64,000 nt of DNA. Source: an uncultured Thermoleophilia bacterium. GTDB lineage: Bacteria > Actinomycetota > Thermoleophilia > UBA2241. This document shows, one piece after another, positions 1 through 64,000 of this stretch (the first letter of the stretch is position 1; the number at the start of each line of letters is the position of its first letter). The translations under genes were made by a program, and so were the position numbers. The stretch lies in contig CAVQSP010000015.1 in assembly GCA_963715985.1 (NCBI GenBank), positions 1 through 64,000 of the forward strand, in the 5' to 3' direction. The notes under the pieces were generated by a model that saw only the letters and a list, made by a program, of their open reading frames with translations, was not told the DNA's origin and did not search any database.

Positions 1-1349
<1,349 letters not shown>

Positions 1350-1447
1350 GGAGGCGGCACTCCCGGGTTCGCTGGTTTGCGCTCAGCGTCCATTGTCGCA
1401 CACGGCGGGACGCCCGTCGCACGGGTCCCGCCGCCCGCCGCCGTCAG

Positions 1448-1479
1448 GCCGGGCGCGCTGCGAGAGAGGCGCGCCCGGC
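1448..1479 (-). terminator. GC-rich hairpin downstream of hpf, possible intrinsic terminator
   Basis: gccgggcgcgc-N10-gcgcgcccggc inverted repeat between the hpf stop and the secA start; no clear U-tract. Confidence 0.4.
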
Positions 1480-1502
1480 GAACGGACGCCGCGACGCCGC
1501 GC

Positions 1503-2123
1503 TCAGTTCTCGGCCGGCTCGATCAGGCCGTAGTGGCCGTCGTTGCGGCGGTACACCACGTTGGTGCGGTTGGACTCGGCGTTGGTGAACACGAAGAAGT
1601 CGTGACCGACCAGCTCGAGCTGCAGGGTGGCCTCGTTGACCGACATGGGCTTGAGCGCGAACTGCTTGGTCTTGACGATGCGGCCGTTCTCGCCGGCCTG
1701 GCCGGACTCGCCGAAGTCGTCCGCCATGGCCGCCGTAGCGGCCACGGGAGCGAGCTCCTCGACGGCCTCTTCTTCACGGACGGCCGGCTTGTCGTGCCCG
1801 TGGCGCGTGCGGCCGTGCGCCTTGTCGTGGTACTTCTTCACACGGCGCTGAAGCTTGTCGGTGACCAGATCGATGGCCGCGTACATGTCCGTGGACGACT
1901 CGCGCGCCCGGATGACCGGGCCCCGCGTGAAGACCGTCACCTCAGCTATGCACGGCTCGGGGATGCTCGGGTTCTTCTCCACGAGGAGCTCGAGTTCCAC
2001 CCTCGTCACTTCGTCGATCTTGCGCTGCCGCAGGAGCTTGTGGACGTGCTCGATCTTCTCGTTGGCGTAATCCTGCAGGGCGTCGGTGACGGTGACGTTG
2101 CGACCCTTGATCTGCGTTTTCAT
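1503..2123 (-). CDS. hpf: Ribosome hibernation promoting factor (long HPF/RaiA family)
   Basis: MKTQIKGRNVTVTDALQDYANEKI...DMYAAIDLVTDKLQRRVKKYHDK, plus C-terminal KPMSVNEATLQLELVGHDFFVF...VVYRRNDGHYGLIE. AAGGAG RBS; ATGA overlap with the comF stop. Confidence 0.95.
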   Translation of the reverse strand: MKTQIKGRNVTVTDALQDYANEKIEHVHKLLRQRKIDEVTRVELELLVEKNPSIPEPCIAEVTVFTRGPVIRARESSTDMYAAIDLVTDKLQRRVKKYHDKAHGRTRHGHDKPAVREEEAVEELAPVAATAAMADDFGESGQAGENGRIVKTKQFALKPMSVNEATLQLELVGHDFFVFTNAESNRTNVVYRRNDGHYGLIEPAEN

Positions 2124-2983
2124 GGACATCGCTCCTTCTGGACGGCATGGTCTAGCGATGCTTGGGAGGGAGTAGCGCGCACCGTGCGCGCGAACGTGAA
2201 GACGTGGGGTTCGAGACCGGCGTGAGCGAGCACCTTTGCGCAATGATCCAACGTTTCACCTGTGGTGTATACGTCGTCAACGATCAACACTCGCTTGAGC
2301 TTTCTTAGTACCCCGGAATACTCCTCCCGCAACGCGAACGCGCCTTTGACGTTGGCCGCGCGCGCGGCACGGTGCAGCCCACTCTGGCGTGCCCCGTGAC
2401 GAGTGCGACGGAGCAAGGGAGCATAGGGGAGCCCGGCCCGTCGCGCAAACCCGCGCGCCAGACGCTCGGCCTGGTTGAAGCCGCGCTCCAGCTGGTGGTC
2501 GCGGTGCCCGGGGACCCAGGTGACGAGAGAGTCCTGCGCCGCGCGCTCGAAGGCGGGCGCGGCGCGCTCCACCATGTCGTCGGTGAGGGAGCGCAGGGCA
2601 CGGAACTTGCAGGCCGTGACGAGGGCGCGGGCAGACCCCTCATAGGTGAAGGCGGCGGCGGCGGAGACGAAGGCGAGGTCGCGGCCGGAGCACTCCGGGC
2701 AGCGCCGGCCCGCATGGGCGCGCAGAGCGGCGGGCCGGTGTGCGCCGCGCGGCGCGGACGGACGTTGGAGAGTCGAGGCGGAAGCATCGCGCAGCGGCCA
2801 ACCGTCGGGACGGGCGGCAGCCCACGCCCCCGGGGCGCCGCAGCGCGGACAGCGCCGCGCGGGCAGCGGGTGCAGATCGCCGGCGCAGACATCGCAGAGC
2901 CACCCGCCGGCGACACCGCATACCACGCAGCGCCGCGGCAGCACGAGGTCGATGAGGCCGTCGACGATGCCGCTCGCGGTCAT
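2120..2983 (-). CDS. comF: ComF family protein (zinc ribbon plus phosphoribosyltransferase domain)
   Basis: LVLPRRCVVC..LCDVC..CPRC..CPEC, RGFNQAE, VLIVDDVYTTGETL; the usual comF-hpf-secA order. Confidence 0.9.
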   Translation of the reverse strand: MTASGIVDGLIDLVLPRRCVVCGVAGGWLCDVCAGDLHPLPARRCPRCGAPGAWAAARPDGWPLRDASASTLQRPSAPRGAHRPAALRAHAGRRCPECSGRDLAFVSAAAAFTYEGSARALVTACKFRALRSLTDDMVERAAPAFERAAQDSLVTWVPGHRDHQLERGFNQAERLARGFARRAGLPYAPLLRRTRHGARQSGLHRAARAANVKGAFALREEYSGVLRKLKRVLIVDDVYTTGETLDHCAKVLAHAGLEPHVFTFARTVRATPSQASLDHAVQKERCP

Positions 2984-2996
2984 CGACGGCCTTCCC

Positions 2997-4169
2997 TCAA
3001 GCCCCCGCGGGTACGCCGCCCGGCGCGTCCGGCGTGAGGACCGAGCGCGGCTCCACGCGGGCTCCCGGCGGCACCAGGGTGTAGGCCCCCACCTCGGTGC
3101 GGTCGCCGATGACCGCGTCCTCGCGCACGACCGCGTCGTGGTGCACCACCACGTGGCGCCCCAGGATGCTGCCCTCGACGCGCGACTTGCGGCCCGCCTT
3201 GACGCCGTCCCAGTTGATGGCACCTTCGAGCACGGCGCCGCGTTCGATGACGCAGCCGTCCCCGACGATGAGCGGCCCGATGAGTTCGGCCTCGGCCTCC
3301 ACGAGGCAGCCGGCGCCGATGAGCACCGGCGCCTGGATACGCACACCCGTCTCGATCTGCGTGCCGTCGCCCACCCAGATGCCCGGCGCGTGGAGTCGGC
3401 CGGGCACGTGGATCTGAACGCGGCCGAGCAAGGCGTCGAAGTTGCTGAGGCGGTACTGCTCGATGTTGCCGACGTCGTTCCAGTACCCCTCGAGCAGCCA
3501 GCGATGGAACGGCACGCCGGCGGAGAGAAGTGCCGGGAACACGTCCTTGGCCCAGTCCACGAAGGCGCCCGGGGGCACGTAGTCGAAGATGCCCGGCTCG
3601 AACGCGTAGATGCCCGTGTTGCAGAAGTCGGAGAGCGCCTCTTCGCGGGGCGGCTTCTCCTGGAATCCGGTGATACGGCCCTCCCCGTCCGCGACCACCA
3701 CGCCGTAGAGCGACGGGTCGACGACCTGTTTGACGGCCATGGTGGCGATGCCGCCGTGGCGCCGGTGCGCCTCCAGGAACGCCGTGAGGTCGATGTCGGT
3801 GAGGCCGTCGCCGCTGACCACCACGAAGGTGCCGCCGGCGAACAGGTCGCGAAACGCCCCGACCCCACCGGCGGTGCCGAGGAGCTCCTCCTCGAAGTTG
3901 TAGCGCAGGGCCACGCCAAAGGCTCTGCCGTCGCCGAAGTACGTGCGGATCTTGTCCGGGTGGTAGTGGAGGTTGGCGGCCACCTCGGTGATGCCGTGGC
4001 GGCGCAGCAGCTGGAGCATGTGCTGCATGACCGGTCGGTTGAGGATGGGGACCATGGGCTTGGCGGTGCGACCCGTGAGGGGGTAGAGACGCGTGCCGAG
4101 CCCCGCCGCCATGATCATGGCCTTGCAGGCTGGTGCCGCGCCGGCGGGAGCGTCCACCTGCGTGCTCAC
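2997..4169 (-). CDS. NDP-sugar pyrophosphorylase (mannose-1-phosphate guanylyltransferase-like) with hexapeptide-repeat C-terminus
   Basis: AMIMAAGLGTRLYPLT..KPMVP, LGTAGG, FQEKP, YWNDVG, then left-handed beta-helix repeats; GTGA overlap with the mtnA stop. Confidence 0.88.
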   Translation of the reverse strand: MSTQVDAPAGAAPACKAMIMAAGLGTRLYPLTGRTAKPMVPILNRPVMQHMLQLLRRHGITEVAANLHYHPDKIRTYFGDGRAFGVALRYNFEEELLGTAGGVGAFRDLFAGGTFVVVSGDGLTDIDLTAFLEAHRRHGGIATMAVKQVVDPSLYGVVVADGEGRITGFQEKPPREEALSDFCNTGIYAFEPGIFDYVPPGAFVDWAKDVFPALLSAGVPFHRWLLEGYWNDVGNIEQYRLSNFDALLGRVQIHVPGRLHAPGIWVGDGTQIETGVRIQAPVLIGAGCLVEAEAELIGPLIVGDGCVIERGAVLEGAINWDGVKAGRKSRVEGSILGRHVVVHHDAVVREDAVIGDRTEVGAYTLVPPGARVEPRSVLTPDAPGGVPAGA

Positions 4170-5335
4170 GGCAGGCAGGATCCGCCCGCGCAGGCCGCGG
4201 CGAGGGCTTCGGTATAGGGCCGACGGAGGAGGCCGGCCTCGGTGACGATGCCGGCGATGTTGGCCGCCGGCGTGACGTCGAACGCGGGGTGGTAGGCGCG
4301 CGCGCCGACGGGCGCCACGGGCACGCCGTGGAAGCACGTGACCTCGTCTTCGGCGCGCTCCTCGATGGGGATCTCGGCCCCGCTCCCGATGGCGAGGTCG
4401 ACCGTGGAGAGGGGCGCGGCGATGTAGAAGGGCACGCCGTGCTCCTTGGCGAGCACGGACACGCTGTACGTGCCTATCTTGTTGGCCGTGTCGCCGTTGG
4501 CGGCGATGCGGTCCGCGCCCACGACGACGCCGTCCACGGCGCCGCGCTGGATGAAGTGCCCGGCCATGTTGTCGCTGATGAGGCGGTACGGGATGCCCTC
4601 CACACCGAGCTCCCACGCCGTGAGGCGGGCGCCCTGCAGCCACGGTCGCGTCTCGTCGACCAGCACGGAGATGCCCTCGTGGAGAGCGGCCGCCGAGCGG
4701 ATGACGCCAAGCGCGGTGCCGTACCCGGCCGTGGCCAGAGCACCGGCATTGCAGTGCGTGAGGATGGTGTCGCCCGCCTTGAACAGAACGGCGCCGTAGG
4801 CGCCGATACGCAGGCAGCGGTCGATGTCGTCGTCGTGGATGGCCTGCGCCCGCACGAGCAGGACGGCGGCGAGGGCGGCCGGCTCGGCCTGCGGCCCGCC
4901 GGCGGCGAGCGCCGCCTCCCAGACAGAGCGCATCTCCTCCACGGCCCAGCGCAGATTGACGGCGGTGGGCCGCGTGGCCAGCAGTCCGCTCGCGGCCTGC
5001 TCGAGCGCGGCCCGGAAGGAGGCCGGGTCGCCCGGCGCGGCAGCCGCCGCCTCCGCAGCCGCGAGCGCCAGTCCGCCGGCCGCCGTCACCCCGATCGCGG
5101 GGGCGCCGCGCACGGTCATGTCGGTGATGCGGTCGGCCACCTCGCGCCAGGTGCGGCAGCGCACATAGCGCTCCTCCTGCGGCAGCGCGAGCTGGTCGAT
5201 GAGCACGACCTCGCCGGGCAGGATCTCGACCGTGCGCACCCGCAGGAGGGAGCCGCCCGGGCCCGCCGGACCTGAGGCGCCCGCAGGACCACCCGGCACC
5301 GCCATGCCGGATGCCGTCACGACGTCGTCACCCAT
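4166..5335 (-). CDS. mtnA: S-methyl-5-thioribose-1-phosphate isomerase
   Basis: MTVRGAPAIG, TRPTAVNL, THCNAGALATAGYGTALG, ETRPWLQGARLT, GADRIAANGDTANKIGT. Confidence 0.95.
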   Translation of the reverse strand: MGDDVVTASGMAVPGGPAGASGPAGPGGSLLRVRTVEILPGEVVLIDQLALPQEERYVRCRTWREVADRITDMTVRGAPAIGVTAAGGLALAAAEAAAAAPGDPASFRAALEQAASGLLATRPTAVNLRWAVEEMRSVWEAALAAGGPQAEPAALAAVLLVRAQAIHDDDIDRCLRIGAYGAVLFKAGDTILTHCNAGALATAGYGTALGVIRSAAALHEGISVLVDETRPWLQGARLTAWELGVEGIPYRLISDNMAGHFIQRGAVDGVVVGADRIAANGDTANKIGTYSVSVLAKEHGVPFYIAAPLSTVDLAIGSGAEIPIEERAEDEVTCFHGVPVAPVGARAYHPAFDVTPAANIAGIVTEAGLLRRPYTEALAAACAGGSCLP

Positions 5336-5347
5336 GCCGGTGTGTGC

Positions 5348-7209
<1,862 letters not shown>

Positions 7210-7215
7210 CCCGCC

Positions 7216-8346
7216 TCAGCCGGGACGGGCCAGCTTGGCCTTGAGGTCCTGAAGCGCCTGTACCGGCGTCGGGTCGACCCCGTACAAGAGCGCGAGGTAG
7301 AAGGAGACGTAGTCGCCCAGCTGGACGAGCGAGAAGAGGCGGGCCAGCCGCGAGTCGCCGCATGCGTGCGCGTGCTCCACGGCCACGCCGGTCGCCTCGA
7401 GCTCCGCAGCGGTCAGCTCGGCGCGTCGGCGTAGACGCGGATCGCCGGCGGCGTCCTCGAGAAAGACGACGAGGCTGGATGCAGCCACCGGGGGCAGGCT
7501 CGTCCAGCCCACCAGCTCGTTGTGGTCCAGTTCGGGAAGCTCGTTCCAGAAGGCAGGCGCCTTGGCGTTCTCGTTGATCTGCCCCTTCCAGCGGCGCGCC
7601 ACCGGAGCCGTCAGCCCTGCACCGTAGACGACGGCCTGCCGGCGGTGCAGTCGCAGAGCCAAGGCTTTGGCTGTGTTCGTCGCCGGCGTGCGCTCCGGGC
7701 CGAATGACTCGTTGCCGTCGCGCAGCACAGCTGCGGCCTCGTCCACGGAGTCCTTCACGCGATCCGCAAGGCCGGCCGCCTCCAAGGCCGCGAGCAGCGG
7801 CGCCGTCAGATAGCCGACAGCCGCTCGCGGCTGGCCACCAGCCGGCACGCGTACCAGGCAGAGACCGTGCTCTTCGGCCAAGCGCGCGAGGGCGCCGCCT
7901 GACGCGACGCAGACTGCTCTGCAGCCACGCTCGAGCGCCGCTTTCGCGCAGGACAGTGTCTCCTCGGTCTCCCCCGAGTGGCTGGCCGCGATCACCAGGG
8001 TCTGCGGCCCGGCCCAGGCAGGCAACTCGTAGCCGCGCACCACGGCCGCCGGCACGTCCAGGCCGGGCACACACGCCAGCACGAGATCCGCGCCGATCGC
8101 GGAGCCGCCCATGCCGCACAGGATGAGGCCGGTGGGCCGGACAGGTCGACCGGCGGATCCGTCCTCACCGAACGCGCCTGCAAGTACGCTGCCGGCGACG
8201 GCATATCCGGCCGTCAGCTGGCGCGGGAGGCTGGCGATCCAGCCCAGCATGTCGCCTGCGTCGAGCTGGGCGACGCGCTCCGGCCCCATGGCCTCGTCCG
8301 CGGCGCCTTCCGATGCCGCTACGGCGTCCTCTTCCTCCGGGGTCAC
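7216..8346 (-). CDS. Bifunctional phosphoglucose/phosphomannose isomerase (SIS domain)
   Basis: CGMGGSAIG, SHSGETEET, GQPRAA, RWKGQINENAK, PELDHNE, GVDPTPV. Confidence 0.92.
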   Translation of the reverse strand: MTPEEEDAVAASEGAADEAMGPERVAQLDAGDMLGWIASLPRQLTAGYAVAGSVLAGAFGEDGSAGRPVRPTGLILCGMGGSAIGADLVLACVPGLDVPAAVVRGYELPAWAGPQTLVIAASHSGETEETLSCAKAALERGCRAVCVASGGALARLAEEHGLCLVRVPAGGQPRAAVGYLTAPLLAALEAAGLADRVKDSVDEAAAVLRDGNESFGPERTPATNTAKALALRLHRRQAVVYGAGLTAPVARRWKGQINENAKAPAFWNELPELDHNELVGWTSLPPVAASSLVVFLEDAAGDPRLRRRAELTAAELEATGVAVEHAHACGDSRLARLFSLVQLGDYVSFYLALLYGVDPTPVQALQDLKAKLARPG

Positions 8347-8349
8347 GCG

Positions 8350-9699
8350 TCAGCCTTCAAGGATCACCGCAAGGACGAGGTCGCGCTTCTCCTCCATGAG
8401 CTCACGCGAGTCGGCCCCGAGGTTCAGACGCAGCAGCGGCTCCGTGTTGGATGGCCGCACGTTGAAGTGCCAGCGGTCGTAATCCACCGAGATGCCGTCC
8501 AGCCTCGTGATCTCCCCGTCACCGAACTTCGTCTCGAGGCGCGCCAGTGCCGCCGGCACGTCGTCGACCACGGAGTTGATCTCGCCGCTGATGAAGTACC
8601 TGGTACGCAGCGGCTCCAGCAGCTCGGCCATGGTCGCCTTCTTCTGGGAGAGCAGCTCGAGGATGAGCAGCGCCGGAATGAACCCGGAGTCCGCGTTGTA
8701 GTTGTCTGAGAAGTAGTAGTGGCCCGACACCTCGCCCCCGAAGAGCCCGCCCTCGCGGCGCATGCGCTGCTTGAAGAAGGCGTGCCCGACGCGGTTGAGC
8801 AGGGGCACGCCGCCGTTGGCGATGATGACGTCGGGCACAGCACGGCTGGCGCGCAGGTCGTAGAGGATCTTGGCGCCGGGGTTCCTGAGCAGCAGAGCCT
8901 CGGCGAGCAGCGCGGTGACGAAGTCGCCGGGCACGAACTCGCCGGCCTCGTCGATGAAGAAACAGCGGTCGGCGTCGCCGTCCCAGGCGATCCCCAGGTC
9001 GGCCTTCTCCGCCGGCACGCGCGCGCGGATCTCGCGGCTGTTCTCCTCGAGCAGCGGGTTGGGCGCGTGGTTGGGGAACGTGCCGTCGACCTCGAAGTAC
9101 ATCTCCACGCAGTCGATGCGCGTGCCCGCGAACACCCGCGGGGCGAGCTTGCCGGCCACGCCGTTGGCGGCGTCCATGACGACCTTGTACGGGCGGAAGG
9201 CGGCGACGTCCACGAGCCGGTGCAGGTGTTCGACGTAGGCCGGATACAGGTCCCTGCGCGCGATGGTCGTGCCGGCGACCGCCACCGGCAACTCGTCGAG
9301 CGCCTGGCTGCGCTGCCTGAGCTCGGGGATGCCCGCGTCGCCGCTCAGCGGCAGGGCCCCCTCCCCCACCAGCTTCATGCCGTTGTACTGCGGCGGGTTG
9401 TGAGAGGCGGTCACCATCGCGCCGCCGTCGAGCCCCTGAGAGGCGACCCCGAAATACAGCATCTCCGTGGGCACGAGACCGAAGTCGACGGTCGAGGCGC
9501 CGGCGGCGGCCGCGCCCGCCGCGAAGGCTTCGAGAAGCCCCGTGGAAGACGGTCGCGGGTCCATGCCGACGCCCAGCCGCGATGCGCCCAGCTGCTGCGC
9601 GAGGGCGCAGCCGATGCGCTCGGCCCCGTCCTCGTCGAGCTCCTGCGGATACAGACCGCGCACGTCGTACGCCTTGAAGATGCCGTCGGGGATCGTCAT
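8350..9699 (-). CDS. manB: Phosphomannomutase/phosphoglucomutase
   Basis: IFKAYDVRG, TASHNP phosphoserine loop, DGDADR metal loop, GEVSGH, RPSNTEP; TGATG overlap. Confidence 0.92.
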   Translation of the reverse strand: MTIPDGIFKAYDVRGLYPQELDEDGAERIGCALAQQLGASRLGVGMDPRPSSTGLLEAFAAGAAAAGASTVDFGLVPTEMLYFGVASQGLDGGAMVTASHNPPQYNGMKLVGEGALPLSGDAGIPELRQRSQALDELPVAVAGTTIARRDLYPAYVEHLHRLVDVAAFRPYKVVMDAANGVAGKLAPRVFAGTRIDCVEMYFEVDGTFPNHAPNPLLEENSREIRARVPAEKADLGIAWDGDADRCFFIDEAGEFVPGDFVTALLAEALLLRNPGAKILYDLRASRAVPDVIIANGGVPLLNRVGHAFFKQRMRREGGLFGGEVSGHYYFSDNYNADSGFIPALLILELLSQKKATMAELLEPLRTRYFISGEINSVVDDVPAALARLETKFGDGEITRLDGISVDYDRWHFNVRPSNTEPLLRLNLGADSRELMEEKRDLVLAVILEG

Positions 9700-10856
9700 C
9701 AACCCTCCCTGCCGCGGAACGACTCGTTGAACTGCACGGAGTTGTCCGGCAGCGTTGTCTCGGGGTACAGGCAGATGCCGCCGGCCAGCCGGTTACCGGC
9801 CCCCACCGTGCACCCCTCGCCGATCACGGCGCCCTCCAACTGCGTACCGGCGCCGATGGCGCTGTCACGCACCACGATGCTGTGCTCCACCTGGGCATGG
9901 GCGCCGATGACCACGCCGCTCTGCACGACGGACTCCACTACGGTGGCGCCCTCGGCGATCACAGAACCCGCGCCCGCCACAGCCAGCGGGCCGACGCGGG
10001 CGCCGGCCTCGACGCGCACGCGCTCACCCACGTAGACGGGCGGGACCAGGCGCGCGCCGGGATCGACCTGCGCCGATGGCGCCACGTAGGAGAAGTGCGC
10101 GCCGAGGAGCCCGGCGACGGCCGTGTGCACGGCGCCCTCGAGGATGTCGATATGCGCCTGCAGGTAGCTCTCGGGGGTGCCGATATCGCGCCAGTACCCG
10201 TGCTCGGCGTGCCCGTACAGCGAGCCCGCCTGGGCGAGGCGGGGGAACACGCCGCGCTCGATGCTGAACAGGCGGCCGCGCGGGATGAGCTCGAGCACCT
10301 CCTGTTCAAGGACGTACACGCCCGCGTTGATCAGCGCCGTGCCCTCCCACTCCCCGGGCTTCTCCAGGAAGCTCGCCACAGCGCCGTCGGCGTGCAGTTC
10401 CACGAGCCCGTAGCGCCGAGGATCTTCAACTGGCGTCAGAAAGATGGTGCCCATGGCGCCGCTGGCCGCGTGGAAGCCGGCCAGCGCCGTGAGGTCCACG
10501 TCGCTCAGCACGTCGCCGTTGAACACGTAGAAGCCCCCGTCGCGCAGACGGTCGCTGCAGTTGGCGATGGCTCCGGCAGTGCCCAGGGGCTCATCCTCCA
10601 CCGCGTACTCCACGCGCAGCCCGAACGCCGCACCGTCGCCGATCTCGGCCTCGATGGCCTCGGCGAGGAAGCCGGTGGAGAAGATCGCCAGCTCCACACC
10701 GTGTCGCGCCAGCGTGTCCAGGATGTAGGCCACGAAGGGCCGCTCCACCATAGGGGCGACGGGCTTGGGCACGCGCGACGTCACCGGGCGCAGGCGCGTG
10801 CCTTCCCCGCCCACGAGGATGACGGCCTGTCTGGGGATGCGAGGGCTCTCGCTCAT
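9699..10856 (-). CDS. Second NDP-sugar pyrophosphorylase (mannose-1-phosphate guanylyltransferase-like)
   Basis: VILVGGEGTRLRP..PKP, PLGTAG, FNGDV, FLEKP, YWRDIGTP, hexapeptide repeats. Confidence 0.9.
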   Translation of the reverse strand: MSESPRIPRQAVILVGGEGTRLRPVTSRVPKPVAPMVERPFVAYILDTLARHGVELAIFSTGFLAEAIEAEIGDGAAFGLRVEYAVEDEPLGTAGAIANCSDRLRDGGFYVFNGDVLSDVDLTALAGFHAASGAMGTIFLTPVEDPRRYGLVELHADGAVASFLEKPGEWEGTALINAGVYVLEQEVLELIPRGRLFSIERGVFPRLAQAGSLYGHAEHGYWRDIGTPESYLQAHIDILEGAVHTAVAGLLGAHFSYVAPSAQVDPGARLVPPVYVGERVRVEAGARVGPLAVAGAGSVIAEGATVVESVVQSGVVIGAHAQVEHSIVVRDSAIGAGTQLEGAVIGEGCTVGAGNRLAGGICLYPETTLPDNSVQFNESFRGREG

Positions 10857-10869
10857 GGGTGCGGTCCGC

Positions 10870-12186
10870 TCAGACGTCGGCGGGCACAGCGACGGGGTCG
10901 CCCAGGCCGATCCCCTCGTAGTCCAGGCCCGCGGCGGCGGCGGCGGCCGGGTCGATGAAGTTACGCCCGTCCACGAGCAGCGGCCGCGCCATGAGCGCTG
11001 CCGCGGCCGCCCAATCCAGGCGCCCGAACTCCGGCCACTCCGTGACCAGCACCGCCGCGTCGGCGCCGTCGAGGGCATCCTCCGGTTCGGCGGTGATGGT
11101 GACGCCGGGGAACAACGGATGGTCGCCGGCGGCAAGCATCGGATCGTACGCGCGCACGTCCGCGCCCTCGTGGATGAGGCGGGCCGCGAGGACGATGGAG
11201 GCCGCCTCACGCAAGTCGTCGGTCTGCGGCTTGAAGGTGAGCCCGAGCAGGGCGATGGTCTTGCCGCGCAGGCTCCCGAGGCGCTGTTTGAGCTTGCCCA
11301 CCACGCGCCGCTTCTGCAGGGCGTTGACCTCGATGACGGCGTTGAGGAGCTGGAAGTGGTAGCCGCTGTTGCCTGCCAGCTGCTTCAGCGCCTGCACGTC
11401 CTTGGGGAAGCACGAGCCGCCGTAGCCGATGCCGGCCCGAAGGAAGTGCGGCCCGATGCGGTGGTCCAGGCCCATGCCCTTGGCAACGGTCCGCACGTCG
11501 GCGCCCACCTGTTCACACACGTTGGCGATCTCATTGATGAAGGAGATCTTGGTGGCGAGAAAGGCGTTGGAGGCGTACTTGATCATCTCGGCGGTGGGCA
11601 CGCTCGTGCGCACCACATCGGTGTCGATGCCACGGTAGAGCCCCTCCACAACGTCGCCGTCGGCCGCCGTCGAGGCGCCGATGACGATGCGGTCGGGTTC
11701 CAGGAAGTCCTGGATGGCGGCGCCTTCGCGGAGGAACTCGGGATTGGAGGCGTAGGCCATGCCGGTGGCGCCGAGCGCCTCCAGGTCGGCCACGACCTTC
11801 TCGCCGGTGCCGACCGGCACGGTGCTCTTCATCACGAGCAGGCGCTCGCCGCCGCGGCGCGCGATCTCCGAGGTGGCGAACTGCACGCGCGAGAGGTCGG
11901 CGTCACCTGACGGCGAGGGCGGCGTGTCGACGGCGATGAAGAGGGTGGTGCACGCCTCGAGCAGCTCGTCGTAGGAGGTCGTGAACGAGAGCCGCGAGGC
12001 GTTGTCGTCCACCAGCTTGTCCAGCCCCGGCTCGTAGATCGGGATATCGCCGCGGCGCAGACGAGCGATCTTGGCGGCGTCCACGTCCATACACACGACG
12101 CGGCGGCCCAGGTGGGCGAAGCACACGGCGGACACGAGCCCGACATAGCCGGTGCCTACGACGCCGATAGGGGCAGCGGATTGCAT
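10870..12186 (-). CDS. ugd: UDP-glucose/GDP-mannose 6-dehydrogenase
   Basis: GTGYVG, KSTVPVGT, NPEFLREG, GYGGSCFPKD, FKPQTDDLRE; GGAGG RBS. Confidence 0.93.
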   Translation of the reverse strand: MQSAAPIGVVGTGYVGLVSAVCFAHLGRRVVCMDVDAAKIARLRRGDIPIYEPGLDKLVDDNASRLSFTTSYDELLEACTTLFIAVDTPPSPSGDADLSRVQFATSEIARRGGERLLVMKSTVPVGTGEKVVADLEALGATGMAYASNPEFLREGAAIQDFLEPDRIVIGASTAADGDVVEGLYRGIDTDVVRTSVPTAEMIKYASNAFLATKISFINEIANVCEQVGADVRTVAKGMGLDHRIGPHFLRAGIGYGGSCFPKDVQALKQLAGNSGYHFQLLNAVIEVNALQKRRVVGKLKQRLGSLRGKTIALLGLTFKPQTDDLREAASIVLAARLIHEGADVRAYDPMLAAGDHPLFPGVTITAEPEDALDGADAAVLVTEWPEFGRLDWAAAAALMARPLLVDGRNFIDPAAAAAAGLDYEGIGLGDPVAVPADV

Positions 12187-12306
12187 GCTGGGGAGCACCT
12201 CCGTGTGACCGCCGGGAGAGCGAGCTACGCGCGAAAGTCTACCATAGGGCCCCCGCCGGGCCCGGGGGAGCCTGCCCGCACAGACGGTCGGGGCGGAGCC
12301 AAGGGA

Positions 12307-14427
12307 TCAGCGCCGCCTGGTCGCGATCTCCAGCTCGTAGCGGCTGTCGGCGTCGAGCGGGTTCAAGGCGAGGGCGCGCCTCAGCGCGGCGATCGCCCCC
12401 GCGCGGTCGTTGAACGCCTTGAGCAGCAGCACACCCTCCTGGTAGTAGGCCTCGTAGTTGTCGGGCTGCAGCCGCTGGGCGCGCCGCAGGGCGGTCAATG
12501 CGTCACCGTTGCGGCCCAGCTGCTGCAGCACCTGCGACTGCATGATGAGCGGGTCCACGGCCAGTGGGTCGAGGCTGACGGCGCGCCGTACGTGCACGAG
12601 GGCGGCGGCGGGGTCGCCCTCGCTCGCCGCCACCAGCGCCGCCTTCTCGGCGCGCCCCGACATGTACGGGAAGAGCCAGGCGACGGCCAGCAGTACCAGC
12701 AGAGCCGACGCCGCCGCGCGCAGAGGCCACGTGCCGCCGCGCCCCGCCGGCCCGGTCACGGGCGGCACCTGAGCACGAGTACCGTGCGGCGCCGGTCCGG
12801 TGGCGACGTCCTCCGGCGTGGCGGTCACGTCCTCCGGCGCCGCGGCCGCGAACGACGCGCCGCCTGCGTCCGCCCATTCCCTCACGCCCTTCCGGGCGGC
12901 CTCCCGCGTCGCCAGGTAGGAGGAACAGGTCGCCGCGAAGAGGAGAAACACGACACCCACGGCAGCCATGTTCCAGTCCCAATCCCATGACATGTGGACC
13001 ACGAACGCCACCATCCCCGCCTGCAGCGCGACGACGAGCGGCCGCAGCGGGTCCCGCCGGTCGCGGAAGGGGTTGCGGATGGCCGCCGCCAAGAAGAGCC
13101 CTATGGCAGCAACGAAGAGCCCGAGACCCACCACGCCGAGCCCGCTGAGCACTTCGAACCACTGGCTGTGGGCGTGCTTCACGACAAAGGGCGTCTCGCG
13201 GAACCGGTCGTTTGTGAACACGAAGGTACCGGCTCCCGTACCCAGGGCGCGTGCCGAGCGCGATTGCTGCAGCGCCTCCTTCCACAGCGGCGGCCGGCCG
13301 GTGTTCAGCGAGATCAGCCGCGTCGTTCCCTCGGCCGCACCGGTCGGGTCGTCGCCGGCGATGAACGTGTGCACGCGCTCCTTGACCCAGGCGCTGCCGC
13401 CGCGCGCCTCGAGAAAGCGCCACGATCCCACCGAGACGCCGGCCACGAGCACGACGGCGATGGCGACGCCTGCGGCGAACCGCAGCCACGACGGCCATGG
13501 TACGGAGCGATGGATCAAGGCCACGACGAGCTGCGCCGCGGCGGTGATCGCGAGCGCCAGGAGCATCCAGCGGAGCAGCGCGTGACCCTGCAGCGTGCGC
13601 AGCGCGTCGTCGGTCGTGGCCGTGAACAGCGTCTCCAGGCTGCGGACGCTCCACAAGGCGGCGGCCACGGGCAGCACGATGACCGCGAGGCTCGCGAAGC
13701 TCGCGAGCCTCGCGGTCGACAGGGTGAAGTACACGACCAGCGCGACCGCCAGAGCCACCCAGCCGCCGCGCGAGAGGGTGAAGAAGAAGGTGAGGCACAG
13801 CGGCGCGCAGCCGACCGCGGCCAGTACCCTCCATGCGGGGTGCAGGGCGCGGTCGCCCGCGAGCGCGAGGCCCACCACGAGCCCCATCACCATCATGAGC
13901 GCCAGGACGTTCCAGTACCCGACGGGACTGTCCAGCCGCGCGTAGGTGTGAGCATGCGTGACCACGTCCGGGACCACCTTGCCGAGAAAAGCGTATACAC
14001 CGACGGCAACGGCGACCACGAGGTAGCCTGCGCCGACAGTGCGCAGCTGCAGCGCCCCGGCCGGTGTCAGGCCCACGATCGCGGCCACGCTCAGGTAGAG
14101 CGCCGCGACGTCGAACACGACCCAGCTCAGGTCGGGACCGAACGACCACAGCACCGAGAGTCCCGTCCAGGCGACAAACAGGCCGAACGCAGCGAGATTC
14201 ACCAGGTAGAGCGGCGAGGGTCTGGAGCGGCGGCGCAGGAACCACACCCAGACGGCCGCCGCCAGCAGGTAGACGATGGCCACGGGGGCGCTGCGCGCCA
14301 GGATGAAGCCGCCGGAGAGGAAGGAGAAGACACCGGCGCAGATGAGGGTGAGCGCGAAGGGGGCGACATCGCGGAGGCGGCCCGGCGGCCACGCCGCGTA
14401 ACGGCCGGTGTTTACGCTTGCGTCCAT
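12307..14427 (-). CDS. O-antigen ligase/Wzy-like polymerase family membrane protein with C-terminal TPR repeats
   Basis: Many TM segments; RL..PVGYWN, TLSRGG, GR..LW, GTGAGTF, HAHSQWFE motifs; helical TPR-like C-terminus (ALRRAQRLQPDN, ALRRALALNP). Confidence 0.82.
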   Translation of the reverse strand: MDASVNTGRYAAWPPGRLRDVAPFALTLICAGVFSFLSGGFILARSAPVAIVYLLAAAVWVWFLRRRSRPSPLYLVNLAAFGLFVAWTGLSVLWSFGPDLSWVVFDVAALYLSVAAIVGLTPAGALQLRTVGAGYLVVAVAVGVYAFLGKVVPDVVTHAHTYARLDSPVGYWNVLALMMVMGLVVGLALAGDRALHPAWRVLAAVGCAPLCLTFFFTLSRGGWVALAVALVVYFTLSTARLASFASLAVIVLPVAAALWSVRSLETLFTATTDDALRTLQGHALLRWMLLALAITAAAQLVVALIHRSVPWPSWLRFAAGVAIAVVLVAGVSVGSWRFLEARGGSAWVKERVHTFIAGDDPTGAAEGTTRLISLNTGRPPLWKEALQQSRSARALGTGAGTFVFTNDRFRETPFVVKHAHSQWFEVLSGLGVVGLGLFVAAIGLFLAAAIRNPFRDRRDPLRPLVVALQAGMVAFVVHMSWDWDWNMAAVGVVFLLFAATCSSYLATREAARKGVREWADAGGASFAAAAPEDVTATPEDVATGPAPHGTRAQVPPVTGPAGRGGTWPLRAAASALLVLLAVAWLFPYMSGRAEKAALVAASEGDPAAALVHVRRAVSLDPLAVDPLIMQSQVLQQLGRNGDALTALRRAQRLQPDNYEAYYQEGVLLLKAFNDRAGAIAALRRALALNPLDADSRYELEIATRRR

Positions 14428-14434
14428 CGTCGGG

Positions 14435-14440
14435 ATTATA
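14435..14440 (-). promoter_or_regulatory. Perfect -10 box (TATAAT) 7 nt before the ATG; probable leaderless promoter
   Basis: Minus strand reads TATAAT-cccgacg-ATG with no Shine-Dalgarno. Confidence 0.65.
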
Positions 14441-14594
14441 CTGGTGCGGTGGAGAACGGACGGGCGTGGAGGTGCCCTCTCTCCCGTGTTGCGCGAAGGC
14501 CGTCAGTCTCTGTCATTGGCCGCCGCAAAGTGGTAAGAATGTCCAATACCCTGGCCACAGCGGCCGGGAAAGTGGCGTGAGGGGGGGTGAGAAC

Positions 14595-14960
14595 ATGAAG
14601 GGCAAGCTTCTTGGCGCCATCACGATCGCCGTGCTTCTCCTTACTGGTGTTCGCCGTCGTGGCTCAGGCCGTTCCCCAGTCCACGATCGACGACATCATC
14701 GAGGACGCGCAGGACGGTACCATCAACGGCACCTGGACGCGGAGGAGATCCGCGCCGCGCTCGCGTACGTGGAGGCCAACCCGATCGACGACGAGTACTC
14801 CAAGGTCAAGGGCACCCTGGAGGACTACCTGGCCAGCCTGCAAGCTCCCGGGGCGCAGGGCGGCGAGCTCGCCTTCACCGGCGGCGAGATCATCCTCATC
14901 CTCGGAGCCGGCGTCGGCCTCATAGGCAGCGGAGCGTTGCTGCGCCGCCGCCGCGCGTAG
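14595..14960 (+). CDS. Small secreted protein with LAFTG sortase-type cell-wall sorting signal (two compensating indels)
   Basis: Signal peptide MKGKLLGAITIAVLL..VFAVVAQA; middle section reads best in another frame (VPQSTIDDIIEDAQDGTINGTW); C-terminus ELAFTG, hydrophobic stretch, RRRRA. Confidence 0.7.
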   Translation: MKGKLLGAITIAVLLLTGVRRRGSGRSPVHDRRHHRGRAGRYHQRHLDAEEIRAALAYVEANPIDDEYSKVKGTLEDYLASLQAPGAQGGELAFTGGEIILILGAGVGLIGSGALLRRRRA

Positions 14961-14984
14961 CCGACCCACACCACGTGTGATCCG

Positions 14985-15016
14985 CGGGGCGCCTCCCTCA
15001 ACAGGGAGGCGCCCCG
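14985..15016. terminator. Bidirectional intrinsic terminator hairpin
   Basis: cggggcgcctccct-caac-agggaggcgccccg followed by ttcttc, between convergent genes. Confidence 0.85.
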
Positions 15017-15020
15017 TTCT

Positions 15021-16682
15021 TCATTTCAGATATGCGGTGACCGGCGCGGGGGCCAGCGAGTCGGCCAGCACCGCCCCCTCCGGCAGGCCCAGATCTCCGG
15101 CCAGCGCCAGCGCCGCGGACTGCAGGCCGGGCCGGTAGTACACACCCTCGCCGGAGAAGGTCGGCACCCACTCGCCGGCTGCGATCGGCTCTGCCTGGAA
15201 GCCCCATGTGCGGAGCCGTGCGGCGGAGCGCTCGCCTGCGCGCAACGACGACGCCACGACGCCCACCTCCGTGCGGCGTCGCGCCGCGAAGGAGAACCCT
15301 AGGCGCGTCGACGCGAGGTCGGGGGCCAGCGCGCCGGACCAGCAGGCGCGCACGAGCGTCGCCACGTTGGCCACAGCGGCAGCGCGAAACGCGCGGGCTG
15401 AGCCGCCCGGTGCACCGGGGTCCACCACCGCAAGCGGCGAGACGGGCTGGCCGCTTGCCCGCACGGCCGCGACAAGCGGCGTCTCGGCCGCGGCGGCCGT
15501 CGACGTAGCCTCGACGGGCAACGGTTCGCTGACCACGGCCGGCAGCCAGTTGATGCGGAGCGCCCGTCCGAGAATGCGCAGCGCCGCGGCCGCGTCACCT
15601 TCGCGTGCCGGCGAGGCGCCGGCCGGCGGCCCGACGAGCACCGCGAGCGGGTGCCACTCGCGGGCGGCGGCGACCGTGGCGGCGGCCAGGCGTGCCCAAC
15701 TCCTGACGGCGATCGCTTTGACCGCCACGGGGGCACCGGCCGACTCCCGCAGACGCAGACGCACCTCGTCGACGTACGCCTGAGAGATGCGGCTCCGCCC
15801 CGGCAGGACGACGAGGACGCGCGCCGGGGACGACTCTCGCGTGAGCAACGGCCGCTGCGCAGCAGGCAGCTCCCCCAGCTCGAGCGCGCGGCGCAGACGT
15901 GCGGCGGCGGCCGGGTCCACGCGCCAGGCGCGTCCCTCCCGGCACGCCTGCACGATCACCGGCGCCGCGCAGGTCCGGACCTCGCTGCGCGGCAGCACCT
16001 TGAACGTCCTCGCCAGGGAGGTCGCACGCTGCAGGTCGAGGTCGCTGTGGACGTGGCCGAAGCCCAGCACGTAGTTGGCGAAGCCGACGATGCTGGTACG
16101 CTCGAACGGTACCCTGCCCAGGTTCTCGGAGAGCACGCCGGCCTGCAGCGCCCACGCCCGGCGCGGGGCCGCGCTCCCCGCCCAGGCCTCGAGCATGCCC
16201 TGATACTGGGCGACCCGGGCGCGGCCGGCCTGGGCGGGCTCCGCAGCCGAGAGCGCAAGCCGGAGGGCCTCGTCGTCGAGCGTGAGCCAGGCGTCCATGT
16301 GCACCCCCACGGCCTGGCCGAGCGCCGTGGCGGCCGCCGCCGGTCCGGCCACATCCACCATCCGCGAGAGCGGCATGAAGCCGCCGCCGGCCACGAAGCC
16401 TTGCGACTCCGGGGCGACGACCACGGCCGCCACCGCGGGCTGCTCGTGGTCCACGTGGAACCAGAGCACGGCGGTGCATGTCTGTGTGCGGCCGCCGATC
16501 GCGAAGACGGCCAGATCCGTGGGAGAGCTCGGGGCGCGTTCCACCGTCGGGGCGGGCCCGACCACTTTGTGCCAAGGTCCCGGCGTGGCGAGAAGGATGA
16601 CGACGCCCAGGGCGAGCAGGACGCCGAGCAGCAGGGCGGCCCACGGGTCGAGGCGCCCCAGCACTGCGCGCAGCAGCTTCAC
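15021..16682 (-). CDS. Membrane-anchored degenerate LCP-like protein with LytR C-terminal-like domain
   Basis: N-terminal TM helix; segment resembling the LCP fold without the RSD/PRD/R-x-R motifs; C-terminal GVYYRPGLQSAALALAGDLGL (LytR_C-like); GTGA overlap with the upstream LCP gene. Confidence 0.55.
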   Translation of the reverse strand: MKLLRAVLGRLDPWAALLLGVLLALGVVILLATPGPWHKVVGPAPTVERAPSSPTDLAVFAIGGRTQTCTAVLWFHVDHEQPAVAAVVVAPESQGFVAGGGFMPLSRMVDVAGPAAAATALGQAVGVHMDAWLTLDDEALRLALSAAEPAQAGRARVAQYQGMLEAWAGSAAPRRAWALQAGVLSENLGRVPFERTSIVGFANYVLGFGHVHSDLDLQRATSLARTFKVLPRSEVRTCAAPVIVQACREGRAWRVDPAAAARLRRALELGELPAAQRPLLTRESSPARVLVVLPGRSRISQAYVDEVRLRLRESAGAPVAVKAIAVRSWARLAAATVAAAREWHPLAVLVGPPAGASPAREGDAAAALRILGRALRINWLPAVVSEPLPVEATSTAAAAETPLVAAVRASGQPVSPLAVVDPGAPGGSARAFRAAAVANVATLVRACWSGALAPDLASTRLGFSFAARRRTEVGVVASSLRAGERSAARLRTWGFQAEPIAAGEWVPTFSGEGVYYRPGLQSAALALAGDLGLPEGAVLADSLAPAPVTAYLK

Positions 16683-18715
16683 TTCACGGGCTTGAACGAG
16701 GTCGCGAGCCCCAGCATGACGTCGTTGGAGAGCTGGTTGTCCAGCGTGTTCAGCACCCAGTACAGCGTGTTGTTCCGCTTCCACGCGACCATGTGCAGAT
16801 GGTCGCCCTGGAAGAAGAGCATGTACTTCTGGCCCTTGATGACCTCGGTGCTGTTGGGGTGGTCGATGGCCGGCGGGTCGAGCCAGCGCATGGTCTGGAC
16901 GCTCCAGTAGCCGCCCATCGGCGTCCTCACCACGGCCACCGCCGCGCGCGTGCTCTTGCCCTCGAGGTTCTTGATCGCGTATTTGCGGAACTGGTCGTAC
17001 TCGAAGCCCGGCGACCAGGCGGTGGGCATCTCCAGGTGGAGCGGCGTCTCGGCGGCGAACGCCTTCCACGACGCCGCGTCGTAGCGCACATGCTTCTCGA
17101 GCACCTGCCGTGCCTGCTGCTCCGTCTGCGGCACCACCAGCGTGCCGTCCCAGGACGACGTGACCATGACGGTGATGCCGTCCGTCACGCCGGGGGCGCG
17201 GTCCACGAGCTGCACCTCGGACGGGAAGAACATCGCGGCGATGGCCTCGGCGGGGGTGGCCAGGGCCTTGGACGCGTAGACCATCGTCGTGGTGCCGGGG
17301 AACTCGGGGGCGTCAGGCCCGACCTCGGCCCTGTACCCCAGCGCGACCAGCTGGTTGACGGCCGTGGTGGACTGCCCCGCGATGCCGCTGCCGTTGTAGA
17401 CGGTCACCGTGTACATCTTCTTGGTGATCCCGGTAGCGCTGTCGCGGACCGGGGCCGGCACCGGCGTGGTGAAGTCGGCGACCGCCTTGTCGATCTCCTC
17501 CTGGGAGGCCACCACATAGGACACCCCGTCGATCATCGGTGTGCTGCCCTCGAGGTGGACGGTGTTGATCTTGGACGTGTCCACCTGGAAGATGAGCTCG
17601 ACCAGAGGCTGAAGCCGCTTGAGCGAGTCGATGTCGGACGTGGTCTCGCCGGTCACCGCCTTGATGAGCTTGAGCACCTTGTTCCAGTCCTGGCTCCAGC
17701 GACCCGACTGGCGCTGCATCTCCTTGAGGAACAGCTGCTGGCGCTGCATACGCGTGAAGTCGCCCGCCTGGTCGTGCCGGAAGCGCACGAAGTTCAGCGC
17801 CTGCTTGCCGCGCACAAGCTGGTACCCGGGCTCCAGGTCGATCGACTTGTAGTCGGCGCTCGCCGGCACGAAATAGCGGTGGTCGATGGGGACGTACACC
17901 CCGCCGAGGATGTTGACCACGTGCCAGAAGCCGGCGAAGTCGATCTCCACGAAGTGGTTGACCGGCAGGCCGGTGATCTCCTTGAAGGTCTTCACCACGA
18001 GCGGCGGCCCGCCGTAGGAGTAGGCCGCGTTCATCTTGTCGTACCCGTGGTCGGGGATGTTGACGCGCAGGTCACGGGGCAGCGAGAGCATCGAGATGCT
18101 CTTGGTCTGCGGGTCGAGACGCACGAGGATCTGCGTGTCCGAGCGCCCCGGGTCGCCGGGGATCTGGGACTTGTCCGAGCCGATGAGCAGGATGTTCATC
18201 GGCTTGCCCGGCAGCGCGGGCCGCAGCTCCTTGGTGGTCTCCGTGACCACCTTCTGCACCTCGGCGGTGCGGTGGCTCACGGTGCTCACGGTGCCGTTGG
18301 CCCACCCCAGCGCGAGACCGGGCGCGGCCAGAGTGACCACCACGACGGCCACGCCCACGAGCTTGAGGGCGAGCAGGCGGCCGAAGGCCAGGTACACGGC
18401 GGCGAAGGCGACGATGGCCGCCGCCACGATGGGCGCCGCCACCATGAGCCAGCCGGGCACCTTGCCGGAGAGCCTCGCGAGGTCGAAGGCGGCGCGCGAA
18501 TTACCGAACATGTCGCGGCCGTAGAACCAGAAGAGCGCGACGGCCACGGCGGCGGCCACAGCGACCACCGCCCAGATCAGCCAGCCGCGGAGCCCGGCAT
18601 CGTCGCTGCCGGACACCGTACGCGCCGCGTCGTGCGACAGGGGCTGCGGCGTTGCGCCGCGGCCCTCTCGCACGGGCTCGTTCTCACCGACCCTGTAGAC
18701 GCGGTAGTTGCCCAT
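16679..18715 (-). CDS. LCP (LytR-CpsA-Psr) family glycopolymer transferase with LytR_C domain
   Basis: NILLIGSD, RSDTQIL, LSLPRDL, KMNAAY, FVRFRH..GDFTRMQRQQ, VYNGSGIAG; GGAGG RBS. Confidence 0.92.
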   Translation of the reverse strand: MGNYRVYRVGENEPVREGRGATPQPLSHDAARTVSGSDDAGLRGWLIWAVVAVAAAVAVALFWFYGRDMFGNSRAAFDLARLSGKVPGWLMVAAPIVAAAIVAFAAVYLAFGRLLALKLVGVAVVVVTLAAPGLALGWANGTVSTVSHRTAEVQKVVTETTKELRPALPGKPMNILLIGSDKSQIPGDPGRSDTQILVRLDPQTKSISMLSLPRDLRVNIPDHGYDKMNAAYSYGGPPLVVKTFKEITGLPVNHFVEIDFAGFWHVVNILGGVYVPIDHRYFVPASADYKSIDLEPGYQLVRGKQALNFVRFRHDQAGDFTRMQRQQLFLKEMQRQSGRWSQDWNKVLKLIKAVTGETTSDIDSLKRLQPLVELIFQVDTSKINTVHLEGSTPMIDGVSYVVASQEEIDKAVADFTTPVPAPVRDSATGITKKMYTVTVYNGSGIAGQSTTAVNQLVALGYRAEVGPDAPEFPGTTTMVYASKALATPAEAIAAMFFPSEVQLVDRAPGVTDGITVMVTSSWDGTLVVPQTEQQARQVLEKHVRYDAASWKAFAAETPLHLEMPTAWSPGFEYDQFRKYAIKNLEGKSTRAAVAVVRTPMGGYWSVQTMRWLDPPAIDHPNSTEVIKGQKYMLFFQGDHLHMVAWKRNNTLYWVLNTLDNQLSNDVMLGLATSFKPVK

Positions 18716-18737
18716 CCTCCTCCAGCGATGCGCGCGG

Positions 18738-20081
<1,344 letters not shown>

Positions 20082-20126
20082 CAGACGGTCCTCAGTATAG
20101 CGAATGCCGGTGCTCAGGGACTGGGC

Positions 20127-21991
<1,865 letters not shown>

Positions 21992-22041
21992 CTAGACTCC
22001 GCTCTCCGTGGAAGGCGCGGTATGGCGCCAGGACTCGTTCA

Positions 22042-22919
22042 TCAGAGGGCCTCGGCCCCGGCCACCACCTCGAGGATCTCCTGGGTGATGGCCGCTTGAC
22101 GCGCGCGGTTGAAGGCCAGCGTGAGACTGCCGAGGATCTCCTCGGCGCTGTCGCTGGCGTTGCGCATGGCGGTCATGCGCGCCCCTTGCTCGCTGGCGCT
22201 CGACTCGAGGAGCGCCCGGTAGACGGCGATCTCGACGTAGGCCGGCAGGAGGCTCTCGAGGATGGTCGGCGCGTCCGGCTCGTAGGTGTACACGAACGGC
22301 GCCGTCTGCCTTCGCTGGAGGTGACGGCCGCGCGGGGCACCGGCAGGACGACGTCGTCCATGAGCGTCTGCTCGATGGGCGACGTGAAGTGGTTGTACAC
22401 GAGGCGCACGCGGTCGACCGCGCCGCTCACGTAGAGATCGATGAGCTCCTGCGCGATCTCCTTGGCGTCGGTGTACTCTGGGCGGTCGCTGAGGCCCTCC
22501 CAGGTCCGCTCCAGGCTGCAGCCACGGAAGCGCAGGCTGCCGACGCCCTTCTTGCCCACGGCGATGACGCCGCGTCTCCGCTCCCGAGGACCGCAGCCTG
22601 GGTCTCGACCTCCATGGCGCGACGAACGACGTTGGCGTTGAACGCGCCCGCCAGATCCGCGGTCGCCGGTCATGGCCACCACGGCGACGGTCCGGACCTC
22701 GGCGCGCTCCGCCAGCAGCGCGAACTGCCTGGTGTCGATCGAGTACTTCGCCAGGTCGATCATCATCCTGATCATGCCGTCGGCATAGGGGCGCAGCGCC
22801 TCGATACGCGCCTGGTTGCGGCGCAGCTTCGCCGCCGCGACCATCTCCATCGCCTTGGTGATCTTGCGCGTGTTCTGGACCGACGAGATGCGCCGGCGGA
22901 TGTCGCGAAGGGACGCCAC
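22042..22919 (-). CDS. atpG: ATP synthase F1 gamma subunit (several indels)
   Basis: [12 protein letters not shown] at the N-terminus and [26 protein letters not shown] at the C-terminus lie in different frames. Confidence 0.93.
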
Positions 22920-22920
22920 G

Positions 22921-24471
<1,551 letters not shown>

Positions 24472-24482
24472 TCCACGTCACC

Positions 24483-25025
24483 TCACAGTTCTGCTGTAGC
24501 CAGCCGGCGGCGCAGCTGGCGGATGCGCGCTTGCACGCTGCCGTCGACGATCACGTCGCCGACGCGCAGCACGAGGCCGCCGAGGATGTCCGGGTCGACG
24601 CGCTCTGTGAGCTCGACCGTTCGTCCCGTGGCCTCCGCGACCCGCGCGGCGATCTTCTTGCGTGCGTCGGCCGTGAGCTCCACGGCGGACGTCACCTCCA
24701 CATCCACGAGCTTCGCCAGAACGGCGGCGAGCTCGTCGTACGCCGCGCGCATGTCGGCGATGATGCCGAAGCGCCCGCGGTCGAGCAGGAGGAGCAGGGC
24801 GTTGGTGACCAGCCGCTGCCCTTCGCGCGTGAGCTCCGAGACGACGCGGCGTTTGGTGGCCGCGTCCTGCTGGGGGTCGAAGAGCACGTGGCGGAGCGGC
24901 GCGGACGTCGCGAGGGCGTCGGTGAACCCGTCCAGGTCGCGGCGCACAGGCTCCACGAGGCCGGCCGAGGAGGCCGCGCCGAAGAGGGCGCGCGCGTAGA
25001 CGGATGCGACCTGCTCCTCGCTCAC
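24483..25025 (-). CDS. atpH: ATP synthase F1 delta subunit
   Basis: VASVYARALF...VEVTSAVEL...VDPDILGGLVLRVGDVIVDGSV. Confidence 0.92.
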   Translation of the reverse strand: MSEEQVASVYARALFGAASSAGLVEPVRRDLDGFTDALATSAPLRHVLFDPQQDAATKRRVVSELTREGQRLVTNALLLLLDRGRFGIIADMRAAYDELAAVLAKLVDVEVTSAVELTADARKKIAARVAEATGRTVELTERVDPDILGGLVLRVGDVIVDGSVQARIRQLRRRLATAEL

Positions 25026-25027
25026 TC

Positions 25028-25532
25028 TCAGTTCTCCATGCCCAGCTGGTCGACCTTGAGCTCGGCCAGCGCCTCGTCGATGAGCCGCCGCTGGTCGTCG
25101 TCGCTGAGGGAGCGGGCGGCGACCTTCTCGGTGGCGAGCGCCGTGAGGTCGGCGATCTGCGCCTTGAGCTCGCGCACGGCGGCGACGTGTGTCGCGCTCG
25201 ATCTGTTCGTGCGCCTGCGCGAGCAGGCGCTCCGACTGGATGCGCGCCTCGGCCATGAGCTCGGCCTTGGCGTGCTCGCCCGTGGTGCGCGAGCGCTCGA
25301 GGATCTCCTCGGACTCGAGGCGCACCTTGGCGAGCGTGCCCTCGTACTCCTCGAGGAGCCGGCGGGCCTCGGCACGGGCCTGCTCGGCCGTGTCCATGCT
25401 CTCCTGCACGGCCTGACGGCGATCGTCGAGCAGCTTCTGGATAGGGCCGAAGGCGAACTTCCAGAGGACGAACACCGCGATCGCGAACGTGATGAGGGTC
25501 CAGATCATCAGACCCCACTCAGTGTTCAGCAT
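25028..25532 (-). CDS. atpF: ATP synthase Fo b subunit (one indel makes an apparent b-delta fusion in the ORF track)
   Basis: GLMIWTLITF..LWKFAFGPI..LDDRR coiled coil; C-terminus AVRELKAQIADL..ATEKV..DDQRRLIDE is in another frame with its own stop. Confidence 0.9.
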
Positions 25533-25575
25533 GGTGTCCCCCGTCCTTCCGTGGTCGCGGGAACCGCGTGGGTCA

Positions 25576-25824
<249 letters not shown>

Positions 25825-25863
25825 TTACGCGTTGACGCTGCGAGACAGAGCGACCGGACATGG

Positions 25864-26715
25864 TCAGTGGTCCGAGTCCAGCGCCCCACCGATGTAGACG
25901 GCGGAGAGGATGGCGAAGATGAAGGCCTGGATGACGGCCACGAAGATCTCGAACATGTAGATGAGCACCGAGGCGCCCTGGAGGGCGGCGCCGATGAGGT
26001 AGCTCTGGAAGATCAGGGCCATGGCGAAGAACACGCGCGAGGATGGCGTGGCCGGCGACCATGTTGGCGAAGAGTCGCACGGAGAGCGAGACGAGACGGA
26101 AGACCTCGCTGATGGCGTGGATGACGAAGATGAACTCTTGCAGCACCGGCGGCGCACCCTTGGGCATCCAGCTGCCGAAGTACTTGCGCACCCCGTACTT
26201 GTGGATGCCGGCGTAGTGCGTGAACACGAACGTGAACAGGGCCAGCGTGAGCGTGACGTAGAGATTGGCCGTGGCGGCGTAGAAGCTGAGCTGGCGGTGC
26301 TCCCCGAACGGCAGCGGGAGAGCCCGATGAGGTTGTTGACGAGCACGAAGAAGAACACCGCGCCGATGTACGGGAACCAGGTGTCCATGCCGCTGCGCAT
26401 GACCGACTTGGCGATGCCGTCTTGGCCAGCGCGTACATGCCCTCCATGGCCGCCTGGAAGCGCCCGGGCTGGGGCTTGAGCTGCGGGCGATGACGATGGC
26501 GGAGGCGACGAGGACGGCGGTGGTCAGCCACAGGTACACGACCGCCTTGTTGATCGAGAGGTCGAGCGGTCCGAGCGCGGGGAACTTGATGATGGGCTCA
26601 GATCGAACTCACCCGCGACGTCGAGACTCTCCTTCTCCCCGCCGGGGATGAGGAAGAGCCCGACGAGCGCGGCGATGACGATGAGCGCCCAGACCACTTC
26701 ATGCCCTTCGTTCAT
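25864..26715 (-). CDS. atpB: ATP synthase Fo a subunit (multiple indels)
   Basis: PGRFQ, NNLIGL, ATANL, SLSVRLFANMVAGH, EIFVAVIQAFIFAILSAVYI spread across frames. Confidence 0.9.
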
Positions 26716-27114
26716 CTGCCTCCCGCGCTTGCGCGCCGCCGGAGCGGGCGGTGTGTACGTGAAGGGGCGCAGGCCGAGGTAGGCAGTGAACCCCGCGAGG
26801 AACGACAGCGCGGCCGTCGCGAACGCCGGGCGCGCGAGCACGCCGACGAGGACGAGGACGCCGAGCACGACGCCAGCGCACGCCCATGCCGCCCACGGCG
26901 AGGCCGAGCGCCAGCCAACGCGGTCGCGCGCGCGCCGCCACGTGAGCAGCCTCCAGGCCCCAGTAGACGAGCATGAGGCCGCCGCCCACGAGGGCGGCCC
27001 ACACGGGCTGCCGAGGAGGGCGGCGACGATGGCGCGCGCCAGCGCGACGGCGAGCAGGACTGCGGGTATCAGGACCTTGGCGCGTATGGGACCGGTCACC
27101 CCTCGCTCGCTCAC
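26712..27114 (-). CDS. ATP synthase protein I-like membrane protein (indels)
   Basis: Hydrophobic ORF of about four TM segments between atpZ-like and atpB, overlapping both neighbours. Confidence 0.6.
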
Positions 27115-27335
27115 TTCGTCTCCAGGTAGACGGCGTACAGCGCCAGAGCGAAACCGGCGAACACGCCGATCACCGTGAACAAGGGGAACGTCCTCACGAG
27201 CCAGTCGATGCCCGCGCCCACGGCGAGGCCGGTGACGACGCCGCCGAGCAGAAGAAAGGCGACAGACTCAGCCGACGTCGACGACCGCCGCTTGCCGTCG
27301 TTCCCCTTCGTTCGTCCGGTGATTGTGAGTTCCAC
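27111..27335 (-). CDS. AtpZ/AtpI family small membrane protein
   Basis: GLAVGAGIDWLVRTFPLFTVIGVFAG matches the G..lD......P....G...G pattern; first gene of the atp operon. Confidence 0.8.
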   Translation of the reverse strand: MELTITGRTKGNDGKRRSSTSAESVAFLLLGGVVTGLAVGAGIDWLVRTFPLFTVIGVFAGFALALYAVYLETK

Positions 27336-27563
27336 TCTATCCTGCCCTGGCCGTGGCCTGCAATGCGTCGCAGCCTCCGAGTGGCGGCGCGCCGAAGGCC
27401 GCCGCTCCCGGGGATTCTATCCGGTGAACGGCAGCGTGCAGGGGTCGCCGGCGAGGCGCGGCGCGGACGCAGGGCGGGAGCGGGGCGCGAGCTGCGGCGG
27501 CCGGTGCCGGGTCCAGGGGAGCGGCGTCTGGGCCCGCTGGTGACGAACCACCGGGTGATGGCG

Positions 27564-29638
27564 TCAGGTCTCGACTGGATCGCCCGGCGCCGGCCTAAGG
27601 CGCTCGAGCAGGGCCTCGGCGACATCGATGACCTCCGGCGCGTCGCCGCCGTGCGCTCGCCGCGGCCGCGTCCCGCAGCATGGTGAGGCAGTACGGACAC
27701 GCGACGGCGATGCGCTCCGCGCCCGGAGTCGGCGAGCTCCGCGTAACGAAGGGCGCTGATCCGCGTCTCCTCGTGCTCGACCTGGTAGAAGCTGTTCGCC
27801 GCCGCCGCCGCCGCAGCAGAACGTGCGCACGCCGTGAGCGCCCCGGCAGCACGGCGCGGCCGTCGAGGATCGCCAGCGCGGCGGCAGTGGGCCGGCCGGC
27901 GCGGGCCAGGTTGCAGGGCTCGTGGTAGGCGACGGGCGCGGCGGCGGCGGGCCCGACGTCCAGGCGCCCGGCGGCCACGAGCTCGGCGAGCAGCTCGGTG
28001 TGGTGCACGGCCGGGATGGTGAAGCCGAGGGCCGGATACTCGTGGAGGAACGTGTTGAGGCCGTGCGGGCAGTGCGTGACGAGGCGGCTGCGCGCCCGTC
28101 TCCTTGATCATCTCGATGGCCGTCATGGCGAGCATCTGGAAGCGCCCCTCTTCTCCCAGGCGCTTGGCCGGCTCGCCACAGCAGGGCTCCGCGGGGCCGA
28201 GCGTGACGAAGCTCACGCCGGCGGCGCGGAGCAGGTCCATGGTGGCGCGCGCCACCTGGCTCGAGCGCTCGTCGTAGGCCGCGCCGCAGCCGATCCAGTA
28301 CAGGTACTCGGGCGGCTCCTCCGGCTCCGCGACCCCGAAGGTGATCTGCTCCGCGTAGGGCAGGTCCACGAGCCACGCGGCGCGCTCGTGCGAGGGCAGG
28401 CGATACGGGTTGGAGTTGCGGTCGAGGGCCTGCAGCACCGCCATCTTCTGCTCGTCCACACGGTTGTCGTCGACGAGGGCGCGACGGAAGTCCAGGACGT
28501 AGTCCACGTGACGGATGCGCGCCGGGCACGCCTGTTCGCAGGCGTAGCAGTTGGTGCAGGACCACACGGCCGCCTCGAAGTCGGCGGCGGGCACATCGGC
28601 GGTGGCTCCGCCCAGGTCGGTGCCCAGCGACCGGCGCACGTCCTGGATGAGGTCGCGCGGCGAGAGCGGCCGCCCGGCGGCCTGCGCCGGGCACTCGGCA
28701 TGACAGCGGCCACAGGCCACGCAGGCGTCGGCGGCGAGCTTCTCCGGCGCCGCGATGACCGCCGTGCTCGCGGTGCCGGCGACGAGGTCCACGTCCTCCT
28801 CCGACTCCATCGCCTCGACCACGCTGAAGGGAGTCGTGAGCCTGGTGCGCGGGCGGGCCGGGTCGTGCACGGCCACGGTGGCCGGCACCACCAGCACGTG
28901 CGAGAAGCCCGTCCATGCGAGACCGACGATGAGACTGAAGGCGGCCGCGGCGTGCGTCCACCACAGCACGCGGTAGACGATCACCGCCGACCCGCCGTCG
29001 CTCGCCACGCCGTCCAGCAGGCGCGAGAGCGAGGAGCCCACGAAGGCGGCGGCGGCCCACTCGTTGGGGTGTGCCGCGATGCGGTAGGCCTCCAGGCCGA
29101 AGCCCGAGAGGCCCATGAACAGCAGGCCGCAGAGGACGAGTGTGGTGGCGGTCCGGCGGCCGAGGTAGTCGGGCTTCGCGACGAGCCGCCGCCAGAGCGC
29201 GATGCAGACGCCGATGACGAGCGCCAGACCGGCGGCGTCCAGCACGGCCTCGAACGTGACGTAGAAGGCGCCCTGCAGCGTGAACTCGCCGAACCAGCGC
29301 AGGATGTCCTCGTAGACGACGACGATGGCGGTGCCGATGAACAGCAGGGCCGTGCCGTAGAAGATGGGCAGGTGCAGCGCCGCCGGGAGGCGGCGCTCGC
29401 GCACCTTGGACTGGGCGACCACGTCGAGGGCGGCGCGGCGCAGGCGCGGGCCCCACGCCGGCGCCTCGCCGCTCACTGAAGGCCACAGCCCGGCGCCGCC
29501 GCTGCGGTAGCGCCGGTAGCGCCGCACGCCGCCCCAGATGAACAGGCCGGCCACCACGGCCACGCACGCATACATGGCGACGAGCGTGGCCGTGTGCGGC
29601 AGGAACGGCAGGTAGTCCCGGGCGTAGTCGATGCCCAC
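27564..29638 (-). CDS. Membrane-bound heme b/Fe-S/CCG oxidoreductase (FadF/HdrDE-like; ETF:menaquinone oxidoreductase type), indels in the 3' part
   Basis: N-terminal TM domain with His residues (LHLPIF, WWTH, FSH); CVACGRCHAECP and CTNCYACEQACP; GC..YD, PCCG, YHEPCNL, FCCGGGG, ACPYC; directly after etfA. Confidence 0.88.
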
Positions 29639-29648
29639 CGGCGTCCCC

Positions 29649-30614
29649 TCAGGACCCGCCCAGCGCGGCCACGAGCTCGGGTACGACCTTGTAGAGGTCG
29701 CCCACGATGACGTAGTCGGCGTTGCGTGTGATGGGCGCGCGGGCGTCGCTGTTGACGGCCACGACCACCTTGGCGCCCTTGATGCCGGCCAGGTGCTGGA
29801 CCTGTCCCGAGATGCCCAGGGCGACGTACAGGCCGGCGTTCACCGACGCACCTGTGAGCCCCACCTGGCGCTCCTGGGGCAGCCACTTGAAGTCCTCGGC
29901 GATGGGGCGCGAACAGCCGAGCTCCGCGCCGAGGCTCTGCAGCAGCGGCTGCACGATCTGCAGGTCGTCCGCCTTGGCGAAGCCGCGGCCGACGGCGACC
30001 ACAGTGGCGGCCGCGGCGAGGTCCACGCTCTTCGCGACCGGCTCCTCGGAGAGGAGCGTGACCTCGTGGGCCGGGGCCCCGGCCCGCCGGCGCTCGACGG
30101 CGGCGGCGCCGGCAGTCTGGCCCTCGAAGGGGCCCGTGGTGAAGAGGCACACGGCCGGCCCGGCGAGCGCGATCCGGCCGTCGGCGACGCCGCCGTAGAT
30201 GGAGCGGGTCGCCACCAGACGCCCGTCGGCGCCACGCTCGACGCCGTCGCACATGCCGGCGAAGGGCAGGCCGCGGGCGGCGGCCACGCGCCCCGCGGCC
30301 TCGCGCGCCGCCGGAGCATCGGCGAGGAACACGCCGTCGGCCCCGTGGCCGAGGGCGTCGAGCAGCGCTGCGGCCAGCACGTCGCCGCGCAGCCACGCGC
30401 CGGCGCCCTCGTAGACGAGGAGAGCGTCGGCGAGCCCGCCCAGATCTGCGGCCAGCTGCTCCGCGGTCGCGCCGGCCGGGGCCAGCGTGCCGCCGTCCCC
30501 GGCGAGCGCGACGGCCTCCACGCGGCCGTCGGGCCCGGCGAGCGCCCTGGCCGAGGCGGCCACGCGCTGCAGGTCGGCCACAGAAACGGCGCCGACGATG
30601 AACCTGGCGCCCAT
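29649..30614 (-). CDS. etfA: Electron transfer flavoprotein alpha subunit
   Basis: VAVGRG, GCSRPI, QVGLTG, GISGQVQH, AVNSD..API..ADY.IVGDL. Confidence 0.93.
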   Translation of the reverse strand: MGARFIVGAVSVADLQRVAASARALAGPDGRVEAVALAGDGGTLAPAGATAEQLAADLGGLADALLVYEGAGAWLRGDVLAAALLDALGHGADGVFLADAPAAREAAGRVAAARGLPFAGMCDGVERGADGRLVATRSIYGGVADGRIALAGPAVCLFTTGPFEGQTAGAAAVERRRAGAPAHEVTLLSEEPVAKSVDLAAAATVVAVGRGFAKADDLQIVQPLLQSLGAELGCSRPIAEDFKWLPQERQVGLTGASVNAGLYVALGISGQVQHLAGIKGAKVVVAVNSDARAPITRNADYVIVGDLYKVVPELVAALGGS

Positions 30615-31396
30615 CACAGCACCCCCTCCTGCCGGAGTGACTCGACGAGGCGGGCAGCGCTCTCCTGCGGCGGCCCCTCCAGCACGATCCTCTTGCGCTC
30701 GACCGCCCCCGACGCACAGGCGACGAGCTCGGCGCCCGCCTGCAGCTCGGGCGCGCCGGCGGACACGCCGGCATCGTCCAGCGACAGCCTGGCGATGCGG
30801 TCGCTCTTGACCTTCATGACCTGCAACACCGTGGGCAGGCGCGGCACGTTGATCTGCGAGTCGATGCCGAGCACGCACGGCGTGGGCACCCTGACCGTGC
30901 GGCTCACGTCGCCGGCCTCGAGCACTGCCTGCACGACGCCGTCTCCGGCCTCGACGCTCACCACCGGAGCCACGTACGGCAGGCCGAGCAGTTGCGCCAG
31001 GGCCGGCCCGGTGACGCCGTTGTAGCCGTCCTCCGAGACCAGCCCGCACATGATGACGTCGGGCTCCTCGAGCTCGCCGATCACCGTGGCCAGCACTCGC
31101 GCCGTACGCATGGGGTCGAAGGGGTCGTCCCAGCCGCCGTCGACCAGGTAGCCCTTGTCGGCGCCCATGGCGACGGCCTCCTTGAGCGTCTTGAGAGCGG
31201 GCTCCCCGCCGACCATGAGCACATCCAGGTCGACGTGCTCGCCGGACTCCTTGAGCACGACCGCGGCCTCGAGCGCGTTGCGGTCATAGTCGCTGATCTT
31301 GGTGGGCAGATCACGCAGGACGATCTCACCCCGCTCGTCGTCCCAGCGGATCTCAGTGGAGTCCGCGACGTGCTTCGCGCACACGAGGATCCTCAT
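30614..31396 (-). CDS. etfB: Electron transfer flavoprotein beta subunit
   Basis: ILVCAKHVAD, DRNALEAA, AMGADKG, SEDG, NVPRLP; GGAGG RBS. Confidence 0.93.
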   Translation of the reverse strand: MRILVCAKHVADSTEIRWDDERGEIVLRDLPTKISDYDRNALEAAVVLKESGEHVDLDVLMVGGEPALKTLKEAVAMGADKGYLVDGGWDDPFDPMRTARVLATVIGELEEPDVIMCGLVSEDGYNGVTGPALAQLLGLPYVAPVVSVEAGDGVVQAVLEAGDVSRTVRVPTPCVLGIDSQINVPRLPTVLQVMKVKSDRIARLSLDDAGVSAGAPELQAGAELVACASGAVERKRIVLEGPPQESAARLVESLRQEGVL

Positions 31397-31421
31397 CGCA
31401 CCTCCCTCACAGGTGCCGGCA

Positions 31422-31625
31422 TCACGCCTTGGGCTCCCACTCGCCCTCGGGGGGCGGGAGGATCTCGTAGGCGAAGTGCCGGTGGTACCAGTCCAGGTGG
31501 ATGGTGCGGGCGCGCACGATGCGCTCGCGCTCGCCCTCGTTCATCTCCTGCTGTTTGATGTACGTGTCCATGCGCGTGGGCAGGATCTCGATCTCGCCGT
31601 ACTTGTAGAGAACGTCTTCAGCCAT
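31422..31625 (-). CDS. Hypothetical 67-aa protein inside the oxidoreductase operon
   Basis: MAEDVLYKYGEIEILPTRMDTYIKQQEMNEGERERIVRARTIHLDWYHRHFAYEILPPPEGEWEPKA; GAGGAG RBS, G/C-ending codons, fills the gap between neighbours. Confidence 0.8.
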   Translation of the reverse strand: MAEDVLYKYGEIEILPTRMDTYIKQQEMNEGERERIVRARTIHLDWYHRHFAYEILPPPEGEWEPKA

Positions 31626-31645
31626 GGCGGCTCTCCTCGTGTCGG

Positions 31646-32887
31646 TCAGCCGATGGTCGGCGACGTGGTCTGCCAGTCGATGCCCATCGCCTTGGCGAGG
31701 ACCTCGAGGACGTGGACGGGCTCGACGGGCAGGCCCGCCTTCGCCTTGACGTCGGTGAACTGGTCCTTGCAGTGCGGGCAGGCGACGAGGATGGTGTCTG
31801 TCCCGAGGTCGGCGGCAGCGCGCAGGCGCTTCTGCCCGATGCGGTAGGCGATGTCCTCGTGCAGCTTGCGATACGGGCCGTTGCCGTTGCCGCAACAGTA
31901 GCGCCACTGGTTGCCCGGCGGCACGTCGACGATCTCGGCGCCGGGCACCATGGCCACGAGCTGGCGCGGCGAGTCGGCCTCCACCACGAGCTTGTTGAGC
32001 GTGCAGGGGTCGTGGTAGGCGAACTTGCCCGCGACCGCTATGGACGGCGTCACGCCCTTCTCCCTCAGCTTCCTCAGGATGAAGTCGGTGACGAACACCG
32101 TCTCGATGCCCTCCATGTCGAACCACTTGGGGTACTCACGGATGATGAGCGCGTAGTCGTGCGGGTTGGCCACGACGAGCGTCTTCACGCCCAGGCTCCT
32201 GAAGCTCGCCACGTTCTCGGCGGCGTACTTCTTCCACTCCTCGTCGTCCTCGCTGAGCAGCTCGGGGGCGGTCACGCCGGGCGTGGCGTACACGCCGAAC
32301 TTGACGCCGATCTTGCCGAGGATCTGCGCGGCCAGCCGCGGCACCTCCGTGCCCTGCGTGGCCGTGAAGAAGTCCACGAACAGCGCCGTCTTCATGTCTC
32401 CGGAGAGCTTGATACCTTCGGCCCACTTGGTGACGAGGTCGGCCTGGCCGGCGACGAAGCCGCGGTGCTCGTCGAGGTACTCCTTCACCGCGGCCCAGTT
32501 CCTGATCTCGCCGCCGTCCGCCACGTGGTCGCGGCGGACCTTGCGCACGAGGTCCACGGTGGTGGTTGAACGGCGGTAGAAGTCGCCGCCCATCGACGTG
32601 TTGGGGCAGCGCAGCTCGCAGGCGCCGCACTCGAGGCAGTACGTGAAGTCGTCGATGAGCCTGTCCAGGTCGCCGACGCCGCGACTCACGGCGAGGATGG
32701 ACGTGTGGAAGCCGTAGGAGGTGTGAGCCTCGCGGCGCGTCAGATCGAAGTTTGGGCAGATGTCGCGGCAGAACTTGTGGCGGCACGCGAACACCAGGTA
32801 GGCCTCTTTGACGAACTCGTCCGGGATGCCTTTGGTCTTCGTGAGAGGCTCAGCGTAGAAGTCCTTCTTGCTGAGTTGGTACGTCAT
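31646..32887 (-). CDS. Soluble Fe-S/CCG-domain protein (GlcF/GlpC/HdrD-like)
   Basis: ACRHKFCRDICP, CLECGACELRCP, YHDPC, YCCGNG, ACPHC; ATGA overlap with the FAD oxidoreductase. Confidence 0.88.
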   Translation of the reverse strand: MTYQLSKKDFYAEPLTKTKGIPDEFVKEAYLVFACRHKFCRDICPNFDLTRREAHTSYGFHTSILAVSRGVGDLDRLIDDFTYCLECGACELRCPNTSMGGDFYRRSTTTVDLVRKVRRDHVADGGEIRNWAAVKEYLDEHRGFVAGQADLVTKWAEGIKLSGDMKTALFVDFFTATQGTEVPRLAAQILGKIGVKFGVYATPGVTAPELLSEDDEEWKKYAAENVASFRSLGVKTLVVANPHDYALIIREYPKWFDMEGIETVFVTDFILRKLREKGVTPSIAVAGKFAYHDPCTLNKLVVEADSPRQLVAMVPGAEIVDVPPGNQWRYCCGNGNGPYRKLHEDIAYRIGQKRLRAAADLGTDTILVACPHCKDQFTDVKAKAGLPVEPVHVLEVLAKAMGIDWQTTSPTIG

Positions 32888-34434
32888 GACCGGGCACCTC
32901 CTTCGAACGCCTCGTCGTACGCCTCGTCGAGGCAGTACTTGCCGGGGTTCATGATGTTGTTCGGGTCGATGAGGCGCTTGATCTTCTTCATGATGTCGAA
33001 CGGCCCGTTGGCCATCTCGCGGTGCATGGCGACGTCGTCGTCGCCCTCGCGGCAGGACCCGTGGCAGATGGAGACCGAGGCGTCGTGGTCGACGGCGGCG
33101 TTGGCGATCTCCTTCTTCATGCGGATCCAGGCGTCCCAGGTCTCCGTGTTGTACTGCAGTTCGGCCACGCCGACGTCGATCTCGATGAGGTAGTCGCCCC
33201 AGCCTTTGAACGGGTTGCTGGTGTAGATGAAGATGCCCCAGTCGTCGAACATGCCGGGGTACTCCTGCATGTAGCGGCCGACGATCTCGTGGAACTTCAC
33301 GCGCAGGGCCGGCAGCTCCGAGTGGACGGCCGCCGTGTCCTCGCAGTGCCAGGACATGAGCGTGGCCTGGCCGTCCGGCGTCCGACCGTGGTACGAGAGG
33401 TGGTAGCGGTCGTGGCGTGAGGCCCAGTCGCCCTCGCCCTGCTCGGGGCCGAGGTACTTGCCGCCCCACTTCTTCATGATCTTGAAGCCCTCCTTGACGG
33501 CCGGCTCCACCTCGCACTTGAGGCCGTAGAAGGTCATGAGGTCGACGAACGTGACGTCCTTGTGCAGCGGGATGAAGGCCTCGTCGTCGCGGCGCAGGAA
33601 GTCGATCTTCTTGTCGTCGAAGATCATCGCCGAGGAGATCGTCCCGAAGCCCTTGGTGGTGATGTCGTAGAGCGCGTTGTAGGCGTCGTCCCAGTTGTCG
33701 AAGGCGAAGTAGCCGGCGAACTCCACCTCGGGCTTGGGGTAGAGCTCGAGCACGGCCCTCGTGACGATGCACAGGGTGCCCTGGTGCTGCATGAAGAGGT
33801 CCTTGAGGCGATACCCGGACGAGCTCTTGCGGACCTTCCTGGTACCGCCGCCGCCGACCCAGATCACCTGACCATCGGGCAGCACGCACTCCATGCTGAT
33901 GACGGTGTCGGGGATATGGCCGTAGCGGCCGCCGATGAGAGTCCAGCCGCCGCAGCCGATGCGCCCGCCGATGACGGCGTTGGCGTAGCCGGCGAGGTCG
34001 TCCGGGAAGAACTTGCCCAGCGGCTCGAGGATCTCGTTGAGTTTGAGAGGGTTGATGCCGGTGCCCACGGTGACGCACGAGTTCTCCTCGTCGATCTCGA
34101 AGACCTCGTTCATCCGCTTGATGTCCACGCAGATGCCCTTGCGCAGCGGCATGGCGCCGTCGGCGAGGCCGGAGGCGCCGCCGCGCGGCGTGACGGGGAT
34201 GCGCCTCTCGTTGGCCAGCTTGAGGACGGCGACCACGTCGTCGGTGCCGCCCGGCAGCACGACGACGTCGGGAGTCTGGTCCGCCCAGCGGTGGAGCGGG
34301 AACGGTGCGCAGTTGGCGGCGCGCATGGCCCGCTCGTGCAGCTCGGTGAGCACGTTCTCGTCGCCGAGCAGCGACTTGAGCTCGGCGATCACCTCGTCGG
34401 TGACCGCTCCATACGTGGTGGGTGCGACTGTCAT
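32884..34434 (-). CDS. FAD-binding oxidoreductase, VAO/PCMH family (GlcD/LctD/alkyl-DHAP-synthase-like)
   Basis: PDVVVLP, TPRGGASGL, IGG, VLPDG, GY.L..LF...QGTL.IVT, DPNNIMNPGK; AAGGAG RBS. Confidence 0.88.
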   Translation of the reverse strand: MTVAPTTYGAVTDEVIAELKSLLGDENVLTELHERAMRAANCAPFPLHRWADQTPDVVVLPGGTDDVVAVLKLANERRIPVTPRGGASGLADGAMPLRKGICVDIKRMNEVFEIDEENSCVTVGTGINPLKLNEILEPLGKFFPDDLAGYANAVIGGRIGCGGWTLIGGRYGHIPDTVISMECVLPDGQVIWVGGGGTRKVRKSSSGYRLKDLFMQHQGTLCIVTRAVLELYPKPEVEFAGYFAFDNWDDAYNALYDITTKGFGTISSAMIFDDKKIDFLRRDDEAFIPLHKDVTFVDLMTFYGLKCEVEPAVKEGFKIMKKWGGKYLGPEQGEGDWASRHDRYHLSYHGRTPDGQATLMSWHCEDTAAVHSELPALRVKFHEIVGRYMQEYPGMFDDWGIFIYTSNPFKGWGDYLIEIDVGVAELQYNTETWDAWIRMKKEIANAAVDHDASVSICHGSCREGDDDVAMHREMANGPFDIMKKIKRLIDPNNIMNPGKYCLDEAYDEAFEGGARS

Positions 34435-34667
34435 GGACCCATCGACTCCTTTCTCGTGCGGCGTCGTGCCGGAGTGCCGCGGGCTGCTGCGGGTCGTGGG
34501 GCCAGGTGCGCGTCCCACGGTCGCCGGCGACGGGCGGCGGACAGGACTCTGCCCGGGCGCGAGGTCCGCCCGGCGGGATGCCCCGAGTGTAGCAACGGGG
34601 GCCGCGGGGAGAAGAGAGTACTATGAGGGTTCAATGATAGTAATAACCCCGTATTGAGGAAGGCCCA

Positions 34668-35954
34668 GTGGATACGCCGCCAGAGCCGCCGACCGGCTTC
34701 AAGCTGCCGTCTCTCAACGACCCCATCCCGCGGCCCGACCGGCGCCCTCCGGCCCAGTCGCGCTTCAGCGCCTTCGTGGACTCCGTGTACGACGCGTACT
34801 ACGACTGGCACATCCACACGGGGTACATGGAGTTCTCGGCACAGATGGACGCTCTGCTCGGCCTGGCGCCGGACAGCCTGCCGCGGGCCTTCGCCGCGTG
34901 GCTCGACCGCCTGCATCCGGAGGATCGAGGGGCCACCGTGCGGCTCGTCGGGGCGGCGGTCCGCGACGGCGGCGTGTACCGCGACGAGTACCGTCTGCGG
35001 CGCGAGGACGGCACCTACGTGCGCGTGAGCGACCGAGGGGTCGTGCTGAGGGACGAGGACGGCCGCTCCTCCCACATGGTCGGCGCCATCCGCGACATCT
35101 CCCAGGAACTGGAGGCGCAGCGCGCCCTGCACGAGGCGGCCGAGCTGTACCGCACGCTCTTCGAGAGCGCGGTCAACCCGGCGTTCCAGATCGCCGAGGA
35201 CGGGCGCTTCGTGGACGCCAACGCGGCCGGCACCCGCTTTCTGGAGACCAGCCGTGCGCAGCTCCTGCGCCGGGGCGTGGACGCCGTGTGGGGCGCCGCG
35301 GCCCTGGCGGCCGTGCGCGCGGCCACGGCGTCGGGCGCCGCCGCGTCGCTCGAGCTGGAGCTCGAGCTGGGCGGCGCCGTCAAGGCCCTTGCGGTGAGCC
35401 TGGTGCCGTGCCGCTACCGCGGGGCGCCCACGTGCTTCGCCCTCGGCACGGACATCACCGACCACCGCACCCTGCGCACCGCCCTCGAGGAGTCGGAGGC
35501 GTCGCTGCGCCGCCAGGCCGATGCGCTGTCAGACAGCAACACGGCCCTGCGCGTGATCCTCGAGCAGCGCAATCGCGACCGCGCCGAGCTCGAGCGCACC
35601 ATCTCGGACAACGTGGAGACCATGGTCCTGCCGATGCTCGGGCGCTTGAGCAAGCCGCTCACCGGCACGCCCGAGAGCATCTACCTCGACGCGGCGACGC
35701 AGGCGCTGCGCGAGGTGGTGAGCCCGTTCGCGCAGGCGTTGAGCCCGGCCGCCGAGAGCGGTGCGCAGCTCACGCCGCGCGAACGCGAGATCGCCGGGCT
35801 CATCCGCGTGGGCCGCAGCAGCAGCGAGATCGCGGAGGCACTGTACATCTCCCCCACCACAGTGGCCTTCCACCGCAAGAACCTGCGCCGCAAGCTCGGC
35901 CTGGGCCCCCGCGGGCCGCGTCTGGCCTCGCACCTCGGGCGCACGCCGGGCTGA
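34668..35954 (+). CDS. PAS-domain LuxR-type HTH transcriptional regulator
   Basis: PAS_3 (WLDRLHPEDR..EYRLRREDG..G...DIS), second PAS (YRTLFE..DAN..DIT), coiled coil, LTPREREIA..SSSEIAEALYISPTTVAFHRKNLRRKLGL. Confidence 0.92.
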   Translation: MDTPPEPPTGFKLPSLNDPIPRPDRRPPAQSRFSAFVDSVYDAYYDWHIHTGYMEFSAQMDALLGLAPDSLPRAFAAWLDRLHPEDRGATVRLVGAAVRDGGVYRDEYRLRREDGTYVRVSDRGVVLRDEDGRSSHMVGAIRDISQELEAQRALHEAAELYRTLFESAVNPAFQIAEDGRFVDANAAGTRFLETSRAQLLRRGVDAVWGAAALAAVRAATASGAAASLELELELGGAVKALAVSLVPCRYRGAPTCFALGTDITDHRTLRTALEESEASLRRQADALSDSNTALRVILEQRNRDRAELERTISDNVETMVLPMLGRLSKPLTGTPESIYLDAATQALREVVSPFAQALSPAAESGAQLTPREREIAGLIRVGRSSSEIAEALYISPTTVAFHRKNLRRKLGLGPRGPRLASHLGRTPG

Positions 35955-35974
35955 GGCCGTCTGTCGCCGGATGG

Positions 35975-36006
35975 GCCGCTGCCGCCGCGGCCGCGGCGGC
36001 AGCGGC
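35975..36006. terminator. Perfect 32-bp palindrome between convergent genes; probable bidirectional terminator
   Basis: gccgctgccgccgcgg|ccgcggcggcagcggc. Confidence 0.65.
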
Positions 36007-36012
36007 AGCGCG

Positions 36013-37182
36013 TCAGTCCCTGGGGTCGATCCCGTTGACGGCCCCCGGGCCACCGGGATCCTGCGGGCCACCCGGTTCGTCAGGGGCGTCCGGTCCGTCC
36101 GCCGCGCCCTCGGGCGGGTTCTTGCCGACGCCGGGGGCCAGCGGATCGGGCAGGCCGCGGTGACGTGACCGGTAACGGCTGAGCAGCTGCAGCATGTACA
36201 CGGTCGCGACAGTCGCGGCGATGCCGAGCAGGATCTTGGCCCAGCTGTTCTCGCGCTGGATGGCGATGGCCAGCCCGCTCAGCAAGATGCACCAGGAGTA
36301 GAGCAGCAGCACGCTCTTGCGCTGCGAGAAGCCGTGGACCAGCACGAGGTCGTGGTGCACGTGGTCCTGGCCCGGGGAGTAGAAAGGCACGCCGCGCCGC
36401 CAGCGGCGCCAGACGATGAGGGACAGGTCGACGAACGGCACGCCCAGCACCAGCAGCGGCAGCACGAGGGCGATGGCCGCCGTGCCCTTCATCACGCTCT
36501 GTACGCTCAGACAGGCGAGAACGAACCCCAGGAGCATGGACCCGGCGTCCCCCATGAAGATGCTGGCCGGGTGGAAGTTGAAGCGCAGAAAAGCGAAGGT
36601 GGCGCCGGCGAGGATGGCGGCGATGACGCCGGCGGCCGGGAAGTTCGTGCTCAGCGAGATGATGCAGAACGTGAGCGCGGAGATGCCGCAGACCCCGGCG
36701 GCAAGACCGTCAAGCCCGTCGATGAAGTTCACCATGTTGATGATCATCGCCATCCAGAAGGCCGTGACGAGGATGGAGACGATCGGCGGGAAGTACCACA
36801 TCACGTCGGTGAACGGGATGCCCATGCGGGCGATGCGGATGTCGAAGTAGATGGCCACGCCGATGGCCAGCAGCTGGCCGATGAACTTGACGATGGGCTC
36901 GAGCTCGTAGAGGTCGTCGAAGAGCCCCACTGCCACCACGATGGTGGCGCCGCCGATGATGCCCCACACGGGCCGGTCGACCTTGACGAAGACCATGACC
37001 GGGATCATCCAGCCGAGGTAGATACCGAGGCCGCCGAGGAGCGGCGTGGCAAGCTCGTGCATGCGGCGGTCGTCGGTGGGTGTGTCCACGGCGCCGGTGC
37101 GGTGCGCGAGGCGCCCCATGAACGGCGTGAGCACGTAGACGAGTGCCGCCGCGACGAGAAAGCCCAGGACCGCAGTACGCAC
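36013..37182 (-). CDS. Undecaprenyl-phosphate GlcNAc-1-phosphate transferase (WecA/TagO, glycosyltransferase family 4)
   Basis: RRMH..ATPLLGG, GLFDD, NFIDGLDGLA, NFHPASIFMGDAGS, DHVHH; Pro/Gly-rich tail. Confidence 0.92.
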   Translation of the reverse strand: MRTAVLGFLVAAALVYVLTPFMGRLAHRTGAVDTPTDDRRMHELATPLLGGLGIYLGWMIPVMVFVKVDRPVWGIIGGATIVVAVGLFDDLYELEPIVKFIGQLLAIGVAIYFDIRIARMGIPFTDVMWYFPPIVSILVTAFWMAMIINMVNFIDGLDGLAAGVCGISALTFCIISLSTNFPAAGVIAAILAGATFAFLRFNFHPASIFMGDAGSMLLGFVLACLSVQSVMKGTAAIALVLPLLVLGVPFVDLSLIVWRRWRRGVPFYSPGQDHVHHDLVLVHGFSQRKSVLLLYSWCILLSGLAIAIQRENSWAKILLGIAATVATVYMLQLLSRYRSRHRGLPDPLAPGVGKNPPEGAADGPDAPDEPGGPQDPGGPGAVNGIDPRD

Positions 37183-37208
37183 CGGGCTGTCGAGGAGGAG
37201 CGGCCCGT

Positions 37209-37691
37209 CTATGGCAGCTTCTCCTGGAGCACCGAGACGCCCGCCTCCGCGAGCATCTCGCGCGAGAGCTCGTCCGGGTACCCTTCGAGATAGTGGATCT
37301 CACGCACCCCGCAGTTGATGAGCATCTTGGCGCAGAGGATGCAGGGGTGAAGGGTCGTGTAGAGCGTGGCGCCCTCGATGGCGACGCCGTGCACGGCGGC
37401 CTGGATGATGGCGTTCTGCTCGGCGTGGATGGCGCGGCACAGCTCCTGGCGCTCGCCTGAGGGAATGCCGAGTTGCTCCCGCAGGCAGCCGATGTCGAGA
37501 CAGTGCGCCGTGTCTCTGGGAGCGCCGTTGTAGCCGGTGGCGAGGAGCCGCTTGTCGCGCACGAGCACGGCTCCGACCTGGCGCCGCAGACACGTGGAGC
37601 GGGTCGCCGCCTGCAGGGCCAGCTGCAGGAAGTACTCGTCCCAGGTGGGACGCGGAGGCCTGGCCCCCGCGGTGTCGGCGGACGCCCCCAT
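37209..37691 (-). CDS. Deoxycytidylate deaminase family protein (ComEB-like)
   Basis: [35 protein letters not shown]. Confidence 0.92.
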
Positions 37692-38959
37692 CACAGGAAC
37701 TCGTAGAGCGGGAAGCGGTCGAGCAGGTCGACCACCTCGCGGCGGATCTCGGCGAGCGCCGCCGCGTTGCCGCGGGAGGAGAGGGCGCGCAGCATGAGCT
37801 CGCCGGTCTGCCTCATCTCGGGCTCCATGAAGCCCCGCGTGCTCACCGCCGGCGAGCCCACGCGCAGCCCGCTGGCCACGTTGAACGACCCCTCCTCGAA
37901 GGGGACCACGTTGCGGTTGGCGGTGATGTTCACGGTCTCGAGGAGCTCCTGGTACTCCAGGCCCGTGAGGCCGGTACCGCGCAGGTCGAGGAGCGCGAGG
38001 TGGACGTCGGTGCCGCCGGAGACGAGGCGCAGACCGCCGTCGGCCAGGGTCTGCGCGAGCACCGCGCAGTTGGCCACGATCTGGCGCTGGAGCTTGTGGA
38101 ACTGATCGCTCTGGGCGATCTTGAGGCAGGCCGCCTTGGCGGCGATGACGTGCATGAGCGGGCCGCCCTGCATGCCCGGGAACACGGCCCGGTCCATGGC
38201 CTCAGCGAGCCCTGCGCGGCACATGATGAGGCCGGCGCGCGGGCCCGTGAGCGTCTTGTGCGTGGTGCTCGTGACGATGTCGCAGTACGGCACCGGGTTG
38301 GGGTGCACGCCGGCGGCGATGAGACCGGCGATGTGCGCGATGTCGGCGAGCAGAAGCGCCCCGCACTCGTCGGCGATGCTGCGGAACGCCTGCCAGTCCA
38401 CGATGCGCGGGTAGGCGCTGTAGCCGCAGATGATGAGCTTGGGCCGGTGCTGCAGCGCCAGGTCCCGGACCTCGTCGAAGTCGATGGTCTCGGTGTCGCG
38501 GCGCACGTGGTACGGCACCACGTCGTAAGTGCGCCCCGAGTAGTTGATGTTCATGCCGTGAGTCAGGTGGCCGCCGTGAGTGAGCGCCAGGGCCATGAGT
38601 GTGTCGCCGGGCTCAAGCACGGCGAACAGGGCTGCCAGGTTGGCCGACGAGCCCGAGTGCGGCTGCACGTTGACGTGCTCGGCGCCGAACAAGGCCTTGC
38701 AGCGGTCGATGGCGAGCTGCTCCACGCGGTCCACGATGTCGCAGCCGCCGTAGTAGCGCGCCCCGGGGACGCCCTCCGCGTACTTGTTGGTGAGCACCGA
38801 GCCGGTGGCCTCGAGCACCGCACGGCTGGCGAAGTTCTCGCTGGCGATGAGCTCGAGCGTCTCCTGCTGGCGGATGAGCTCGAGCCGCAGGAGCTCGTTG
38901 AGCTCCGGGTCGAGGTGATAGAGCGGCTCGCGGCGCCACTCGCGGCCGACAGGACTCAC
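37691..38959 (-). CDS. glyA: Serine hydroxymethyltransferase
   Basis: [41 protein letters not shown]. Confidence 0.97.
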
Positions 38960-39402
38960 GACCCTGCTTCTTCCAGATCGATGTGCTCCACGCGGCGCTC
39001 GTGGCGACCGCCCTCGAAGGGCGTGGCCAGCCACACTTCGGTGATCGCCCAGGCCTCGTCCTCGCTGAGGATGCGGCCGCCCATGCAGAGCACGTTGGCG
39101 TCGTTGTGACGGCGCGCCATCTCGGCCAGATACGGCGTGAAGCAGTCCGCCGCCCGCACCCCTGCGTGGCGGTTGGCCGTCATGCAGATGCCGAGTCCGG
39201 TGCCGCATGCCAGGATGCCGCGCTCGACCTCGCCGGAGGCGACCATGGCCGCCACCTTGTGGCCGTAGTCGGGGTAGTCGACGGAGGCCTCGCCCGAGTC
39301 CGTGCCGACGTCGATGACCTCATGGCCCTGGGAGCGCAGGCGGCGCACCACGGCCTGTTTCAGGGCGTAGCCCCCATGGTCGGCACCAGCGGCGATCTTC
39401 AC
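38956..39402 (-). CDS. rpiB: Ribose-5-phosphate isomerase B
   Basis: ADHGG, VDYPD, CGTGLG, RRHNDANVL, FEGGRHERR. Confidence 0.96.
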   Translation of the reverse strand: MKIAAGADHGGYALKQAVVRRLRSQGHEVIDVGTDSGEASVDYPDYGHKVAAMVASGEVERGILACGTGLGICMTANRHAGVRAADCFTPYLAEMARRHNDANVLCMGGRILSEDEAWAITEVWLATPFEGGRHERRVEHIDLEEAGS

Positions 39403-39504
39403 GGTCTGTTCCTTTCGCTCGGTGGCGGCTGACACGGTGGTCGCGCGGGCCGGCGGTGCGGCGCCGCGGCCCGTTCTCAAGCCGCACAGTCTATCAGGAC
39501 GGCG

Positions 39505-40215
39505 TCACGGCACGGCGGCGCCCAGCGGCGGACCCTGCAACAGCGCGCTCACCGCGTCCTCGCCGGCGCCGCCCCCGCGCAGGATCCGCCACGTGCCCTC
39601 CTCCTCGAACACGCTGAGGTCGAGCACGGTGGATGCCTCCCCGTGCACTGGGCCGGCATCCAGGGCGAGGTCGCAGGCGGCCAGCAGGCGCGGGTCCACG
39701 TCGTCAAGGCTGCCGGGAGCCGCCTCGCCGCTGAGGTTGGCGCTGGACGCGAGCAGCGGGAACGGAAGGCCCGCGAGTACGTGCGCGGCGTCCGGCCACT
39801 GCGGCACGCGCACGCCGATCGTCTTCACGATGCGCGTGCGCACGCCGAAGGTGCCCTGCGTGCGGTGCGGTACCTCTCCAGGCGGCGGGAAGGCGAGGCC
39901 GGCCGGATGCGGGAGCAGCAGCGTGAACGGACCCGGGAGCAGGCGCCTCACTGCCTCGCGCAGTCGCGGCGCGAGCGCGAGGCTCGCCTCCAGCAGCTCC
40001 AGGCTCGGGTACACGACCTGCAGCGGCTTGCCGGCCTCACGCCCTTTGGCGGCGACGACTCCCTGCGCCACGAGCGGAGCCAGGATACCGCCCACCCCGT
40101 ACACCGTGTCGGTCGGGAAGCACACGAGGCGGGACGCGGCGATGTCGCCCGCCAGTCGGGCCGCGGCGGGCCCGCCGCTCAGCGACCGCAGGTCGATGCG
40201 GCGCGGGCCGCTCAC
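39505..40215 (-). CDS. tsaC: L-threonylcarbamoyladenylate synthase (Sua5/YrdC/TsaC)
   Basis: [36 protein letters not shown]. Confidence 0.9.
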
Positions 40216-41012
40216 GCGCCCTCTGCGGGGACCGCCCGGCGCACGGGGATGCCGCGCTCCGCCAGGTACTGTTTGGTCTCGGCGATAGAGTGCGTGCCGA
40301 AGTGGAAGATGCTGGCCGCGAGCACCGCGTCGGCCTCGCCCAGGGTGAGCCCGTCGGCGAGGTGCCTCAGGGTGCCCACGCCGCCCGAGGCGATGACGGG
40401 CACGTCCACGGCGCGGGCCACGGCACGCGTGAGCTCGAGGTCGTACCCGTCCAGCGTGCCGTCGCGGTCCATGCTGGTGAGCATGAACTCGCCGGCTCCG
40501 AGTTCGGCGGCACGCACTGCCCAGGCCAGCGCATCCAAGCCGGTCGGCGTGCGGCCGCCGTGCACGTACACCTCCCAGTGCGCCGGGCGGCCTTCCTCCC
40601 CGCTCCCCGCCACACGCTTGGCGTCCACGGCGACCACGATGCACTGCGCCCCGAAGCGCTCGGCGCAGCGCCGCACCAGCTCAGGGTCCTCCACCGCGGC
40701 GGTGTTCATCGTGACCTTGTCGGCGCCGGCCGCGAGGATCATGCGCACATCGTCCTCGCTGGAGAGGCCGCCGCCGATAGTGAAGGGTATGAAGACCTGC
40801 TCGGCGCAGCGCGCCGCCAGCCCGGCGATGATGTCGCGGCGCTCGTGTGAGGCCGTGATATCCAGGAAGACGAGCTCGTCGGCGCCTTCGGCGTCGTAGC
40901 GCGCCGCCAGCTCCACCGGGTCCCCGGCGTCGCGCAAGCCGACGAAGTTGACGCCCTTGACCACCCGCCCGTCGCGCACGTCCAGGCACGGGATGACGCG
41001 CTTCATGTGCAC
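40212..41012 (-). CDS. hisF: Imidazole glycerol phosphate synthase cyclase subunit
   Basis: [48 protein letters not shown]. Confidence 0.97.
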
Positions 41013-41024
41013 GGCGGCGCCTCG

Positions 41025-41756
41025 CTAGACCTGGGCGGCCACGGCGGCCTGCGCCGCGGCCAGCGAGAAGGCGTCCTCGTACAGCGCACGGCCCACGATG
41101 ACGCCGACCACGGTCGGCAGGGCGAGCCTGCGCAGGCGGCGCAAGTCGTCGAGCAGCGCGATGCCGCCGGAGAGCACGATCTCCAGCGACGTGGTCTCCG
41201 CAAGGTCGCGAAGGCCGATAAGGTTGGGCCCGCCCAGCATGCCGTCGCGGGCCGTGTCCGTGTACACCACGCGCTTGACGTCGTGCTCCACCAGGATCCT
41301 GGCGAACTTCACTGAGCTCATCTGCGAGCGCTGCTGCCAGCCGTGCGTGGCCACCATGCCGTCGCTGCAGTCCAGGCCGACGACGAGGCGCTCGCCCAGC
41401 CACGCGACGGCGTCGTCCAGGAGGTCCAGCGCCGTGACCGCGGCCGTGCCCATCACCACCCAGCGCACGCCGATGCCGGCGATCAGGGCCAGGCTGGTGG
41501 GCGTGCGGATGCCGCCCCCATACTGCACGGGGATGTCCAGGGCCTTGACGATGCGCTCCACGATGGTGAAGTTGGCCAGCTCACCAGCGCGCGCCGCGTC
41601 CAGGTCCACGACGTGGAGAGCCTCCGCGCCCTGGGCCTCCCACATGCGCGCCAGCTCGACGGGGTCGTCACCGAAGACGGTGACATCCTCGAAGTCGCCG
41701 CGGCGCAGCCGCACGGCCTTGCCGCCTTGTATGTCGACGGCCGGGAAGACGATCAC
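41025..41756 (-). CDS. hisA: ProFAR isomerase
   Basis: PAVDIQGGKAVRL..G, LHVVDLD, GGGIR, TD..RDGML.GPN. Confidence 0.95.
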   Translation of the reverse strand: MIVFPAVDIQGGKAVRLRRGDFEDVTVFGDDPVELARMWEAQGAEALHVVDLDAARAGELANFTIVERIVKALDIPVQYGGGIRTPTSLALIAGIGVRWVVMGTAAVTALDLLDDAVAWLGERLVVGLDCSDGMVATHGWQQRSQMSSVKFARILVEHDVKRVVYTDTARDGMLGGPNLIGLRDLAETTSLEIVLSGGIALLDDLRRLRRLALPTVVGVIVGRALYEDAFSLAAAQAAVAAQV

Positions 41757-42397
41757 GGGCGGGCCTCCTGCCGGACGAGGTTCACGAAGGTCGCGAGCAG
41801 TGCCAGACCCACGCTCGAGCTCTTCTCGGGGTGGAACTGCACAGCCCATACATTATCCCTCGCCACGGCCGCCGCCACGCGACCCCCGTAGTCTGTCCAG
41901 GCGGCCACGACGGCCTCGTCGGCCGGCACCGCCGCGTACGAGTGCACGAAGTAGACGGCGGCCGGGTCGGGCAGACCGCGTGCCATGCCCGACCCGGCCG
42001 CCGTCCACTCGAGCTCGTTCCAGCCTATGTGCGGCACCTTGAGGCCGGTCTGCAGCCGCTCCACCGTGCCGGCGAAGACGCCGAGGCCGGGCCAGCGCCC
42101 GCCCTCGCCGCTGCTCTCGAAGAGAAGCTGCAGTCCGAGGCACACGCCCAGGAACGGGGTACCGGCGGCGATGCGCTCGAGCACGGCCTCGGCGAGGCCG
42201 CTCTGCTCGAGCCGCGCCGCCGCGTCCCTGAAAGCGCCCACACCTGGCAGCACGACGGCCGCCGCCTCGCGGACCTGCGCCGGGCCGTCGCAGACGCGGG
42301 CGTCGGCGCCGCTGCGCTCGAGCGCCTTGACCACGCTGGCGAGGTTACCCATGCCGTAGTCAACCACGGCCACGCGCGGGGGTGCCGCGGTCGTCAT
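41753..42397 (-). CDS. hisH: Imidazole glycerol phosphate synthase glutaminase subunit
   Basis: DYGMGNL, LPGVGAF, GVCLG, VPHIGWN, YFVHSY, QFHPEKS. Confidence 0.96.
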   Translation of the reverse strand: MTTAAPPRVAVVDYGMGNLASVVKALERSGADARVCDGPAQVREAAAVVLPGVGAFRDAAARLEQSGLAEAVLERIAAGTPFLGVCLGLQLLFESSGEGGRWPGLGVFAGTVERLQTGLKVPHIGWNELEWTAAGSGMARGLPDPAAVYFVHSYAAVPADEAVVAAWTDYGGRVAAAVARDNVWAVQFHPEKSSSVGLALLATFVNLVRQEARP

Positions 42398-42402
42398 CGG
42401 CG

Positions 42403-42993
42403 TCAGAGCGAGCCCTTGGTGGACGGCACCGCGTCGCCGCGGCCGTGGCGCTCGGCTGCCTGGGCCAGGGCTCTGGCCACGGCCTTGAAGACGGCCTCGA
42501 CGATATGGTGGGCGTTGCTGCCCGCGAGCAGGCGCACGTGCAGCGTGATGCCGGCTTCGAATGCAAGCGACTGGAAGAAGTGGGAGGCCAGCTCCCCGTC
42601 GAACTCGCCGATGCGCACCCCCGAGAGCCGGAGGTCGTCAACGTAGAACGGCCGCCCGGAGAGGTCCAGCGCCACCATCGTGAGCGCTTCGTCCATGGGC
42701 AGGATCACCGAGCCGTAGCGGCGCACGCCGCGCTTGTCCCCCAGCGCCTCCTTGAGGGCCTGGCCGAGCGCGAGGCTCACGTCTTCAACCGTGTGGTGGG
42801 CGTCCACGTCCAGGTCGCCCTTGGCCGTCACCTCGAGATCGAAGCCGCCGTGGTGGGCGAACAGTGTGAGCATGTGGTCGAAGAAGCCGATGCCGGTCTC
42901 GGCCTTGACGGCGCCGGTGCCGTCAAGCACCAGGCTGACGGCGATGTCGGTCTCTCCGGTGGTGCGTCGCACCTCGGCGTGACGGGCGTCCAT
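42403..42993 (-). CDS. hisB: Imidazoleglycerol-phosphate dehydratase
   Basis: FFDHML, DAHHTVED, PMDEAL, NAHHIVEAVFKA, PSTKG. Confidence 0.97.
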   Translation of the reverse strand: MDARHAEVRRTTGETDIAVSLVLDGTGAVKAETGIGFFDHMLTLFAHHGGFDLEVTAKGDLDVDAHHTVEDVSLALGQALKEALGDKRGVRRYGSVILPMDEALTMVALDLSGRPFYVDDLRLSGVRIGEFDGELASHFFQSLAFEAGITLHVRLLAGSNAHHIVEAVFKAVARALAQAAERHGRGDAVPSTKGSL

Positions 42994-43003
42994 GCGGGTC
43001 TCC

Positions 43004-44263
43004 TCAGGTTGCGCGGAGCCGGGCGGAGCGCGCGTGGGCGCGCAGGCCCTCTTCGTCGGCGATGGCGGCCACGTGCGGCGCCAGGGCAGCCGCCGCCGTG
43101 CGGTCGAGTTGTACCACGGCCATCCGCTTCTGGAAATGCGTGACCGAGAGACCCTGGGCGAAGCGCGCGGAGCCGCCGGTGGGCAGCACGTGGTTGCTGC
43201 CGGCGGCGTAGTCGGCGAAAGCCGTTGCGGCGCAGGCGCCCACGAAGACGGCGCCGGCGTTGCGCACGCGCGGCACGAGCCCGCCGGCGTCGCGCACGTG
43301 CAGCTCCAGGTGCTCCGGCGCGAAGGCGTTGCACAGCTGCAGCGCGGCCTCACGGTCCGGGCAGGCGACGAGCGCCACGTTGGCGTGATCCACGCCCAGC
43401 TCCGCGGCGAGCGCCTCCACAGCGGCGTGCACGGCGTCCATGCGGGTACCGCCGATATCGGCGAGACAGGCCATGGCGCCGGCGCCGTGCTCGGCCTGCG
43501 CCAGGAGGTCGGCGGCAAGCCACTCGGGGTCCGCGCTGTCGTCGGCGATCACCAGCACTTCGCTGGGCCCGGCGAGGCCGTCGATGGCCACGGTGCCCAT
43601 CACCTGGCGCTTGGCCTCGGTGACGAAGGCGTTGCCCGGGCCCACGATGACATCGCACCGCGGCATCCGCTCCGTGCCGAAGGCCATGGCTGCCACCGCC
43701 TGGGCGCCGCCGATGGGGAACAGGTCGTCCACGCCGAGCAGAGCGCAGGCGGCGGCCACGCCTTCGGCCGCGCCGCCTCCCCTTCTCGGCGGGGAGCACA
43801 CCACGACGCGTCCGACCCCGGCCACCTGGGCCGGGATCACGGTCATGAGCACTGAAGACGGGTAGTTGGCGAGGCCACCGGGCACATAGAGGCCGGCCAC
43901 GGCCAGCGGAACGATGTCCTGGCCCACGACCTGGCCCTGCGGCAGCGTCTCGCGCCAGGCCTGGGGCGCCTCCCGCTCGTGGTAGCGGCGCACGTTGGCG
44001 GCCGCGACCTCCAGCGCCGTGCGGAGCCCCGGGGACTGGGCCGCGAGCGCGGCGCGCAGGCGGGCAGGCGGCTCTGCGTACTCGGCCGGCAGTTCCACGC
44101 CGTCCAGGCGCAGCGTGTGCTCGCGCACGGCCGCGTCCCCTCGTTCGCGCACGTCGGCCAGGATGGCCGTGACGACCGCCGTCACGGCGGCGGCGGGCGG
44201 CGCGAACCCGCGCAGCGCCGCCACCACGGCGGTCGCGTCACCGGTCCAGGAGAGCTCGTTCAC
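43004..44263 (-). CDS. hisD: Histidinol dehydrogenase
   Basis: GLYVPGG, GGAQA, GPGNAFV, AGPSEV, QAEH, APEHL, NHVLPT. Confidence 0.95.
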   Translation of the reverse strand: MNELSWTGDATAVVAALRGFAPPAAAVTAVVTAILADVRERGDAAVREHTLRLDGVELPAEYAEPPARLRAALAAQSPGLRTALEVAAANVRRYHEREAPQAWRETLPQGQVVGQDIVPLAVAGLYVPGGLANYPSSVLMTVIPAQVAGVGRVVVCSPPRRGGGAAEGVAAACALLGVDDLFPIGGAQAVAAMAFGTERMPRCDVIVGPGNAFVTEAKRQVMGTVAIDGLAGPSEVLVIADDSADPEWLAADLLAQAEHGAGAMACLADIGGTRMDAVHAAVEALAAELGVDHANVALVACPDREAALQLCNAFAPEHLELHVRDAGGLVPRVRNAGAVFVGACAATAFADYAAGSNHVLPTGGSARFAQGLSVTHFQKRMAVVQLDRTAAAALAPHVAAIADEEGLRAHARSARLRAT

Positions 44264-44916
44264 GGTGCGACCGCCGAGGCACGCAGACGCTCCACGATGT
44301 CTTCGAGAGCCGCCCCGGAGAGTGTGCGGGCGGCCCGCCCGCACACCAGCCGGGCGCTGCCGTCCGCCACGACCGCGCGCTCTTCGAGCGCGGCGCCCAC
44401 CGTCCCGAGGAGCCTGCTGCGCAGCTCGACGACGCCGACGGCGAGACCGAGGCCGACGGCGAGCGCCGGTGCCTCGAACTCGAGCAGCTCCACCTGGAGG
44501 CCGGCCGCGTCGAAGTAGCCGCGCGCAACGCGCGGGTAGCGTGTGGCAACGCGCGTGCGCGAGGGGCGTTTGCCGGTTCCGGGCACGCCCGTCACGGCGT
44601 GGACCACCGCATCGCCGGGCACGCCGAGGTCGAGCAGCTCGTGCACCTCCGCGTCGCTCTCGAGCAGCACGTCCTTGCCGACGATGCCGGCGTCCAGGGC
44701 ACCGCGTTCGCAGGCCGCGAGCACGTCCCCGGCGCCGGCGAGCAACCAGCTGCGCACCGCAGTCGAGGGTGCTGACGCGTCCGGGGAGCCGGCCGCCGGC
44801 AGCAGGGTCGGCGGCGCGGCGCCGTCGAGCTCCCCCGCGAGCAGCCCGGCGGCGCGTAGGACACCGAGGACCTCCGTCGGCAGCCGGCCGTCAGCGCAGG
44901 AGATCCCGAGTCTCAT
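44260..44916 (-). CDS. hisG: Short-form ATP phosphoribosyltransferase homolog with eroded PRPP-binding signature
   Basis: GRL, GIVGKDVLLE, LLDLG, RVATRYP and SARL are retained; position between hisZ and hisD; the GSVE..GLAD.IVD.V.TG.TL signature is not recognisable. Confidence 0.75.
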   Translation of the reverse strand: MRLGISCADGRLPTEVLGVLRAAGLLAGELDGAAPPTLLPAAGSPDASAPSTAVRSWLLAGAGDVLAACERGALDAGIVGKDVLLESDAEVHELLDLGVPGDAVVHAVTGVPGTGKRPSRTRVATRYPRVARGYFDAAGLQVELLEFEAPALAVGLGLAVGVVELRSRLLGTVGAALEERAVVADGSARLVCGRAARTLSGAALEDIVERLRASAVAP

Positions 44917-46109
44917 TCCAAGCCCAGAGCGCGCCGCACGTCGCGCCAGCCGCCGGAGCTGGCGGCGCCGTCGGCCGCTTCGAGTGTGTAGCGGCCGCCC
45001 TCGCGCCGCAGCCAGGGGCGCGGCGCCGGCACGCCCTCGGGCAGCGCCGCCACGGCCAATCCGGCGCGGCGCAGCTCCGCCGCCCGCGCCGGCTCCTCCA
45101 GTCCGCCGGAGAACGACAGGCAGGGCGGCGCGGCCACGGCCGGCACGCCTGCCTCGGCCATGGCGTCCAACAGGCGGTCCAGGGCGAGGGCGAAGCCCGC
45201 GGCGGGGATGTCCCAGTCGAAGCGCTCCAGCAGGCCGTCGTAGCGGCCGCCGGTGGCGAGCGGCAGGCCCACCCCCGGGGCGTAGGCCTCGAAGATCACG
45301 CCGCTGTAGTACGTGAGCGTCGGGTAGAGGCCGAAGTCGAAGGCCACGACGTCCTCGAAGCCGGCCTCCTCCACATGCTCGCGCACCTCGACGAGGTGGC
45401 GGATGGCGTCGTCCATGGCCTGGGTGCTGGCCAGCTTGCGCGCTTGCGCGAGGCCGTCACGCGAGCCGCTGAGCTCGAGCACGCGCCACACCACCTTGAG
45501 GGCGGCCGCGTCCACCTCCGCGTTGCCGGCGATGCTCTCCAGCAGCGGGTAGTCGCGTTCGGCGAGGGCCTCCAGGAATTTGTCCCTGTCCTCGTCGTCG
45601 AGACCGAGGGAGTCCACGAGGGCGCCGTAGAACGACACCGAGCCCAGGGCGATGCGGTAGTCGCGCAGCCCGGCCGCCGTGAGGCAGTCGCAGAGCAGCG
45701 TCACGCACTCGGCGTCGGCCGCAGCCGAGGCCACCCCCAGCAGCTCGGCCCCCGCCTGCACGAACTCGCCGTCCTGGCTGCGCTGGGGCGCCCACGGGCG
45801 GATGGACGGCGCTACGTAGCAGAAGCGCAGCGGCAGCGGCCTGTCGTTGTACCGCGCCGCCGCCAGCCGGGCCACGGGCACCGTCATGTCCGTGCGCGAC
45901 ATGAGCTCGTGCCCCTGCTGGTCGTGCAGGCGGTAGCCGCCGGCGATGGTGTCGTCGTGGGCCGCTTCGAAGGTCTCGGCGAACTCGAGCCAGGGGGTGA
46001 CGACCTCGCCGTAGCCGTAGGCGGCGAACCGCGCCCGCAGAAGGGCCTCCACGGCCCGTTGCTCGCCCGTCTCGGGCGGCACCACGTCGCGCATGCCCTC
46101 AGGGATCAT
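44913..46109 (-). CDS. hisZ: ATP phosphoribosyltransferase regulatory subunit
   Basis: IPEGMRD, RTDMTVPVAR, EFVQAGAEL, YYSG..FE, GGRYD.L. Confidence 0.92.
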   Translation of the reverse strand: MIPEGMRDVVPPETGEQRAVEALLRARFAAYGYGEVVTPWLEFAETFEAAHDDTIAGGYRLHDQQGHELMSRTDMTVPVARLAAARYNDRPLPLRFCYVAPSIRPWAPQRSQDGEFVQAGAELLGVASAAADAECVTLLCDCLTAAGLRDYRIALGSVSFYGALVDSLGLDDEDRDKFLEALAERDYPLLESIAGNAEVDAAALKVVWRVLELSGSRDGLAQARKLASTQAMDDAIRHLVEVREHVEEAGFEDVVAFDFGLYPTLTYYSGVIFEAYAPGVGLPLATGGRYDGLLERFDWDIPAAGFALALDRLLDAMAEAGVPAVAAPPCLSFSGGLEEPARAAELRRAGLAVAALPEGVPAPRPWLRREGGRYTLEAADGAASSGGWRDVRRALGLE

Positions 46110-46140
46110 GGCCACCGGTCTCCCTCTCCTCCCGCCGGTC

Positions 46141-49100
46141 TCAGCCGGCGCCGACGCAGCTCTCGCCGAGCAGCGCCTTGAGCTCCGCGTACAGTCCGGC
46201 CACGGGATCGACACGCAGCGCGTCCCCGACCCGCAGCTTGGCACAATCCTGACCGCGCACCATCTCCAGCACCACGGGCACGCTCCCGGGGAAGTCCGCA
46301 AGGACGCCCTTGAGCTCGTCGAGCACCGAGGGGCGGAGCCTGTCGGCGTCGATGGTCACCGTGAGTGGGCGGTACTCGCTGACGCCGCTGAAGGGCACCA
46401 CCTCGATGGCGATGAGCGTGGTCTCGCTCTCCGACTTGCGTTCCACGCGACCTCTGACCTTGACGATGGAGTCCTCGACGAGCAGGTCCCTGTACTGATC
46501 GTAGGTGGCGGGCCACGCCCTGCACTCCACGCCGCCGTCCACGTCCTCGAGACGGAAGGCGAGCCACACGCCGCCGTTCCTGCTCACCTTCTTCTGCGCG
46601 TTGGCGACGATGCCGCCCGTCCACACCGCGCTGCCGTCCACGGCGTCGTCCAGGGAGCTTGCCGAGACCTCGATCTCCTCGCGCAGCTGCTCGCGCAGGT
46701 CCTGCAGGGGGTGCGCCGAGACGTACAGGCCCAGGGCCTCCTTCTCGCCGCGCAGCAGTGTGGCCTGGTCGAACTCGCGCTGCGGCACCTGCGGCGCCTG
46801 CGCCCCGCTCTCCTCCGCGGCCACGAGGTCGAAGAGGCCGCCCTGCCCCTGCGCCTTGTCCTTGCGGCGGCGCTCGCCGTCGGCCATCGCCGTGGGCAGC
46901 GCCTCCAGCATGCCGCGGCGCGGGTCGCCGCTGCTGTCGAAGGCGCCGGCGCGGATGAGCGCCTCGAGCACGCGCTTGTTGGCCTGCGCCGAGTCCACGC
47001 GCGCGCAGAAGTCGTAGATGGACGTGAAGCGCCCGCCCTCCTCGCGCGCCGCGATGATGGCCTCGATGGCGCCCACGCCGACGCCCTTGACGGCGTTCAT
47101 GCCGAAGCGGATCTTGCCCTCCACCACGGTGAAGCCGACGACGCTCTCGTTGACGTCCGGAGGCAGCACCTCGATGCCCATCTCGTGGCACTGGTTCACG
47201 TAGAACGGCACCTTGTCTTTGGTGTTCATCACGCTGCTGACCAGCGCCGCCATGTACTCCACCGGGTAGTTGGCCTTCAGCCAGGCGGTGCGGTAGCTGA
47301 TCATGGCGTAGCAGGCGGCGTGGCTCTTGTTGAACGAGTAGTCGCCGGTCGCCTCGAAGTTGGCCCAGAGCTTGTGGCTCACGGCGGGCGGCACGCCGCT
47401 GGCCGCGAGCCCCTGCATGAGCGGCTCCTTGAGGGTGGCCATCAGCTTGCGGTCCTTCTTGCTGATGGCCTTGCGCAGGTCGTCCGCCTGGGCCGGCGTG
47501 AAGCCGCCGACCCGGCGGGCGATGGCCATGTACTGCTCCTGGTAGATAGTCACGCCGTGCGTGGGCTCCAGGATGGGGCGCAGGGCCTCGTGGTCGTAGA
47601 CGACCGAGGCCGGGTCCTTCTTGTTGCGCGCGTAGGTGGGGATGTATTGCATCGGCCCCGGGCGGTAGAGCGCCACGATGGCGATGAGGTCCTCGAACTG
47701 CGTGGGGCGCACGTCGCGCATGGCCTCGCGCATGCCCGGGCTCTCGAACTGGAACACGCCGGTGGAGTCGCCGCGCGCCAGCATCTGGTACGTCTTCTCG
47801 TCGTCCAGCGGCAACTGGTCGATCTCGATGCAGACGCCGCGCGTGTGCTCGATGATGTCCAGGGCCGCCTCGATGACGTCCAGGTTGCGCAGCCCGAGGA
47901 AGTCCATCTTGAGCAAGCCGAGCTTGGCGACGTCGTTCATGTCGAACTGCGTGACGAGCTCGGCGTCGCCCTTCTGCTGCAACGGCAGGTACTCGGTGAG
48001 CGGCTTGTCGCTGATCACCACGGCAGCGGCGTGGATGGAGTCGTTGCGGATGAGGCCCTCGAGGCTCATCGCCAGGTCGACGACCTCCTTGACCTCCTCG
48101 TCGGCGTCGTAGGCCTGCTTGAGCTCGCCGCCCGGCAGCATGGCCTGGCTGAACGTGGCCGGCGGGGCCTGCTCGGGGATCATCTTGGCGATCTTGTCGC
48201 CCACGGCGTACGGCTTGCCCATGACGCGCGCCGCGTCGCGCACGGCGGCGCGCGCGGCCATGGTGCCGAAGGTGATGATCTGCGCCACGTGGTCGCGCCC
48301 GTACTTCTCGGCCACGTAGTCGATGACTTCTTCGCGGCGCTCCACGCTGAAGTCCATGTCGATGTCGGGCATGCTCTTGCGCCCCGGGTTGAGGAAGCGC
48401 TCGAAGAGCAGGTCGTACTTGAGGGGGTCGATGTCGGTGATGCCCAGCGCGTAGCTGACGATGGAGCCCGCCGCCGAGCCGCGGCCGGGGCCGACGGCGA
48501 TGCCGTTGTCCTTGGCGAACTTGACGTAGTCCCAGACGATGAGGAAGTAGGCGTCGAACCCCATGTCGCCGATGACGCCGAGCTCGAAGTCGAGGCGCTC
48601 GCGGACCTCCGGCGCCATGTCGGTGCCGTACCGCCGCAGGAGGCCTTTCTCGCAGAGCTGCCGCAGATAGGAGCCCTCGGTGATGCCGTCCGGGACGGGG
48701 TACGACGGCAGCAGGTAGGTGCCGAAGTCCAGGCTGACGTCGCAGCGCGAGGCGATCTCCACCGTGGCCTCGCAGGCCCCCGGATAGTCCTTGAAGCGCT
48801 CGTACATCTCCGCGCCCGACTTGAGGTAGAACTCGTCGCTGCCGTAGCGCATACGGTTCTCGTCCTCGAGGTTGCTCTGCGTCTGGATGCAAAGCAGGGC
48901 GTCGTGCGCGTAGGAGTCCTCGTGGCGCAGGTAATGCACATCGTTGGTGGCCACGGTGCGCAGGCCGGCCGTCTGCGCGAGCTGCCACAGCCTGGGCAGC
49001 AGCTCGCGCTGCTCCGGCAGGCCGGCGTCCTGCAGCTCGACGAAGACGTTCTCAGGGCCGAGCAGGTCCGCGAGGCGGCGGAGCTCGGCCAGGGCGCCCG

Positions 49101-49554
49101 CGTCGTCACCGTCCCTGAGCATCATCGCGATGCGGCCGCTCATGCAGCCGGTGAGCGCGATGAGGCCCTCGCTGTGCTCCGCCAGCAGCTCCCAGTCGGC
49201 ACGCGGCTTGTAGTAGTAGCCCTCGAGGTAGGCGCGGGTGCTGAGCTTGACGAGATTGCGGTAGCCGGTCTGGTCGCGGGCAAGCAGTGTGAGGTGCGCA
49301 TTGCGCTCCTTGACGCCGGCCCGCGAGTGGCGGTCGGTGGCGACGTACAGCTCGAGGCCGATGATGGCTTTGATGCCCTCGTCCTCGGCGGCGCGGTAGA
49401 ACTTCACGGCGCCGCCGAGCGTGCCGTGGTCGGTGAGGGCCACAGCGGGCATGCCGAGTTCCTTGGCTCTGCGCACAAGATCCTTGACTCGGCAGGCGCC
49501 GTCCAGCAGCGAGTACTCGCTGTGTACGTGGAGATGGACGAAATCGGCGGCCAT
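46141..49554 (-). CDS. dnaE: DNA polymerase III alpha subunit
   Basis: FVHLHVHSEYSLLDG (PHP), [34 protein letters not shown]-terminal OB fold. Confidence 0.98.
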   Translation of the reverse strand: MAADFVHLHVHSEYSLLDGACRVKDLVRRAKELGMPAVALTDHGTLGGAVKFYRAAEDEGIKAIIGLELYVATDRHSRAGVKERNAHLTLLARDQTGYRNLVKLSTRAYLEGYYYKPRADWELLAEHSEGLIALTGCMSGRIAMMLRDGDDAGALAELRRLADLLGPENVFVELQDAGLPEQRELLPRLWQLAQTAGLRTVATNDVHYLRHEDSYAHDALLCIQTQSNLEDENRMRYGSDEFYLKSGAEMYERFKDYPGACEATVEIASRCDVSLDFGTYLLPSYPVPDGITEGSYLRQLCEKGLLRRYGTDMAPEVRERLDFELGVIGDMGFDAYFLIVWDYVKFAKDNGIAVGPGRGSAAGSIVSYALGITDIDPLKYDLLFERFLNPGRKSMPDIDMDFSVERREEVIDYVAEKYGRDHVAQIITFGTMAARAAVRDAARVMGKPYAVGDKIAKMIPEQAPPATFSQAMLPGGELKQAYDADEEVKEVVDLAMSLEGLIRNDSIHAAAVVISDKPLTEYLPLQQKGDAELVTQFDMNDVAKLGLLKMDFLGLRNLDVIEAALDIIEHTRGVCIEIDQLPLDDEKTYQMLARGDSTGVFQFESPGMREAMRDVRPTQFEDLIAIVALYRPGPMQYIPTYARNKKDPASVVYDHEALRPILEPTHGVTIYQEQYMAIARRVGGFTPAQADDLRKAISKKDRKLMATLKEPLMQGLAASGVPPAVSHKLWANFEATGDYSFNKSHAACYAMISYRTAWLKANYPVEYMAALVSSVMNTKDKVPFYVNQCHEMGIEVLPPDVNESVVGFTVVEGKIRFGMNAVKGVGVGAIEAIIAAREEGGRFTSIYDFCARVDSAQANKRVLEALIRAGAFDSSGDPRRGMLEALPTAMADGERRRKDKAQGQGGLFDLVAAEESGAQAPQVPQREFDQATLLRGEKEALGLYVSAHPLQDLREQLREEIEVSASSLDDAVDGSAVWTGGIVANAQKKVSRNGGVWLAFRLEDVDGGVECRAWPATYDQYRDLLVEDSIVKVRGRVERKSESETTLIAIEVVPFSGVSEYRPLTVTIDADRLRPSVLDELKGVLADFPGSVPVVLEMVRGQDCAKLRVGDALRVDPVAGLYAELKALLGESCVGAG

Positions 49555-49565
49555 GGAGGTCTCCG

Positions 49566-49574
49566 ATTCTAGCA
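49566..49574 (-). promoter_or_regulatory. Extended -10 promoter (TGcTAGAAT) of dnaE-his
   Basis: Minus strand TGC-TAGAAT, 11 nt before the ATG. Confidence 0.5.
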
Positions 49575-49620
49575 CGGCGCATGAGGCCGCCGGCGGTACT
49601 GCTGCCGCGCAACCGCGCCC

Positions 49621-51526
49621 TCAGCCGGTCCGGACCAGCCTCGCCGCGCCGCGCTTGATGCCGCCCCAAACGAAGGGCGCGTAGAGCGCGATGCGCTCCC
49701 CGAGACCGTTGGGGCAGAGCACGCCGAGCATCTCCGCGAAGAACCGTTCACCGTAGCTTCGCGGCAGACCGATGCGCCCGTAGATCTCGTCGACCAGGGC
49801 CTCCATCTCCCCCTCTTCGTAGCCCGTTGGATTGTGGAACCCGACGTAGGTGGCCAGGTCCTCCTCGGGATCCGCCCTCAGCTCGATGCCGTAGGCCTCA
49901 GGATGATGGTACGACGTCCGAGAAGAGGTCGAGGTAGAAGCGGCAGAGCGCGACCTCGCCGCGGATCTTGGCCAGGTTGGCTCTGATGAAGGCCACGGTC
50001 TTGTCGATATCGGCCTCCGTCTCCCCGGGGATGCCGGCCATGAGGAACACATTCACGATGATGCCCGCGGCGTGGAAGTTGTCGATGACCTTGACCACGT
50101 CGCGCAGATCGATCCCCTTGTGCGCGCGGTCCAGGACCTCCTGCGAACCGGACTCCAGCCCGAAGTGCAGGGCGAAGAAGCCGGCCTTGCGGACCTTGTG
50201 GCAGAACTCGATGTCCGTGAACGCCTTCTCCGCACGGACGAAGGAGTAGAACCTGGCCCCGCTGCCGGCCTCGAGGAGGGCGTCGGCCAGCGTCTCCAGC
50301 TGCCGTATCGAGAGATTGGTGTCGCAGATGTGGAAGTAGGAGGGATGATGGCGTTGCGTCAGCTTCTCGACGTCGCGCATGAAGGCGTCCGCCGGCCGCA
50401 CGCAGTACTGGCTCTCGTCCGAGAGGATCTTCGGGAAGTGGCAGAAGCGGCAGCGAGCCCAGTCGCAGCCGGAGGACGTGCTCAGTGTGAGGATCGGATT
50501 GGGCCGCGGGTCGGTGAAGACGGGCGTCGCGGCCTGGGCGATGGTGAAGTCCCTCTCGGGGTTACGGCGCATCGATCCGTCAGCCGTCCGCCAGACGAGG
50601 CTCGGCACGTCGCCGAGGCTGGGCGAGGCAGTCGTCAGCTCGTCGTGAAGCTTTGCGACGGCTTCCTCCCCGGCGCCGGTCACCATGCTGTCGTAGAGTG
50701 GTGACACGGCGCTGTCTCCCGCCAGCGTCTCACGCAACGTGCTGACGGTCGCGCCGCCCAGCGTGATGTGCAGATCCGGCCGCTGCTCGCGTATGACTCG
50801 CGCGAGGGTGAACGCGGGGATGATCTGCGCTTCGTGTGTGACGGAGATGCCGGCAAGCGCCGCGCCGGCCGGGATCGACGGCACGATCCTCCTCCTGTAG
50901 TAGTCGAGAAACGGGTTGACCGTGGCGTCCCCGCTGGCGGCGAGGACCGCCCTGGACCGCTTCGTGCCGCACTCCATCTCGAGCCCGCCGAGAACGCCGA
51001 ACTTGCTCGGCCAGAACGACGCGAAGCACAGGTCCACTGCGACCTGCAGCCGCGCCAGCGCGAGCAGGAACCTGTTCTTCGAGAGCCCCATGAAGCGCTC
51101 GCGCAGGAGGGCCTCGGATCCGTGCAGCAGGCGCACGACGGCTTCGCGCCGCCCGAGAAGCCCGGCCAGCGCCCGGGCCGGCTCATCAGAGCGGAACCCG
51201 AGCTCCTCCGGGATCCGGGCCAGAGCGATCGAGTCGGCCAGGTAGGCGACCTGATCCGGGACGAGCTCGCCCCGCCTCCCGGCGAGCTCGTCCATGGCCC
51301 GCTCCAGCGTCCCGATGCCCGCAAGGTGCTGGTAGAGCTCGTTGTCCAACACCCGCTGCAGGACCGGGTAGCCATGCTCGAGCAGGTACCCGGTCAGCTG
51401 CGGGACCGCCAGCGTGTTGAAGACGTAGAAATGCTCCGGGGAGAACAGGACGATCTCCCCCACTGCCTTCCTCTGCGTGCCCGGTCGCAGGGCAGGCGAC
51501 TCGGCAAGCGTGTCGAGAGGAGTCAT
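49621..51526 (-). CDS. B12-binding-domain radical SAM protein (one indel near 49912)
   Basis: GISV...Q...TLAR.IR...PDLHITLGG cobalamin-domain pattern, CDWARCRFC cluster motif, FGLESGSQEVL, GIPGET; C-terminus continues in the 49621..50052 frame (YHHPEAYGIE...). Confidence 0.85.
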
Positions 51527-51599
51527 CTGGACACTACCCCTTTCGTTGAGCGGAGGCCGGGGCATCAGCCGGAGCCGAACGCGCTCGCCCTGACGAATC

Positions 51600-51627
51600 A
51601 TCGTAGCCAAGATAGTGGCGCGGTCAA
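51600..51627 (-). promoter_or_regulatory. Sigma70-type promoter of the radical SAM gene
   Basis: TTGACC-N16-TACGAT on the minus strand. Confidence 0.55.
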
Positions 51628-51838
51628 AGGCCCGAGCTGACAGCGCTCGACTCGTCGCACGAGCTCGCCGACACGGCAGGCGCCGCCCGGCCGCGAGTAC
51701 TCGCACCGCACGTGCAGACGGACGATATCGGCGGCCGTGGAGGTCTTCGATTCAAGCACAGTGCGTGCCATCACCCACCGCTGGCAGGCGACGCCTTAGC
51801 GCAGCCTGCGGCACGGCTCCCGCGCGTCTCTGGACTGC

Positions 51839-53281
51839 TCAGTGACCCGTCAGCCCGAGCTTCAGGTCGTTGACGTTCGTGCCGGTCGGGCCGGTGTACA
51901 CACGGTCGCCGGCGGCCTCGAGCGCCGTGCCGGAGGCGTGGGCGGCGATGGCGGCCGAAGGGTCCACCTCGGCGCCCGCAAGGGCGGCGGCGCTGAGGTC
52001 GTCGACCAGGCCGCCTGCGGCGTGACCGGGGCCGTCGATGCCGTCGGAGTCGAGGCACAGGACGCACGCCGGAGAGGAGCCGGGCGGTCTGTGCCCGAGC
52101 GCCTCGGCGCCCGCGAGGGCGCCGTCCTGGCTCGGGCCACCGCCGCCGGAGAGGCCCGTGCCCGACCGCAGCGCGGTGGTGGCCTCTCCCCCGGCGACAA
52201 GCGCTGTACCTGGTCCGGCTTCGGCGAGCCGCTCCGCGAACCAACGCCCGGCCTCGGCGCTCTCGCCCTCCAGGTCGAGGCGCAGTAGCGTGGCCGCGTA
52301 GCCACGGTCCTCCGCCGCCCGTACCGCCGCCTCGCACATCATCCGTGCGTCGGCGACCACGAAGGAGGTGACGCCGGCGAGGCTGTGGCAGCTCTCCTCG
52401 GCCGGGTCGGCGTGCCGCAGGTGAGCGGCCACGCGCGTCGGCAGGTGGCCCCACAGGTCCCAGCGGTCGCAGACGGCCTGGGCGTCCGCAAAGGTCGAAG
52501 TATCCGGCACCGTGAGGTCGGTGACGGCGTCGAGCGGGTCGCCGACCACGTCGGACACCGTCAGGTTGAGCACCTCGCAGCCGGCGGTCCGCGCCAGACG
52601 CCCGCCCTTCAAGCGCGAGAGATGCTTGCGCACCTGGTTCACGGCGACGATGTCGGCGCCGCAGGCCAGCAGCAGGCGATTGGCGGCGATCTTGTCGGAG
52701 AGCGTCAGGCCTTCGGCGGGCGCCACGACCAAGGCCGAGCTGCCGCCGGTGACGAGGGCGATGAGGAGGTCGTGGGGGGCGGCCGCCGCGGCGATCTCCA
52801 GGAGCCGCTGGCCGCCGGCCAGGCTGCTCACGTCGGGCACCGGGTGGGAGGCTTCGAGGACCTCGATGTGCGTCAGCTGCACGCCCTGCCCGCGCTTGAC
52901 CACCACCGCGCCTGCCGCGATGCGGTCGCCGAGCAGCTCGTCGAGGACGCCGGCCATGCCGATCGTGGCCTTGCCGGCGCCCACGACGAACACGCGACGT
53001 CCGCGAAGGTCGAACCGACGTGCTTCGTCACCCGGCGGGGTGACAACGAGGTCGTCACCTTCGAGGTGCACCATCCGCCGCAGGTTGGCCGCCGGGTCCA
53101 CGGCCGCAAGCGCGGTCGTGGCCACGGCGAGCGCGTCCGCGCGCAGCTCCGCGCGCCCGTGGCTGGTCAGCTGCGCATAGTTGACGAAGCGGGTTCGTGC
53201 CGCGGCCGCGCCGAGCGTCGGCTCCGCATCACCGGGCACGGCCCGGCCGGGGCCCGGGGCGTCTGCCGGGCCGCCGCTCAC
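51839..53281 (-). CDS. Class II glycerate kinase-like protein (DUF4147 + MOFRL), divergent
   Basis: GAGKA, HPVPD, GGSSAL, VRKHLSRLKGGRLA, SDVVGD, GGE, DGIDG, TGPTGTNVND; GTGA overlap with the enolase-like stop. Confidence 0.9.
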   Translation of the reverse strand: MSGGPADAPGPGRAVPGDAEPTLGAAAARTRFVNYAQLTSHGRAELRADALAVATTALAAVDPAANLRRMVHLEGDDLVVTPPGDEARRFDLRGRRVFVVGAGKATIGMAGVLDELLGDRIAAGAVVVKRGQGVQLTHIEVLEASHPVPDVSSLAGGQRLLEIAAAAAPHDLLIALVTGGSSALVVAPAEGLTLSDKIAANRLLLACGADIVAVNQVRKHLSRLKGGRLARTAGCEVLNLTVSDVVGDPLDAVTDLTVPDTSTFADAQAVCDRWDLWGHLPTRVAAHLRHADPAEESCHSLAGVTSFVVADARMMCEAAVRAAEDRGYAATLLRLDLEGESAEAGRWFAERLAEAGPGTALVAGGEATTALRSGTGLSGGGGPSQDGALAGAEALGHRPPGSSPACVLCLDSDGIDGPGHAAGGLVDDLSAAALAGAEVDPSAAIAAHASGTALEAAGDRVYTGPTGTNVNDLKLGLTGH

Positions 53282-54568
53282 CGCGCCAACGCCGTCGGCC
53301 GGCGCCAGTCGCGCCCCGCGTACACCGCCTCGAACCCGAGCCACTCCTCGATCTGGAAGAGCCGGTTGTACTTGGCGGTGCGCTCGCCGCGCACCGGCGA
53401 GCCCGTCTTGATCTGACCCGCGTTCAGCGCCACGACGAGGTCGGCGATGATGGGGTCCTCGGTCTCGCCGGAGCGCTCGCTCACGCACACGCCGTAGCCA
53501 TTGCGGAACGCCGTCTCGGCGGCCGTGAACGCCTCCGTGAGCGTCCCGATCTGGTTGACCTTCCAGAGGATCGCGTTGGCGGCGCCGAGCTCCACACCGC
53601 GCCGCACCAAGTCCGGGTTCGTCACGAAGAGATCGTCGCCGATGAGCTGCACCCCGGCCGCGCCAAGACGCCGCGTGATCTCCACCCAGCCGTCCCAATC
53701 GTCCTCGGCCAGCGGGTCCTCGATGGAGACGATGCCGAAGTCGCGGACGAGCTCCTCATAGAACGCGATCAGCTCGTCCGTGGTGTAGTCAGTCCCGGCA
53801 ACGGTGTACACCCGCCGCTCCGCATCCCACAGATGAGTCGCGGCGCAGTCCAGTGCGTACACCATGTCGTTCGCATACCCAGCGGCCGCGACGCCCTCGT
53901 GCAGCACCTCCAGAGCCTCGCGAACGTCCACGATGGGCGTGGCGAAGCCGCCCTCGTCGCCGGTGTTGGCGGCGAGCTTGCCGTAGCGGGCGACGACGAT
54001 CTCCATGAGCGCCATGTGGCACTCGCTGGCCATCCGCATCGCCTCGCTGAAGGTGGCGGCGCCCACCGGCATGCAGATGAACTCCTGGAAGTCGAGGTCG
54101 TTGGAGGTGAGCTTGCCGCCGTTGATGAGATTGACGAACGGCACCGGCAGCACGCGCGCGTCGGCGCGCAGGTAGCGGAACAGCGGGAGGCCCGCGGCCG
54201 CGGCGGCCGCGCGGGCCGCGGCCAGCGACACGCCCAGCAGCGCGTTGGCGCCCAGACGGCTCTTGTCGGGCGTGCCGTCCAGTTCGCACAGAAAGCGGTC
54301 CAGACCCACCTGGTCGGCGGCGTCGCAGCCCAGCATGGCCGGACCGATGACGTCGGCCACGTTGGCGATGGCCTTGGCGACGCCCTTGCCGCGGTACGCG
54401 GCCTCCCCGTCGCGCAGCTCGACGGCCTCGGCGCTGCCGGTAGAGCGGCCGGCGGGCACGTCGGCCCTGCCCAGGTGCCCGCCGGCGATCACGTCCACCT
54501 GCACGGTCGGGTAGCCGCGGCAGTCGAGGATCATGCGGGCGCGGACGTCGGTGATCGGTGGTGCTCAT
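53278..54568 (-). CDS. Enolase-family protein, divergent paralog (one indel after codon 4)
   Basis: RG.PTV, STG..EA.ELRD, LGANA, QEF, GDEGGF, SIEDP, GDDLFVTN, KVNQIGT, RSGETED, QIKTG, ERTAKYN; several canonical residues replaced (see findings). Confidence 0.9.
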
Positions 54569-54612
54569 GCCTCTCGCCTTTCGTCGTGCGGGCTTGACTC
54601 GGCTCGAGGTGA

Positions 54613-54642
54613 AGTCTAGAAGGTCGGGTGGGCAGGCGCCAA
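54613..54642 (-). promoter_or_regulatory. Candidate promoter of the enolase-like/kinase pair
   Basis: TTGGCG-N18-TAGACT on the minus strand upstream of the ATG at 54568. Confidence 0.4.
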
Positions 54643-54689
54643 GGTGGTACGGCGGCCGCCGCAGCCACGCCGGCCCGGCTGTCCACCCC

Positions 54690-55255
54690 TCACATCACGA
54701 CGAGCACGCCGGCGTCGAGCCCTGCTCTGCCGGTTCCCGGCGAGGTCGACCGCGTCGACGCTTCCAGGTCGTAGCGGCCACGGGGCAGCGTACAGGTAAC
54801 GGGTAACGCACCTCCGCGTTGGTGCGCTGTAGCGGGACGTTGAGCTTCATCTCGAGCCTCGCCCCCCGGAGGATCCTCACGGACCCCCACCACTTCGGGG
54901 AGATCGCGTCGTCCGCCCTCAGGCGGAGAGCTCACCCGCCCGCCGCTCGCGACACGCGCGTCGGCCGGCGCCCGGGTCACGGGGCGGGTTTCGTCGTTGC
55001 GCACCGTGGGCTTCTTTGCCGCCTCGGCGTAGCCGTCGAGGTCAGTGGACCGGAAGTCGTACGCGCTGCTGCCGGACGAGCCCACGCGGAAGGGCGCGGG
55101 GTAGACGGTCCAGTCGGCCGCACCGGCCGCCCGGAACTCAGTCGTGGCCACGCCGGAGAACAGGTCCCTCGCGCCGAGCGTGACCGTCACCTCCGTCCTG
55201 TTCCACCCGTAGACGTTGGCCGCCGGCTCAGACGGCCGCGCAGGACCGATGCCAT
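54690..55255 (-). pseudogene. Frameshifted remnant of a secreted protein's Ig-like/beta-sandwich C-terminal domains
   Basis: GWNRTEVTVTLGARDLFSGVATTEFR..DWTVY..PFRV..YDFRSTD, then CTLPRGRY and VDAVDLAGNRQS in other frames; no start or signal peptide. Confidence 0.55.
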
Positions 55256-55329
55256 AGTGGATCCCCTCCCCAGAAGGCGGGGAGGCCCGCGGTGGCTGCC
55301 TTCGCCGGCCGCGGCGCTCCCCACCTCGG

Positions 55330-55590
55330 GAGCGTAGTCCCGTGGCGCCGCAGACACAACGACGGCCGCAGGGCGCGCTCGGCCTCCCGTGCCCTGCCGC
55401 GCAGGCTGCACCCCCAGCCCACGATCTCGCGGCCGTGGCAACCGATGATCGCCACCAGATGACCCCAGCCGTCCTCCTCGCAGCAGACGTGCCCGAGAGC
55501 CATGGCCCAGTGCTCGTTGCTGCGAGCGGAGACGGACCGCCGTCCCTGGGCCGACGGACGCGGCGTAGCGCCAGCTTCGGGCCCGGCACT
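55330..55590 (-). mobile_element. IS3-family transposase (integrase core) remnant
   Basis: RSNEHWAMALGHVCCEEDGWGHLVAIIGCHGREIVGW..SLRGRAREAERAL resembles the IS3 pattern N.RW..D.T....GW.YL..VID...REIVG with both Asp positions lost; no terminal inverted repeats found. Confidence 0.7.
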
Positions 55591-55726
55591 CTGATGCCCC
55601 TCGGCTCCCCTGCAGGGGGACGGGACCGGCCTCAGGGGGAGAGGGCGCGTCGTCACACCGGGCGGCGGTGCCGGCTGGTGCGGTGCGCCGCCGCACGAGC
55701 GGTGGGACGAAGTGGACGAGCCCGTA

Positions 55727-56382
55727 CTACTGCAGCTTCCTCGGCGCCGCGATGGTCTTGTCGAACACCTCATGGGCCCGCGCGGCATACGCATCGCCAG
55801 TTTCGAGGTACCCCGCCGACGCCTCCAGTGCCGGCGGGTCATGGCTCAGCGACCTCGTACGACCAGAACACATCGTGCAGAGCCATCTGTTGGAGGAGCC
55901 AGAACGCTTCGTCGGCCCAATGGTTGAAGCGAAACGAGGAGCTCCCTGTAGCGCCGGCGATCGCTCGCGGAGGCGAAGTACCGCGACGCTTTGGCGCTCA
56001 GTATATGCAGATACTTCTCGGTAGCCGTGAACCAAGACTCGGGCTGGCCCTCGAAATCGGTCCAGACCCGACGCGCGTAGTCCTCCCCTGCCAGCAAGTC
56101 TTCCCTCTTGTCGGGGTCGCCGATCATGGGTGCCAGGGTCGCGGCGAGGCTGGACGACTGGAGCTCGAATTCGTCGTACGTGTGGGCGTAACGGCCGAAC
56201 GTCTCCTGCATCCCGGTCAGCATTTGCTTGTACTCGGCCCGATACTTCGCTCTGACGTGAGCGGTGGCCGCGCCCGGCGCACACAGCAGCAAGCAGAAGG
56301 CCAGCAGCACCAGGATGGTGGACAGACGCCACCGGGGGGTCCTCAAGCGTCCGGCCGAACCACGTGCCGTTTCCATGCTCAT
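55727..56382 (-). CDS. Hypothetical secreted, mostly helical protein (frameshifted near 55930-55850)
   Basis: Signal peptide RWRLSTILVLLAFCLLLCAPGAATA|HV; GGAGG RBS; C-terminus in the 55727 frame; good upstream promoter. Confidence 0.55.
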
Positions 56383-56418
56383 GAGGCCTCCCCGCCGACG
56401 CTCTTCTCTTGCACTTGC

Positions 56419-56447
56419 AGTGTCCCCCTCGTGCCGAGGCCTGTCAA
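56419..56447 (-). promoter_or_regulatory. Sigma70-type promoter
   Basis: TTGACA-N17-GACACT upstream of the secreted-protein gene. Confidence 0.6.
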
Positions 56448-56456
56448 CGAGCCGCA

Positions 56457-56516
56457 TTGCCTCACGAAGAACGTACTCGAACACGATTCGTTGCCTCAGA
56501 TCAGAAGGCACTCGAA
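56457..56516. repeat. Imperfect tandem repeat with a 34-35 bp period
   Basis: ttgcctca-cgaagaacgtactcgaa versus ttgcctcagatcagaaggcactcgaa. Confidence 0.5.
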
Positions 56517-56601
56517 GGGCGCCGAACTCCAAGCTCGGCATGCGAGCAAGAACGAGGTCGGATGCGGTGGCCCTGGAGCGACTCGACCCCCCAATGACGC
56601 C

Positions 56602-56619
56602 GTCCGTTGACCAACGGAC
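56602..56619. promoter_or_regulatory. Operator-like inverted repeat
   Basis: GTCCGTTG-ac-CAACGGAC, immediately before the ATG at 56622. Confidence 0.45.
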
Positions 56620-56769
56620 CCATGAGGAAGCTCGCCGCGCTGCTCGCCCCCGTCTACGCCTTCGCGCCGGGCGTGTTCGTCGAGGAGGGCGAGGTCGGCA
56701 TCTACCTCTACGAGCTCGATGTCCACGCGGTCGGGGGCACGCTGGACGAGCCCCAGGCGTGCCCGCCGG

Positions 56770-56868
56770 TCAGGAAGCGGGCGCCCAGTAACAGCGCTCG
56801 GGCGACTCGATGCGGCCGTCCTTCTTCCGGTCGGGCATGACCTCGAGCACCTTGTCCGCGTCGCTCAT
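56770..56868 (-). pseudogene. Internally deleted small winged-helix-type protein
   Basis: MSDADKVLEVM..KKDGRIESPERCYWAP behind a GGAGGG RBS; both ends resemble ~60-aa proteins ending K.G.I.SPKRCYW, but the middle helix-turn-helix is missing. Confidence 0.45.
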
Positions 56869-56964
56869 CTCGTCCCTCCCTGTGGTCCGCGCGCGACCGC
56901 CGTCGCGGCAGGCGTCACGTCTCGTCGTCGCCGGCCGGCATCGCCGGCCCGCCGCCGGCCTCAC

Positions 56965-58539
56965 TCACTTCTGCTGGCTGCGCACCATCCCGTACTCGAT
57001 GGAGTCGACGAGCGCCTCCCAGCTGGCCTCGATGATGTTCTCGCTCACGCCGATGCTGCCCCACACGTCCTCGCCGTCGCTGGCGTCGAGGAGAACGCGA
57101 GTCACGGCACCTGTGCCCTTGGTCTCATCGAGGATGCGCACCTTGTAGTTGACCAGCTCGATGTCGCTGAGGTGCGGGTACTTCTGCGTGATCGCCTGGC
57201 GCAGCGCGCTGTCCAGGGCGTTCACCGGGCCGTTGCCCTCGGCCGTGCTGATGACGCGCTCGCCGCCCACGTGCACCTTGATGGTGGCCTCCACCACGGC
57301 CTTGCCGTCCTCGCGCTTCTCGACGATGACGCGGAAGCTCTCCAGGCGGAACAGTGGCTCGTGCGGCGAGAGCTCGTCGCGCAGCAGCAGGTCGAAGCTC
57401 GCGTCGGCGGCCTCGTAGTGGTAGCCGCGGTGCTCCTGGTCCTTGAGGTGCTTGAGCACGGCCGCCACCTTCTCGTCCTCGCCCTCCACGCTCAGGCCGA
57501 GGTCGCGGGCGCGACGCAACACCGTGGCCTTGCCCGAGAGCTCCGAGACGAGGATGCGCTGCTCGTTGCCCACGGCGGCCGGGTCCACGTGCTCGAAGGT
57601 CTGGGGCGCGTGCTCCACGGCCGCCACGTGCATGCCGCCTTTGTGCGCGAAGGCGGCCTTGCCCACGTACGGCTGGTGTGTGGCGATCGAGATGTTGCAG
57701 ATATCCGATACGAAGTGTGCGGTCTCCGCGAGCCTGCTCAGCTGCTCGTCGCTGACCACGTCCAGGCCCATCTTGAGCTTGAGGGCCGGGATGATGCTCA
57801 CCAGGTTGGCGTTGCCGCAGCGCTCACCGTAGCCGTTCATGGTGCCCTGCACCTGCAGGGCGCCGCGGTCCACGCCCACGAGACTGTTGGCCACGGCGCA
57901 GTCGCTGTCGTTGTGGACGTGCACGCCCACCGGCACCGGGACTGCCGCCACTACCTCACCGACGACGTCGGCGAGGAACGGCGGCAGCGAGGCCCCGTTG
58001 GTGTCGCACAGGCAGACGGTGCCGGCTCCCGCCTCGGCAGCCGTGAGCGCGCACTTGAGCGCGTAGGCCGCGTCGTCGCGCCAGGCGTCGAAGAAGTGCT
58101 CGGCGTCGTACACCACCTGCTTGCCCTGCGCCACGAGGAACGCCACCGAGTCGGCGATCATGCGCAGGTTCTCCTCGCGGCTCACGCGCAGGACCTTGGT
58201 GAGGTGCAGCCCCCACGTCTTGCCGACGATGGTGACGGTGTCCGTTGACGCCGCGGCGAGCACACGCAGGCCCTCGTCGGCAGCGGCGGTCACACCCTTG
58301 CGGCGCGTCATGCCGAAGGCCACCAGACGCGCCGTCACCAGCTTCTCCCGCTCCATGCGGCGGAAGAACTCGATCTCCTTGGGGTTGGACGAGGGGAAGC
58401 CGCCCTCGATGAGGTGGATGCCCAGCTCGTCGAGCTTGAGGGCGATGCGGACCTTCTCGTCCACCGAGACGGACATGCCCTCTTGCTGCATGCCGTCGCG
58501 GAGCGTGGTGTCGTAGAGCTGCACGTGCTGCCCGTTCAT
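56965..58539 (-). CDS. cimA: Citramalate synthase
   Basis: YDTTLRDG.Q.EG, VGKTW.LH, YDAEHFFD, LCDTNG, NGYGERCGNANL, FAHKGGMH, SELSGK. Confidence 0.93.
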   Translation of the reverse strand: MNGQHVQLYDTTLRDGMQQEGMSVSVDEKVRIALKLDELGIHLIEGGFPSSNPKEIEFFRRMEREKLVTARLVAFGMTRRKGVTAAADEGLRVLAAASTDTVTIVGKTWGLHLTKVLRVSREENLRMIADSVAFLVAQGKQVVYDAEHFFDAWRDDAAYALKCALTAAEAGAGTVCLCDTNGASLPPFLADVVGEVVAAVPVPVGVHVHNDSDCAVANSLVGVDRGALQVQGTMNGYGERCGNANLVSIIPALKLKMGLDVVSDEQLSRLAETAHFVSDICNISIATHQPYVGKAAFAHKGGMHVAAVEHAPQTFEHVDPAAVGNEQRILVSELSGKATVLRRARDLGLSVEGEDEKVAAVLKHLKDQEHRGYHYEAADASFDLLLRDELSPHEPLFRLESFRVIVEKREDGKAVVEATIKVHVGGERVISTAEGNGPVNALDSALRQAITQKYPHLSDIELVNYKVRILDETKGTGAVTRVLLDASDGEDVWGSIGVSENIIEASWEALVDSIEYGMVRSQQK

Positions 58540-59462
58540 GAGGTGTGGGCGTGCTCCATGAAGTGACCGAACTGCTCGTCGCGCCCCTCCACGATGGCCT
58601 TAAAACGCTCCTGCATATGCCGCGTGATCGGACCCGGCTCACCGATGATGTGGTCGTCCACCTCACGGATGGGCACGACTTCGGCGGCCGTGCCGGTGTA
58701 GAAGAGCTCGTCGGCGATCACGAGGTCGCTGCGCGTGATGCTCTGCTCACGCAGCTCGATGCCCTCGGCCGCGGCGATCTGCATGATGATGTCGCGGGTG
58801 ATGCCTTCGAGCACGCCGTCGCTGGGCGGCGGCGTGTAGAGCACACCGTTGCGGATCACGAAGATGTTCTCGCCGGAGCCCTCGGCCACGTGACCGTGCT
58901 CGGTGAGCATGATGGCCTCGTCGTAGCCGGCGTTCAGCACCTCGATCTTGGCGAGGATGCTGTTGAGGTACTGGCCCGTGGCCTTGGCGGCGCGGGCCAG
59001 CGCCGTGTGGTCCAGCGACTGGATGCTGGACACCTTGGCGCGCACGCCGTGGAGGATGCCCTCCTCGCCGAGGTACGTGCCCCACGGCCACGCCGCGACG
59101 ATCACGTCCACCGGCGCGTTCATCGGGAACAGGCCCATCTCGCCGTAGCCGCGGAACACCAGCGGGCGGATGTACGCGGAGTCGAGGCTGTTGGACGAGA
59201 GCACCTCGAAGGTGGCGTCGTACAACTGCTCCACCGTGTACGGCACCGGCATGTAGTACAGCTTGGCCGAGCGCACGAGGCGCTTGAGGTGCTCGGTGAG
59301 GCGCAGCACGGCCGGCCCCTTGGGCGTCTTGTAGGCGCGGATGCCCTCGAAGACCCCGGACCCGTAGTGCAGGGCATGGGTGAGCACGTGCACTTTGGCC
59401 TCATGCCAGGGCACGAGCACCCCGTTCATCCAGATCGTGTCCATCTCGGGGATGGGGGCCAT
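58536..59462 (-). CDS. ilvE: Branched-chain amino acid aminotransferase
   Basis: HALHYGSGVFEGIRAY, YIRP, AKATGQYLNS, EGSGENIF, LEGITR, TGTAAEV. Confidence 0.96.
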   Translation of the reverse strand: MAPIPEMDTIWMNGVLVPWHEAKVHVLTHALHYGSGVFEGIRAYKTPKGPAVLRLTEHLKRLVRSAKLYYMPVPYTVEQLYDATFEVLSSNSLDSAYIRPLVFRGYGEMGLFPMNAPVDVIVAAWPWGTYLGEEGILHGVRAKVSSIQSLDHTALARAAKATGQYLNSILAKIEVLNAGYDEAIMLTEHGHVAEGSGENIFVIRNGVLYTPPPSDGVLEGITRDIIMQIAAAEGIELREQSITRSDLVIADELFYTGTAAEVVPIREVDDHIIGEPGPITRHMQERFKAIVEGRDEQFGHFMEHAHTS

Positions 59463-59521
59463 AGGTCCTCCTCGCTGCAGGTCAGCCGTCCGCCGGGGCG
59501 GCAAGAATGGCGTCTGTCATG

Positions 59522-60604
59522 TCACACGCGCTCGGCCACGAGGTCGCCGACCTCGGACGTCGAGTAGCCCATCTGGCCGGAGGCCATGCCCTTCATCTTG
59601 GTGCCCGTGACCTCGGTCACGGCGCGCTCGACATCCTCTGCCGCCTTGCTCTCGCCGAGGGTGTCGAGCATCATCGCGCCGGCCACGATGGCCGCCACGG
59701 GGTTGATCACACCCAGGCCGGTGTACTTGGGCGCCGAACCGCCGATGGGTTCGAACATGCTGACACCCTCGGGGTTGATGTTGCCGCCGGCCGCGACGCC
59801 CATCCCGCCCTGGGTGATCGCGCCCAGATCGGTGATGATGTCGCCGAACATGTTGCCGGTCACCAGGACGTCGAACCACTCCGGGCTCTTGACCATCCAC
59901 ATGCAGGTGGCGTCCACGTGGTAGTACTCGCGCTTGACGTCCGGGTACTCCTCTTCGCCGATCTCGTTGAAGCGGCGGTTCCAGAGGTCGTAGACGTAGG
60001 TCAGGACGTTGGTCTTGCCCACCAGTCCGAGGGTGTTGTCCGCGCCGAGGCCGCGCGCCTTCTTGCCGTGCTTGCGCGCGTACTCGAACGCCCAGCGCAG
60101 ACAGCGGTCGACCTGGGCGCGGCTGTACAGCATGTTCTGCACAGCGACTTCATGCGGCGTGTCCTTCATCATGATGCCGCCGCCGCCGGCGTACATGTCG
60201 CCGGAGTTCTCGCGCACCACCACGTAGTCGATGTCCTTCGGGCCCTTGTCCTTCAGCGGGGTCTCGACGCCGGGGTAGAGACGCACGGGACGCAGGTTGA
60301 TGTACTGGTCCAGCTCGAAGCGCAGGCGGAGCAGGAGGCCCTTCTCCAGGATGCCGGGCTCGACGTCGGGGTGCCCCACGGCGCCCAGGTAGATCGAGTC
60401 GAATCCTTTGAGCTCGTCGACGGCCGTAGCCGGCAGGATCTCGCCGGTGCGCAGGTAGCGCTCGCCGCCGAAGTCGTAGTACGCCAGGTCGAGCGTGAAC
60501 TGGTACTTGGCGGCTGCCGCCTGCAGGGCTTTCAACCCTTCAGCCACCACCTCTGGCCCCGTGCCGTCGCCCGGCAGCACCGCGATCTTGTACGTCCTCC
60601 CCAT
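59522..60604 (-). CDS. leuB: 3-isopropylmalate dehydrogenase
   Basis: LPGDGTGPEV, NLRP, VVREN, NMFGDIITD, FEPIGGSAP. Confidence 0.93.
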   Translation of the reverse strand: MGRTYKIAVLPGDGTGPEVVAEGLKALQAAAAKYQFTLDLAYYDFGGERYLRTGEILPATAVDELKGFDSIYLGAVGHPDVEPGILEKGLLLRLRFELDQYINLRPVRLYPGVETPLKDKGPKDIDYVVVRENSGDMYAGGGGIMMKDTPHEVAVQNMLYSRAQVDRCLRWAFEYARKHGKKARGLGADNTLGLVGKTNVLTYVYDLWNRRFNEIGEEEYPDVKREYYHVDATCMWMVKSPEWFDVLVTGNMFGDIITDLGAITQGGMGVAAGGNINPEGVSMFEPIGGSAPKYTGLGVINPVAAIVAGAMMLDTLGESKAAEDVERAVTEVTGTKMKGMASGQMGYSTSEVGDLVAERV

Positions 60605-60654
60605 GGTCCCTCTCTCCGCTGATGAATGGTCTTTGTCCGGCGCAGCGGCGCTGT

Positions 60655-61158
60655 TCACGCGCCCTCCCCGGCCACGCGCGACTTCACGTACGGCAGCAGG
60701 CCGCCGCGGTCGATGAGCTCCTGCATGAACGGCGGGAACGCCTCGGCCTCGTAGGTCCTGCCCTTGGTCAGGTTCTCCACCGTGCCGGCGGCCAGGTCCA
60801 CGCGCAGCAGGTCGCCCGACTCGGCGTCGACCGCCGCCACGGGGCACACCACGATCGGCAGCCCGGTGTTGATGGCGTTGCGATAGAAGATGCGCGCGAA
60901 CGACGCCGCCAGGACAACGCTCACACCGGAGTGCTTGAGCGCCACCGGGGCGTGCTCGCGCGAGCTGCCGCAGCCGAAGTTCTCCAGAGCGACGACGATG
61001 TCGCCGGGCTGAACCCGGTCGACGAAGCCGGCGTCGATGTCCTCCATCGCGTGCCTGGCCAGCTCGTCCGGGTCGTTGGTGTTCAGGTAGCGGGCCGGGA
61101 TGATGACGTCGGTGTCGACGTCCCGGCCGTACTTGTGGACGGTGCCTTCGAAGATCAT
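60655..61158 (-). CDS. leuD: 3-isopropylmalate dehydratase small subunit
   Basis: [33 protein letters not shown]. Confidence 0.95.
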
Positions 61159-62452
61159 CGCGACCCTCCGGTGACGGCGCCGACTGCTTCGGGCGTGGCC
61201 ACGTGGCCGGCCAGCGCGGACGCGGCGGCCACGTACGGGCTCGCCAGGTAGACCTCGGCCCCGGGATGGCCCATGCGGCCGACGAAGTTGCGGTTGGTGG
61301 TGGACACGGCCCTCTCGCCGTCGGCCAGCACGCCCATGTGCCCACCCAGGCAGGCGCCGCAGGTGGGCGTGCTGAAGGCGCAGCCGGCTTCGATGAGGGT
61401 CTGCATGGTGCCGTCGGCGATGGCGTCCAGGCACACCTGCTGCGTGCCCGGCAGGATGATGCAGCGCACGTCCGGGTGCACCTTCTTGCCGCGCAGGATG
61501 GAGGCCGCCTGACGCAGGTCTTCCAGACGGCCGTTGGTGCAGCTGCCGATGACGACCTGGTCGATGGTGATGTCGCCCAGATCGGCGGCAGCGGCGGTGT
61601 TGCTGGGCAGATGCGGCTTGCTGACGGTGGGCGGCACGGCCGCGGCGTCGATCTCGATGACCTGCGCGTACTGCGCGTCGCGGTCGCTGGCGAACACCTG
61701 GCCGGCAGTGCGGGCACGGCTGCCCTCCGGCCGGCTCTGCAGGTACTGCGTGGTCTTCTCGTCGAAGCCCACGATGCCGCTCTTGCCGCCGGCCTCGATG
61801 GCCATGTTGCACATGGTGAAGCGCTCGTCCATGGACAGCGCCTCGATGGCCGCACCGGTGAACTCCATGGCCTGGTACAGGGCGCCGTCGACGCCGATCA
61901 GGCCGATGGTGTGCAGCATCAGGTCCTTGCCGGTGACCCAGGGCTGCGGGCGGCCCGAGTACACGAACTTGATGCTCTCGGGCACGCGCAGCCACACGTG
62001 GCCCCAGGCCATGGCGGCGGCGAAGTCGGTGCTGCCCACGCCGGAGCTGAAGGCGGCCACGGCGCCGTAGGTGCAGGTGTGGCTGTCGGCGCCGATCACG
62101 ACGTCGCCCGGCGCCACCATGCCGGTGTCGGGCAGCAGCACGTGCTCGATGCCCATGCGCCCGACCTCGAAGTAGTTGACGATCTCGTGCTTGTGGGCGA
62201 AGTCGCGCATCTTCGCGGCCTGGCCCGCCGCCTTGATGTCCTTGTTGGGCGCGAAGTGGTCGGGCACCAGGGCGATGCGCGCCGGGTCCCAGACCTCGGT
62301 GAACCCGGCCTTCTCGAACTCCGCGATGGCCAGGGGCGCGGTGATGTCGTTGGCCAGCGCGAGGTCGATCTTCGCCTCGATGATGTCCCCCGCGCTCACA
62401 GCGTCCCGGCCGGCGGCTCGCGCCAGGATCTTCTCAGTTATCGTCGAACCCA

Positions 62453-62453
<1 letters not shown>
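61155..62453 (-). CDS. leuC: 3-isopropylmalate dehydratase large subunit
   Basis: DH, GADSHTCT, IGSCTNGR, PTCGACLG, STTNRNF.GR. Confidence 0.95.
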
Positions 62454-63988
<1,535 letters not shown>

Positions 63989-64000
63989 GAAGCACCCACT

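Follow-up and report, generated by a model that had tools for sequence, protein, structure and literature searches.

A variant enolase co-inherited with a MOFRL-type kinase: a candidate phosphorylate-then-eliminate module leading to phosphoenolpyruvate

Introduction

What does a bacterium that already possesses an ordinary enolase do with a second one, whose substrate site has changed and whose gene overlaps that of a glycerate-kinase-like protein? Enolase proper is treated as a single-function family, whose members are all labelled phosphopyruvate hydratase by automatic annotation. The window analysed here, a stretch of 64,000 nucleotides from an uncultured Thermoleophilia bacterium, contains such a gene pair. 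A preliminary description proposed that matched changes in the two consecutive enzymes point to a shared non-glycerate substrate, for which isoserine and 3-sulfolactate were named as options. We analysed the layout of the pair, the residues of both proteins, their distribution across phyla and the gene contexts of their relatives, and weighed this proposal against ordinary glycerate chemistry, other substrates and gene decay.

Results and discussion

Organization and genomic position of the gene pair

The two genes lie in the same direction on the minus strand, the variant enolase gene (53278..54568) first and the gene for a MOFRL/DUF4147 glycerate-2-kinase-like protein (51839..53281) second; both were assigned by profile matches and alignment to solved enolases or kinases, and the enolase gene also by its relatives. 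They are joined by a GTGA overlap, in which the TGA stop codon of the enolase gene (53280–53278) begins within the GTG start codon of the kinase gene at 53281 (an alternative kinase start is the GTG at 53239). The enolase matches Enolase_N (PF03952, 1.1e-46) and Enolase_C (PF00113, 1.7e-104) and the kinase matches DUF4147 (PF13660, 1.3e-66) and MOFRL (PF05161, 1.2e-21), confirming the pair as overlapping paralogs of these two families. The GC contents at codon positions 1, 2 and 3 of the kinase gene are 0.79, 0.56 and 0.90, respectively.

In the window the pair stands alone, with dnaE on one side and a cimA/leuA-like gene on the other. A B12-radical-SAM gene located downstream was considered as part of the unit and rejected, as this insertion occurs neither in the two closest relatives nor at any other locus. 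A terminator scan around the pair found no terminator-like site, and no known riboswitch precedes the pair, because an Rfam search of 54450–57050 gave no match. The predicted complex of the two proteins scored 0.00 and 0.00 in a prediction made without controls. A further copy of the kinase gene, which is frame-broken, was identified on contig C17 of the same genome.

The ordinary enolase of this genome is encoded on another contig (C11), shares 52% identity with the variant and outscores it in a profile search of the genome's contigs (448.8 vs 350.9 bits), indicating that the variant does not serve as the glycolytic or gluconeogenic enolase. Within the genus, the pair is present in only 8 of 49 sampled genomes. 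The pair is thus accessory, as had been proposed, and the canonical eno gene that the preliminary description suggested looking for elsewhere in the genome does exist.

Conserved and altered residues of the two proteins

The variant shares the two-domain architecture of canonical enolase (EC 4.2.1.11) and passes the equivalog model TIGR01060 (520.7 bits; cut-off, 300). Its nearest solved structure is the Methanocaldococcus jannaschii enolase 2pa6 (470 bits), other enolases scoring ∼370–420 bits. The signature motifs of the variant are LDCRG, VPAGRSTG, NGGKLTSN, WKVNQIGT and SERSGET; compared with solved enolases, VPAGRSTG replaces VPSGASTG, NGGKLTSN replaces NGGKHAGN and SERSGET replaces SHRSGET. 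In yeast enolase numbering, the substitutions in the window copy are His373 to Glu, His159 to Leu, Ala38 to Arg and Ile/Leu344 to Trp. Alignment to solved enolases showed that no metal ligand has been lost and that the catalytic Lys345, Glu211 and Glu168 are retained, as are the carboxylate- and phosphate-binding residues of canonical enolase. In a cross-phylum alignment of 38 variant-enolase sequences, Ser39, Glu168, Glu211, Asp246, Glu295, Asp320, Lys345, Arg374, Ser375, Lys396 and the Glu at position 373 are invariant (alignment columns of the first ten, in this order: S31, E151, E194, D229, E272, D300, K325, R354, S355 and K376). Of these, Ser39, Asp246, Glu295 and Asp320 are Mg ligands, Lys345, Glu211 and Glu168 are catalytic, and Arg374 and Ser375 bind phosphate.

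In the excerpt of a report on a solved enolase–phosphoenolpyruvate (PEP) complex, His373 and Glu168 hold a water molecule 3.5 Å from C3, and Arg and Ser bind the phosphate (PMC8996150). The family-defining change from His373 to Glu thus falls at the leaving-group site, where the water or hydroxyl at C3 is located. The window copy lacks two histidines of canonical enolase, His373 (in SHRSGET) and His159 of the mobile loop (in NGGxHA). Yeast enolase mutants without His373 or without His159 reportedly lose most of their activity, which counts against the variant being an ordinary isozyme.

The kinase contains DAVTDLTVPD in place of EAIASGPTVKD of solved glycerate kinases and, near its C-terminal domain, GGGGPSQD in place of GGKGGPNQE or GIGGRNQE. 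The VTDLT stretch is one residue shorter than the ASGPT stretch common to the two solved enzymes. Because the Pyrococcus glycerate kinase 1x3l already has the GGPxQ proline, the GGPSQD motif is only partly changed. The motif changes cited in the preliminary description are therefore all present relative to solved structures, but the proline is no novelty of this kinase. Its claim that both proteins keep their core motifs is borne out, by the invariant metal and catalytic residues of the enolase and, in the kinase, by DGIDGPGHAAG, which matches the MOFRL family motif D-x(0,2)-G-x(0,1)-D-[GP]-x(4)-[APS]-[ACDGST] given in an excerpt of the paper on that family (PMC2063504). The two-domain composition is that of class II MOFRL glycerate 2-kinases, such as Thermoproteus tenax GK and Agrobacterium TtuD, and the protein scores 248.7 bits against Pyrococcus PH0495 (1x3l) and 188.7 bits against Thermotoga TM1585 (2b8n). 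Unlike those enzymes, it belongs to a subfamily with TD[LP]T for ASGPT and scores far below the glycerate 2-kinase equivalog cut-offs (NF041176, 159.5 vs 550; NF040791, 100.4 vs 670).

Distribution of the variant enolase and its kinase partner

All 120 best database matches of the variant carry SERSGET. Database relatives bear the name phosphopyruvate hydratase, and the names on the matches are those of Actinomycetota and Chloroflexota from soil and wetland. SHRSGET is kept at each of the 79 ordinary enolase loci examined. Among the same best 120 matches, position 159 is Leu in 68 and His in 16, the pattern not reading the remaining 36. Position 38 is variable, since certain members have Leu or Ser instead of Arg, and Leu38 is found precisely in the carbamoyltransferase operons L179 and L184 (see below). 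The seven aligned kinase partners all have TD[LP]T, with the consensus ITDPT. Thus, Glu373 in the enolase and TD[LP]T in the kinase are family-wide changes, not ones private to this assembly; His159 to Leu and Ala38 to Arg are not shared by all members.

A scan of a genome collection with the single variant protein returned mostly ordinary enolases, a true family member being found at 1 of the 80 loci listed (L005). A DNA pattern for SERSGETED was not found in those searched of 401 genomes from the phylum of a Micavibrio genome. The variant never occurs as the sole enolase: at least two Enolase_C matches, the ordinary enolase among them, were counted in each of the 26 carrier genomes. A kinase gene accompanies it at all 22 assessable genome loci, being adjacent at 19 and separated only by a GntR gene at 3 (two further loci end at a contig edge and lie outside the 22). 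In metagenomes, 64 of 67 assessable loci contain a same-strand kinase gene, which is directly downstream in 54 of those, and the GC contents of the 80 metagenome contigs range from 0.33 to 0.75. The co-occurrence proposed as a check on the preliminary description is hence upheld: the enolase–kinase pair is a co-inherited unit across phyla, and the pairing is near-obligate. A literature search of main texts returned nothing on a variant enolase family, an isoserine kinase or an isoserine lyase.

Ordinary chemistry or a different substrate

Two readings of these data have to be compared. It is quite possible that the chemistry is ordinary, i.e. that the kinase is a D-glycerate 2-kinase and the variant a specialised 2-phosphoglycerate (2-PG) enolase isozyme, whose co-expression carries or protects additional glycerate-to-PEP flux, for instance because the isozyme is insensitive to an inhibitor arising in such pathways, tartronate-semialdehyde phosphate being one example. 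The pair would then be the lower branch common to non-phosphorylative Entner–Doudoroff, serine-cycle, glyoxylate and tartrate routes. Consistent with this, both proteins pass the domain models of their own families, with the enolase also passing TIGR01060, and the residues for 2-PG dehydration are all invariant save His373 (and His159 in the window copy). Class II glycerate kinases serve the lower non-phosphorylative Entner–Doudoroff, serine-cycle and tartrate routes, which follow the same module logic of a kinase, then an enolase step, then PEP. In the excerpt of the MOFRL family paper, these kinases make 2-PG and cluster with pyruvate kinase, but the clusters described there contain no private enolase (PMC2063504), and this counts against the isozyme reading. 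Moreover, because every carrier genome (26 of 26) has a normal enolase, a second one is not needed for 2-PG, and the His found at each of the 79 ordinary enolase loci is replaced by Glu without exception in the variant family. Unlike canonical enolase, the variant family has Glu373 throughout, is never the sole enolase and is tied to a dedicated kinase.

We tentatively favour, at somewhat below an even chance, a private module that makes PEP from a 3-substituted lactate by phosphorylation and then elimination, with isoserine as the leading candidate. This reading builds on the directly observed gene order, conservation, retained catalytic residues, changed residues and gene contexts, from which we infer where the phosphate is added, that PEP is the product and what the C3 group is. 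The kinase would transfer phosphate to the C2 hydroxyl of a small 2-hydroxy acid with a substituent at C3. The variant would then act by ordinary enolase chemistry, with two Mg2+ ions, Lys345 taking the C2 proton and the C3 group being lost by β-elimination to give PEP. The phosphorylated intermediate would be private to the pair and kept apart from the D-2-phosphoglycerate pool of the housekeeping enolase, which would explain why the two genes stay welded together. The pair may accordingly represent a self-contained catabolic end-module that has spread horizontally.

For isoserine (3-amino-2-hydroxypropanoate), the predicted sequence is isoserine + ATP to 2-phospho-isoserine and then to PEP + NH4+, and the Glu in place of His373 could pair with the departing ammonium group. 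In its most specific form, which we consider doubtful, the variant would be a 2-phospho-isoserine ammonia-lyase forming PEP, and thus the first member of enolase proper with a substrate other than 2-PG, and its partner would be an isoserine 2-kinase, the two closing undescribed energy-conserving pathways. Against isoserine count the invariance of Glu211, the general acid needed by an OH leaving group, and the inconstancy of Ala38 to Arg and His159 to Leu, His159 being retained in many members and Leu38 occurring in just the operons L179 and L184.

Gene contexts in relatives

The neighbours of the pair vary among relatives and include aminotransferases, a flavoprotein, LarA-type racemases and D-2-hydroxyacid dehydrogenases. 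Among 133 neighbour proteins of the metagenome sample, the commonest enzyme partners are LarA-type racemases, with 10 proteins, and D-2-hydroxyacid dehydrogenases, with 8, the latter being GhrA- or hydroxypyruvate-reductase-like with scores below cut-off; TRAP carriers and GntR/FCD or IclR regulators are also frequent. This set of commonest partners speaks for ordinary glycerate chemistry, since conversion of hydroxypyruvate or L-glycerate to D-glycerate accounts for LarA and the dehydrogenases more simply than isoserine does. Furthermore, the upstream contexts are very diverse, therefore suggesting a hub metabolite such as glycerate.

A different picture is provided by loci with carbamoyltransferase-type genes. 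In L184 and L179, which are near-identical, the gene order is ABC importer, NPN isomerase, DDAH/arginine-deiminase-like enzyme, carbamoyltransferase, carbamate kinase, variant enolase and its kinase. In L169, the order is carbamoyltransferase, variant enolase, carbamate kinase, the MOFRL kinase, PreA-like dihydropyrimidine dehydrogenase and dihydropyrimidinase, with a divergent M20 hydrolase and pyruvate kinase alongside, and in L149 a carbamate kinase gene lies beside the pair. The carbamoyltransferase context was found at 4 of 75 loci holding the variant, representing three or more organisms. These carbamoyltransferases keep the carbamoyl-phosphate motifs and lack the ornithine SMG loop. Such contexts deliver a primary amine, and the carbamoyltransferase/carbamate-kinase operons contain no other enzyme able to remove an amino group; they lend independent support to isoserine and tell against ordinary chemistry, which would call for an amino-removing step before the glycerate stage. 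A reductive pyrimidine-type route starting from a 5-hydroxypyrimidine would end in isoserine. The isoserine option of the preliminary description thus gains from these operons, but plain glycerate fits the LarA and dehydrogenase partners at least as well. Similarly, its broader idea of a shared non-glycerate substrate draws strength from the co-inheritance of the pair and the family-wide changes in both proteins, but has to reckon with glycerate fitting the commonest partners.

The same contexts bear on two other substrates. If the substrate were a C4 dicarboxylic 2-hydroxy acid (tartrate or 3-hydroxyaspartate, for instance), the kinase could convert it to a 2-phospho ester, from which the variant would eliminate water or ammonia to yield phosphoenol-oxaloacetate and hence PEP and CO2, with the Arg at position 38 binding the extra carboxylate. 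This is improbable in our estimation. TRAP carriers of the DctPQM type occur in at least four loci, the LarA homologs score best against malate racemase models, although below cut-off (331.7 vs 500 bits), and an Orn/DAP-type decarboxylase gene adjoins the variant gene in f1-type clusters, although this enzyme could instead convert 3-hydroxyaspartate to isoserine. On the other hand, certain members carry Leu or Ser where the window copy has Arg38, a third carboxylate near Glu168, Glu211 and Glu373 would probably be electrostatically awkward, and none of the neighbouring genes seen was tartrate-specific.

In coenzyme M biosynthesis, ComA (phosphosulfolactate synthase) and ComB act through a Mg-dependent interconversion between PEP and a 2-phospho-3-substituted lactate. 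Phosphorylation of 3-sulfolactate followed by desulfonation to PEP and sulfite would formally reverse these steps, a known Mg-dependent addition to PEP, and a chiral 2-hydroxy acid would explain the racemase and dehydrogenase partners. This option of the preliminary description nevertheless found no backing in the gene contexts and appears very improbable: sulfite exporter, sulfite dehydrogenase, sulfonate-pathway and other sulfite-handling families are absent from the 25 commonest neighbour families of the metagenome sample, a Glu at the leaving-group site would be expected to repel a sulfonate, and the amine and ureide contexts are left unexplained. The variant also differs from the ComA/ComB system in having an unrelated fold, the opposite direction and no sulfur genes nearby.

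In relatives of the same class as the window pair, the two genes occur with those for class-III aminotransferases, an amine-oxidase/CrtI-like flavoprotein, an Orn/DAP-type decarboxylase and a PotD/PhnS-like importer, which accords with the private-module reading. PbfA, (R)-1-hydroxy-2-aminoethylphosphonate ammonia-lyase, reportedly removes ammonia from an analogue of a β-amino-α-hydroxy acid, the phosphonate counterpart of isoserine; unlike the pair described here, it is a PLP enzyme of class-III aminotransferase fold and has no phosphorylation step. The aminotransferase beside the variant in L005 scores 194 bits against the PbfA model (cut-off, 525). A phosphonate reading was dropped, as the PhnS2-like and PhnR-like scores are far below cut-offs and no PEP mutase was seen.

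Comparison with the 2,8-dioxopurine pathway and implications

A close parallel to the carbamoyltransferase operons is provided by the last steps of the 2,8-dioxopurine (reductive uric acid) pathway, which employ YgeW carbamoyltransferase, YqeA carbamate kinase, YgeY M20 hydrolase and YgeX diaminopropionate ammonia-lyase. According to an excerpt of the preprint, YgeW and YqeA cleave a 3-ureido-propanoate and make ATP (bioRxiv 10.1101/2025.04.24.650524). Carbamoyltransferase and carbamate kinase genes are likewise found in L169, L179 and L184, and an M20 hydrolase gene in L169; a context carbamoyltransferase scores 201 bits against the YgeW model (cut-off, 453), and the window itself contains no such genes. 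In the proposed reading, a C3 acid would similarly be deaminated at the end to a pyruvate-level product and the ureido group converted to ATP, but the final step would be carried out by a kinase and an enolase-type enzyme, not by a PLP lyase.

If the private module acts on isoserine, the pathways that it closes would break down 5-hydroxypyrimidines, guanidino or ureido hydroxy acids or hydroxylated amines, gaining ATP from the carbamoyl group via carbamate kinase and from the C3 skeleton via pyruvate kinase. A catabolic route into PEP would then be missing from metabolic maps, with relevance to soil and wetland Actinomycetota and Chloroflexota and to fermenters of ureido or guanidino compounds. 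Because the branch is large, crosses phyla and combines a changed leaving-group residue with an obligate private kinase, thousands of genes may be mis-annotated.

Start region of the variant enolase gene

Four close relatives use a conserved start corresponding to the ATG at 54568. Compared with them, the window has one extra G at 54556 that breaks the enolase frame at codon 5 and was missed in the preliminary description; the ATG at 54568 and the remaining coding sequence consequently lie in different frames. The intact ORF starts with the ATG at 54534 (codon 12 in the relatives) and ends with the TGA at 53278 (418 aa; stop-to-stop frame, 53278–54564).

The frameshift could be real, with the enolase gene decaying and the pair non-functional in this genome. 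We regard this as unlikely, even though the extra G sets the window apart from four close relatives, the transporter, regulator and upstream enzymes of other members are missing here, through loss or because they were never acquired, and the second kinase copy on C17 is broken as well. Downstream of the break, the enolase ORF is intact, with a GC3 of 0.94 and 97% identity to the nearest database protein, and the in-frame ATG at 54534 could start a protein minus only 11 residues. In addition, this 22-contig assembly contains several unrelated genes with splits of the same kind, which points to indel errors; for this reason, the extra G may itself be an assembly error. Contigs of four sequencing runs, with thin coverage over 54516–54612, contain no indel entry there.

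Just before the ATG at 54568, a Shine–Dalgarno-like purine-rich stretch (GAAAGGCGAGAGG; 54570..54582, minus strand) was read from the sequence, and its GAAAGGC core is kept in relatives. A TAGACT box of the TANNNT type (54613..54618, minus strand), ∼45 nt upstream of this ATG, is present in four of the five aligned sequences (the window, L115, L116 and L125) and missing in L117. We regard the box as a candidate −10 element serving both genes. A consensus sigma-70 scan, by contrast, did not list the TAGACT box and detected no site for the proposed shared promoter upstream of the variant enolase gene; its single promoter-like site (51627–51600) lies downstream of the kinase stop codon. Sequencing-run matches, among which no RNA run was listed, are wetland and soil metagenome DNA, sharing up to 0.48 of the sampled words.

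Structure of the enolase–kinase gene pair

The variant enolase gene and its partner kinase gene are arranged in tandem on the minus strand of the window (G+C content, ~70%). The intact reading frame of the enolase extends from an ATG at 54534 to a TGA at 53278 (-) and is translated into 418 residues; both Pfam enolase domains were detected by Pfam search, and the score on the NCBI equivalog TIGR01060 is 520.7 bits (cut-off, 300). The kinase gene (53281–51839, -) begins with a GTG at 53281, which overlaps the enolase stop codon in the sequence GTGA, as observed in the preliminary description, and an alternative GTG start is present at 53239. Its product is a 480-residue DUF4147 plus MOFRL protein, a fold shared with class II glycerate 2-kinases. 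The GC3 values of the two genes are 0.94 and 0.90, respectively, and the G+C content by codon position supports both.

The enolase start had previously been placed at 54568 (-). The ATG at this position is preceded by a good purine-rich ribosome-binding stretch and corresponds to the start of the closest relatives' proteins (MSTTITDV...), but it is out of frame in the window, owing to one extra G at 54556, directly after ATGAGCACCACC, that was overlooked and that is evident from comparison with four close relatives. Because other genes of this assembly (22 contigs; completeness, 88.8%; contamination, 7.3%) are likewise frame-split, among them a second MOFRL kinase gene (contig C17), a decarboxylase gene (contig C13), and apparently a transaminase gene (contig C7), an assembly indel is as likely as a real mutation. 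A TCTAGACT / TTTAGACT box, found ~45 nt upstream of the enolase start in the window (54613–54620) and at the matching places of three other loci (L115, L116, and L125), is kept although the leader has otherwise diverged, and could represent a -10 element or a regulator site.

Substitutions in the two proteins

By fold, the two proteins belong to the enolase and MOFRL families. Each lacks at least one defining feature of characterised enolases and class II glycerate 2-kinases. In the main texts of the papers searched, no account was found of a SERSGET enolase branch, an isoserine kinase, or a phospho-isoserine lyase.

Relative to solved enolases, the variant enolase has VPAGRSTG for VPSGASTG, NGGKLTSN for NGGKHAGN, SERSGET for SHRSGET, and WKVNQIGT for L/I-K-x-NQIGT, whereas it retains every metal ligand, the Lys and Glu residues of catalysis, and the Arg-Ser pair that binds the phosphate. 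In the best 120 database matches (62–97% identical to the window protein), SERSGET is present in 120/120 and is thus not private to this assembly; loop position 38 (yeast numbering throughout) is Arg in 104, Lys in 3, and unread by the search pattern in 13, and the His159 position is Leu in 68, His in 16, and unread in 36. All 79 ordinary enolase loci from the genome scan carry SHRSGET and G-A-S. In an alignment of 38 sequences, from contigs with G+C contents of 0.41 to 0.73, Glu373 and all catalytic residues are invariant, whereas position 38 can be Arg, Leu, or Ser and position 159 His or Leu, without relation to gene context. The enolase changes reported in the preliminary description are real and for the most part family-wide, SERSGET included, but positions 38 and 159 are variable in the family; judged from these alignments, the defining change is His373 to Glu. 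In the Synechococcus enolase–PEP structure (PMC8996150), a water is held by His373 and Glu168 at 3.5 Å from C3, and the Ala at position 38 (Arg in the variant) belongs to a loop that coordinates the second metal through its backbone. This water site is the leaving-group site.

Alignments of the kinase to Pyrococcus PH0495 (248.7 bits) and Thermotoga TM1585 (188.7 bits) cover its whole length, and the MOFRL motif described in PMC2063504 is retained. The protein falls far below the NCBI glycerate 2-kinase equivalogs (159.5 bits; cut-off, 550). The reported VTDLT, in place of ASGPT in both solved enzymes, was confirmed, and TD[LP]T occupies this place in the aligned partner kinases; GGPSQD, in contrast, is less unusual than was claimed, as the Pyrococcus enzyme already has GGPNQE.

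Distribution and pairing

Judged from the names of the nearest database matches, the source is an actinobacterium of the Thermoleophilia type. The variant enolase was found in 3/400 other genomes of the phylum (even sample, E ≤ 1e-140) and in 26/400 of the class. The latter survey gave 8/49 genomes of the genus, 17/79 of the family, 9/44 of a second family, and 0/277 of the remaining families. A canonical enolase gene is also present in all 26 carriers and, as the preliminary description had proposed to check, in the genome of the window, where its product shares 52% identity with the variant. Given this patchy distribution and the constant presence of a normal enolase, the variant gene is accessory, as had been claimed, and always a second copy.

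Pairing was assessed at 24 distinct genome loci (the window plus 3 and 20 others, respectively, from two rounds of extension; L005 and L121 are the same contig). The kinase gene directly adjoins the enolase gene in 19 and is separated from it only by a GntR gene in 3, and the contig ends at the enolase in the other 2. In metagenome contigs, DNA that would encode xSERSGETED was located at 80 loci among the matches listed, a set that cannot serve to test the invariance of Glu because it was selected by the Glu motif. Five of these lack an enolase (chance or partial matches) and 8 were not assessable. At the remaining 67, the kinase gene is directly downstream in 54, downstream with a gap of 335–1706 bp in 6, upstream on the same strand in 4, and absent in 3. 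The coupling holds at all 22 assessable genome loci, the window among them, and at 64/67 assessable metagenome loci.

Gene neighbourhoods and the glycerate alternative

The pair has no cluster partners in the window or in its two nearest relatives, where dnaE lies on one side and a cimA/leuA-like gene on the other. Throughout the second family of the class, it lies within a constant cluster comprising a divergent HemL-like transaminase (NF005453, 636.7 bits, above cut-off), GntR, the enolase and kinase, a PotA/PotD/PhnS-like ABC importer, a CrtI/amine-oxidase-like flavoprotein, and often a second class-III aminotransferase. Within the window's own family, one gene order is shared by four loci (L119, L121, L123, and L126): GntR, aminotransferase, MauE/DoxX, CrtI/amine-oxidase-like flavoprotein, Orn/DAP-type decarboxylase, enolase, and kinase.

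A Pfam census of 133 proteins located within three genes of the pair at 57 metagenome loci yielded FCD (11), GntR (10), LarA racemase (10), D-2-hydroxyacid dehydrogenase (8), class-III aminotransferase (5), DctQ (4), and carbamoyltransferase, carbamate kinase, M20 hydrolase, and SDR (3 each). LarA racemases and D-2-hydroxyacid dehydrogenases, the partners found most often, suit a specialised true enolase, acting in a route from hydroxypyruvate through D-glycerate and 2-PG to PEP, which is the most natural reading of the three-gene dehydrogenase–enolase–kinase operons; the varied upstream contexts, suggestive of a hub metabolite, and the invariant Glu211 also agree with it. Such a role would, however, leave unexplained both the need for a second enolase and the operons that contain no deaminating step, and we regard it as the main alternative, a serious possibility that falls short of probable. 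No sulfite-handling family occurs among the 25 commonest neighbour families of the census, which argues against the 3-sulfolactate option of the preliminary description, a highly improbable substrate; tartrate or 3-hydroxyaspartate is also a weaker candidate, and an improbable one.

Carbamoyltransferase operons and the candidate substrate

Two near-identical loci (L184 and L179) contain, in this order and with short intergenic gaps, genes for IclR, a Liv-type ABC importer, an NPN isomerase of group 22 (406 bits), a 281-aa DDAH/arginine-deiminase-like enzyme, a carbamoyltransferase, a carbamate kinase (399.9 bits; both scores above cut-off), the enolase, and its kinase. In a different organism (L169; G+C, 0.44), the order is interleaved: carbamoyltransferase, enolase, carbamate kinase, and partner kinase, and then a PreA-like dihydropyrimidine dehydrogenase (317.8 bits; cut-off, 335) and a dihydropyrimidinase (443.9 bits; cut-off, 393), alongside a divergent M20 hydrolase, pyruvate kinase (777.6 bits), and a CdaR/PucR-type regulator. 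In a third organism (L149), a carbamate kinase gene lies beside the pair. The carbamoyltransferases (L169:6644–7687, L179:3029–4072, and L184:5105–6148) form an uncharacterised subfamily that keeps the carbamoyl-phosphate motifs (S[TL]RTR, HPxQ, and HCLP), lacks the ornithine-binding SMG loop, and scores just under the acetylornithine carbamoyltransferase cut-off (282 versus 288) and far under that of YgeW.

The product of a carbamoyltransferase is a primary amine. Because the L184, L179, and L169 operons contain no aminotransferase, deaminase, or PLP lyase, only the isomerase, the partner kinase, and the variant enolase are left to remove the nitrogen. The operons look like a deiminase-type, ATP-yielding route for a guanidino or ureido acid, and their layout is that of the routes through arginine or agmatine deiminase and of the final steps of the recently described uric acid pathway. 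In accounts of the latter (bioRxiv 10.1101/2025.04.24.650524; PMC12507026), a 3-ureido-propanoate is cleaved by YgeW with YqeA, yielding ATP.

The variant enolase retains the whole apparatus for binding a 2-phospho-carboxylate across two Mg2+ and for C2 proton abstraction, and the altered residue is the one at the C3 leaving group. The family of the partner kinase phosphorylates the 2-hydroxyl of glycerate. The kinase may accordingly phosphorylate the 2-hydroxyl of a 3-substituted lactate, from which the enolase would eliminate the C3 group to give PEP. This phosphorylate-then-eliminate scheme, put forward in the preliminary description, is the simplest one consistent with strict pairing, with a normal enolase in all carriers, and with operons that deliver an amine. 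It is nevertheless only partly supported, as the LarA and D-2-hydroxyacid dehydrogenase partners fit glycerate and the substrate is a candidate only. We tentatively favour a private intermediate other than 2-PG, at a little under an even chance, with isoserine as the leading candidate; isoserine specifically is somewhat unlikely. An amino group at C3 would make the substrate isoserine, whose ammonium group could pair with Glu373. Thymine is converted to 3-aminoisobutyrate by the reductive pyrimidine route, and a 5-hydroxypyrimidine might by analogy yield N-carbamoyl-isoserine and then isoserine.

Other features of the genome and the window

The kinase gene on contig C17 (7222–8531, +), of the enolase-coupled type, carries FTNPTV and GGPSQE and lacks a neighbouring enolase gene. 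Its sequence is divided between two reading frames and shows 62 and 54% identity to the kinase of the window. Cluster-related genes are also scattered on contigs C7 (HemL-like transaminase, 2516–3325, matched over about half its length) and C13 (Orn/DAP-type decarboxylase, 303302–304550, split between two frames). The cause is either decay of the module or an abundance of indel errors in the assembly. Genome sizes within the genus span 1.7–4.5 Mb, and the pair is confined to some of these genomes; the present assembly (4.35 Mb, with the contamination already stated) may derive in part from a second organism.

Between dnaE and the kinase gene (region 49580–51670) lies a B12-binding radical-SAM gene (49898–51706, -) that is absent from the two closest relatives and has weak subfamily matches only (best, PhpK family, 93.6 bits; cut-off, 600). 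Direct repeats of 122 nt on its two sides (49462–49583 and 51646–51767; 79% identical) duplicate the region at the 5' end of dnaE, and the gene thus looks like an insertion with a duplicated target. The 2.4 kb between the enolase and the cimA/leuA-like gene (54588–56960) have no counterpart in the relatives (only ~170 bp in L116) and no Pfam, Rfam, or intragenomic match. The codon signal there is weak and shifts between frames, and one ORF (55846–56541, -) contains a signal-peptide-like hydrophobic stretch.

Follow-up and report, generated by a model that had tools for sequence, protein, structure and literature searches.

Enolase is usually viewed as a family of one function whose active site does not vary. 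A locus in which an enolase-like gene lacks both conserved histidines and overlaps a gene of the glycerate-kinase type raises the question of which acid the encoded protein handles and for which pathway. We addressed this question in the window, the whole stretch of 64,000 nucleotides analysed here from an uncultured Thermoleophilia bacterium, whose genes include leu/ilv, his, dnaE, the kinase and a radical-SAM gene. The features needed for the argument are the following.

51839..53281, minus strand: DUF4147 and MOFRL gene of the glycerate-2-kinase type, about 480 amino acids (Pfam DUF4147 2.2e-66, MOFRL 2e-21).
53278-54534, minus strand: variant enolase ORF, 418 amino acids from the first in-frame ATG, stop codon within the range.
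53476..53478, minus strand: codon of Glu353 (yeast His373), VSERSGETED against VSHRSGETED.
53833..53835, minus strand: codon of His234 (yeast Glu251), AASEF changed to AATHL.
54109..54111, minus strand: codon of Leu142 (yeast His159), GGKLTS against GGKHAG.
54445..54447, minus strand: codon of Arg30 (yeast Ala38), AGRSTG against SGASTG.
54520..54522, minus strand: codon of Cys5, DSRG changed to DCRG.
54535..54568, minus strand: displaced N-terminus, with an ATG at 54568 and the Shine-Dalgarno-like AGGCGAGAGG just upstream.

By family the variant protein is an enolase, with an N-terminal capping domain (Enolase_N, PF03952, 158.7 bits, 1.1e-46) and a C-terminal barrel (Enolase_C, PF00113, 349.7 bits, 1.7e-104), and its score against the NCBIfam model TIGR01060 'eno' (520.7 bits) exceeds the curated cut-off of 300. 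Foldseek matched its AlphaFold2 model (pLDDT 91.2, pTM 0.91) to 2pa6, Methanocaldococcus jannaschii MJ0232, with TM 0.95, rmsd 1.1 Å and 56% identity; this is the nearest solved structure, and the two-domain fold is common to both. The active site was checked residue by residue in alignments to two solved enolases, 2pa6 and 1iyx, and to the canonical copy of this genome, with yeast numbers assigned by way of the conserved motifs. The metal ligands D229 (LDC; Asp246), E272 (IEDP; Glu295), D300 (GDD; Asp320) and S31 (Ser39) align with those of the solved enolases, and K325 (KVNQIG; Lys345), E194 (GDEGG; Glu211), E151 (QEF; Glu168), K376 (QIKTG; Lys396) and R354 and S355 (RS; Arg374 and Ser375) are kept as well, as in canonical enolase (EC 4.2.1.11). 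The variant differs from the canonical enzyme by Glu in place of His373, Leu in place of His159, Arg in place of Ala38, Cys in place of Ser13 and His in place of Glu251, together with seven further family-specific positions. Arg30 adjoins Ser31, the equivalent of the second-metal ligand Ser39, and His159 is presumably a mobile-loop residue that contacts the phosphate. An earlier note on this DNA had described an enolase without both histidines that retains the metal ligands and the acid/base pair, and the alignments bear this out; its further claim that C2-proton abstraction is preserved also appears sound, judging from the retention of Lys345, the metal ligands, Lys396 and the acid Glu211. 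In the enolase-PEP structure from S. elongatus, His367 and Glu168 merely hold a water near C3, according to the excerpted text of PMC8996150. We equate this His367 with yeast His373, which on that basis keeps the water or hydroxyl at C3 in place together with Glu168, and by analogy this role suggests that a change at position 373 may be tolerated.

The replacements are shared by a whole subfamily. In a set of 120 database homologues, 62-97% identical to the variant enolase, position 373 is Glu (SERSGETED) in every one, and DCRG is found in all 113 with a readable motif. The G-x-STG motif is readable in 103 of them, 100 with R and 3 with K at the variable site, and residue 159 is a Leu in 102 homologues and a His in the other 18. 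Among 146 variant sequences, 95% have R at position 38 and 97% have C at the DSRG/DCRG position, where 100% of the 70 canonical sequences have A and S, respectively. Across 80 metagenome loci, position 251 is H in 56, S in 11 and unreadable in 13. Because the substitutions are fixed family-wide, they are not due to chance. The variant enolase is under purifying selection, like the housekeeping enolase of the same genomes: its dN/dS is 0.12, 0.18, 0.23 and 0.22 against the orthologues in G015, G019, G020 and G022, and that of the canonical enolase for the same genome pairs is 0.14 (G015) and 0.16 (G022). As the subfamily is defined here, members carry the SERSGETEDP, DCRG and G-R/K-STG motifs and are followed directly, on their own strand, by a DUF4147/MOFRL gene; the window has all of these. 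In the tree, the bacterial canonical copies, those of the same genomes among them, fall on one side of a split with 99% SH-aLRT. On the other side, the variant family (26 rows, support 92) is joined by representatives that have the archaeal 2pa6 as their best solved match, the sole basis for calling them archaeal/eukaryal in type. The view put forward before, of a separate subfamily and not a decaying gene, is supported by substitutions that are conserved rather than scattered, by dN/dS values of 0.12-0.23 that are comparable to those of the canonical enolase, and by a phylogeny that sets the variant family apart from the bacterial canonical copies.

The variant is an accessory paralogue of patchy distribution. 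It is not the housekeeping enolase, since a canonical eno, which scores higher than the variant, lies on another contig (C11) beside a MazG-like ORF, and since the variant occurs in just 4 of 24 same-genus genomes; it was also found in 3 of 400 further genomes sampled from the phylum. A second enolase match was present in all eight variant-bearing genomes examined. A search of the genome contigs gave, among the matches listed, enolases 49-57% identical, of which those checked are canonical (His373) and part served as the canonical comparison set. Protein representatives at 50% clustering contain next to nothing of the variant family (one fragment, P0126, and the divergent P0125).

Unlike canonical enolase, the variant is genetically tied to a kinase. 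In the window, the GTG start of the kinase overlaps the stop of the enolase (GTGA), and by its domains and its similarity to solved members (1x3l, 1.1e-72; 2b8n, titled 'glycerate kinase, putative', 1.6e-54) the partner belongs to the class II (MOFRL) glycerate 2-kinases. It scores below the equivalog cut-offs of the NCBIfam models NF041176 (158.3 bits against 550) and NF040791 (99.1 against 670), which, judging by the model names, look lineage-specific. The kinase follows the enolase in all six related genomes with room on the contig, and metagenome loci of GC 0.34-0.75 have a same-strand downstream kinase in 72 of 80 cases; where 500 nt or more follow the motif, 71 of 73 loci do. Natural DUF4147-MOFRL-Enolase fusions also exist, namely P0227 (908 aa) and fused ORFs of 919-972 aa in three same-genus genomes (G004, G010 and G018). 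They unite the same two families within the same genus, with an enolase part 43-44% identical, but differ from the variant in being a single polypeptide, in the loss of Glu211 (GDEGG changed to PDIGG/PDVGG), in Leu at 373, in keeping His159 and in the change of SGETED to SSDTND. A further MOFRL gene of the same genome, 55-62% identical, adjoins no enolase.

The neighbours beyond the kinase were annotated for 30 clusters, picked from the 45 most widespread neighbour clusters. In the metagenome loci, a D-2-hydroxyacid dehydrogenase was found in 12, at a median position directly after the kinase, TRAP DctM/P/Q importers in 10/9/9, a LarA-type racemase in 8, a galactarate/altronate dehydratase in 3, and regulators of the GntR and IclR types in 25 and 11. 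These recurrent neighbours (the glycerate-2-kinase-type gene, regulators, importers and dehydrogenases) form a catabolic context. In Actinomycetota relatives, the pair lies beside class-III aminotransferases, FAD amine oxidases, PotD-like importers and an Orn/DAP decarboxylase, which do not obviously provide a route to glycerate. Two loci (L115 and L116) have rhodanese and DoxX/MauE genes near the enolase-kinase pair. A sulfolactate or sulfite role was considered and rejected, with zero sulfite-handling families among the 30 annotated clusters.

With moderate confidence, we read the variant as an accessory lyase of the enolase family, from a separate subfamily that spans phyla. It would form a two-gene unit with the overlapping kinase and feed glycerate or a close analogue to phosphoenolpyruvate (PEP). 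Because it is paired with a glycerate-kinase-type gene, conversion of a phosphorylated hydroxy acid to PEP is probable, and the substrate is most probably 2-phosphoglycerate (2-PG). The DUF4147/MOFRL kinase would phosphorylate the 2-hydroxyl of D-glycerate or of a very close 3-substituted analogue, and the resulting 2-phospho acid would be held in the variant enolase by two metal ions (Asp229, Glu272, Asp300, Ser31) and by Arg354/Ser355. Lys325 would then take the C2 proton, and the C3 substituent would depart with the assistance of Glu194 and Glu151, leaving PEP. Glu353 may replace His373 in the hydrogen bond to the water or leaving group, and Arg30, on the lid loop, may assume the phosphate contact, which would make His159 dispensable. 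Inserted in various operons for catabolism down to glycerate or hydroxypyruvate, the unit would give each a private exit to PEP, the direction in which we infer the flux to run.

The order expected for the pair, glycerate 2-kinase followed by enolase, is that of the lower non-phosphorylative Entner-Doudoroff pathway, the serine cycle and the tartrate (Ttu) and glucarate (Gar) routes, and genes of the hydroxypyruvate-reductase and sugar-acid dehydratase types occur near the variant enolase. In the described routes (TtuD/TtuE, GarK), the second step is, as far as is known, carried out by the housekeeping enolase, whereas the present locus has an enolase of its own for it, remodelled and either co-transcribed with the kinase or fused to it. 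The variant's partner kinase belongs to the DUF4147/MOFRL class II family, whose members yield 2-PG, the next substrate of enolase, as stated in the excerpted text of PMC2063504. Most gene contexts point to ordinary chemistry from glycerate through 2-PG to PEP. However, several observations count against this reading. A canonical enolase is already present, yet the second one has a rebuilt and rigidly conserved pocket. The fused sister branch, with Leu at 373, lacks the general acid Glu211, so that this branch at least is no ordinary 2-PG dehydratase, which weakens the same assumption for the variant branch. The amine-type contexts of the Actinomycetota, the second MOFRL gene without an adjoining enolase and the out-of-frame start codon in this assembly also speak against it.

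A possible but rather unlikely alternative keeps the logic of phosphorylation followed by elimination and changes the acid, such that a 2-hydroxy acid other than glycerate, with another C3 substituent or an additional group (for instance 3-amino, 3-sulfo, 3-carboxy or a C4 acid), would give PEP or an analogue, with Glu353, His234 and Arg30 as specificity determinants. The substitutions are fixed family-wide and map to the part of the pocket that faces the phosphate and the leaving group, as would suit such a shift, but Glu211 is retained in the variant branch together with a TIGR01060 score of 520 bits. Its loss in the fused sister branch is what would be expected if a leaving group needs no acid. 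Amine-related neighbours in the Actinomycetota also favour another substrate, but the commonest enzyme neighbours (2-hydroxyacid dehydrogenase, LarA-type racemase, sugar-acid dehydratase and TRAP carboxylate importer) best fit glycerate or hydroxypyruvate, and the 30 annotated clusters include zero sulfite-, ammonia- or phosphonate-specific families. Further consistent with a different acid, variant enolases with Ala or Gly at position 373 are fused to APH-type kinases in P0181 and P0202, and 27% of the enolase sequence space is unexplored according to the excerpted text of PMC8996150. Carried further, and put forward here only tentatively as an unlikely case, the module would represent an unrecognised reaction class of the enolase family, in which a kinase-coupled Glu373/Arg38/His251 variant expels a C3 amino, sulfo or carboxy group to give PEP and the fused branch without Glu211 has a second such activity. 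If true, this would be a new route for nitrogen or sulfur release, or one by which an unusual acid is fed straight into central metabolism.

The start of the gene needs separate consideration, since the span given before, 53278..54568, is right for the enolase gene but not for its end at 54568, where the ATG is out of frame with the gene body. The frame from this ATG encodes no enolase and stops after 258 codons. Four codons (MSTT) come first, and past a single surplus base ten further codons (APPITDVRAR) continue in frame into the ORF; the last seven, ITDVRAR, match the N-terminus of the orthologues. The DNA alignment to the orthologues in G015 and G019 places the surplus base of the window after codon 4 (ACCGATC against ACC-ATC and ACG-ATC), and the start of the orthologues is in frame (MSTTITDV/MSTTITEV). 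Contigs from four wetland read runs gave zero cover at 54555-54568; a loose end at 54540, from a relative, has MTTITDV in frame. Since the start codon is out of frame, this copy may be N-terminally truncated or not made. It might be inactive or dying, in which case the one-base insertion would be real and would put the enolase body out of frame with its ATG and ribosome-binding site. In favour of this are the extra base relative to the two orthologues, the fact that the ATG at 54568 alone has a Shine-Dalgarno-like sequence, and the cost of the next in-frame ATG, 11 residues that include part of the first strand. We consider such decay improbable, as the rest of the ORF is intact with a dN/dS of 0.12 against G015. 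Other genes are split as well: the second MOFRL gene, on C17, passes from frame 1 to frame 3, and repeated frame shifts occur in 54600-56965. Several genes divided between frames suggest indel errors in the assembly.

Even less probable is a spare 2-PG enolase that resists blockers of the canonical enzyme, such as fluoride or a natural phosphonate inhibitor, and that would not owe its existence to the kinase. The changed residues, which we take to line the inhibitor-binding pocket, would fit this, but the near-obligate pairing or fusion with the kinase is left unaccounted for and the annotated neighbours include no fluoride or resistance genes. Least credible of all is the PhpH-like role suggested earlier, a carboxyphosphonoenolpyruvate synthase of a phosphonate or phosphinate pathway, which is not supported because a PEP mutase match (PF13714) is missing from the genome (88.8% complete) and the contexts are catabolic. 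PhpH does offer the precedent of an enolase homologue recruited away from glycolysis into phosphinate clusters (excerpted text of PMC4748306), but it sits among phosphonate biosynthesis genes, and neither phosphonate genes nor other php-type genes were found in the window; the two are set apart here by gene context. The B12/radical-SAM gene 1.5 kb downstream has the PhpK P-methyltransferase family as its best NCBIfam match, but at 93.6 bits against a cut-off of 600. It was rejected as a third partner, being absent from the syntenic G015 locus, where the kinase abuts dnaE, and from the recurrent neighbours.

In the literature outside subscription journals, we found no description of this subfamily and no characterised member, and automatic annotation names every enolase-family member 'phosphopyruvate hydratase', with likewise automatic enolase names in the Atlas. 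Within the enolase family, at least one large branch that spans phyla has replaced a supposedly essential histidine and is able to dispense with another; it is hard-wired to a kinase, and selection holds it as strongly as it holds the housekeeping enzyme. If 2-PG dehydration is retained, the branch would be a natural experiment on which residues enolase needs, and would give catabolic operons a private exit through lower glycolysis. If it is lost, this gene would be misassigned in many genome annotations and metabolic models, and the family would hold a new reaction still to be discovered.

Both enolase Pfam domains are present in the variant enolase ORF, which scores 520.7 bits against the NCBIfam model TIGR01060 'eno' (cut-off 300) and lies in a window of ~70% G+C, directly before a putative kinase gene and between two core-metabolism gene arrays.

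40212-49575 (within), minus strand, hisF, another His_biosynth-family gene (presumably hisA), a GATase gene (presumably hisH), then hisZ and dnaE; one flank of the pair
49898-51706, minus strand, B12-binding/radical-SAM methyltransferase-type ORF of 602 codons, between kinase and dnaE
51839-53281, minus strand, partner kinase, a protein with DUF4147 and MOFRL Pfam domains; gene after the enolase
53278-54534, minus strand, variant enolase, 418 residues in translation
56965-63988 (within), minus strand, cimA, ilvE, leuB, two aconitase-family subunits (presumably leuD and leuC) and leuA; other flank

The top solved relative of the variant enolase is the Methanocaldococcus jannaschii enolase 2pa6 (5.5e-140), and an AlphaFold2 model based on 32 members of the family (pLDDT 91.2, pTM 0.91) superposes on this structure with a TM of 0.95 and rmsd of 1.1 A. 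Alignments to 2pa6, a second solved enolase (1iyx) and the genome's own canonical enolase bore out every residue listed in the earlier note. E151 (QEF), E194 (GDEGG), D229, E272, D300, K325, R354/S355, K376 and S31 are intact, while His159 is replaced by Leu142, His373 by Glu353 and Ala38 by Arg30, the DSRG motif carries Cys5 and the AASEF motif His234. Yeast numbers, here and below, are those we assign through the motifs.

These substitutions are neither chance nor decay. SERSGETED occurred in all 120 returned homologues (62-97% identity) and DCRG in 113/113 readable ones; the Ala38 position was R in 100 and K in 3 of 103 readable homologues, and position 159 was Leu in 102 of the 120 and His in the other 18. 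Twelve positions were at least 85% fixed yet differed between variant (n=146) and canonical (n=70, mostly Actinomycetota) sequences, including S13C, E20Q, E22D, A38R and H373E. Against its orthologues the variant gave dN/dS values of 0.12, 0.18, 0.23 and 0.22 (Nei-Gojobori), compared with 0.14 and 0.16 when canonical enolases were taken from these genome pairs, with dS saturated at greater distances. The ATG that has a ribosome-binding site, at 54568, is offset by a single base from the reading frame of the enolase body, while orthologues read MSTTITDV... in frame; since further genes of the same assembly are also broken across frames, the extra base is likely an assembly indel. Public contigs aligned to this region gave no coverage of that position.

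The variant is a paralogue beside canonical eno. An enolase with both histidines lies on contig C11 of the same genome, adjoining a MazG-like ORF, and a second enolase match was found in 8/8 variant-bearing genomes examined. The variant occurred in 4/24 same-genus genomes and in 3/400 others sampled across the phylum, all three from one family of the same class. In an unrooted 64-row IQ-TREE tree (quick method, two rows with long branches), a split with 99% SH-aLRT support separated bacterial canonical enolases, including copies from the same genomes, from a group made up of the variant family (26 rows, support 92) and of representatives that, among solved structures, match 2pa6 best. The variant therefore did not arise by recent duplication of the host's eno.

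Coupling to the kinase is tight. The kinase GTG start overlaps the enolase TGA stop (GTGA), and in 6/6 related genomes with enough contig the kinase comes after the enolase variant, with a GntR gene between them in two. The two families also occur joined in single ORFs, described below. Scanning metagenomes with a DNA pattern that encodes S-E-R-S-G-E-T-E-D-P returned 80 loci of 34-75% G+C, 72 of which had a same-strand DUF4147/MOFRL ORF downstream (71/73 where at least 500 nt followed the motif). The kinase resembles PH0495 (1x3l) and 2b8n, the latter titled 'glycerate kinase, putative'. A second DUF4147/MOFRL gene of the genome (L257, G000:C17:7138-8558), 55-62% identical to the partner kinase, is broken across two frames near position 8061, with a PucR regulator, a partial Iso_dh ORF and an MR/MLE-type enolase-superfamily gene close by. 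The truncated look of several ORFs there suggests assembly indel errors.

In the window, the pair sits between the leuA-to-cimA array and the radical-SAM gene, dnaE and hisZ. In the related genome G015 the order is cimA, variant enolase, kinase, dnaE, with only ~0.25 kb between the enolase and cimA matches and no radical-SAM ORF at the syntenic locus; this ORF and the 2.4-kb stretch preceding the enolase are therefore local insertions outside the unit. The latter stretch (54600-56965) has partly lower G+C, a coding signal that jumps frames, an OmpL47-type beta-barrel domain fragment (33.8 bits, cut-off 40) and, at 55846-56541, a small ORF encoding a seemingly secreted protein with a hydrophobic stretch at its N-terminus.

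A kinase and enolase unit that leads to PEP in two steps is the reading that needs the fewest assumptions. The DUF4147/MOFRL kinase would phosphorylate its substrate at the 2-hydroxyl; 2-PG is given as the product of MOFRL class II kinases (PMC2063504). The variant enolase would then carry out an enolase-type anti-elimination to PEP. We take the active-site histidine of the S. elongatus enolase to correspond to yeast His373. In the S. elongatus enolase-PEP structure, this histidine is described as merely helping Glu168 to hold a water 3.5 A from C3 (PMC8996150). A carboxylate, Glu353, could plausibly do the same job. H373N enolase reportedly keeps part of its activity, and significant activity is said to remain in H159A. 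The invariant new arginine, adjacent to the metal-binding serine of the lid loop, is a natural candidate for taking over from His159 at the phosphate, which would explain why position 159 is free to vary within the family. We infer these roles for Glu353 and Arg30.

It is possible, but rather unlikely, that the same unit acts on a substrate differing at C3 instead of being a simple isozyme. The changed pocket residues are rigidly conserved, other kinase fusions carry enolase domains without His373, and amine-type contexts do not have glycerate as an obvious product. A fused sister branch points the same way, comprising a natural DUF4147-MOFRL-Enolase fusion of 908 residues (P0227) and fused ORFs of 919-972 codons in three genomes of the window's own genus (L252, G004:C10; L253, G018:C12; L254, G010:C1). 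Here GDEGG has become PDIGG or PDVGG, with loss of the general acid Glu211, residue 373 is Leu and SGETED reads SSDTND; judged by these residues, the fused family cannot be a standard dehydratase. In a further enolase group (P0181, P0202, P0143, P0157, P0173, P0189, P0221) the residue equivalent to His373 is Ala (or Gly); two members (P0181, P0202) are joined to an APH-type phosphotransferase domain, and in the tree those without the fusion form their own clade (99% support) within the bacterial canonical enolases. Canonical-looking enolases joined to phosphoglycerate kinase, phosphoglucose isomerase, guanylate kinase, RpiB or MerR domains (P0153, P0144, P0140, P0158, P0152) may be true fusions or gene-calling artefacts. 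The PhpH-like role raised earlier is not supported: PhpH is described as an enolase homologue within phosphinate clusters (PMC4748306), whereas no PEP mutase match was found in the window's genome (88.8% complete), and the radical-SAM ORF is weakly PhpK-like (best NCBIfam match PhpK family, 93.6 bits, cut-off 600) and not conserved with the pair.

A full-text literature search found no description of a kinase-coupled variant enolase subfamily; PMC8996150 places every characterised enolase in a single sequence cluster and puts the unexplored share of the family's sequence space at 27%. As for the surroundings of the kinase and enolase unit, the pair's company in other Thermoleophilia comprises GntR/FCD regulators, class-III aminotransferases, FAD amine oxidases, PotD-like ABC importers and a D-2-hydroxyacid dehydrogenase. 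Across the 80 metagenome loci (30 annotated clusters, picked from the 45 most widespread), recurrent neighbours were regulators (GntR 25, IclR 11), transport genes (ABC ATPase 10; TRAP DctM/P/Q 10/9/9), D-2-hydroxyacid dehydrogenase (12), LarA-type racemase (8), SDR (5), class-III aminotransferase (4), amine oxidase (4) and galactarate/altronate dehydratase (3). Hydroxypyruvate, tartronate semialdehyde or glycerate is a possible end point for most of these contexts.
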